Shown here one piece after another: positions 1 to 64,000 of a DNA stretch of 64,000 nucleotides; position 1 is the first letter of the stretch; each line of letters starts with the position of its first letter. The DNA is from Oikopleura dioica (taxonomy: Eukaryota > Animalia > Chordata). The DNA lies in the NCBI GenBank assembly GCA_907165135.1, contig OU015568.1, forward strand, positions 124,001 to 188,000, given 5' to 3'. The translations under genes and the position numbers were made by a program. The notes under the pieces are model-generated. The model searched no databases. It worked only from the letters and a program-made list of their open reading frames with translations, and was not told the origin of the DNA.

Positions 1-13954: not shown

Positions 13955-15855
13955 GTTCTTACTGTAAATAAGCTGGTTATGGTTGATTCCCCAGCAGGCG
14001 AATGGGAAACTCAGGTTTCTAAAATTTCTAAGAGAAAAGAGAGCAATCGCTTTTATTTTTGCTTTATTTTGGAACTCGATAAACCAGAAAGAAAACGCAA
14101 GAAAAGTTAATCTCGCCAAACAGTCGTTTCCTAGTTATTTTTGTTCCTCCATGATTTCAATTTTTATTGTTCGTTATGAAACGAAATGATGAGTTCAAAA
14201 GAAAGAGAAATTTATTCTTAATCAAGAAGAAGCAGAATTAAAATCACAGTTGAAAGTCGAAAATGAAAGAAAACTGATTTCAGACGCAGAAGTCGGCCGT
14301 TACTTCCAAGATGGCTGGTTTGTAGCTGGTAAACTCGTGTGCGCCGATGACCTGTGTTTCGATGATTTCGTCGTTCGCAACTTTGATTCTCTCCACCGGG
14401 TAGAGGCCATTCGAATCTTTTTGGTTTCCATTGACTTGATATATGTAGTTTCCAATCTTCAATGCTGAGCCAAGACGAGAGTTCTAAATGAAAGATCAAC
14501 ATGAATTTTCAAGCGAAATTTCGTCTCACCTCTTTTAGAGATCCAATAAGCGTCCAAACTTCTTCTTTCAATAGCCAAATGTCTTTGTTGTAATCTCCAC
14601 TCGTGTAATCGTATCCACCTACCATCAACATCGCTCCACTCTCAAGTCCTGTAAGAGTATGACCATTCATATTCCTAAAATAAACTCATTAAAATCAAAG
14701 AAGTTGAAATTCTTTACCTGGGATGATCTGGCAAGCTTGTCCATCCAGAAGTCGAGTAAGTCTCGACTTTTTGGTGGCCGTCGCTGTTACCGCCTCCGAC
14801 TGTTGTTGGCTGGCCTTTGTAGTATCCCAGATCGACATAATTATGCGAAAATTGGGCTGAATGAGTTGATCTTGAGCTGGTTCCATCAAAAAGATCGCAT
14901 CTCTTCGCAATAAAATAATCAAAGCAGACCAGTGCTAAAAACGGGGTTCAGGAAGGTGAGGAGGCCAAATATGCAGGTGGTCACACCTCGTTGTCTCGGG
15001 ACCGTGCAGATGCGAGCAAGTGCGGCGGATCAAAATCCTTCAAGTAAGGCAATCCCATAGCGCTCCCAGTAGCCTCCAAAAATGTACATCTGTCCTTGAA
15101 CCACAGCAAAAGCACTTCTTCGAGTGTAGTTCTCTACCGCTGCTTCAATGGTCGCAGAGTTCTTTGTCAGTCCGTCGCCGGAGAAGACATAAGAATCCGC
15201 CAATTAGTTATAGCCAAGAACCAGAATATTGACATCGCTCTAAAAAATAAATTCTCATCTAAAATTCTATTTCAAACAAACCGGTTCATTCGAGGCGATC
15301 GTTGACGTACTCATCGTCGTTGTTGTCGCCGTTTCTTCCTAAAAGAGAAAATAAGAACGTTAATTCTTCTTCTTTTCAAACCTGAACACAAGGACATTCA
15401 TCGAGCTCTTCAAGGAAAGCGGCGTTGCATTCTTCGAAGCAATTTCTTTTCGGCGGGCAGTTTCGAGTACAGCTTGCCTAAAAATATACTAAATTTCAAT
15501 TAAAAGAGCTTTTTCTCACCTGATTTTCCAAAGCTGCTTCTCGACAGTTTATGAAGTCCAGATTTTCCGTCTTGGCGTTTTCACATTTATCGCCGCAGAT
15601 ATCGTTTTCGCAGCCAGCACAACCATTTGGGCAGTTTTCTCCACAAGGGCAGGAAGCGCCGCATTCTAAATTCATTCAAGTCAATATTCTTAGATTGATT
15701 TTTTACCTTTGAACTGATTTGAACATTCAACATCGCAGGAAGCATTGTCACAATTTGTGGAGCATTGAAGATAAATGGCTCGGCAAATTTCGTAACACTG
15801 ATCGAACAGTTCTTGATCGCTGAATTCCGATAATTAGAGTTTTGTTCATGCTTAA

Positions 15856-16539
15856 GGAGGTAGTCCCCGCTTTGACGAAAGTCAAAATATAAGAATTTTC
15901 TATGGATATTCCGAAAGCTCAAAAAAAGAGCTTCAAAATTTGTATTGATCATTTTTTGTAAACTTCAGAGAAAAGTCCTTAAAATCACATTTGAAAGTTA
16001 AGATTTTTATAATAAAATTTAATAATTTGAAATTTTTTGACTTTTACATCCAATATTTACGGGCATTTATGATGTATTTTGATCCCCAAATTATACCAAA
16101 ATAAATATTTATGACTGATATTTAGATTAAAATAGGTTTATCTTACTTCAAAAACTCCGATTTTTCAATTATTTCAGACCCAACTTTAGATCGAAAGTTT
16201 TACGTTATGACTTCTTTGAGTTTCTTAATATCGTTGGGTGGCAACTCTAGACGAAGGAATTAGCTTCTTACATATATATTTCGTTAAAATTTATTTCAAT
16301 ATTTTCACGGTTTTACGTGTGTTTGAAAATAGGCCGAAATGGCGATTTTTCTCGGGTTGAGTTAGAATATGAGACCCTAGCTCCTTAGGCGGTCAAGAAA
16401 AAAGTCTTTTGCGAACTGGCAACTCTAGAACAAGGTTTGACCGTTCTTCACATATAGTTTTCATCCTTCAATAACAGCCCAAATTGGTCTGATCGCTGTT
16501 CAAAAAGTGCCGAAATCGCAAAAAGCAGGGACTACCTCC
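15856..16539. mobile_element. TTAA-flanked MITE with GG termini (Kolobok-like)
   Basis: TTAA|GGAGGTAGTCCC ... GGGACTACCTCC|TTAA. Confidence 0.85.
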
Positions 16540-16543
16540 TTAA

Positions 16544-17183
16544 CCCTAACCGGCCAAAAATGATTTTCTTCGGGTACCGGCCAAGAGGCGCCAAATATGG
16601 CGCCGGACCGCTTTTTTAATAGAAAGAATCGATATTTTTTCATAAAAACTTTCAAAAAATATATTAAAAATCATTTTGTCAACATAATCATGGATTATTT
16701 GAATAAATTCTAATAGAATCATGAATCCGAAAAAATTTTCTCGCTTATGATCATTGAGGAGAAAAGAGTCAAAAATTGATTTCGGATGAAATTAGCAAAG
16801 TAATGTTTTTTTCTGCTTGTTTTCCAAATAATCTTATTTGAGCATAAAAATGAAAAAAAAAACTAGTTTTATAATATTTACTTCGAGAAAAACTTATCGG
16901 CCCGCTGCCGGGAAAAAGCTCGGGTACCGGTCAAAGGACGCCATATATGGAGTACCGCCTGTTATGACCCGGCGCCATATATGGCGCCTTGAGTTTTCGA
17001 GAGAATAAGGCTCTGCCAAGATTTTGGTCAACTTGAAATGGGTTAAAACCCCTACCAGTCGAAAGGCGATCGAAAAAAGCTCCTCAAAGTGGATTTCAAA
17101 TAAATTTTCTTTCTTTAATTTTTGGAGTTAAATGCGATTGAATGACCCTTGATCCAAAATTGGAGTACCTTGACCGGCTAAGG
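16544..17183. mobile_element. TTAA-flanked MITE with CC termini (piggyBac-like)
   Basis: TTAA|CCCTAACCGGCCAA ... TTGACCGGCTAAGG|TTAA; internal GGCGCCATATATGGCGCC palindromes. Confidence 0.8.
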
Positions 17184-18884
17184 TTAAGCAAGAATTGAGT
17201 ATTATTTTTAAGTAAACTTACACGCAGTTGTCAGAAACCATTGTAAAATTCATTTGAGAAATGAATTCGGCCTGATTTTCAACCAAAAGCTCGTCAAATT
17301 TTGTGTTTTCATGCAAATGCTCGAATGGAGTCAAAAACGCTTGTTTAGCTGGAACAGGAGCAGGAGCAACTTGCTGAATTTGAATTGGTTGTTGAATTTG
17401 AACCTGGGTACCGCAAAGACCGCAAGTTGAAGGACAGAGGTTCTGGATAGAAGCGTTGTTACAGACTGACTTCCAAGCAGAGCAGCTAGAGAATTTGTCG
17501 GCGCAAGAGGTCTGTTGAACGGGAGCCTGGTAGGCTGGGACTTGGTAGATTGGCTGGAACACTGGCTGAACTGGAGCGAGCTGAACCTGCTGAACTGGGC
17601 GCGGGAAGAAGTTGTAGGCAGGCTTTCTAAAGAGAACTTGCTGGGCTGGATCGACAAAGACTGGCGCAGCTGCAGCTGGGGCAATTGGTTCCTGCTTCTC
17701 GTCTGGTTCTGGAGCGACTTGAGCTGGAGCAGCTGGAGCTGGGTACTGCTGAGAGACGGAAGATACGCCACCGCATTTGCCACAAGTCTTGGCGCAAATT
17801 TTATCGATCGATTTGACACCACAGGCGTGCTTCCACGAGCTACAACGGAGCAAATCATCTTGACACAAAGGATCTTCGACAGAGACGATCTGAGCGGGCA
17901 TGGGCTGAGATTGTGTCTGGCTGGATAGGGTGAACATTGAGAACGGATTCTAGAAAGCTTCCACTTCTAGAATTTTTTTATTAGCGCGTTTTTGAGGGCG
18001 CTAGAGAATTATAAAGCGCGCGAGGCTTTTACTTACGGTTTTGCGCGGTGAGCGTGGCGAGGAGGGATGCTTGGATCCTCATTTTGATGGTTTTGATTTG
18101 ATGTGATGGAGAATTTGACTTTTTTGGGATAAGCAACTGTTCACTTAATGAAAAAATTTGATGGCTTTATTTTGGAGGGGCTATGAATTTTATTAAATCA
18201 TGGAAAATACTCAAAATGATGAAGAAAATGAGCGGAAAACAGCATTTTTTTGTGAAAGGAATTTCAGGGTCCTCAATAAATTGTTATCTAGACCTAAATT
18301 TCGATTCTTGTTCGTTAAGTTTTTATGCCTTCCGCTAGATTTTTCGATATTTCAAAATTTTGAGGCACTCCTCGTTGATTTCAAAAACAAAAAAAAAAAT
18401 AGTGGACTCTAGAAATCTCTCAATACAGTGGTGAATCCTCGATTGGGAAGGACGCGCTGAATCCTCGATTGGGAAGCGGCAGCGCATATAGCAAGCCAAT
18501 CTCTAGAGAAGTGTAGTTTTTTTCTCTTTGGCGCTTTTTCCCACCCTTGACTGAGAAACAAAAAAGGGATATACAGGGTGTTGAAAGTGGTTGATAAGGA
18601 ACTGTTCTACAAAAATGAAACTGTTCTGCAATAAATGGAACTATTCTGTCCATATATGGATCAATCTTTTTTTTCGGGGCAATGCATTGAAACCATCGGT
18701 AGGACGAGAGAATAACTTATCATCCAGCGACAAAATTTCAGGGGTTGGTAGCACGCTGCGGGCCTACGGCCGGGGTAAAAGCATAAATTATGCTGCATAA
18801 TGCTCCGAACCCCATCCGCCAGAGGGCGCGCCGAAAAGAGGTGGAACCCTTGCGCGCAAATTCTGGTAGATAACTCATTTTGCA

Positions 18885-19149
18885 GGACGGTGCCGGTACC
18901 AATCCAAAATTGGTACCCGGGGCCAAATTTGTGGTACCCGGTACCAAAAAAATTCCAGGATACCGAGCCAAACTTGATTTTAAAAGGTGTATTTGGTCAA
19001 TAAATGAAGTTTTCTTACACTTCAGCCGCGGAGCGGACATAAGTTTTTTGATAGGTCAGAAAAAATGTTTGACTTTGGTACCGGGTACCAATTTTTGTTA
19101 TCGGGTACCAATTTTGGTACCGGGTACAAATTTGGTTCCGGCACCGTCC
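18885..19149. mobile_element. ~265-bp foldback MITE rich in GGTACC
   Basis: TIR GGACGGTGCCGG / CCGGCACCGTCC; inverted GGTACC subrepeats; no clear TSD. Confidence 0.7.
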
Positions 19150-19269
19150 GTCTCCCGGGCCGAAGGTTGTGACCGGTTTTTTTTTTAAATGTAGTATGGA
19201 GCTAGGTTCGCGTGGTCCCTTAAATTTTAAAACCAAGGAACGGGGCCGTCAAGCCCCTTTAATTTAGAA

Positions 19270-19485
19270 ACCTTCTTCCCCGCTGCTCCCGCAGCCCCGC
19301 GGGAGCATTTTTGAGTTTTCGCGGCGTGGGAAGGGGCGGGAAGAAGGCATGAAAATTTACGGCGGGAGCGAGGGAGGGGGGGAGGGGGAAAGAATATCCA
19401 AATATCTTGGGGGAGCGAGGGGCGTGGGAGAAATTTTGCTCCCCCCGCTCCCACAGGGGCTTGCGGGAGCTTGCGGCGCGGGAAA
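19270..19485. repeat. GC-rich GCGGGA-motif repeat fragment
   Basis: Related to 12420-12535; abuts the DNase I C-terminal fragment. Confidence 0.55.
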
Positions 19486-19499
19486 TTACGAACTCTGGT

Positions 19500-19700
19500 G
19501 ACGAGCATGGTCACGGAAAACGAAATAAATCGCCTTCAAGACGTCGAAGACGATCTTAGAAGTTGCCATCCAACCCTTAATGATGACATCATTAATGGCG
19601 ATTTCAACGCAGACTGCGACTACATCCGTGATCCGCAAGATTTGACGTTATTCTCTTCCGGAAATTACACGTGGCTTATTTCATTTGATGACGACATCCT
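19500..19700 (+). pseudogene. Deoxyribonuclease I-like, C-terminal fragment
   Basis: EINRLQDVEDDL...DDIINGDFNADCDYIRDPQDLTLFSSGNYTWLI matches DNase I EIDALYDVY...MGDFNAGCSYV...FQWLI. Confidence 0.85.
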
Positions 19701-20007
19701 TTTTCAACACTGATTCCATCTTTTTTAATGACGATCCCATAACCGAGCTAGTTTCGGATCGTTTTCTGTCGAGTTTGAGTTCTTTAAAAATCAATAAAAC
19801 AAGACTAAACTTATTTTGAGGTTTCTCAATAACTGGAAAAATTTATTGAAATATTGTATGGTTACAACCGTTTTTCATGAATATTTTTTTCATTTATTCA
19901 TCGTGATGGCTTTTAATAATTTTGAATGAATAACGTTTATTTGACGGCAGAGTACCGAGGTAGGCGATCAAACAATTCATTTTTATCCTAGTTTTTTTCA
20001 TTTATAG

Positions 20008-20695
20008 CTGCCTAAAAGGAGAGAGAAGACTGACAGTTATAATCAAAACTGCCATATCGAATCGACAGAGCCGAGATATTCTTCGCGATTGCTATTTGAA
20101 AATTAAACGAAAACTGTTTGAAGAAAATAATATTGAGTTGTCTCATTATTTCGTCGTCGGCAGTAGAGAAGACTAAAACTTTGAGGAAAGAGCTAGAAAT
20201 GTTAAAAATCTTCAATAATTTGAAATTATCAAAAAGCTCGGAATAGGACGCGAATGACATCATTATTGGAAATTTCGAAGATACTTATGCCAACTTGCCC
20301 TACAAAACAAAAGCCCCCTACGAATACTTTTCTTTATGTGAAAACAAGGAAGACAACGATGAAAATAGAACGCTTGCCATCCACGAGGAAGATACTTCGG
20401 TGGACATTGTGGAGATAGTGAAGCTCTTTGGAGAGTGAGTCAGAAACAAGTGGATGGATTTTATCAAAAGGATTTAATGTCAACGAAGAAATCTGGCCGT
20501 ATGATTACTTGCCAAATTATATCAGTGGACCTTGTGTAATCATGTCTTCGGAGGCAGCGATGAAGATTTCTTTGTCTGCTAGGTTTTGTTAAATAGATAT
20601 TCCGTTTATCATGATGTCAACTTTAGTAAGTTCAAGATAATACCCGAAATACCTGTCGAAGACGCAGTATATACTAGCATCTTGCGAGTAAATTA
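20008..20695 (+). pseudogene. GT31 beta-1,3-galactosyltransferase-like, disrupted
   Basis: VIIKTAISNRQSRD, DIIIGNFEDTYANLPYKT, WPYDYLPNYISGPCVIMSSEAAMKI, IPVEDAVYTSILR; stops and frameshifts. Confidence 0.8.
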
Positions 20696-21488
20696 AGGCC
20701 TGAAACTCGGACGGTTGGGATGGCTTTTCAATAATCACAAAAATTATTGTCTTCACACAGAAAATCAAATAAAAAAAAACTAGACAAGAAGATAGATGAA
20801 ACCCTTACCTATTTGAACTTTATGTAATGTTCAACAGTTCCTCAGGAATAAATGCAAAATTCGAGCTTGAATGTGACGAGGTAGAGATGTTTGAGACGCT
20901 CTGGGAAGGTAATTAGATATTTGATCGGCAGGATGCAAGAAATCTTTCAGGAAGAGACATTCCGAAGCTAGAAAAGATCAAGCATGAGAAAGCAGTAGCC
21001 TTTTGCAAATCAAAACAGACCGCGAAGAAGAGAATTTCTCAGCACGCAGCTAAGTCGTCTTTGTTTTATCTGACTGGACAGCTGACGAAATTCAACGAAA
21101 AATTCAGGGTGAGTGATTTCCGAAAAAATGTCTTGTTGATAAATTTTAGAAATAAAATCACATAGAATGCACGCACCATTCTGATCCGCTCAAAATCACC
21201 AAATACCTGTTCATCATCGATTCCGACTTGGTCGACAAGGAAAGGTTGAATAGAAACATAAGTAGAAGGGATGAATGAAATATTTAACGGTCGCTAAAGG
21301 CAGACTCCGAATATTTAGAAGAACTGTATTTGCGACAGATTATCACGAAAACAGCGAAATGGCTCAAACATGGCTCGAATGAATCTGCGACTGGCTAGAG
21401 AAGATCGAAAGGTTTTATTTGTTAACCTTACCAGAACCATGTAAAAGATCGAGAAATTCATTTCCGTTGGCTTAAAAGTAGGCCAGCG

Positions 21489-22330
21489 TCAAAATCGCTC
21501 ATCAAGAGTTCGAACCGTATTGACAAAGCATAGAATATTTTCATTCTTGTTACACCACTGTCTCACGTAAACATCCCTCATGGGACAGTAGTAAGTAGCT
21601 GGTACATCAAAGACGCCAGCAAATGCGTATTCGAGAGCGGCTCCGTAGCGGCCAATGTTGTTCATATTCATCTATATTTTGACTTGATGATTAAGAGTCA
21701 AAATAACCTGGATCATCATGGAAAGCGAAAATAATAAAAGCTCGATGCAGATTCTGCAAAGAAGATGGACTAAAAAAGCGAATCGAATTTGTGGGCTCCA
21801 GACCACCTCAACCACTTTTTCCCAATCACTCGCAGTTTTCGTTTTTCTTTTCTTGTTTTCATAACTTCTCGGTTCGTCAGCTTGGATTCTTTTGAAACAG
21901 ATTTGTCGATTGTGTGATCTGATCAAAAGATCGTAGACTTTTCTTCAAGCTTTCTTCTCTTCGCATCTAAAGAATGGTAGTGGTTTCTCGTCGAAAATCG
22001 GAGCAAACGGTACCTAATCGTCGCTTTCAATCTTCAAGATAAATATAGCTCGTAAAAACAAAACTTGGAAAAAGCGTTGCGATCTTTAAATTGACTCATT
22101 TTTTCTGTCGAAATCAAGGAAGAGTACGATCCTTTGAATCCTTCCCAATTGAATTTGCCAAAGCTTGTCCAGTCCGATCGGCATAAAATTATTGTAAAAA
22201 GCATTCTGGCAACCAAACAAAACCGTGTCGCATTAAAAGTCGTCTAAAGAGCCTGTCCAGATCGCCGGACCAATCAAAGCAGCCATTCCTAGTCGAAAGC
22301 CACCAGTAAGGACGTACCATAGGATGTCAA
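21489..22330 (-). pseudogene. Divergent connexin-like gene, uninterrupted paralogue with frameshifts
   Basis: MAALIGPAIWTGSLDDF.CDTVLFGCQNAFYNNFMPIGLDKLWQIQL (extracellular loop 1); KKRKLRVIGKKVVEVVWSPQIRFAFL; FDVPATYYC...QWC...ILCFVN (loop 2). Confidence 0.75.
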
Positions 22331-23253
22331 GACGGGTACTATACAAAAGTGCTAGAATACTGTCACGTAGGGAAGTTCATTAAGAAAACCTGTATTGAAG
22401 TATTCAATCAATGTTTCTGCAAGAGCGAGCCCCATTTTTTTAATCTGATCGAAATTCGCTGCGTTAGGATATTCTCTCGCCAAGAAAAAGAGAGCAAGGA
22501 TTCAAGTCCTGCTTTTATGGAGCGGACGGTGGCTGTCGATATCGTGTGCGCGCTAGACCGCATAAGAGGAATGAACATTCTCTTCCATTTCTTGCGAAAA
22601 CAATAAGGGTTCATTATAAGGGGACGCCTCTCCCCCTGATTGCCTTATGCTCAATTCGGGTTAGGGTTAGGGTTAGCGATCCTGGCAATCATTGACAATA
22701 AGCTATTAATAAAAGCTTATTATTGAACCTGAATTTATAGACATAGTATTTGATTCAAGGAAACAAATAATTCTTCTTCTTAATTTGTATCAACAGAAAC
22801 TACATTTGCGTTCTCGACCGAGTTTATCAAACAATGTTCCAGGAGTCGATAATTTATCAGCTTTTTCGATCGCGAGTGCATCCTCAACCGTAAATTACTC
22901 GCATTTTCGTAGACTAAAAAGCTCGTACCGGCGATATTATCTGGTTGAAACTTTCCCTGAAATAGCCGTTCGGGACATTAAGGGAATTTCTAGCGCTGGT
23001 CGGAAGAGCACGGTTGCGTTCTTCGGCAAACTGTCGACCGATCAAGGCACGATTTTTAATGGAACGAATCTTTCGATGGAAAAAATGGCTACATGCAGAA
23101 ACGAAGTCCGCCACTAAAATCAATAAGAAAGGTCTTTTATCAAGATTCTTTAGTACCTGTAAGAGCTATTGAAAGAAGACAGGTGATGGTCATGTAGGAG
23201 AGGGAGATTTCCTTTTCCGTTGGCTAGAATTTTTGCAAGAGAAGGACTTCTGA

Positions 23254-23581
23254 TTAAATTACTTTATTGACAAAGCAAAGAATGTTCTTGTTTTTGTTGC
23301 ACCACTGTCTGACGTAGACGTCCTTGACTGGACAGTAGTAAGTGGCTGGTACATCAAATAGTCCGACGAACGCGTATCTATGCTCAGCTCTGTATCGCCC
23401 GATGTTGTTCATATTCAACTTAATTTTCAATGTACTCGAGAGCGCCAAAAAAAGAAACCTGGATCATTGTGGAAAACGAAAATAAGCACACGTCAACGCA
23501 CAGTCTGCAAAGAAGATGCACTAAGAACGCAAATCGAATCTGCTGGCTCCAGACCACTTCGACCATCTTCTTCCCCATCAC
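23254..23581 (-). pseudogene. Connexin-like gene copy 2, 3' half (interrupted by the giant hAT element)
   Basis: KKMVEVVWSQQIRFAFLVHLLCRLCVDVCLFSF and FDVPATYYCPVKDVYVRQWCNKNKNILCFVNK, paralogous to 21489-22330. Confidence 0.8.
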
Positions 23582-24224
23582 TAGGGATGGCATACAAAAA
23601 ATTATATCGCGATTGCGACGTCGCCTTGGAAAACCGAGGGCACCATCTTGTAGAGCAGAAAATTCTGATTCAGATAGGACCCAAAAAAAGGATTTTCGTA
23701 AATAGGTACCTGGATTTTTAGGCACTTTTCTGTAACTCCTCTAAAGGATGCAAAAATTAATTTTTTTTCGTGGAAAGTAGTGTATTTTCATGCAAAAAAT
23801 CCATTTCTGCAAAAAAAATTAACCGCGTAAGAAGAAAAAACCGAGAAAAATGCAAAAAACTGTCGAGAGAGGAAAGCAAAAATCAGTGACGCGGCGGTTA
23901 CGTAACAGCGCGGCAGCCGCGTTACGGCGCTGTTCGCCCGCTTGCCTAGCTCAGCACTGAAAGAGCTCTTTTTCTCTCTCAATTAACTAATTTTCACAAA
24001 TAGCGTTAATATTTTTTACTAAAAACACTGTACTAAACTTATAAATGAGGAATTTTATTAATACTGTAGATTTTACAGTGTCAAATTGAATCGTAAGCGA
24101 AGAAAGACGCTTGTTTTCCCCTAAATTGAAGCTTATTCCTCCTGTAGCTGCTAATGAGAGCTCTTAAAATACTTCAGGTTGTGAAAAACACTTCCAGTAA
24201 TGAAAGAGTACCTGTCGATAACTC

Positions 24225-24868
24225 AATCGACTCGCCAAAGGAACCATTCGTCTTGCATCTCCTTTACGACTTCCTGCAATCCAGTGATCCATTATTTAGC
24301 GACGTTCTCGCCACACTGGGAGTAAAAAACGGTCAGATTCAGATTAAACTTGTCGCCGTGGTATCCCTTATTTTACGACGGAAGTGTTAAAGCCTGCCAG
24401 AAGCAAACAAGCGAAATTTGGAACTCGTGAGAATACTCGTCGATTTTGAAAGAAAATGTGTTGTTTTTCCAAAACTCTGTTTCTTCCAACGACTACAGCG
24501 AATTCATTAGGGTCTATCGGCTGGGGAGGACGATTCGGAATGATGAGTGGTCTCATGCAGCGCTGGTTGATCCTAGAACAGGAGCTCTTATCGAGGAGTT
24601 TTTCGGGGAATAACAAAAATCATATCCGGAATGAAAAGTGATCCAATGAACCCTGGGGGTCGTGTCTAACACCACTCCGCTGGTAATGAGCATGTAAGCG
24701 AAGGCGCCAGGGTCGATGCCGTCGATCGAGTGTCGTTCAAAATTGATTCCGCAGTTTCTCAAAAGTGTGATCGAATCTTCGGCGTACATGTCGGTCTTGA
24801 TGTCGTAGTTGAAGTTGAACTAGAAGGTGCAGCGGCCCGGCGCGCACTCGTCTTTTTCGTTCATGAAA
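24225..24868 (-). pseudogene. CAF1/POP2 (CNOT7/8) deadenylase remnant inside the giant element
   Basis: FMNEKDECAPGRCTF*FNFNYDIKTDMYAEDSITLLRNCGINFERH...AYMLITSGVVL...WITFHSGYDF and later GLQEVVKEMQDER; in-frame stop, degraded middle. Confidence 0.88.
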
Positions 24869-27707
24869 GTTAAAAAATGCAGCGATGATTTTGGGAAAAA
24901 TATTGAAAGGAAGAGGAAATTTGATGAAATTACTGATCAAACTGAAGACGAGCAAATTGCTACCGGTAATTAACTAGTAGTTAATAACTACTGTAATGAT
25001 GAATTTTCATTGATTGCTGCATCGATGAAATCTACGAGCAAAAAGCCACGACGAGCGGCGGAAAAAAGGCCGTGAATTTTAAACGAGAGTTCAAAGAGCC
25101 AGAAATGAACTCTGACTTTGAATCAGTGACTGACGAGGACGAGTTTGATGAAGACGAGTCGCGTGGCCAGGACCCTGAACTCGCCGCTTAGGGAACAGGA
25201 CCAACAGGTGAACACCAAAAAGTGACCGATGAGTCGAGCCGAATTTCCGCAGTTTCAATTTGTTTCCAAATTCGCTCTCCAGAGCTCCTTTCCCGTCCAT
25301 TTCAGCGCTGATAACTCTTTCCAAGAATAAACATACCATGATCAAAATGCTTGGAACAGCAGATGCAAGTAGCCTGAGAAAGACGTTGTTGAACATGGGC
25401 TACTGTCAGACCAGAGCGTATCCAAAGGAAGTGATGGATGGAAGAATGAAGCCTCCAAGACATAAAAATCGTCAACCAAGATTCTTTTCTGATTCAGAAG
25501 AAAAACTAATGATCGAGTTGCTGGGTCGGAGATAAGCGTTGCAGCAGTTCAATTACAAAAATTTTTGTCAGTCATAAATTAAAATAAACCCGCCCATTTA
25601 TTGATTATAAACGAAAAAAATCGAGAAAGGTCTTTTTTTGAAATTTATTGGTTGGCTTTGGCAAATCGCCAGCTTTTCACGCTTTTCAAGCTTTTCAAGC
25701 TTTTTCACGTTTCTTATTCAATTCAAATCTAAAATGAGAAAAGTAACAATTTTTTTTCTTGTGTCCGGGTTCGCAATAGCAACAGAGAATTGGAAAAATG
25801 CGGAAGATGTTGAGATATCAAAACTTGCTCAAAAATACCAAAATGAATCCTTTCTTTCTTCGATTCAGGAAATTGTGATAGAATATAATTTTCATAGAAG
25901 AAAAATAGATTCTTAATTAAAACTGACTGATTATCTGAAAATTTTCTATCAATTATAAGCACGTGATCTCATTTCTAAAAAATTTTCAAAATCTTGAGTC
26001 CGACTATTGCCACTCAGGTAGATAATTTTTTAAAATGAAAATTTTATTTGAATTTAAATATTTATTTTTTCGAAGCAATGGAGCTCGATATTATTTTTGG
26101 AAATCCTGAACAACCTGATCAACATTCTCTTCTTCAAAATGTGATTTCAAGAGCTGAGGTAAATTCCTCGAAAACAAGAAAATAATCAATAAATCAAGAT
26201 AAAAATATATACGCCGTATTGTGTTCGACATAGAAGACATATAAAGAATCAATTCAGAAAACATAAAACAGCAGGAACGGTATAAACATAAAATTAAATA
26301 TCGTACGATTTCAAATGATGATTGCTTCTATTTTATTGTTTATATCAAGCTTTTTAGCTTTTTCTTTTGACAGCATATTGCGAGATCATCAACCTTGCCA
26401 ATTTATAGGCCTGATGAAAATTATTTTATGCCTTGCGAATTATTTGTATATATTTTCATTTAATCACAGAGGACTCAGCATATTTATTCAACGAAATTCT
26501 TCAAAATGCTCAATGGGGCCCGAATGTCTATTCAACGCTTTTGTAAGCTATTTAAGAAACACAAAATTAGGGCGTCGAATCGCGAAAAGTCGGACTTGGA
26601 GCGCGCTAAAGCTTACGTGCCGCGATGAGCACCGCTTTTTAAGCGTTTGCGTGCTTTTGTGAACAGATATTAACGCAAATCGATTGCTTAGGCATTTTTT
26701 TCTTTCAAATTTCCTCCAATGCGATAACTCAAAAAAGCGCTCCCGATACGACTTGGGCGTTGCGCATGTCAGAGCGCACGCTCTCAGTCCGATCACCCCT
26801 GATTCGACGCTTTGCATTAAATTTCAATTCTTAGTGTTAAATTTGGCACTCTGAAAAAAAGACAACCTTTCATTAGAGAAACTCTAGAGGTAATTATAAT
26901 TTTAATCGAATCAAATTTCGAAGGTCAATCTTAATAATTTCTCTTTTACTTATATTAAGCGCGTCGATTCGGCAAGTTATGATGAGGAGGCCAAAATCCT
27001 GAAAGGTTTTATTACCTATTCAAATGCAGGAAAGGATTCCTTACTTTTATTGCTTGAAAACTCTTTATAAAATTTTTAAATATTTGTGTTGAAACCTGCC
27101 TGAGCATTGGAGATTTTTGAAGGGCGCCTCACTTTTAAAAGAAGCCCAAGAACAGCTGAAAGATATTTGAAAACCGCGCTTACACTAGAAAAAATATGCC
27201 AAGGTATGAAAATTCTTTAATAGTAAAAATGAAATATTGATGATAAATAAAATTTTAGATTATTTGCATAATTTGGCGGAAAATCATAACGGCAAAAATG
27301 GCTGGAGTTTGGAAAAGAACCAATTTATCCCCGAGCTTCTGCCGATGTTTGAACGAATTGGATTGGCTATTCACCAGAAGACATTAGATACTCTTCAAGA
27401 ATTCAGCTTCGAGGAACTAATGAACTTTGTCCTAGAGTAATCATAAAATAAAGAATTTAATTAATCTTTCGAAATTTTTGAGTCAGCAATAATTTTTTGA
27501 ATTTTTTCTTCCTCTATTTTATCTTCATCTTCTTGATCTCTGCGCGCTCTCATCGCCTTGAAAACCAAAGCTTCTCCTTCTTTTTCCGGAAGTTCCCTTA
27601 ATTCGATAATAATCGGATATAGCTTAAGAAACTCTGGATTATTATCATTCATAGAAATAAGCCGAGGAAATTTGACGTTTCGAGCATAGCTCAGGAAACT
27701 GATTTAG

Positions 27708-28236
27708 GGACCTGGGCGAGCAGCGCTGAGCCAATCTTCATGCGCTTGCCGTTCTTGTTAGAAATAATATTTATTGAAATTTCTTTTTTCTCTTTCATTC
27801 TTGGTTGATGAGCTAGCGAGAAAAAGAGAAGCTCAACTTCAAAAGGCATCAAGTCTTGCAAACTTTATTTTTTCTTCATGAACTAGCATTATTGAAAAGC
27901 GCGTTAAATTCTGAACAGATCCCACCCAATCAGCTAAACTAAAGCGGTAATCATAAGCGTCTAAGGACAGATAAACAAGATGACTTAGCGCCCGCCCAGC
28001 GGGAATCATGTCCAGGAAGTCTAAAAAGCTAAATCGGAGCGTCCAACCGTGCCGCAACTACCAATGAGTACCGATTTAGTTTAGCTGATTGGGTGGGATC
28101 TGCTCAGAATTTTACGCGCTTTTCCAAAAAGCTCAAGATGAGGAGATATGATTTACAAAAAAAATTTCAACAAATCTTATTTCCAACAAGAATGGCGAGC
28201 GCGTGAAGTTTGGGTTAGCGCTGCTCGCCCAGGTCC
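27708..28236. mobile_element. Foldback MITE
   Basis: Outer IR GGACCTGGGCGAGCAGCGCT / AGCGCTGCTCGCCCAGGTCC; inner IR AAAAGCGCG...CAGATCCCACCCAATCAGCTAAACTAAA (~27895) inverted at ~28075-28125. Confidence 0.8.
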
Positions 28237-29179
28237 TTTAAGCACTCTTACCTTAGCCATTTTCCAGTATGATTTATCGACGAAACGGTAACTCTCCATA
28301 AGCGTATATTTGTACTTCGAAAATCTTGATTTTCATAATGCTTATGCAGAGTTCCAAAAAACGAAAAATTTTTGCTTGTAGATAATCGCATGATCGTTCG
28401 CAGAAAAAAAGAAAACGAAATGTTGGCGTGCAAGTGCGTTTGCTTGTGCGTTTTGGGACCCTGGCTTTAAAACTCCGAATACGCTAAAAGTGTTCTTATT
28501 ATCGTCGATTTTTAAAGATTTTATTTACCGTTCTGCGTGCCTGTTATCTGCGGTGATTCGATAATTCAGGTCCGGAAGCTTGTCAACAAAATAAGCCTCC
28601 TTTTCGTATTTTTGGACTATGCGATCTAATGATTGTCTGAAAATCATATTAAGGGGGATGTCGCCAAAATTGGGTCGGTAATGAATATTTCTCGTATAAA
28701 CTTAGCTAGAAATTTTCAAAAGAGCGATCACGCGAACCTTAAGGGGATAGAATGAGGTTTTCGAAAATATTTCAATTAAAAAGAGTTAAACGTTTCATCT
28801 TGCGAGAAACTTACCTCACATGAAAATCCAGCTTATTTGTAATTTCCTCATTTTTTCTCACAGAATTGAAAAGATTTTCTAGCACTGCCATTGCTTTCTT
28901 TGCGAATGCCTTGTCAGTTTTGCTTTTTTTCTTCAGAGTATTTTCCTTATAAATTTCGAATAATCGTCGAAAACATCCAGTGAATGATGAGTTTGATCGT
29001 CCTCTTACTCTATTTATCTTTTCGATAAAGTTTTGGAATGCCTTCGCTGGATTTTGACATATCAAAGAAAAATAACTGAACTGAGTTGAGCTAGGCTGTG
29101 TGAACAGTTCTTATGCACAATTCTGGAGCGCACAATTCCGGAGATTTCCGACAAAAAATCGAGACCAAAAAACTATTCG

Positions 29180-29474
29180 TGTGACTAGGTTCGTTGAATT
29201 TGGATATTATTTGTATTTTTTTCATCAGGAAATGGATTGATGACTAGGTTCGTGAGACTAGGTTCATGACAAAAACTCACGAACCTAGTCCCACGAACCT
29301 AGTCATCAAGCCATTTCCTTTACTGAGCGAAAATTTTTACCATTTCAAAACTCACGAACCTAGTCCAACGAACCTAGTCATCGACTCATTTCCCTTACTG
29401 CCCTTAAATTTAGCCCTATTTCAATACTCTGGTAGAACCCACCACGAACCTAGTCCCACGAACCTCGTCCTCAC
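29180..29474. repeat. Inverted clusters of CACGAACCTAGTC subrepeats (MITE-like)
   Basis: GACTAGGTTCGT copies at 29183-29270 face several ACGAACCTAGTC copies at 29279-29470. Confidence 0.65.
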
Positions 29475-29996
29475 TAACTAAGTCCTCATTACCAAAAAAT
29501 CGAATTTCGGGCATTTTTTACAGAAACTTAAGGGTATCTCATTGAAAAATAATAATTGAAAATCCAATCTTTTTGATTTCAGCTGGATATCTTGAGCCAC
29601 CGGATTCTTGTAGAAAGATTCTTGTTATTTCCCAAAACATCTTAAAATTGTCTTTACGAAAATGATTTTTCTTATTAAATTTACCATTATTATCGAAGCT
29701 TTTAGCTTAATGACATTGTAATCTTCTTTTTCGGAGATATTCAAGATAATTTTGATATATTTTTTCTCTAGATTTTCTTTAATTTTATTTTCATTCAAAT
29801 CGATATCACCTGGAAAAAGAGCACAAACTTCAAGAATTTGCTCCTCAGCAAGAAGAAACATCTTAAAAATTTACGATTTATGGTCAAATATAATATAAAC
29901 TTGCCTGCACGTTATTGCTATGAACTGCGTACCGAGATCCTGAGATTAGTTTTCGAATGTCAATATGGACAATTTTCTAACATTTTGATTGCTTAA

Positions 29997-30677
29997 GGGT
30001 ACTACCTTCGATTTCCCCAATTTTACCATTGAATAACTCTTAACATATCAATAATGATGGAGAACTTATAGGCTCTAAAAGTACATCTATCTTAGATCTT
30101 CAATCTGTCAGAAGCGTTTTCGGTTTGCTCAATAAAAAGTCGGTTAATTTCTAGCTCAAAGTAATCAACTATTCGAAAATGGCCTAAATAAACGGCCGAA
30201 TAGCCCGAAAGTTAGCCTGAAAACTGAGTAATATTATGATTTAAATATTAAATTTGAACCTTTATCTTAAAAATGACAGAAGGTTTTTGTGATTGAAAAA
30301 TAACTTATACCAAATTTAATTTTTTGAAAATTGTGTCTCTGCGACTTTGCTAAAACTAAGCATTTTTCAAAACTTGGCGACGCATTCTTGTCTCTAGAAG
30401 CCAAAATAACTAACTTTAAGAATTGATAAAGTCACCATGAAAGTCGCCTTGCTCTGAGCTTCAAAACAAGCACTTATTTGAAAGAATCAGACACGAAAAT
30501 TTTTTTCGGAAAAAATACCTTTTAGTACTGAAATCGATTTAAAATCGTTTTTTCATGAAAATGGTAAACGTTATGAATGAAATTTTCGGATATTTTTAGA
30601 TCAAAATTTTATGAAGAATCTATTTTCGATGAAAAATTAAACATTCACAGTCATCGGGGAAATCGAAGGTAGTACCC
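29997..30677. mobile_element. TTAA-flanked MITE with GG termini (Kolobok-like)
   Basis: TTAA|GGGTACTACCTTCGATTTCCCC ... GGGGAAATCGAAGGTAGTACCC|TTAA, a perfect 22-bp TIR. Confidence 0.9.
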
Positions 30678-30681
30678 TTAA

Positions 30682-30975
30682 GGGTAATTCAGGAAATCGG
30701 CGCGGCGGCTCACTCTCGTTACGCGCCCCCTTAGTCAGTACTTTTTATAGTAGAATCGAATCCAGAGTTGGGAAGATCTTCTCAAATTTTATTTTTCGAC
30801 ATGAGTCAGAAAGCGGTCTCTAGTAGCAGATCATAAATGAGTGTTATCCTCATTGGTAGCGAAAATAAATTTTGAGAATATCTTTCCAACTCTTGATTCG
30901 AGTTTTACTTATAAAAGTACTGATTGAGGGGCGCGTGGCGAGCGTTAGCCGCCGCGCCGATTTCCTGCATCACAT
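30682..30975. mobile_element. Palindromic MITE abutting the previous one at a shared TTAA
   Basis: IR CAGGAAATCGGCGCGGCGGCT (30690) / AGCCGCCGCGCCGATTTCCTG (to 30967); further internal IR AGTACTTTT..AG / CT..AAAAGTACT. Confidence 0.75.
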
Positions 30976-31840
30976 TTAAGGGGTTCGCATACGATATTTT
31001 CAAAATCTCTATTATCGAGAAACGAGTATGCGCTTAAACAAAATCGTGTCGCTGGCCACAGAAATCAGCACATTCTCCATTAGCAAATAAATCAATTGAA
31101 AACCAGGCCTTTATCCGATTTAAATAATCGCTTGGATGCAAGTTCTGACTCTTGCAGAAGTCCTTCAGAAGTTCAAAAAATTCGATCAACCTATCATGTA
31201 TCTCATATTTTGAACTTATGCCTTCCAAAATATGCCTAAAATTATCGTTAGATAATAAATTCATAAAAAAAACTTAACCGTAAGTCATTTGCATTGTGTG
31301 AAGCCAGTATTCTTGAGCCAAACGTCAACTTTAATGTTAACAATTTTATTTTTCTTTATATTTAAAATCTACCTTTAAGCTCATAAGAAGCTTAGAGACA
31401 TCTTTTTTACGGTTAAAATACAGAAGCCTTAGATTAAAAATAATGAACATGCATTTTTAACCGTTCCTTCTGGTTGACCCCGCTTATTTTTGTCCAAAGC
31501 TGACTGTGATTGATCTTCAGTATCAAAATGTTCTTGTTATGGTTCATTAATATAAAAATGGAGCGATGTGAATATGACCGAAAATCAAGAAACATTTTAT
31601 TTATTGGATTAACAAATAATGAACCGTACGGCAAAAGCTCTTTCGTCGAAACGGCCGGCTACGACAGTGTTTCTTACGATCTGCAAAATGTTGGGTTAGT
31701 TTCAATCCCAGAACCAAGCATTTTTCCGAGAAAAAATTCAAGGCAAATAATTACTATAATTATGTGTAATATAAAGAAACACTGTCTATGTGCACTGATA
31801 ATAGAGATCTATAAAAGTGCCGTAAACGATACGAATTTAA

Positions 31841-31930
31841 CCCTATCTCGAGCGCGAGCGCATGTTGATGCGCTCGCTAGTGTAAATAACGAGCTCTGAT
31901 TGGAGGAGAATTTCACTGCTCGAGACGGGG
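31841..31930. mobile_element. 90-bp piggyBac-like mini element
   Basis: TTAA|CCCTATCTCGAGC ... GCTCGAGACGGGG|TTAA. Confidence 0.6.
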
Positions 31931-32679
31931 TTAAAAATCATAAAAAATTAAGATCCCTGTTTGAGCAGTGAACTTCCAGTATTTCCTGAGGAAATCCTTC
32001 TTCTTTAAAGATCGCGATCATTTTTCTGGTCGATGCAAGCGCAGCTGCTGCGGTATCTTATTTTATAAAATTAAGTTTTATCGAAATTAAAAAAATATTA
32101 AAACCTGAAACGATGAAACGAACCCGAGATATCATCTCACTTGTAATGGGTTTTCTACATATATGAATTCAAATTTTAATCAAATAAAACCCCTGCTATA
32201 AAATGAATATTGTTTAAGCTGCTTCACGGAGGTTTGAAAAAGTAACTTTTAGCTTATCAAAAGATAACGGGCTTTCCAATGAGCTGAGTCTTAAGGTCTC
32301 AATGTTCCATTGAAATTGAGGGTCAAAGTTTTTGCGGCAACTGAGCTTAGCTACAAAATATGACAATTTTAAAAGATGGAAGTGAAAGAAAATAAAAAGT
32401 TAAGTTTGGCCCTTCAATTTCATGAAAATCGAAAAATATTTTCTGCATAGATAGTGAGAGTGATAAAGAGCGAGCCGAGCGCACGGAGCTTGGTCGGCGG
32501 AGTCCCTTATATTCACATGAGCGAAAACAACGCGCAGTTTTTTCAAAACCTTCCTTAACAGCTTCCTTGGCGACACTGTCAGCGTTGTGAAATTGCTGTT
32601 GATAAACTGAAAGAGCCATAAAAGACGATGTTCCGTCCTCGAATTCTTGATTGGAGATACCAATGGCATACACAGGAAT

Positions 32680-33197
32680 CAGGGTTCTAAATCGACTAGT
32701 CAAGTTTCGACTAAAGTCTAAGTCGAGTCGAGTCTTAGTCGAAAAGACTAGCTCGACTCGACTAGACAGGTTGTTGAAATAAGTCGACTCGACTCGACTT
32801 GACTTGACCCTATAAGTCAACTAGATTGTCGACTAGTCGAAAAAGTCGAGAGCAATATTGAGGAGAAAGTCGAAAAATCTAGTCGAATAAGTCGAAAATC
32901 TAGTCGAATAAGTCGAAAAAATCACTTTTTTGCTTTGGACTTTTCGACTTCGCTTTCGACTTTGGACTAAATTTCGACTATTCGACAATTTTTCGACTTT
33001 TTCGACTAAATTTATATATTTTTCCAGTTTTTCAACTTTTCGACTAATAAGTCGATTTAGTCGACTCGACTCGACTCGACTCGACTAGCGATTTTCAAAA
33101 CGCTTTCGACTCGACTCGACTCGACTCGGCATTTTCAGCTAGCCTTTCGACTCGACTCGACTCGACTTCTGAGATTCAGCTCAGATTTAGAACCCTG
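32680..33197. mobile_element. hAT-type MITE with (TCGAC)n interior
   Basis: TIR CAGGGTTCTAAATC / GATTTAGAACCCTG; perfect 8-bp TSD ACAGGAAT at 32672-32679 and 33198-33205. Confidence 0.93.
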
Positions 33198-33888
33198 ACA
33201 GGAATATTTCTATAAAAAGAACTTGATAAACAGTTCAGACACTCCTTAATCCGTTAACCAGCCAATCAAATATTTGGATACATGATCGAAGGCGCGCTCT
33301 TTGAATTTTTTACCTTGCCGATGTTGTTCCGTCTTTATCAGGGTCATTCGCTTTAGTATAATTTTTTCTATTTTATCCATGTATCGAACTGATGACCTCT
33401 TTAAAATAAGTTATTTTATTATCATTTATGACCCTTTACAATATGAATGCACAAAATTTCAGATTTTTTACAAACCACTCGATCTGTGCTTTTCAAAGAA
33501 TGAAACTGTACGTTCTTAAGGATAAAATAATAAAAATTTTTTTCACTCTTTGCTGATATGATCGGAATAAAGCCAAGTGGCAGCGTTGCAATTAATCTTC
33601 TTGATGGAACCGAGTAAATTTTCTCACGATTTTCCTTATCGCTATCAATGCAAACTTCTTTTAGACAGGGTGTGATTGAGGCGAAATCGAAAAGAAGCTC
33701 ATTTATGTCTTCGAAAGGATTTAGCTTTAATTTAATGAAATAAGAAAGAATTTTTTGAAATTTTAAATCATTTAATTTTTGATTAGAAAGAAAACCTTTT
33801 CTGTACTCTTCAACCCTTTCAATTTTGCTTGAAACAAAACTTTGAGGGTTTCGACTTTATATGTAGGCTAAAAATTTTGATTTGATCA

Positions 33889-34608
33889 TTAACGTGAACT
33901 CACTGTTGATTGGCCACGATTATCTTTTGATTGCGAATTCGATCTGCGATCCGGTGCTTCTTTCAGGAATATTTGTCGGATAGAACTGCATTGTCTCATA
34001 ATATTTTCATCCTCGATAGAATCTTTGTAAATTTTTCTTTGTTTTCTTGGACGGAGAACTCTGTCACAGGAATTGGAAGTCAAAATTGTTTCTGACTCGG
34101 GCAAACATTCACTGTATCGATTAAGACTCTCAGAATCATCGTTATCACATTCCATTGGCTGAGAAGGTGGAAAATAAGCATCTTCAGCGGCATTACAGAA
34201 ATAGAGTTCGAATGTGGCACTTGGATCTTGCAGAATCATTTTAGCCAACGCTGCTTGGTTCCATTTTGGCTGTGCCTTGTTTAAGTCGAGAGTGGGCCAC
34301 AGCAATTTTCCTTTCATTTTATCACCAAGAATTTTATTAAGTTCATGAAGAGCTTTTCGATCAGGTCTTTGGAAGAAATTGTACCACATTTCTCGTTCAC
34401 TTAATTTTCGGGAGTTTTTGTAATTTTCCATTTTCTCCCAAAGTTCTTTTTCAAAATAACCTTTAAATTTTGTTTCTTTTGCGCTCACTGAAAATTTACC
34501 GTTTTGAATCATGAAATTTTTAATATCTTCATATCTTAATGGACATCCGTCTTTTCTCTTATCAGCGGCGCTCGCATTGACAAATAGAATAAAAAAAACA
34601 AATATCAT
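33889..34608 (-). CDS. Intronless 239-aa predicted secreted protein, unknown family
   Basis: Open frame with a signal-peptide-like start MIFVFFILFVNASA; charged, protein-like composition; no stops. Confidence 0.6.
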   Translation of the reverse strand: MIFVFFILFVNASAADKRKDGCPLRYEDIKNFMIQNGKFSVSAKETKFKGYFEKELWEKMENYKNSRKLSEREMWYNFFQRPDRKALHELNKILGDKMKGKLLWPTLDLNKAQPKWNQAALAKMILQDPSATFELYFCNAAEDAYFPPSQPMECDNDDSESLNRYSECLPESETILTSNSCDRVLRPRKQRKIYKDSIEDENIMRQCSSIRQIFLKEAPDRRSNSQSKDNRGQSTVSSR

Positions 34609-34819
34609 TTCAATAAGAAATTCGATTTTAAAATTGATGGGAACGCTTCTAAAATTTAGAAATATGACCTTGGAAATATTCCAAAATTAACCGCTGGTTT
34701 TTGCCAAGTTTTCAGCGAGAGAATATGAGTCACAAATTGTGTCTTCATCTTTTGAGAGTTTTTGGCCAACGAACTTAAGGAGGAAAGCCCCTTTAAAATT
34801 TAATCAGTCGAATTTTAGA

Positions 34820-37800
34820 GGCCGTCTCAGCCCAATTTTTTGATTTTTGAATTTAAGGGGCTTGCCGGCCTTTCGGGCCGTCTCAGCCCCATTTTTTGAT
34901 TTTTGAATTTAAGGGGCTTGCCGGCCCTTCGCGCCGTCTCAGCCCAATTTTTTGATTTTTGAATTTGAGGGCTCGCCGGCCCTTCGGGCCGTCTCAGCCC
35001 CATTTTTTTGATTTTTGAATTTAAGGGGCTTGCCGGCCTTTCGGGCCGTCTCAGCCCCATTTTTTGATTTTTGAATTTAAGGGGCTTGCTGGCCCTACGG
35101 GCCGTCTCAGCCCCATTTTATGATTTTTGATTTAAGGGGCTTGCCGGCCCTTCGGGCCGTCTCAGCCCAATTTTTTGATTTCTGAATTTAAGGGGCTTGC
35201 CGGCCCTTTGGGCCGTCTCAGCCCAATTTTTTGATTTTTGAATTTAAGGGCTTGCCGGCCCTTCGGGCCGTCTCAGCCCCATTTTTCGATTTCTGAATTT
35301 AAGGGGCTTGCCGGCCCTTTGGGCCGTCTCAGCCCAATTTTTGATTTTTGAATTTAAGGGGCTTGCCGGCCCTTCGGGCCGTCTCAGCCCCATTTTATGA
35401 TTTCTGAATTTAAGGGGCTTGCCGGCCCTTTGGGCCGTCTCAGCCCAATTTTATGATTTTTGAATTTAAGGGGCTTGCCGGCCCTTCGGGCCGTCTCAGC
35501 CCAATTTTATGATTTTTGAATTTAAGGGGCTTGCCGGCCCTTCGGGCCGTCTCAGCCCAATTTTTTGATTTCTGAATTTAAGGGGCTTGCCGGCCCTTTG
35601 GGCCGTCTCAGCCAAATTTTTTGATTTCTGAATTTAAGGGGCTTGCCGGCCTTTCGGGCCGTCTCAGCCCCATTTTTTGATTTTTGAATTTAAGGGCTTG
35701 CTGGCCCTACGGGCCGTCTCAGCCCCATTTTTTGATTTTTGAATTTAAGGGGCTTGCCAGCCTTTCGGGCCGTCTCAGCCCCATTTTTTGATTTTTGAAT
35801 TTAAGGGGCTTGCCGGCCCTTCGGGCCGTCTCAGCCCAATTTTTTGATTTCTGAATTTAAGGGGCTTGCCGGCCCTTTGGGCCGTCTCAGCCCCATTTTT
35901 TGGTTTTTGAATTTAAGGGGCTTGCCGGCCTTTCGGGCCGTCTCAGCCCCATTTTGTGATTTTTGAATTTAAGGGCTTGCCGGCCCTTCGGGCCGTCTCA
36001 GCCCATTTTTTTGATTTTTGAATCTGAAGGGCTCGCCGGCCATTCGGGCCGCTTTAGCCCGATTTTATGATTTTGAATTTAAGGGGCTTGCCGGCCTTTC
36101 GGGCCGTCTCAGCCCCATTTTTTGATTTTTGAATTAAAGGAGCTTGCCGGCCCTTCGGGCCGTCTCAGCCTCATTTTGTGATTTTTGAATTTAAGGGGCC
36201 TGCCGGCCCTTCGGGCCATCTCAGCCCAATTTGGTGATCTTTGAATTTAAGGGCTTGCCGGCCCTTCGGGCCGTCTCAGCCCCATTTTTTGATTTTTGAA
36301 TTTAAGGGACTTGCCGGCCCTTCGGGCCGTCTCAACCCAATTTTTTGATTTTTGAATTTAAGGGGCTTGCCGGCCTTTCGGGCCGTCTAAGCCCCATTTT
36401 GTGATTTTTGAATTTAAGGGGCTTGCCGGCCCTTCGGGCCGTCTCAGCCCCATTTTGTGATTTTTGAGTTTAAGGGGCTTGCCGGCCCTTCGGGCTGTCT
36501 CAGCCCCATTTTGTGATTTTTGAATTTAAGGGGCTTGCCGGCCCTTCGCGCCGTCTCAGCCCAATTTTTTGATTTTTGAATTTGAGGGCTCGCCGGCCCT
36601 TCGGGCCGTCTCAGCCCCATTTTTTGATTTTTGAATTTAAGGGGCTTGCCGGCCTTTCGGGCCGTCTCAGCCCCATTTTTGATTTTTGAATTTAAGGGCT
36701 TGCTGGCCCTACGGGCCGTCTCAGCCCCATTTTATGATTTTTGATTTAAGGGGCTTGCCGGCCCTTCGGGCCGTCTCAGCCCAATTTTTGATTTCTGAAT
36801 TTAAGGGGCTTGCCGGCCCTTTGGGCCGTCTCAGCCCAATTTTTTGATTTTTGAATTTAAGGGGCTTGCCGGCCCTTCGGGCCGTCTCAGCCCCATTTTT
36901 CGATTTCTGAATTTAAGGGGCTTGCCGGCCCTTTGGGCCGTCTCAGCCCAATTTTTTGATTTTTGAATTTAAGGGCTTGCCGGCCCTTCGGGCCGTCTCA
37001 GCCCCATTTTATGATTTCTGAATTTAAGGGGCTTGCCGGCCCTTTGGGCCGTCTCAGCCCAATTTTATGATTTTTGAATTTAAGGGGCTTGCCGGCCCTT
37101 CGGGCCGTCTCAGCCCAATTTTATGATTTTTGAATTTAAGGGGCTTGCCGGCCCTTCGGGCCGTCTCAGCCCAATTTTTTGATTTCTGAATTTAAGGGGC
37201 TTGCCGGCCCTTTGGGCCGTCTCAGCCAAATTTTTTGATTTCTGAATTTAAGGGGCTTGCCGGCCTTTCGGGCCGTCTCAGCCCCATTTTTTGATTTTTG
37301 AATTTAAGGGGCTTGCTGGCCCTACGGGCCGTCTCAGCCCCATTTTTTGATTTTTGAATTTAAGGGGCTTGCCAGCCTTTCGGGCCGTCTCAGCCCCATT
37401 TTTTGATTTTTGAATTTAAGGGCTTGCCGGCCCTTCGGGCCGTCTCAGCCCAATTTTTTGATTTCTGAATTTAAGGGGCTTGCCGGCCCTTTGGGCCGTC
37501 TCAGCCCCATTTTTGGTTTTTGAATTTAAGGGGCTTGCCGGCCTTTCGGGCCGTCTCAGCCCCATTTTGTGATTTTTGAATTTAAGGGGCTTGCCGGCCC
37601 TTCGGGCCGTCTCAGCCCATTTTTTTGATTTTTGAATCTGAAGGGCTCGCCGGCCATTCGGGCCGCTTTAGCCCGATTTTATGATTTTTGAATTTAAGGG
37701 GCTTGCCGGCCTTTCGGGCCGTCTCAGCCCCATTTTTTGATTTTTGAATTAAAGGAGCTTGCCGGCCCTTCGGGCCGTCTCAGCCTCATTTTGTGATTTT

Positions 37801-38654
37801 TGAATTTAAGGGGCCTGCCGGCCCTTCGGGCCATCTCAGCCCAATTTGGTGATCTTTGAATTTAAGGGCTTGCCGGCCCTTCGGGCCGTCTCAGCCCCAT
37901 TTTTTGATTTTTGAATTTAAGGGACTTGCCGGCCCTTCGGGCCGTCTCAACCCAATTTTTTGATTTTTGAATTTAAGGGGCTTGCCGGCCTTTCGGGCCG
38001 TCTAAGCCCCATTTTGTGATTTTTGAATTTAAGGGGCTTGCCGGCCCTTCGGGCCGTCTCAGCCCCATTTTGTGATTTTTGAGTTTAAGGGGCTTGCCGG
38101 CCCTTCGGGCTGTCTCAGCCCCATTTTGTGATTTTTGAATTTAAGGGGCTTGCCGGCCTTTCGGGCCGTCTCAGCCCCATTTTTTGATTTTTGAATTTAA
38201 GGGGCTTGCCGGCCCTTCGGGCCGTCTCAGCCCCATTTTGTGATTTTGAATTTAAGGGGCTTGCCGGCCCTTCGGGCCGTCTCAGCCCCATTTTGTGATT
38301 TTTGAATTTAAGGGCTTGCCGGCCCTTCGGGCCATCTCAGCCCAATTTTGTGATCTTTGAATTTAAGGGGCTTGCCGGCCCTTCGGGCCGTCTCAGCCCC
38401 ATTTTTTGATTTTTGAATTTAAGGGACTTGCCGGCCTTTCGGGCCGTCTAAGCCCCATTTTTTGATTTTGAATTTAAGGGGCTTGCCGGCCTTTCGGGCC
38501 GTCTCAGCCCCATTTTTTGATTTTTGAATTTAAGGGCTTGCCGGCCCTTCGGGCCGTCTCAGCCCAATTTTTTAATTTTTGAATTTAAGGGGCTTGCCGG
38601 CCTTTCGGGCCGTCTCAGCCCCATTTTGTGATTTTTGAATTTAAGGGGCTTGCC
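34820..38654. repeat. Satellite array, ~69 x 55-56-bp monomers with a ~1.6-kb higher-order duplication
   Basis: Monomer GCCGTCTCAGCCCCATTTTTTGATTTTTGAATTTAAGGGGCTTGCCGGCCCTTCGG; rare variants recur at ~1615-bp spacing. Confidence 0.98.
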
Positions 38655-39307
38655 TCGTGTAGAGAGATTTTTTCATAACTTCAATCGCTTAAAATCTTCG
38701 AGGGAAAAAATCGCTAAAAAGACCGAGCGTTCATGAATTCGATGATTTGCTTGAAGGCCAGGGTCTCCATTTTGCTTGTTTGATTGTTCGACGTTTGCGA
38801 GCTCTGGGCCTGTTTCTCCTTATCGCGACGGATGTGCTCTCCAATATTAATTGCGGATTGCAGCGGCTTCTCACGCAGAAAAAATGATCGCCCAGAAGTG
38901 ACTCGGATCTTGAAAATCTCACCGCTCTGTTGAATGAGGCCCTTTTCTCCAGCTGATCAGGCCTGTTGCTAAGATCAGATGAGGAGTGTTTTAATGAATC
39001 GCGCATTGTTATAGTTTCGAGAGCAAGTGAGCTCCGCCGACCGGAGAAACTGTCGCTGCACTGTCGTGGTTCTCGGTTCGAGTTGATACAGAGTAATAAA
39101 TAAAGTACTAAGACGCCGGTTTTATCATACTTCTTTATTTCAATTTAATAGATCTTTCGTACAGTCTATGACTTATAATACTAAGATAAAAATGGCCAAG
39201 AGTTTGTAATTTTTCAATGTATCTTCTTGGGAAATTGCAGCTTAATTTAAACAGGCCGTGTTTTACATGTAAAAGTGCACAAGTAGCAAGTAAGAGCCAG
39301 CCGAATT

Positions 39308-39581
39308 CTATCCGAGATTCTGTTGCCCTTCTCTGCTTGTGATGAATTCGTTGTCGGGGTCGAACGGATCGAATACGTCTCTGTAGGCAGCATCGTCGTC
39401 AACTCCATCGACGTCCAAATCAGCACCGACGCGGTAGCCAGCCATGAAACCTGAATTTATGAGTTAGAATTTATTGTCGAAATAAAAAACAAGGCTTCAA
39501 TCAAAAAGACTTACCAGCAAATCCAACTGCTAAAATAACGAGAGCTGCAATGAAGCCAACAACAATTTTGCAGCAAATCAT
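39308..39581 (-). CDS. Small 69-aa single-pass membrane/secreted protein, 2 exons
   Basis: MICCKIVVGFIAALVILAVGFA-[gtaagt..ttcag, 39451-39514]-GFMAGYRVGADLDVDGVDDDAAYRDVFDPFDPDNEFITSREGQQNLG*; frame is consistent across the intron. Confidence 0.7.
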
Positions 39582-40379
39582 TCGCTTGAGATTGTCTTTT
39601 TTGGCTTTTTATTTGATTTAAATTGTAAAATATTTGATTTATTAATAATGTGTTAAATATATATCGAATTTAGATAAAAGCCATTCCAAGACATCGTAAT
39701 TGGAAGCATTTTTTTTCTCTTTCTCTCTCTTTCCCTTCGAGAAAAGGGTTATTCAACCCTTCCTCAAGACTCATGATAGCAAAATTCGAATTCAGTAGCT
39801 TTTAAATCGCGTTTTGAAAGACTGAATCGAAGAAAAACCGGCAAAAGGGGACCTGGAATCATTTTTCCCTTTCATCCCTTTTCCGCGAATCAGGAGCTTC
39901 CGTAGGAACAACCCACTTTTAGAATTCAAATAAAATGTATGATCATTATTAACAAATGAATTGAAATACAGTGCTGATAAGGATTTGATAGCAATGAAAA
40001 GTGTTTCCAGCGGTGAAATTGGCAAGCGGGCGAACAGCGCCGCCACGCGGCTGCCGCGCTGTTACGTAACCGCCGCGTCACTGATTTTTGTTTTCCTCTC
40101 TCGACAGTTTTTAGCTTTTTCTCGGTTTTTTCTTCTTACGCGGTTAAATTTTTTGCAGAAATGGATTTTTCGCATAAAAATACACTACTTTCCACGAAAA
40201 AATTAATTTTTGCATCCTTTAGAGGAGTTACAGAAAAGTGCCTAAAAATCCAGGTACCTATTTACGAAAATCCTTTTTTGGGTCCTATCAGAATCAGAAT
40301 TTTCTGCTCTACAAGATGGTACCCTTGGTTTTCCCAGGCGACCTCGCAATCGCGATTTAATTTTTGTATGCCATCCCTA

Positions 40380-40910
40380 CCCATCACCTGCATTTTTCGT
40401 TTTTCCTTTCTCGCCTTCATTACTTCCCGATTCATGAGCTTCGACGTTTCAGAAACAGATTCTTCGATAGTATGATCTGATCCAAAATTCGTCGATTTTT
40501 CCTCCAGTTTTCTTCTTCTCGCATCTGTCAAATTTCAAATCAGGAAGGCTAGACTCGAAAAGCCTGACTGTACCTAATCGTCGTTTTCCATCTTCCAGAT
40601 AAATAAAGCTCGTGAATACAAAGCTCGGAAAAAGCGTCGCAATCTTTAAATTGATTCAATTTTTCGGCTGAAAATTTCAGCTTGAAATCAAGGAAGAGTG
40701 CGATCCTTTGAATCCTTCCCAATTGAATTTGCCAGAGCTTATCAAGTCCGATCGGCATAAAATTATTGGAGCAAGCATTTTCGCAACCGAATATAACCGT
40801 GTCACATCTAAAATCATCTGCAGTCCCAGTCCAGATCGCCGGGCCAATTAAAGCCGCCATTCCAAGGCGAAAGCCGCAAGTAAGGGCGTACCAAAGGTAC
40901 TTTCGATTAC
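40380..40910 (-). pseudogene. Connexin-like gene copy 2, 5' half
   Basis: LWYALTCGFRLGMAALIGPAIWTGTADDFRCDTVIFGCENACSNNFMPIGLDKLWQIQL aligns with connexin TM1/E1 (FIFRIM...VWGDEQADFVCNT..GCKNVCYD..FPISHIRLWALQL); ends KRKMQVMG at the TSD. Confidence 0.82.
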
Positions 40911-41535
40911 ACGTTCCTTACTCAATGTGAAATATACGACGGAGACTCGGCAATCTCAACTTACTCGGCCTCATCGAGGCATTACGGAGGCAAACTGGCA
41001 TTCTTCAATGGACAACCGACAACAGTTGGGAGCAGCTGGTTTGGTTCTTCTAGTCCGAAAATGGTGGAGACTTTGAGCTCTACTCGCTTGGTTTCTTTGG
41101 GCGATTTCCCGATGTCTTTCAAAAAATTGATTCTTTAATTAAAATCTTAAGGATAATTGCTTATCATGTTCTTATTGGCCTTTCGAGTGGAAATCTTTTG
41201 CTGGCTGGAGGAGAAACATATGAGGACGACTGGGTTGCTCAAACTGCCATTTGGCTTCTTGAAAACGACACTTGGAAAACGATCGGAAATCTACAAAACG
41301 TAAGCTCCAGATTGGAATAATTGTCAGAGAGTTAAATTCATCTCAGGCTGACTCCGGAGGCTCTAGTATAATGATCGACGATTCAATTTTCATCGTCTCC
41401 GGCTACGAAGATCCACATCCAATTGAGCGACTTGAATTAGAAGGAGATGTACTGGTCAATCAAGAAGTCATTGGACACACTGTTTACAGTTCGATTCCTG
41501 TTCTTTTGAAAGTTTTCGCTGATTATTGCGCCTGA
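40911..41535 (+). pseudogene. 3' exons of a Kelch-like family gene (5' part absent)
   Basis: CEIYDGDSAISTYSASSRHYGGKLAFFNGQPTTVG; LLLAGGETY...IWLLENDTWKTIGNL; HPIERLELEGDVLVNQEVIG...ADYCA*; same family as 14280-15240. Confidence 0.75.
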
Positions 41536-41815
41536 AGAGTCCTGATCTTTAGAAATAATAATGATTGATTTTGTTGAATCTGTTTCTTTTAGCAATTTTT
41601 CCTGCAGGTAAAACTTGCCGAGTTCCGGACTATGAGGTTATCCAAATAAATATATAAAGCACGGGAGGCTCTAAAACCCAAAACGCAGCTACCACCCGTA
41701 AATCGGTTAAAACACGATCGGGATCAAAAAGGGATGAGAACAGTGTGAAAAAGTGATAACAAAATAGAATATGTTTATTAGAAATAATATAAAGCAGTAG
41801 AAAAGAGTTTAGCGT

Positions 41816-42570
41816 GGGTAGGCTTCATTTCCCCAAGAGCTTCATTTCCCCAGAGCCTCATCTCCCCAAGAGCTTCATCTCCCCAGCCTGGGCAAATGAA
41901 GCTTCTGGGGAGATGAAGCCCTGGGCAAGTGAAGCTTTTAAGTGCGTGGGCAAATTGTACTTTGTTGTCAATGGCTGAACCTGGCTGCGCATCAAAAATA
42001 ATTTTTTCAAAAAATTGAAAGTCTTAAATATGCGTTTCGTGAAAGAAATACGTCTTTCAAAGTCATCAGAATTATGTTTTCCTTCTTTATTTCTAAATAA
42101 TCAACCACCAATAATCAAGCTGAATGATTACAAGATTGGTTCGATCTGATATTTTTTTCTAAAATGTAATAAATAAAGTACATAATAATAGTTAATGTAA
42201 TAAAAAATAAGGTAACATGCGCAGCGCATACAGTTATGTACGTTATCCGGCCTCTAGCAGACTTGTTCCATAAAAACAGTTTTGATGAAAACTCTATTAG
42301 ATAATTTTTAATGTTCGAGAAATGATACAACTTGATAAAATTCTATTATTGACAATAATTTATTGCCCCGAATGGGGGTTTTAGGTATGAAGAGGTTGAA
42401 TATTTCTCAACATATTTTTCAGTTTTTTTTTTCTGAAAGTAGAATTTGAGCTTCATTAGCCCAAGAGCTTCATCTCCCCAAGAGCTTCATTTGCCCAGGC
42501 TGGGGAGATGAAGCTTTTGGGGAGATGAGGCTCTGGGGAGATGAAGCTCTTGGGGAAATGAAGCCTACCC
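41816..42570. mobile_element. Mutator-like foldback MITE
   Basis: ~125-bp TIRs starting GGGTAGGCTTCATTTCCCC and built of GCTTCAT(C/T)TCCCCA subrepeats; perfect 9-bp TSD GTTTAGCGT at 41807-41815 and 42571-42579. Confidence 0.92.
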
Positions 42571-43947
42571 GTTTAGCGTCGTTAATAATTTTTTACAAAG
42601 TTTGATTTTCCTCGACTTTGAGGAGAATCGCCTGTTCAGAATCAGGCGTGACTCCTGTCAATCGCAAATCAATCGAAGTCAGAGTTGTGTTGCTCCGCAT
42701 CGCGTGTTAAAGATTCTTGCAAGATTCTTCCCCAATATTGCAAGAAGCCAGCAACACTTCCTCGAGCGTTTCATTCTTCGACACCACAGCAAGAAAACGC
42801 CGGAGATGAGGCACTTGAAAAATCAATAGTACTTACAGGAAAGTGCCTTTCCAAAGCCCTCTCCGAGATTATTCGCGGCAATATGCAAGTTCGTCAAGGT
42901 CGAGTTGCTTTCGAGGGCGTCGCCAATGAGCTCTCCACCGATATCGTTGATAAAGTTTTGCGTTAAATTGAGTTTCTACCGATTGGGATTTATTTTTGCT
43001 TATTGTTTACAATAGGGCTCGCCAAAAAAAAGTCGATGTCAATTCTCCCCTACGAATTGCACCTTAAAATGATCCCCGTTTTTTCCTGATTCGAATGATA
43101 TGTCTCTGTCAGGCGTAAGTCTTCGGGAAAAAATTCTAGAGCTAGATCCAAAATCCTGTTTTTGGGACTTCGATCACGTGCCATGACGTCATTTCTCCGG
43201 AAATTTCAATATTTTTTCAATTTTTCGAGCATAACTTTTTATGCTCTTTTAAATAAGCTATTTACGAAGATGGGATCAAGATTTTGCCCAGAAATCCCAA
43301 TAAAATCCTACTAAAAATCCCTCAAATTCACAGTTTTTCGGCCTAATTTTAACCAGAAAACCTTGGATATTTCGAGTTCCCCAAGTTTTCCCGACCCGGC
43401 AAAGTACTTGAAAGAAGCGCAAGGCTTCATTCTATAAGAGTCTTGTCTCAAATCTTGGGAGAATCCAAGTAAACTACCGAAAAAAATTGAATGATTGATA
43501 AAAAATTACGACAATTTTCGATTTTTTCTCAAAAAAGACCATTTTTTTCGCTAAAAATTCTTAGATAGAGCCCGAACCAATACTGCTGATTAAAGCTCAG
43601 ACTCTCAGCTTTATATTTATATCAAATATAAGGAGTTTTGAGAGGTTTTCTTTGTTTATTTTTTCGGTTAAGCAATGAGACCTCGAAAAAGAGCCATTTT
43701 TATCGAAAATTCGCTCTAAAATTTTTTTGGCTGAGTTTAAGGGTGTGGGTTTTAGAACATGGGGAATCAGAAAAACATATTCGCTCGCGACTTCAAGATT
43801 TCATGGCGAGCCCTAGTTTACAAAGCTGTCTAGGTCCTTATCGATAACCCTAACCCTAAGATTTTTCCTAAACAGGAAAATCAATGCGAAAAATCAAGGA
43901 AAAAATCCCAAGTCTTGAGTCTCGTGAGATCCTTCAAAAGCGAATTA

Positions 43948-44946
43948 AACAGGTTTTTTTTAACGTTGCACCATTTTTGTGGAGCGCTTTTCAGCGGGTT
44001 AGAGTTGAGATATTTTGGTTATCTCTTTTGCACAATGTAGGGGAGGGTCTGTAGTGTGTTAAATAAGCTTTTGGTGTCGGCACCATCACTGGTGGTGGAG
44101 TTATGACGTCATTCATTGGCAGGGTGGAACGTTGGGACCGGGCAAGTCGGGCAAGCCGGGCAAAAAATCGGGCGTGCGGGCAAATCGGGCGGCACAGTGC
44201 TCGATTTAACGAGGTAAAAATCGGGCAAAGTCGGGCAATCGGGCAAAAATCGGCGCCCGGGAAAATAGTCGGCGCCCGAAAGAAAAAATGGCATCTAATG
44301 GGCCATAAATACTGGAATTTTCTCTAAAAACGTCCGGTTTCGGTTCTTCATGAGCGCCATTCTTCCTTCGGGATACAAAATAATCCTTTTCCCTCAATAA
44401 ATTTACATATTTTTTGGTTTTGGGGTTGCCGAAATTTCCAGGCAAAAGTCGGCGCCCGGGCAAATCGGGCGGGCAAAAAGTCGGGCGGGAATCGGGCGGC
44501 GCCGACAAAAAAAAATTAATCGGGCGGGCAATCGGGCGGCCAAGTTCAATTTTTTTGCCCCAACGTTCCACCCTGTTCATTGGGTATTCGCGGCAAAGCG
44601 TGAATGGTGGGAGAAAATTTGAAAAGTCCTTAAACGCACCATATATGTTTTTTTATCATACAGGGATGTTTCCTACATGTATACGAAATAAACCTGATAG
44701 TTTTTGGTGCCAACACCAAGGTTGGTGCTGGAGTAATGACGTCATCAAGATTTTTTCCTATGATTTTAGTGTACTTTGGATGTCGTGATTACTCCACCAC
44801 CAGTGATGGTGCCGACACCAAAAGCTTATTTAACATACTACAGACCCTCCCCTACATTGTGCAAAAGAGAGAATTGAAATATCTCGACTCAAACACCATC
44901 AAAAACGCTCCACCAATTATGTGCAACGTTAAAAAAAAACCTGTTT
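43948..44946. mobile_element. TA-flanked foldback MITE (Tc1/mariner-like target)
   Basis: ~170-bp imperfect TIRs starting AACAGGTTTTTTTTAACGTTGCAC; TA at 43946-43947 and 44947-44948. Confidence 0.8.
44120..44575. mobile_element. hAT-type MITE nested in the previous element
   Basis: TIR CAGGGTGGAACGTTGGG / CCCAACGTTCCACCCTG; perfect 8-bp TSD TTCATTGG; TCGGGC subrepeats. Confidence 0.93.
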
Positions 44947-45939
44947 TAGCAATTGCCCCAGCGCCTTCGTCTCCGATCTTATTGTCTTCGAGGATGAGCT
45001 CTTCGAGCGTATTCACCGTCGATACAAGCTGAAAAGGGGATAAAATTATCGCCGATGGAGATTACTGAGAAAAATCATCTGTAGCGTGAAAGATACAATT
45101 ATTGTTCAGAAATAGAACTTCAACTGAAAAACCTGAGAAATCAACTCAAAAAAATCACTTGAAGTTGACATCATTCATTGAATTGATTTCGTATATTTTT
45201 GCATCACTGCCTAAAATTTTCTTCCTTCCGAAAAATTACACATAAGTCGCCAAACCTTTTACCCTTGCCACGCCTAACCCTGCCCATCTGTTTCTCAGCC
45301 TTCTGAGAAAAGAAAATCTTCAGATGACAAGTTCGCCGAAACCATCTGCTCACATCCTGTCGCGCTATTAAATTTCCAAAAAAGACAGATTTCGCCGATC
45401 CTGCGAGTGATACCCTAAGCGTAATTTCTTATCAAAGGCTTCGATCGGCCAGCACAAGAAACACCTGGCCACCATCCCACACTGCGCTCCAGCGGCGCTC
45501 GAGATCGATCTGTCGCGAATTTAACCGAAAACGCCCCGCACTGCGGGGCCCGCAGAGGAACATCACAGCTCGACAAACGGTTTTCAATTATTCCCTTTTG
45601 CAGATAACAAAAGAGACTTCTTCTCATTTCTCAAAACTTCTCAAAGTAAAACCGAAGAAAACATGATGGAAGCTAACCCAAAAGAGATTAAAAACCACCG
45701 ATGTCTTCTTTGCGAGGTAAGATTTCTAGAGATAAATGAAAACCGTAATCGTTCAATTAAGTCATAAGTATCTATAAAATTATAAGCGTCTGCTACTCGA
45801 GAAATAATTCTTAATCTATTAATGACCGAAATCGAAGACTTCTTAGCTCATTGTTTAAATCCTTATTCAAATTTTACTTCAACAAAAATATCAACAAGTC
45901 AAGGCAAACGGAAGTTGTCAACAATTTCCGCTCCCCTTG

Positions 45940-47740
45940 TCATCCTTTATTTCCGCCTGACCGAGTTCTTTTTAGGCTGGACCTGGTCTTTGCATGTTCC
46001 GCCCTGGTCAACAAATGACCGAGATCAAGAAGAAAACCCTCCGCGCCCGCTTCTCGCACAAAATGAAGAAGTTCTTGAAACACTAATCGCCCGAGAAATT
46101 CTAATTTACGCACCTTTCCGATCGACCTCGCAGCCGAGAATCTGAGATGATTTCTTCGCAAGTCCAAAACGCGAAGGTTCGGGTGTTTGAGAAGAGATTT
46201 TACGATGATCCGAGCGTTTCCATCGTCCAGTGGCGATTCCGTCAGACGAAGCACTTTCAGCTGTGGACATTTTCGCATTGTCGAAGAAATAATCAGAGCA
46301 TCGCGTTGCGTAAACTTAAATATTTCTGTAAATAAACGATTCTATTTTATTCAAAAAATATAATTAAAGTCTTGTTAAGTTAAGCATGGGAGCGGAAATT
46401 TGTGCCTGAAGGTGATAAAGTTGACTGGAAAAGTAACGTAGGGAGTGACGTAGTTATTGAAATGACGTTTTTTCTTGAAGCTTTAGCATTATTAAAAAAT
46501 ATGATTAGGGAAAAAATTTCTCGAAGAAATAATTCATAATAAGCCCTTTTTGCCATTTCACAGGCAATTAAGCATTTCTACGCAATTCTGGATCAATATG
46601 AAAACTTCTTTCATGCGAGCTGATAACTTCCTGAGCTGGCATCAAATCGATGACATTTGGTTGATTTATGGTCACCCGTCCGTATAGCCACCCTTCTCGG
46701 ACTCATACTGGGCTGCTTAATTAATTGAAATGATTGTTTTGAGCGAAAATAATACTGCTTGGAAATGAACTTATTCAAGAACCTATTGTTAGGGCCATTT
46801 TTAAATGAGTCAAATGGGTCTTTTTTGAAGGAGAATTTTTTGGTTCTTAAAAGTTGAAAATTTCAAGTCATTCAAAAAAATGCATTCAAAACACCTTTGG
46901 GAATTTCTCCTCTTCATAAAAAACTCAACGGTAAACAGTAAACAACGCCATATAAATTTTATCCGTTTGATCGCCGCGATAACAGGTTTATTTAGGGGTT
47001 TAACGACACGAGAGTGTCGTTTGTGGTAATTTTCCGCAAATTTCATCCCTCGTCGCCACCTCAAGCATCTCCGGGGTCAATTTTTATTTTTCGATCAATA
47101 GAAAAGTGGAAGTCGTGAAATTCGTATTTTTTATTTGCAAATATCTTTACTCCCCATTCTTACCGTGAAAAAGCCCCACTCAAAATTCATGCCGACGTTT
47201 TTGACCTGGAATTGGATGCTGAATTCTTCCAGTTTCTTCAATTCCGCGACGATGGAAGACAAGTCCATGTGGCTAGGGCTGTCTTCCTCATCGTCGTCTT
47301 CTTCGTTGATTTCTTTTATGTCCGGAATCGGGGATAGAATTTGCTAAATGTTGAGTCGCCTCACTTCCGATTTAGCCAAGTTAACAACTGTTCGCAATTC
47401 ATCGCTATCGCTTCGATTAGGGACAAAATGCTCGATTGCCTATTCCAGCGTCTTATAAATATATCGAGTAAGAGTCAAGTCGAACCAGTGCCCAAATCTC
47501 ATCCGCCCGCCGTTTCCAGTACGCATTGTCGTCTATCAAAACAGCTTTCTCAAGTGGAACGTCGAGGGCGAGCTTTTCGACGAGTACCGATCGTTCTTTT
47601 TCGCTCGGCAGCTCGTAAAAACGAGGAAAATCATTCAAATTAGCAACTGAAAAATTCATTTCCTTGCCTTACTTCTTTCTTACTAACCAATAGTTTTGAA
47701 GCGTCCACTCATCATCTTCCGCAATAATTCGCCTGGTCAT
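45940..47740 (-). CDS. TCTE1: Dynein regulatory complex subunit 5 (TCTE1)-like; exon structure partial, 3' end uncertain
   Basis: MTRRIIAEDDEWTL, LALDVPLEKAVLIDDNAYWKR, QFQVKNVGMNFEW and RKCPQLKVLRLTESPLDDGNARIIVKSLLKHPNLRVLDLRRN match the remembered TCTE1 motifs RRIIAEDPEWSL, DLPL...LIDSENYW, VKDCGMNFEW, DDDKARIIIRSLLDHP. Confidence 0.8.
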
Positions 47741-47942
47741 TATTGCTGCATAATTACGTTGATAAACTCGCTCTTGAACTCTCTTTGAAAATGTTTTTAT
47801 TGATGAAGATTGAAAGTTGGAAAAAGCAGATTTATCAATAATAGCAATCGTAAAAGTCTTGGTGACTCATCTTTTGAGCATTTTTTACATGATCTGGGAA
47901 CAGTGAAGAGAGTTAGGACAAGAAATACGCAAGAAGAGAACG

Positions 47943-48703
47943 TTAATCAAGAAATTGGCGGAATGCGTTGTAGCTTTGCTTCAAATCGAAGAGCATTTGG
48001 CGAGCTTGTTCTTCTAAAAAACGGTTGTTTTGGAAACGAAAGGGTTGGCCAAGCTGTGATTTCATCTGACGCAGCCATGGGTCGAAGCTCAGCCTCCCAG
48101 GATTTCTGCGATTCTTTGATTCCCTCAGGCACGTCCGTCATTTGATCGATATTGAGAACGAGCTCGCGGAGTTCTGGATAAAGACTGTCTTTCGAGTAGT
48201 TTTCCAAGTGAATTCGATCTTGAGAGAAATACTTTAGAATAAGAGACCCTGTTGTTTTCAGACCTTGCAGCGAGATAAAGCCAGCAATAACGTCGGCGAT
48301 GAGCACATTTTGGTTTCCTTTATTGTCCCTGTTCGTAATCGGTCTGTATTCTTTGATTCTCGCCATTGCCAGGCGACAATCGAGACGGTAGTGGAAACTC
48401 TTCCACTAGATCGAATCTCATTAGCGATAATTACGCGATAAGTTTTTAATGAGAAAGAGCAAGAAAATCTCATGAGCGGAACTACTCACCAGATGTTATC
48501 TCAGACTGCGGAAGAGCAGTTTTGTACTGCATTAAGAGCCTGGAGCATTGATTCTCATACTCTTTAGTGCTGATTGCATCCTTGATATTCGCCTTTTTGA
48601 GCTCTTGCAGAGTCTTGATTATTGAATACAGTTCTGCCTAGTTTTCGATTTCTTCGCGCTCACGAGCGTTCTCGTGAAGTCGAACTTCTTGGTACAAACT
48701 CAT
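47943..48703 (-). pseudogene. VPS28: VPS28 (ESCRT-I) copy with an in-frame stop
   Basis: MSLYQEVRLHENAREREEIEN*AELYSIIKTLQEL..., RLAMARIKEYRPIT..., PELRELV, MAASDEI, EEQARQMLFDLKQSYNAFRQFLD*; TAG at 48638-48640. Confidence 0.9.
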
Positions 48704-48899
48704 TCTTTTGATGGTACTTTTTAGGGCTTTGAATTTCGATGAACTTTATTTGAAAGGCTGAAAAGAGTTGAGGAAGGAAAAAGTTATAACAGTTGGTTTT
48801 AATATTGAGCCTAGAAAATCTAAGAAGGTATGAGGCTCTTCGTTTAGCGCTTGAACTGCTTTTTCATCGCTCTAGAATTCAATAAGTACAGAGAAAAGG

Positions 48900-51000
48900 G
48901 TTGAAAACTTACAAAACATCAACTTTCGTGAACTGTAAAATCGTCTCCAGCGCCGCCAGCAGGGTTCGGTATTTTGAATTCGCAAAATTATTCGTTTTTC
49001 ATTTGAATTTCTATTTATTCGTTTACGAATATTCTCTAATGAGCGAATATGCAAAACGAATGAAAACGAATTTTCTCGGAGAATTTTTCAGAAATTCAGC
49101 GAATTTCTCAAATATTCGCTTTTCCGCGCGCTCTGATTGGTCGGGCTTTGACGTTGCGCAGCCTATAATTTTATTTTCACCGCCCAAATAACCTTATAGC
49201 TCGCGGGCGCCACCCTTTTCTCGCCCGCGGCCCTGGAGTTCAGCCAATCCAGGGCTGTACGCTCAATTTCGAGCGAATATTCGCCCGAATAGGCGATTCG
49301 CGAACAATCGCTCATTCGCTTAAGAAAAGAGCATATTCGCTGCGTGTATTGGCGATTTTTTCGACGAATTCAAAATACCGAACCCTGGTCGTCACGCTCT
49401 TGGGCTTGAATCTTTTCTTTGAAAGAATGAACTTCTTCTTGGGACTCGGCGAGTTTTTCTTGGAGACCGCGGATGCGCGATTCTAGCTCGTTTCGCCGGC
49501 TCCGGTGCATGTTGATTTCAACGTCTTTTCGGGAAAGCTAAAAAGAATTTTTTCAGACTTCGAAAAAAATAATTACTCAAATAGAAAGGTTCGCGGCTTC
49601 TTTTACCAAAAAGGCGCTACGATAAGAAATATCAAATGTACCTGTTCGGCAAACATAATCAAGGCAGTATCAATATTAGCATCCCCATTTTGCATAAGTT
49701 GACCAACTGAATCCGGCTGCTCGTTTTCAGCTCCATCATTTTGTTTTCTCAGAATTTCGATTTCGTTATCCTTGTCAGCCAGAATCTTCTGACTTCGTTC
49801 TCGCATTTGGGCAATTTCGGCTTCGAATTCTGCGATTTTTTCGTTGGCTCGGTTTTCGGAGTCGATTTTTTGCTGATCCGCTAAAGGAAAAGTTGGAGAT
49901 GGCGTTCGAAATCAAGGAAGAGAACCTGAAATCTTTACTGATTCTAGTTTTATCCTGTGCTCTTCGTTGTTCGCGTCGATTTGCTGCTTGAGCTTTTCTT
50001 TCTCCCTCCTGACTGTGACAAGCGTCGCCTTGAGACTTTTGATCTCGTCCTTCAGCTCATCCGCAAATCCGACCGGCTGAGCCTTTGGCGCTGATTTCTC
50101 CTCTACATCCTTTTTTACGAGCTTGATTTTAGTCTCCTCGAGCTCGAGTGACAGCTGTTTGATGTCGTCCTACGCCTGGATAAATAAACGGAAGTAGTCT
50201 TGCTTCTCATCTTGGACCGAGTCTTTTGATGTGTTTGTCGAGGATATGGCTTGGGATTCGCGAAGCTATAAATGAACCTGAACGCTAAAAATAACAAGGA
50301 AAGATAACAATTAGTCAACCAAGGACACAAAAGATAGAAACTAGGCTAAATAAATGGCCAATTTTGATGGGGGTCAAGTGATCATCCAACTATCCAGATT
50401 GATCTTAAAAGATGTCGGACATTTGACCTCATTTTACAACGATAATGAATCGTTAAAAATCGTTATAAAATATCGTTAAATTTCAGTCCGTGTCTACATC
50501 TACGAAGATTCTTACTGACAAAAACCATCGAAATTGAGATACATTTTAAAATTTCCAAATAAAGATAAAAAATACCTGTTCAATAAGTTCTTTTTGAGCA
50601 AGAGTTTTCTGAACCTCAACAGACTTTTCCCTTTCAAGCTCTGAGCAAAGATTCGTCACTCCAGTAATTCTATCTTCAAGTTCTGAAACTTTTGTCTCAT
50701 TTGCCTCAACCGTCGACTTCAATTTTTCTCGAAGTTCTTCGACTGTTTTTTGAAGCGAAGAATTATTTTGCGTGAGTTCGGATATTTTGTCATTTGCGCG
50801 AGTTTTGATATTTTTAATTTCTCCGTTTTTCTCCGCAAGTTTCTTCTTCGCTTGTTCTAGTTTTTCGTCGAACTGTTTGGTCAGATTCTCGTTCGATTCG
50901 GAGGCCTGTTGCTTCGATTTTTCGTCTGAGCGTTTTTGCAAGTTTTTCAATTCTTCTTTCAAAGTTGCGATCTTTTGCTTGAAATCCTCAGATTTCTTGC
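48900..51000 (-). pseudogene. Long coiled-coil golgin (GCC1/GCC88-like) with a truncated GRIP domain
   Basis: Multiple E/K/Q-rich exons; MRERSQKILADKDNEIEILRK and FAEQ|LSRKDVEI...LESRIRGLQEKL resemble the GCC1 C-terminus; AALETILQFT resembles the GRIP end. The 5' extent is uncertain. Confidence 0.6.
48960..49387. mobile_element. hAT-type MITE
   Basis: TIR CAGGGTTCGGTATTTTGAATTCG / CGAATTCAAAATACCGAACCCTG; flanks match only 5 of 8. Confidence 0.85.
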
Positions 51001-54000
51001 GTTCGGAGTTAAATTTAACAAGAATTTAACATGGTACCAGATATGTGAATATATTTATTCCAACATTAAATTTTCCATGAGGAATTTAAACAGTTCGATT
51101 TTAAAGTATCTCCTGGATTTATATCGGTGTCTAAACTTGCATAAAATGCATCATTTTTTCTTCGGGTAAAATTAAACCTCCGAGAAAGGATTTTATTCAG
51201 TTATCTCTACTCGGTGCATCTAGTGGTACCACGGCTGATATTTTGGCAAGATTCTCTGACGATAGCATCAAGCCTCAACGTCGATTCAGCGATATAAAAT
51301 GCCTCGAAACTTAGGTCCTATTTTTTGTAGAGCTGTACTCATCGCTAGTCAGAAAAACTTATCTTCACGAAAGTAGCTTCCGTCCAAATTCAGAATTTTT
51401 TTCCCAGTCGAAAATTGAATTTTCTCTCAAATTTACCTTTTGTAGCTCTCTGTTTGCAATTTTGGAAGCATTCGTCTTTTTGGAATCCATATAACATATC
51501 TTGCTCGTTGTTTTCGTCGTCTGGTTCGGCTACTGCAAGTACTGCTGCAGGAAAAACGCAGAAAAATGACTAAAAAAGCAAAAACTGCATTTATAATGCT
51601 TTAGGTTTAAAACATGAAAAACAGCGGCGACGGAAAATCCTCGATTTCCTCCAAATCCGCCGGTATCGGCGTAGGCCCGGCCAAAAAGCCGCCCATGGAA
51701 ATCTCCGTTCAAATCGACGCGGATTCTGAAGACGTTGACGATGTTCCTCCAGCGCCATCTGCTGCCCGTGCTTTTTGCTTTTCAAGAAAACAGGCGGAAT
51801 AATGGTGATTCTAATTAAATACTTCAGTTGCTTCACACTCATTTAGGGAGAAGCATTTGTGGAAAAAGTAACGAGGCCATTCATAAAGCCGCAAAAAAGG
51901 CTACAAAATCGTCGGATCAGACACTGACTCCGTCGCAGAGGAACACTCAGAAGCAAACACAGAAAAATACGGCTCCGTTTCCGACCGATTCTTTTAGCTC
52001 GATATATTTGTAGACTCACTGCCCATTTATCGAAATAAATATACTTACGCACGATATCGCGACGGAAAGAGAGGAAGGGACGATAACATCGTCCTTTCAG
52101 ACTCAGTTGGCATCAGATTGCCGATTTTCAGAGCATCTACTAGTGAAGGAGCTTGATTACTTAGCTTTGAGTCCCTGAAATGAAGTTGAAACATTTTGAA
52201 GAATTGAATTTTTATTTAAAAGAAGCGAAACGAGTGCTCAAAATTTTCAAATAGTCTTGCGTTGTTTCCTTTGTTCTTTAAGTACTTTCGTGGAAATTAA
52301 GGACTCGACAATCTACACTGTAGATTCTACAGGCTATTTTCAAAGCACTTTTTGACTCATGATTCAGTTTCTTCAATCCATTCTGCCCGAAAAAACTCAC
52401 TCGAAAACTTCACCTTTCCAATGGAAAATCGTCTTCCTTACAGCGCATTATTCAACTTGTCCCTCTTCCGATCATTCAAGTTGCAACGAGAGTATGAGAG
52501 TGTCAAGATTCTTGAGGAGACTATTCAAACTAAGAACCGCACAAGGGAATTCCTTTATGGTTTGCTATCTGTCAAACAAAAGTCGTTTCGATAACTCAGC
52601 CCTAACCCTAACCTTAATAAAATTTAGAAAAAATTTCGAAGAGCTTTGTTTATGATAATGACACCTTTAACGACCTAGGTCTGGTGAAAGTTTGAACCTC
52701 AAAAATGATCCACTGCAAAGTCAAAAAGCTGACGAGAGACTTTGTCCTTGAAAACAATCTGTTCAACAAGCAGTTTCTCTACAGTAAGGCTTAAATTTAA
52801 ACCTTGAGATCAAAGACCCATTTCTCAGCTAGTGGGATGAAAGCGTCGACCATGCCTGGATACAGCAGAAGTATTTCTGGCTGGACTCTCGCTGAAGCTT
52901 GGAAACAAGGACAAGACCAGATGCCCATTTGCTTTCCAGATCTATGTACGAAAAATAATATATTTGATTATTTGAAATTTTCAGGGGTAAATCACTTGGA
53001 TCAAGAAGATTGGCAACTGAGAGTTTTCTTGAGAGACCTTCCTTCAAAAAATCGAGTTCTCTGCATTCAAAATTAGAAATAAATATTAAGAAACGACCGT
53101 TAAGTGATTTGAGATTGTAACACGAGCGAGGCGTGTTTAGGGGACAAGCAGAGACAGTTTTGTGGTTTTTGCAAATTGAATTACAGTCCTTACGCACAAT
53201 TCCGGAGATTTCGACAAAAAATCGAGCATCGGGCATTTTTTAAGAGAAAAACTGGGAATCTCCGCTTTTGTTTTTGGTTTTTTCATGCTTTTCTGCAAAG
53301 AAAATAACTGTTTCATGAAACCTTTATCGTCGATATGGTCCGATATCAACTCGAGATCTCATTGCTTGCGAGAGAATTGATCCCTGTCAGATCCTCAATT
53401 ATCACTGCTGCTACCGTTCCTGTTGCGAAGACGTACTTTGGTAAGCCCGTCGAACGGGACGATTACTTGGCCTACCACAGAAAAGGCTCCACCTTTGACA
53501 CCGTGTATTCCTGTATCATAAAAAAAGGTCGACTCTCTAAACAGCGGCTTCAGATTCCACGATTTCCTCCCTGTATGCAAGAGTCTCATATTCCTTTCAA
53601 AGAGTCTGACCAAAGCTTTCAATTTAAATTTTGAATTTCCAAATATCAAGAAAATCTTCTTCGACTGGTCGACCTTTTTCAGTTATATTCGCGCTTTGTG
53701 TACAAATGTGTAAATAGAACAAGCACTGCCCGGCTCATTTTTTTCGAAGAGGAAGGTGTTTGAGCGTCAATTGTCGTATCTGATTTCTTCAAACTAAAAT
53801 TTGGTTACCAAATAGCCACGATTCTCTTGAAGCTCTTGATGGTTTCGTCGTCTACGTCTCTTTCGTCGTTTTTGTTCTTGACTTCTGGCAGTTTCTGGTT
53901 GATCGTAAGACTTCTCCGTGTCGTCCTCCCAAAGCTTAACTTCCTTCTCTTCCGACATAATTTCTGAAAACGGCGAGTGATGAGTCTTCGTTGATTTCGA

Positions 54001-54562
54001 TTTTTTACTGAAATCATATTTGCCCATCAGATAACACTTTCATGGTTCCATTTTCTGATGAGCTTTCAGAAAACTTGGCTCCGATCAACCCACTGAAAAC
54101 CCTTGTCAACTTGGGCATTTCTAGAAAGTCTTTCAGATTCGAAAGAAATAGGCCAGTCAAAGCCTCTAGACTCTAGACTTGAGAAAATTTCATTTCCAGA
54201 TTTATTTTCAGTTTGAACTAGTTTCAATTGGAAACTTTCAAAATTCAATTTTTTCAATTGCTGAAGGTCCCGGCCAGAGAACACGATCGTAAGTTAATTT
54301 CAATTTCTCTTAGACAATAGCTTAAAGGCTTTAAGTTAAAGCTGAAATTCAGATTACTCATTTCTGATAAGATAGAGAATATTTTGTAGGCCTATTCATT
54401 TTAAATGAGAAGTTTCTCCTCTTCTTGTTTTTTTTCAATTCAAATTTTTTTTTGATATCGGTACCAGAAGGGATTTAAATTTTTACTGTAAGTCATTAAT
54501 AGCTCCTGATTTATTTGTTTAAATATATTCATTCCATTTTTGCTTGAAAATTATTTCAGGAG

Positions 54563-54962
54563 ATGAGCGAATTGCCGAAAATCAGTAAGGAGGACACCTT
54601 CGTCCTGAAATTTCTGAAGGACACGGGATGCATGGAGACGTACCGACTTTTCAAGAAAAGAGTGATGAAAAAATTCCTCCTCAAATATATGGTCGCAACA
54701 GGACGGAAAGAAACGTGGATGGAATTGATGGAACATTCGTCGGACGAAGAAATGAATGAAGAAGAAGAAATGCGAAGAGCGGACGAAGCGAGAGCAAAAA
54801 GTAAGTGTTTCTTCATTTGCAAATTTTAACTAATTATTTTAAGGATCGAAGGTGCCGGAGAATCTGAGTTGGCGTGATATCGAGTCGACGTTGGCCTGCC
54901 CATCCTGCGGTGCCCGAATCTCGAAGGACTTGGAGGAAATGAACGCGCATCTCGCCGCTTGT
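54563..54962 (+). CDS. Small protein with a LisH-like N-terminus and a C2HC zinc-finger-like motif
   Basis: DTFVLKFLKDTGCMETYRLF...acidic tract-[intron]-...LACPSCGARISKDLEEMNAHLAAC; 3' end not traced. Confidence 0.5.
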
Positions 54963-56313
54963 GAGTACTCCTTATACTAGTTTATATTTCACTGTAGTTT
55001 GATTTTTATTTTGTTTGGCATATAATGAAATCTGAATAAAAGAATGAGCTCAAGGAGCAACTCAAGATCTTTTGATTTTATTCGATTAATTCGTTATTTC
55101 GCAGGCTAAAAATCTGAGTCAGAGTTGGAGCTTATAACTTATAAACGCACTTATAATCAAATATTATCAAATGAACAAGAAAGAACGCGATTTGCAGCAA
55201 CTTAATCCGTATCCAACGTAAGATTGATTGACCGAGCGGGTGCGACAAGCCTTAAATGCCAAGCCATAAACAGAATGCCCTTATCCTTAAACAGACTTCG
55301 AGCAGCGCGAGATGATATCAACACTAGCTGCATTTTATTTTTATTAATCCTTCTTGTTAGAAAGAAAAACGGTTTTATTTTTGTGGATTTATAAAGTGCG
55401 TTTCAAAATTTCTGACCGCTGTTAAAATCATCAAAAATCAATGCTGCTAATGGATGTTGATCTCAACGAATTCTTCTTTGTTGAAACGATTTAGATGATA
55501 AATTCGGATTGAAAATGTGGCCGCAAGATCCAAGAGAAAGAATTGTGTTGATCTTTTGTTTATTTCATATTTATTGATTCCGTCGCTGTGTTATCTTTTG
55601 TGTTTGACAGTGCTTGGGCTTCTGTGCATCTCGTTCTATCTCATGTTTCTTATCATAGAGGCAACTTGTGCATACGAATTTGAAGTTTTGTCCCTGTCCT
55701 CTTCTTTTCGAGAAGATATGATTGAGAAAAAAAAAGTTGGGTTTCTCTTTGTTTTCAATATTGCCTTGATCTGGGCTCGGCAACCTGTGCTGAAAATCTG
55801 AGTCAGGATTTGAAGGAGCTTCCATAAAAAAACTGCATGAAAAACGAGTCAATTTCACTCAAATTTCGGGGTCGAAAGCTACACATCCGTCGCTCAACTC
55901 CAACGTTATGCATAATACACTTTTATCTTTCCAAATAAAAAATAATGAGAGTTAAATTTACTGATTGACAGAATTCCTCAAAAATCGTGAAGAATCGCAG
56001 GTATGAGATCAGTGACGGTAAAGAAGCCATTTTCTATAAAAAATATTCAAAAATAACTTTCGAAGACTCTGTCAAAAAATTGTTTTAAAGATTAGAATTC
56101 TAACGAAAAAGAAGTCTCCCTTTACTTCAACGGAGAAAATAAACCTGTAATCGCGCGCAGACTCGGTTTGAGAGTTACTACGGCTTACGCGATTTGAGCG
56201 AATCATTGGTAAGTCCTTGTGGATGGCCCGGTAGCGCGCCAAACTGATTTTTGTCGAAAATGTCGATAAATTTCTATAAGTAAAACCAACTGTAGAAAAA
56301 CTTGGAACCGTTA

Positions 56314-56860
56314 CCTACGGTTCGCCAGGAAATCAACGATTTGCCAGGAAGGTATTTTTTCTTTCCTGGCGAACCGTAGGTCTGTTCTAGAAACTTGATT
56401 GTTGGCAAAATTTATGAAATTTATTTATTGAATTTTTCTGAAAGAAGGGTTAGGGTATAATTGATTTCCATCGATTCAAGTTTTTGACATTTATCGATAG
56501 ATTTTTTCTATAAAAAGGGTTAGGGTTGAATTGATTCCCAACGATTCAACTCTCAAACTCATCACTCTAAGCTTGAAACGCGGCTTCAATGATAGTATCT
56601 TTCGACCCCCAACTACATATCTCATTTGCGAACTCAATGGACTCAGTATTTCATAGAACAGTGCGTCTGGCACTGTATTAAGGTTCTCTTCGTCTTCAAT
56701 ATCTGTAAAACGTCCTAATCTTGAACAGACATCAAAAAACAAGATCTATAGGACCGTTCTAGAGTGTCCAAAAATGACCTACGGTTCGCCAGGAAAAAAT
56801 GGTATTTTTTCTATCCTGGCGAACCGAAGGTGATGGGGCATTTCCTGGCGAACCGTAGGT
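56314..56860. repeat. Hairpin-bounded ~550-bp repeat, copy 1
   Basis: Near-identical to 57609-58155; bounded by CCTACGGTTCGCCAGGA..TCCTGGCGAACCGTAGG palindromes; contains GGGTTAGGGT twice. Confidence 0.85.
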
Positions 56861-56912
56861 CACCCGATTACTCGGGGAGTCCCGAATTTTTGTTAAAAAT
56901 ATTCAAGTCTAA

Positions 56913-57505
56913 GATGAATTTAAAAAACTTTTTGCAGGCGAAATTCTGACTTGGTCTGATCTGTAGCCCTTTAGAAAGCCCGTAAAATTTTGAGTCGATT
57001 CGACCAAGTCGTTTTTGAAATTTTCTAGAGAATGACGTCACAAATGACGTCAGAAAATTCCAAAAAGCCGAAACTTTGAGTCTTATTTTTATAGCGTTCC
57101 TGATCGAATTTTTCGGTGCTCTATAGCTCAAATGAAAGCTTATTAAAAACTGTACTAAGGTTTTTAAGGATAAGGAAAAAAATTTTGAAAAATTTGGCTC
57201 TAGAATTTTCCGAAAAAAAATTTCAAGCATATGAAAATCCAAGAAAAACCTTAGTACAGTTTTTCATAGGGATCAATTTGAGCTATAAAACATGAGAAAA
57301 TTCCGTCAAAAAGGCCCAGAAAAAACGACTCAAAGTTTGCCCGAAATGGCTATTTTTGCCAACTTCTAGCGTCATTTATGACGTCATCGTCTGACTGTTT
57401 TGGTCTGAAACTAGTCCAGTCGACTCAGAATTTTACGGGCTTTCTAATGAATATAAAAAGAGGCAAAGTCAGGATTTTGCCTGCAAAAAGTTTTTTAAAT
57501 TCATC
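56913..57505. mobile_element. ~590-bp MITE (family of 8276-8864, opposite orientation)
   Basis: TIR GATGAATTTAAAAAACTTTTTGCAGGC / GCCTGCAAAAAGTTTTTTAAATTCATC; interior is the reverse complement of the 8.3-kb copy. Confidence 0.85.
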
Positions 57506-57608
57506 TAATGGAAGTCTACTGCGGAGCCTTTGTCTGAACACCCAGATTATCTGATACCTTAATATTTATGAAACTTCTTTAAAGATGATTACTTTGAAAA
57601 CCGAATTT

Positions 57609-58155
57609 TACCTACGGTTCGCAGGAAATCTACGATTTGCCAGGAAGGTATTTTTCTTTCCTGGCGAACCGTAGGTCTGTTCTAGAAACTCGATTGTTGG
57701 CAAAATTTATGAAATAAATTCATTGAAGTTTTCTGAAAAAAGGGTTAGGGTATAATTGATTCCCAACGATTTAAGTTTTTGACATTCATCGATAGATTTT
57801 TTCTATAAAAAGGGTTAGGGTTGAATTGATTCCCAACGATACAACTCTCAAACTCATCACTATCAGCTTGAAATGCTGCTTCGATGATAGTATCTCTTGA
57901 CCTCCAACGACCCATTCTCATTGGCGAACTCGAGGGACTCAGTATTTCGTAGAACAGTGCGTCTGGCACTGTATTAAGGTTCTCTTCGTCTTCTAATATC
58001 TGTAAAACGTCCTAATCTTGAACAGACATCAAAAAACAAGATCTATAGGACCGTTCTAGAGTGTCCAAAAATGGCATACGGTTCGCCAGGAAAAAATGGT
58101 ATTTTTACTTTCCTGGCGAACCGTATGTAATTGGGCATTTCCTGGCGAACCGAAG
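57609..58155. repeat. Hairpin-bounded ~550-bp repeat, copy 2
   Basis: Direct repeat of 56314-56860. Confidence 0.85.
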
Positions 58156-59750
58156 GTCTCCCGAATTTTGCATCAGAACAATTTGCCAACTCGTCAGGAT
58201 TCGAAGTCTGTGAGTCTCAAAAGGAGTCGAAACCTTTTCGGAATCGAGCCTTCCAAAAGCTCAACAGAACCTCGGGTTTGTCGGACGTTGAAGCTGTCGA
58301 TCATCTGCTCGGCACAGGCCTCAAAAAGATAAAAGTTTATATTTAGCTGGTGAAATTTTTCTTTATGGTTTTTCCATTTTCGAGAATTTCCTTCAATTGG
58401 ATGTGCATCAAAAAACATTTAATGATTTTGAACCGCGAATCGTCTTATTTGGGTTACTGAAGTATCCTAACTATTTGTTGACCAAAGGTTAACTCGCTCA
58501 ATGCATCACATGTTGGCTGGCAAAGGATCTTTGATCATCGAAGTAAAAAGTTTGACAAACCCAATTTCTAAAAGAGCGTTGACTTAGAGTTTTGTTGAAG
58601 AAATCAAGACTAACGATTCTTGCCGAGAAGTCTTTGTTCTCGAATTACGTGCTTTTTCGAAGAAGAATTTACAATTAAATTGTTCACAATAGATCTTCTT
58701 TTACTTTCCGAAAGACAAACAAATTTTCCTTCAATCCGGCAAGAGATGAAATTCCCTGGCAAAATTAAATGACCCATCGAAAAAAAATCAATTGTGCCCA
58801 AAGAGAAAGAAATTGAGAAGCATTCCATCACATTGAAGACCATCGAATGACTGGGAAACACTCTGTATTCTTCTCCGATTTTGTTTTAATGATTAAAAGT
58901 GCGTCCGCCGAAGTCAATTTATGAAATAGTTCTCTAATTCGCGATCGAGGCAGTTAATTCATTCCATGTTTTTCAAAGTTCCAGTATTTTATAACGACTT
59001 TCCGAACGACTGAACTTTTAGAGAGAATTAAAAACCTCGACTGCAGTTCACTCCCGATTTAGCTGTAATTTGAATGTGGACTCGATTCTGTAAATTGAGC
59101 AAAATCGTCGGAGAAAAAAAGTTGTCCCCTTTGAATCCGTGGTAAATCGAGGGAAAATGAGCATTACACCGCTTTCTCAAATAAAAACGCGTTCCAACTC
59201 CATAAGAGCTTTCCGCGCATGTTTCTTGAAAGTCAAAGAGAACTTCTCGTCCCAATCTGGACTCCGTCAGGAACAAGAACCGGTCGTTATTGGTAAGATC
59301 TTTCTCTTACTTTCGACTCCTTGTTGATTTCAAAGGCTTCTTCCATTTTTTCGGGTGCTCTGATTCTTTCGATAACAAAAGTGCAGCAAGAATTTTCAAC
59401 AGGATAATTTCAAATAAATAATTTATTTGGCCTTTTTAATGTTCCGGAATTTGCTTTTGTTATTTACCTGCTTCAAGTGGCGATTTAGAGAGAACGACTC
59501 ATCGGTTGATTTTTCTTCCCACTTTCGCGATGATTTCTAGAGCATCTGATATCTTTTGCGCAGTTTTTATGGAAAAGGTAAACATCTTTATTTTCTTTCT
59601 CAACAAGCCATAATTTCTCATTTTCATGAGAAACTTGAGATTATTTTTCTTGTCGAGCTGCTTACTTTTGACTTTTTTTTGGCCGAGATACAAAAAGAGA
59701 GAGTATACGAACATGTTACATGTATGATTACCGACTTCAAATCAATTCAG

Positions 59751-60993
59751 TTACTTTCCGCCATCGAAAACGATCGCGAACAAAGTCAACTTTCTTTGTT
59801 ATTTCTGCTGGCTGCCCTTCACCGTCACCAATTTCTTCAAAGCGATCCTCCTCGGCCCCGGCTACGCGCCGAAGGGCTGGGAGCCAAAAGTTCTCGGAGA
59901 CGAGCAGTTCCTACAGTTTTGCCAAGTGTGTCAAGGATTCAAGCCGCCGCGCGCCCATCACTGCCGAAAATGCCAGCGCTGCTTCTTGAAAATGGACCAT
60001 CATTGCATCTGGCTCAGCCAGTGTGTTGGGTACGCTTTTGTTTCCACCCCCTTCTTACTATATTTGTAGTTATCGCAACCAAGCGTCGTTCATGTACTTC
60101 TTGTTCGGAGCCGTTTTCGGAGCTCTTCACGGAACATTCCATATCATCTTCTTTTCTAATCAACAACTCTGGGTTAGACTCACTCTTCAGCCGAATCTCG
60201 TCCTGGGGGTTTTGATTTCTTCCGGATTCGGAATTGGAACAGGTAGATTATTTGAAGAAAAGCTCTCGAATTCGGTCTCTCAGCTTTCTTTCGATCCCCA
60301 AGGCCGAAGGGGGCTAATTCCTCTTCATTTTTTATTTGAAGCTCAATCATCAACATTTATTTTTCAGTAATTGCCGTTGGTGTGTTACTGTACTCGCAAC
60401 TGCAGATTGTTTTCACAAACATGACTGGCATCGAATCTTGGATCGTCGAAAAATCCAACTGGAGACTGAACGAAGACAAAAAAGATGAAGAAAAAATACA
60501 GTTCAATTATCCATACGACTTGGGAAGAAGCGTAAACTTCTTGCAAGTTTTCGGGAAGGACGAAAAAGTTGATGGATTTTATTTCCCGGTGAAAGAGGGG
60601 TGCAATATTTACAGTCTGACAATCGAGCAGCTTTTGCAGAAGAAGATCAAGGAAGTGAGAAGCGTTCCCTTCAAGTGCATCAAGTCCTACAGGTACTTTT
60701 ACTTACGCTTCTCATCTTGTAAAATCATTATTGGTCGAAAATGCCCGTTTCTTTCCTTTCCAAAGATCGCGATCTTCACTCCCATCCTCTCCGATCTTCT
60801 GCCAATCGAAGAAGAAGACGACATCATCATCACTCGCGGTAAAGAGCACTGGTACTACGGATACAAAGCTGGAAACATGGAAAAACGAGGATTCATGCCA
60901 AAAACTTCGCTTCAACCTGTCAAAGAGCCAAAAAAAGGATCTCTTGTTAATTCATTTTCCACACATTTTTTTCTTCACTGTTTATTAAAATAA
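59751..60993 (+). CDS. ZDHHC6: DHHC palmitoyltransferase ZDHHC6-like (first exon not found)
   Basis: LGPGYAPKGWEP, QFCQVCQGFKPPRAHHCRKCQRCFLKMDHHCIWLSQCVG|YRNQASF, TGIESWIVEK, YPYDLG, PVKEGCNIYSLTIEQL, and an SH3-like tail TRGKEHWYYG...RGFMP. Confidence 0.88.
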
Positions 60994-61071
60994 GACATGT
61001 TCAAATTAAAAGCCAAAATTTTACAACAAAGGTTAGTTGAAAAATTTATTTCATAAAATATAAAAGAAAGG

Positions 61072-62118
61072 CTATTCGGACAAATCAGTGAGCATCTTCA
61101 AGCCTCTGCTATCAAAGTGCATGACCATGTAATTCACAAACTGTTCGAAAAACCACGATCCACCAGATTCATTTTTTCCAGTTCCAACTGTTTTGATCGC
61201 GGAAGCAAACCAGGTCTCAACTTTCGGGAAGACGATATCTTTCAGCTTTTCCATCGTGTTTTCGTATCCCTTCTTCTTGATCCCTTTAGTGAGAAAGGTT
61301 GTCAAACTTGTCCTGATAAAAGCCGGGTTATAAAAGAGTTGCTCAATCGATCTCGAGAAGTTGATCTGAATAACAGGTTGAAATAAGACCGAGAACTCTT
61401 TACTAAACGTACCACATGAGACTTGGTTCCAGCATAAATAGGATTAGCATCCAAAGCAGTCAGCCCAGCAGAAGAACCCATGTGCATCAAGACGCCCTTC
61501 TTTCTCTCAAGCATCCCTTCGAAATATTCAAAAAATAATTTTTGCTATAAAAGTACCTGGCAAAACCATGCGGGTCATCAAGACAGGAACCTCCGCGTTC
61601 AAATACATAATCTTGGTAACTTTGGAAGGAGTCGATCCAGCGTAGTTCCAGAAGGCTTTCTTTTCTTCAGACATTCCCGCGTTGTTGAAGAGAATACTGA
61701 TCTTCTGCTTGAGCATTTCATTTTCGAAAGAAGCGTACACGTCTGCATCGTGGAGGGTGGTAAGGTCCATGACTTTGGTGATGAGGGAAATTGAGTACTA
61801 AAACATATTGATTCTACTTGATAACAGACGCGATTTCGCATCTTTCTAGGCAAAATTTTCTTCGATCTCCTTTGCCGTTTCGTCCAATTTTTTCTAGTTG
61901 AAATCAACAAGGATCAAGTTGATGCCCCTCTTCGCTAAATACAACGCACACTGTCTTCTAATCCCTTCAGCACCGCCGGTAATCAAAGCATATCCATCCT
62001 CAGCGACGCCTTTGAAATCGAAATCTCTGGCGAAATAATACAACGAGCAAATCTTCAATTGATTGTACAAAAATTTCGCGACGACGAAACCGCCCAAAAT
62101 CTAGGTCAAAAGCTCCAT
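61072..62118 (-). pseudogene. SDR of the HSD17B12 / very-long-chain 3-oxoacyl-CoA reductase type, disrupted
   Basis: YALITGGAEGI..CALYLAKRGINLIL, ILFNNAGM, MLERKKGVLMHMGS, catalytic YAGTK; in-frame stops at codon 6 and after LVDFN. Confidence 0.85.
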
Positions 62119-62539
62119 TGCCGGATTTTGTTTTCTTGCTTGTTCTTTCGCTACTTTTATGCAGAGAAGCAAACAGAAATTACATAAGTGGTCCATTTCA
62201 AGGACGCGCTGTTTGGGTCATATTTGGAAAAAATCGCTGAATGATGGTGGTGCCACCATTTTTTGGCATGAAAAGTTCCGCTGGCGAAAAATGATTTGGC
62301 AATTGCATGGAAAATAATTTATTTTAAATAAACAATCATGTTCACTTTGAATACAGAGACTCTGAACTTTGTACTGACTTTATGACTCAAATTAATGGTA
62401 AAACCATCAAGAGTTTCTATAATAGATTTATAATAATTTATTATAAGAGCTTGTCAATGTTGACCTCTCATGAATGATGATTGAAATTTATTTTGGGACG
62501 CGTTTCTGAACTTTTTTGAACTTTCATTAAAATCTGCAC

Positions 62540-62583
62540 TTAGGGCTGACGAAGGCCCCTTGAGGCCGAAACGCGTCCCAAAA
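62540..62583 (+). ncRNA. Minimal type I hammerhead ribozyme motif (Penelope-like)
   Basis: CTGACGA (62546-62552), extra A, stem II GGCC-CCTTGA-GGCC, GAAA (62568-62571), palindromic ACGCGT stem III, GUC cleavage triplet (62575-62577); stem I is weak. Confidence 0.7.
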
Positions 62584-63064
62584 TAAATTTCAATCATCAT
62601 TATAAGAGCTTCTCAATGTTGACGATAATTAGGCCATCACTTCTTCCCGTGTTTTTAAAAGACTCGAATGCCTGAAACAGTTAGAAAGGCTCACCGTCAA
62701 TAAAAAAGAAAGACAAAACTCAGTTGTAGTAATTTGGCGCGAAAAACACGAAGGAATCGGTTTTGATTTTTTTGAGAAGAACAAAAAGAAGCAATAAGAG
62801 ATGCACGGATGGTTGATTTATCAAATTTGTAATGATTATAAAAATGAGGGAAATGCTAAAAATAATTTCTTCTTTTTCTTTGTTTTTTTGATCGCTTTTT
62901 TAGACGCAATAATTAGCGGGAACTTCAAGAAGAACAGGAAACCAATTTTCGTCAGTATTTCCAATGACTTGTTGACTAATCACTCGATCTCCTTTGAAAT
63001 CCAGTCGTTCAATTGAAGGACTTCCTTGGCCCGGGACGATGAAAATTGAATTTTTAATCATAAT

Positions 63065-63939
63065 TGCAGATCCAGAAGAGCAGGTCTTAATTCAAATCAA
63101 AATCTTTGCCAGTTTTAGAAACTTACGTTTGTAAGATTGCCGATTCGTTCCCAAATGTCCTTTTCAAGAAGCCAAATCGCTTCTTGTCTTCTTGACTCAT
63201 CCCATCCCCCGGCGAGCAAAAGACTTCCACTTGGAAGGCCCATCAAAAAATGAGAAAATATTTTACTTTAGTAATAATAATAAATAAATGATTTTTTTTC
63301 AATACCTTTTCGGGAAATCAGGTAAAGTTGTCCATCCCGAAGAACCAAGAGTCTCCACTTTATTCTTTCGATTGCCGTATTCACCTCCAACAGTAGTTGG
63401 ATTTCCTTTATAGAAACCAAGTTTTCCATCCACATGAGCATAATTTGAAGAGAAAGTTTCGGTTCAATCTTCTTCCACGAAAACTTCACATCGGTTTTCA
63501 TGGACTAAATCAAAGCAAATTAATGCTTTTTGGCCGTCATCGACCGTAAGCGCCGCAGAGCCACCGTAAAATCTATTGATCAATCGAGTTGGCTGTTCTG
63601 TCCAAGTGCAGCCTTCCAGTTTCGCGATCTTGTTTCCATTATTCTCAAAATTCTAAATTTTCTTACTTTTTGTTTATCCCACCATCCTCCAAAAATGAAG
63701 AGCACATTTTTGACAAGAGCATGAGGAGCCCCTTCAATATAGTCATTGCACGGAGCCACAATTGCCGCGTTATTTCTTGTTTTTCCATCGAAAGACATCG
63801 AAACTGCTTTCAAGTTCTCGCCCATAACCAAAATTGCCGTTCCATCAAAAAAATAAAAATTCTTGATTTCCGCGCGATCATCAAGCTTGAAGATCCGCAT
63901 CTTTTTAGTCTTTAAATTCTGAAAACCGCTCATTTTCAT
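63065..63939 (-). pseudogene. Kelch-like family gene with an in-frame stop
   Basis: LFIFGGWWDKQK|IARLEGCTW; ENRCEVFVEED*TETF...FYKGNPTTVGG...VETLGSSGWTTLPDFP; LLLAGGWD...IWLLEKDIWERIGNL. Confidence 0.78.
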
Positions 63940-64000
63940 TGTCGATAGGTCTCTCTTTTTGTTTTGATTCTTTTTCTAGTTAAATTTTTGTCAAAAAAGC

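Follow-up and report, generated by a model that had tools for sequence, protein, structure and literature searches.

The 64-kb window of Oikopleura dioica DNA analysed here contains, near the rDNA array, a connexin paralogue that is interrupted by a large insertion within its coding exon for the cytoplasmic loop and TM3. The gene lies on the minus strand. Its upstream (5') part, at 40388-40917, encompasses the TM1-E1-TM2 exon, which matches the Pfam Connexin family (E=3.6e-10), as well as the beginning of the loop/TM3 exon. The downstream (3') part, at 23140-23573, completes the TM3 exon and continues through a short intron into the E2 exon; both parts align to homologues. When the flanks are joined with one copy of the target-site duplication, the minus strand reads through in a frame containing KARKEKRKMQVMGKKMVEVVWSQQIRFAFLVHLL, which aligns unbroken to the connexin ORFs P0003 and P0004 of marine metagenome contigs. 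On the metagenome contig L005, which carries a connexin homologue, the 8-bp target GTGATGGG is present exactly once; a metagenome scan with a 24-mer bridging the empty site gave no match. Apart from the break, the split exons are open and align to their homologues. No called gene is on record for the ORFs that span the junctions or lie in the flanks. The insertion appears to knock out this connexin copy.

The original prediction held that excision of the element rejoins the connexin, and the continuous frame found against the metagenome homologues bears this out. The neighbouring copy that it had taken as an uninterrupted reference is a different matter. In its DNA this copy is colinear, yet it has a 1-nt deletion exactly at the spot equivalent to the insertion, together with a TGA and a second frameshift, giving at least three lesions in all. 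On account of the TGA and the frameshifts it is a pseudogene, and the peptide formerly quoted from it, KKRKLRVIGKKVVEVVW, reads across a frameshift.

Termini and target-site duplication

The insertion is bounded by two copies of the 8-bp sequence CCCATCAC, at 23574-23581 and 40380-40387, which agree at all eight positions, as had been predicted; the chance of such a match is 1 in 65,536. The duplication is exactly 8 bp long, since the ninth bases are unlike on either side (C against T on the left, A against C on the right). Immediately within it lie terminal inverted repeats (TIRs), both starting TAGGGATGG, the left one on the plus strand at 23582-23962 (381 nt) and the right one on the minus strand at 40005-40379 (375 nt). 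The 12-mer TAGGGATGGCAT opens both arms and has no further occurrence within the 64-kb window. Within the left arm the motif (A)TGCAAAAA recurs, and there is an inner block rich in GC. Over 381 alignment columns the arms are 93.4% identical (blastn E=1e-160), with 25 differing columns that represent 19 substitutions and 5 indel events, all in A/T runs; both length and identity are a little above the roughly 360 bp and 90% first estimated by eye. The termini read TAGGG...CCCTA, the first 14 nt are identical in both arms, and the YARNG motif is present at both ends. For a hAT element, inverted repeats as long as 381 bp are unusual.

Each arm passes straight into unique sequence, and no inner TAGGGATGG/CCATCCCTA terminus was found in the 64-kb window. 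A composite element, or macrotransposon, made of two complete MITEs was rejected on these grounds. The TIR itself is multi-copy in public sequencing runs, reaching a depth of 924-1130 in run X4, where single-copy sequence has about 60, and the copy number of the family varies between samples. Metagenome scans with a conserved 24-mer of the TIR gave no match, and a protein search for family members, based on a spurious ORF within the TIR, returned no homologues.

Contents of the interior

The only recognisable gene in the interior is a decayed fragment of CAF1/CNOT7, a deadenylase of the CCR4-NOT complex, at 24200-25010 on the minus strand. It was identified through matches to PDB chains of Caf1, CNOT7 and CNOT8 (E 8e-19 to 1e-17, query residues 1-73) and is disrupted by in-frame stops and changes of frame. 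The fragment sits in a patchwork, at about 24355-25560, of short segments that are also present elsewhere in the genome; the paralogous contigs are 93% identical (about 7% diverged), with breakpoints at 24609/10, 24874, 25412, 25508/11 and 25551/4. Messenger RNA reads match only 24609-24651 of the fragment and then run on as bona fide CAF1 coding sequence. The CAF1/CNOT7 fragment is therefore host-gene sequence with a parent copy elsewhere, as in Pack-type elements. Beyond the patchwork, the sequence at 25734-27135 is specific to the element: no other copy was detectable, its depth is 121 in the DNA run X1, 62-65 in X4 and 0 in X5, and X4 differs from it at no more than 4 positions per kb.

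Several smaller elements are nested further along. They include a palindromic MITE with two pairs of inverted arms at 27700-28244; a MITE at 29997-30677 with 30-nt TIRs beginning GGGTACTACC and flanked by TTAA; a second MITE that abuts it at a shared TTAA, at 30675-30982, with approximate outer boundaries; and a 518-bp hAT-like MITE at 32680-33197, with the TIR CAGGGTTCTAAATC (14/14) and a perfect 8-bp duplication of ACAGGAAT. Nested TIR elements had been predicted, and four were verified where at least six were proposed. The predicted 3.8-kb satellite is also found, as a minisatellite at 34820-38654 with 68.8 copies of a 56-bp unit and 91% matches. The unit can fold as a hairpin (-20.5 kcal/mol). 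The idea that this array is the cargo of a small transposon of its own was rejected, as no TIRs were found at its flanks.

The remaining coding potential is slight. An ATG-initiated ORF of 239 aa (265 codons from stop to stop) lies at 33889-34608 on the minus strand and has a hydrophobic N-terminus, yet it has no match in the PDB, a protein atlas, a word-based search or an exhaustive HMMER search. The long interior ORFs are without relatives among 1.84 billion representative proteins, and five further interior ORF pieces had no matches in the PDB. An ORF of 157 aa is probably spurious, and was treated as a chance reading frame because its start lies inside the nested MITE at 32680-33197. Of the host-gene fragments and intact-looking ORFs of the original prediction, at least one fragment, the CAF1/CNOT7 remnant, is confirmed, beside ORFs that lack relatives. 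The proposal that the element moves genes is not supported, as the sole recognisable gene is decayed and the long ORFs are without relatives.

A hAT transposase comprises a BED finger, an RNase-H-like core and a C-terminal dimerisation domain (PF05699). No transposase domain was found in a Pfam scan of 147 interior ORF pieces of at least 40 aa plus the long ORFs, in keeping with the earlier failure to see one by eye, and none was found in the whole window. The same scan also missed the CAF1 fragment, which matches the PDB at 1e-18, so that a decayed transposase remnant could likewise escape it.

Arrival of the element at the connexin locus

Public read data bear on how recently the interior came to this site; the analysis of coverage took in the left junction and the 3.7 kb of the element next to it. 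In the DNA run X5, the left flank has single-copy depth and differs by 5 substitutions over 1,664 nt, and depth falls to 0 over 23961-24354, 24946-25339 and 25734-27300. A 326-nt contig from this run aligns to 23388-23581 and then continues into 133 letters unlike the TIR. These reads suggest that X5 holds an empty site at the left junction, the kind of connexin allele for which the original prediction had proposed a search. In the DNA run X1, a flank contig with a depth of 159 stops exactly at 23581; with k=31 such an end implies two alternative continuations at the junction. Interior contigs in this run have depths of 90-121 against 159-189 for the flank, about 0.5-0.7 of the flank, although these ratios are noisy and give no clean fit to a 1:1 heterozygote. 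The DNA run X4 covers about 3 kb of the interior over 23893-27135, with 10 differences in 2,963 nt (0.3%), and a 606-nt contig at 23893-24498 is identical in X1 and X4, which ties the interior to the TIR. Taken together, the runs point to an insertion that is young and polymorphic and still segregating with an empty allele. The possibility that X4 represents a diverged population, and hence horizontal spread, was dropped, because X1 and X5 share the variants that its flank shows at 22308-22341. Given this sharing, and a population heterozygosity of about 3.6% (PMC8008620), these variants are taken to be common haplotypes.

The element itself, by comparison, shows several signs of age: the TIR arms are 6.6% diverged, the CAF1 fragment has acquired stops, and nested elements have target-site duplications of their own. 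The split connexin exons are open, whereas the neighbouring pseudogene has its several lesions, and for this reason the insertion appears much younger than the decay within it. With a young and polymorphic insertion on the one hand, and old repeats, an old CAF1/CNOT7 fragment and old nested elements on the other, movement as a unit is the most likely explanation. We therefore favour, with fair though not full confidence, the transposition of a 16,798-bp non-autonomous transposon, most likely of hAT type, as one unit into the connexin exon, and the whole 16.8 kb probably arrived as a single recent unit. The original prediction had reached the same view from clean excision. That argument is insufficient alone, as a small MITE later enlarged in place leaves an identical scar, and it is the X5 and X1 reads that make the conclusion probable.

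Such growth in place is an alternative that we consider unlikely. Here, a long-TIR MITE of about 0.8 kb would have hit the connexin exon and later swelled to 16.8 kb through nested insertions, repair filler DNA and satellite expansion. The clean scar fits this account equally well, the interior does hold an expandable array and at least four nested elements with TIRs or duplications of their own, and members of the family vary, X4 showing an internal deletion of 208 nt in the TIR and X5 having copies with only about the outer 170 nt in common. However, chromosomes without the interior have the same flank or one that differs by at most about 0.3%, in a population with a heterozygosity of about 3.6% (PMC8008620), and the split exons are undecayed. 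A near-identical flank and undecayed exons leave too little time for at least six independent events and some 7% decay of the fragment.

The assignment to a superfamily has its own competitor. The element is most likely a non-autonomous DNA transposon of the hAT superfamily: its target-site duplication measures 8 bp, its end reads TAGGG, and the window contains another three YAGGG elements that have 8-bp duplications. An 8-bp duplication and TAGGG ends typify hAT/Ac elements, which are usually a few kb in size with short TIRs. The weak target consensus nTnnnnAn is matched by CCCATCAC in the A at position 7, against a C at position 2; among the four YAGGG elements in the window, T2 is found in two and A7 in three. 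The same architecture could also belong to a P-type or Mutator-like (Pack-MULE-like) element, a reading that we judge rather improbable. TIRs of 100-500 bp together with captured fragments of genes are classic for Pack-MULEs, and 8-bp duplications are made by P elements as well. Against this, the duplication is 8 bp rather than the 9-11 bp usual for MULEs, which departs from a Mutator-like element, the terminus TAGGGATG agrees with the YARNG motif of hAT elements, and the window holds the further YAGGG elements with 8-bp duplications. Of the proposed non-autonomous Pack-type hAT, the hAT hallmarks and at least one gene fragment are retained, and the transport of genes is not.

It is also conceivable, if quite improbable, that the interior is unlinked to this site, either through an assembly threaded via the TIRs into another family member or through ectopic gene conversion into a short copy. 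As the outer TIR is repeated, short contigs cannot bridge it from the flank to the unique interior, and the link rests on the long-read assembly. X1 has a G at 23490 where the reference has an A, the X4 interior copy may have other flanks, and three X4 contigs join the start of the TIR to other sequences. On the other side, the presence or absence of the interior tracks the state of the junction in X1 and X5, the interior depth is at or below single-copy and so fits one locus, and the arms differ at enough columns that reads longer than 1 kb should place them, the assembly having been built from 221x Nanopore coverage with reads of up to 166 kb (PMC8008620). Finally, the intact flanking exons would allow the element to be spliced out as a new intron that leaves the connexin functional, but this is highly improbable and was rejected on its boundary dinucleotides, its size of 16.8 kb against a median Oikopleura dioica intron of 48 nt (PMC8008620), and the lack of reads from the one RNA run, X11, over the junction or the connexin exons: the nine exact-removal pairs (GT-TA, TG-AG, GA-GT, AT-TG, TG-GA, GG-AT, GG-TG, GT-GG and TA-GG) include none of the form G[TACG]-AG, and use of a GT with the terminal AG of the element would shift the frame by -1.

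Under transposition as one unit, the element would have enlarged slowly at earlier sites, through the capture of host fragments during gap repair, nested insertions and expansion of the array. A hAT transposase encoded elsewhere would then bind its terminal and subterminal sequences, cut out the whole 16.8 kb and paste it into the connexin exon, after which the filled allele would segregate with the empty one and the connexin copy would be knocked out.

The genome of Oikopleura dioica is among the smallest of animals, and the mobile DNA in it is regarded as being under tight constraint. If the reading given here holds, DNA transposition is ongoing in this lineage and can move large composite units, and transposons may spread satellites and gene fragments. 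A further step, that a hAT family now active in this 65-Mb chordate genome is able, in natural populations, to cut and paste units of about 17 kb, is offered only tentatively. Were it true, such elements would be vehicles by which new loci are seeded with minisatellite arrays and shuffled pieces of host genes, and would give rise to large knock-out alleles of the presence/absence kind; the present one would rank among the largest hAT-type elements in nature and would be a rare animal Pack-type DNA transposon. The connexin locus would represent a natural knock-out allele of a paralogue, tractable for measuring hAT activity. The mechanism itself is already well known from plants.

Comparison with known transposon systems

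The Ac/Ds system of maize is characterised by an 8-bp duplication and 11-bp TIRs, with TAGGGATG terminal at the 3' end of Ac. The Oikopleura element shares both the duplication length and this terminal sequence. hAT transposase is able to move segments of at least 15 kb, and Ac/Ds macrotransposons are bounded by two complete elements. In contrast, the ends of the Oikopleura element are single arms without an inner terminus.

The Pack-MULEs of rice and other plants resemble the element in their long TIRs and in their chimeric patchwork of host-gene fragments. MULEs, however, generate duplications of 9-11 bp and have other termini, and in both respects they are unlike the Oikopleura element.

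A close likeness is also found in the Pack-hAT elements of maize and rice, which belong to the Pack-TYPE transposons (Gisby & Catoni 2022, PMC8903248). Both are non-autonomous TIR elements that have an 8-bp duplication, carry DNA-level copies of host-gene fragments and are presumably mobilised in trans. The Oikopleura element differs in residing in an animal with a 65-Mb genome, in its length of about 17 kb and its 381-bp TIRs, and in a cargo that consists mostly of unrecognisable sequence, nested MITEs and a satellite, with one decayed gene fragment identified among them.

The interrupted connexin gene and its setting

The 16.8-kb element at 23582-40379 splits a minus-strand connexin gene, and when its flanks are joined with a single 8-mer, the minus strand reads through in an open frame (...EVMKARKEKRKMQVMGKKMVEVVWSQQIRFAFLVHLLCRL...). 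The upstream exon at 40552-40917 (minus) is recognized by the Pfam Connexin model (E=3.6e-10), and a search for its homologues returned four ORFs on marine metagenome contigs. The metagenome contigs L002, L003, and L005 share 73-78% DNA identity with the gene and are continuous across the insertion point, where L005 holds exactly one copy of GTGATGGG. The joined exon also aligns without a frame break to P0003 and P0004, two connexin ORFs from such contigs. The single target in L005 and the unbroken frames of the homologues place the element inside a genuine coding exon, of a gene copy that in the exons compared would be intact but for the insertion. Another metagenome homologue, L004:1-729, is without the loop/TM3 exon that bears the insertion site, and joins its first exon region (window position 40577) directly to its last (23322).

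The tandem neighbour at ~21500-22450 (minus) is colinear with the split gene at 77% DNA identity. It has lost 1 nt at the equivalent of the insertion site, its loop exon contains a TGA, and a further 1-nt deletion shifts the frame in exon 1, lesions that mark it as a pseudogene. The original prediction used this neighbour as the uninterrupted match; the colinearity holds, but the copy is a pseudogene and the peptide quoted from it spans a frameshift. On the reference haplotype, neither copy of the connexin pair is intact.

The element was also considered as a new intron, a reading that is rejected because there is no canonical exact splice and the GT...AG pair that first suggests itself would move the frame by -1. 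To take out the element exactly, along with one duplication copy, an intron would need the boundaries GT-TA, TG-AG, GA-GT, AT-TG, TG-GA, GG-AT, GG-TG, GT-GG, or TA-GG, and none of these nine is of the G[TACG]-AG type. One RNA run, compared with 21400-27300, gave only eight reads on this stretch. All eight match 24609-24651 in part and then run on into true CAF1 mRNA; neither the connexin nor the junction has any. The most fitting reading of the insertion is a connexin knock-out allele.

The start of the window is a full rDNA unit, with 18S at 1-1788, 5.8S, and 28S at 2415-6034. In the OKI2018_I69 assembly, derived from one male at 221x Nanopore coverage, the rDNA array lies at the short-arm tip of the pseudo-autosomal region (PMC8008620). 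The presence of a connexin, a gene type restricted to chordates, agrees with Oikopleura dioica as the source. A 239-aa ORF at 17221-17937 (minus), located after the rDNA unit and before the connexin pair, has a pair of ShK-like domains by Pfam (E=1.8e-9). Close to the connexin gene on its upstream side, a 17-bp tandem repeat forms two blocks in opposite orientation, at 41822-41937 and 42448-42564, ~500 bp apart, which resemble the two arms of a MITE-like or foldback structure.

Termini and superfamily

The ends read exactly as originally described, with CCCATCAC immediately preceding TAGGGATGGCAT at 23582 and again immediately following ATGCCATCCCTA at 40379. The arms, 23582-23962 and 40005-40379, are the only copies of the TIR repeat in the window and are 93.4% identical across 381 alignment columns, differing by 19 substitutions and 5 indel events, all of the latter in A/T runs. 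Neither arm holds an inner copy of the terminal 12-mer, and the arms are thus not complete small elements. The motif (A)TGCAAAAA occurs 4-5 times within the arm 23582-23962 and is a candidate subterminal transposase-binding repeat.

A duplication of 8 bp and a terminus of the YARNG type (TAGGG) are consistent with the proposed hAT assignment, and the first eight bases match those at the 3' end of maize Ac. Among hAT elements, 381-bp TIRs are unusual and more typical of Mutator-like elements, against which stands a duplication of exactly 8 bp. The window contains three further YAGGG elements, each with a perfect 8-bp duplication. Two are hAT-like MITEs outside the element, one of 803 bp at 43013-43815 (TIR start TAGGGCTCGCCA, duplication GTTTACAA) and one of 456 bp at 44120-44575 (TIR start CAGGGTGGAACGTT, duplication TTCATTGG); the third, a hAT-like MITE of 518 bp at 32680-33197, is nested within it (TIRs matching at 14/14, duplication ACAGGAAT).

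Interior cargo

The one certain host-gene fragment inside the element is a Caf1/CNOT7 piece at 24556-24819 (minus), which matches Caf1/CNOT7/CNOT8 structures in a PDB sequence search (E=8e-19 to 1e-17). In a three-frame reading, CAF1-like stretches continue from ~25010 down to 24200, broken by in-frame stops and frame changes, and the copy is dead. The surrounding 24355-25560 is a patchwork, with breakpoints relative to paralogous contigs at 24609/10, 24874, 25412, 25508/11, and 25551/4. As originally reported, no transposase was found, Pfam detecting no such domain in 147 stop-free pieces of at least 40 aa. Pfam hmmscan was also blank on the 88-aa CAF1 piece despite its PDB matches at E ~1e-18, so the transposase negative is not absolute and Pfam blanks on short eukaryotic exon pieces call for care.

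Where at least six nested MITE-like elements had been claimed, four are recognizable: the 518-bp MITE, a palindromic element at 27700-28244, and two abutting TTAA-bounded elements at ~29997-30677 and ~30682-30975. The 3.8-kb satellite is borne out as a 56-bp minisatellite at 34820-38654 (68.8 copies, 91% matches), and the array lacks flanking TIRs of its own. Neither the PDB nor a protein atlas contains a relative of the 239-aa ORF at 33889-34608, and none came from a word-based search or from exhaustive HMMER searching of 1.84 billion representative proteins. The 157-aa ORF, whose start falls within a nested MITE, is probably due to chance.

Probable segregation and arrival of the element

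Contigs of three public DNA runs (X1, X4, and X5) were compared with the left end only, 21400-27300; these short contigs do not span the repeated outer TIR and hence provide no link from flank to unique interior. In X5, which shares its study with the best-matching run, the flank is present at a single-copy depth of 13-15 and carries 5 substitutions over 1,664 nt, and depth is zero across 23961-24354, 24946-25339, and 25734-27300. A 326-nt X5 contig aligns over 23388-23581 before continuing into 133 letters with no fit to the TIR. In X1, the interior matches the reference perfectly, at a depth of 90-121 versus 159-189 for flank contigs, and a 244-nt flank contig terminates precisely at 23581. 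Where such a contig enters a repeat in a k=31 graph, it is expected to carry on for ~30 nt inside the repeat; ending on the last flank base therefore implies that two different bases can come next, from filled and unfilled chromosomes with the same flank. In X1 and X5 contigs, 145 nt of intergenic flank (22618-22762) is replaced by GATAAT, an indel polymorphism that is possibly another small mobile element.

X4, from a different study than X5, contains 23893-27135 at a single-copy depth of 57-65, shows 10 differences over 2,963 nt, and includes the same 606-nt contig (23893-24498) joining inner TIR to unique sequence. A 1,494-nt X4 contig follows the element to 27135, after which it has 905 letters unlike the 165 nt that come next in the reference. 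The samples differ here in the structure of the element itself, and the reference shows no transposon boundary at 27135/27136. TIR depth relative to single-copy depth is ~1-2x in X5, several-fold in X1, and ~16x in X4, where three contigs connect the TIR start to other flanks, so the TIR family is multi-copy and variable between samples.

The clean excision on which arrival as one unit had been argued cannot discriminate, since a small MITE swelling after landing would leave the same scar, but the read data favour a unit that was already large. We infer from the reads that the insertion is polymorphic, on a flank haplotype identical to, or ~0.3% different from, chromosomes without it. Such a near-identical flank, despite a population heterozygosity of ~3.6% for OKI2018_I69 (PMC8008620), indicates a recent insertion, and the flanking exons show no decay. 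The content is old, judging by the 6.6% difference between the arms, the dead CAF1 copy (with ~7% divergence from X1 and X5 paralogous contigs), the patchwork, and several nested elements. As these features could not have accumulated since so recent an insertion, the element was most likely large and complex before it landed in the connexin exon. Were the X5 allele an excision product, the whole unit would still have moved.

The element differs from a macrotransposon in that it is not bordered by two full elements. In behaviour it is like the Pack-type non-autonomous hAT elements described in maize (PMC8903248), a kind already known; what is notable here is its size, together with the evidence for a segregating, recently moved unit. 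In contrast to the maize elements, it is swollen with nested insertions plus a satellite and resides in a highly compact animal genome.
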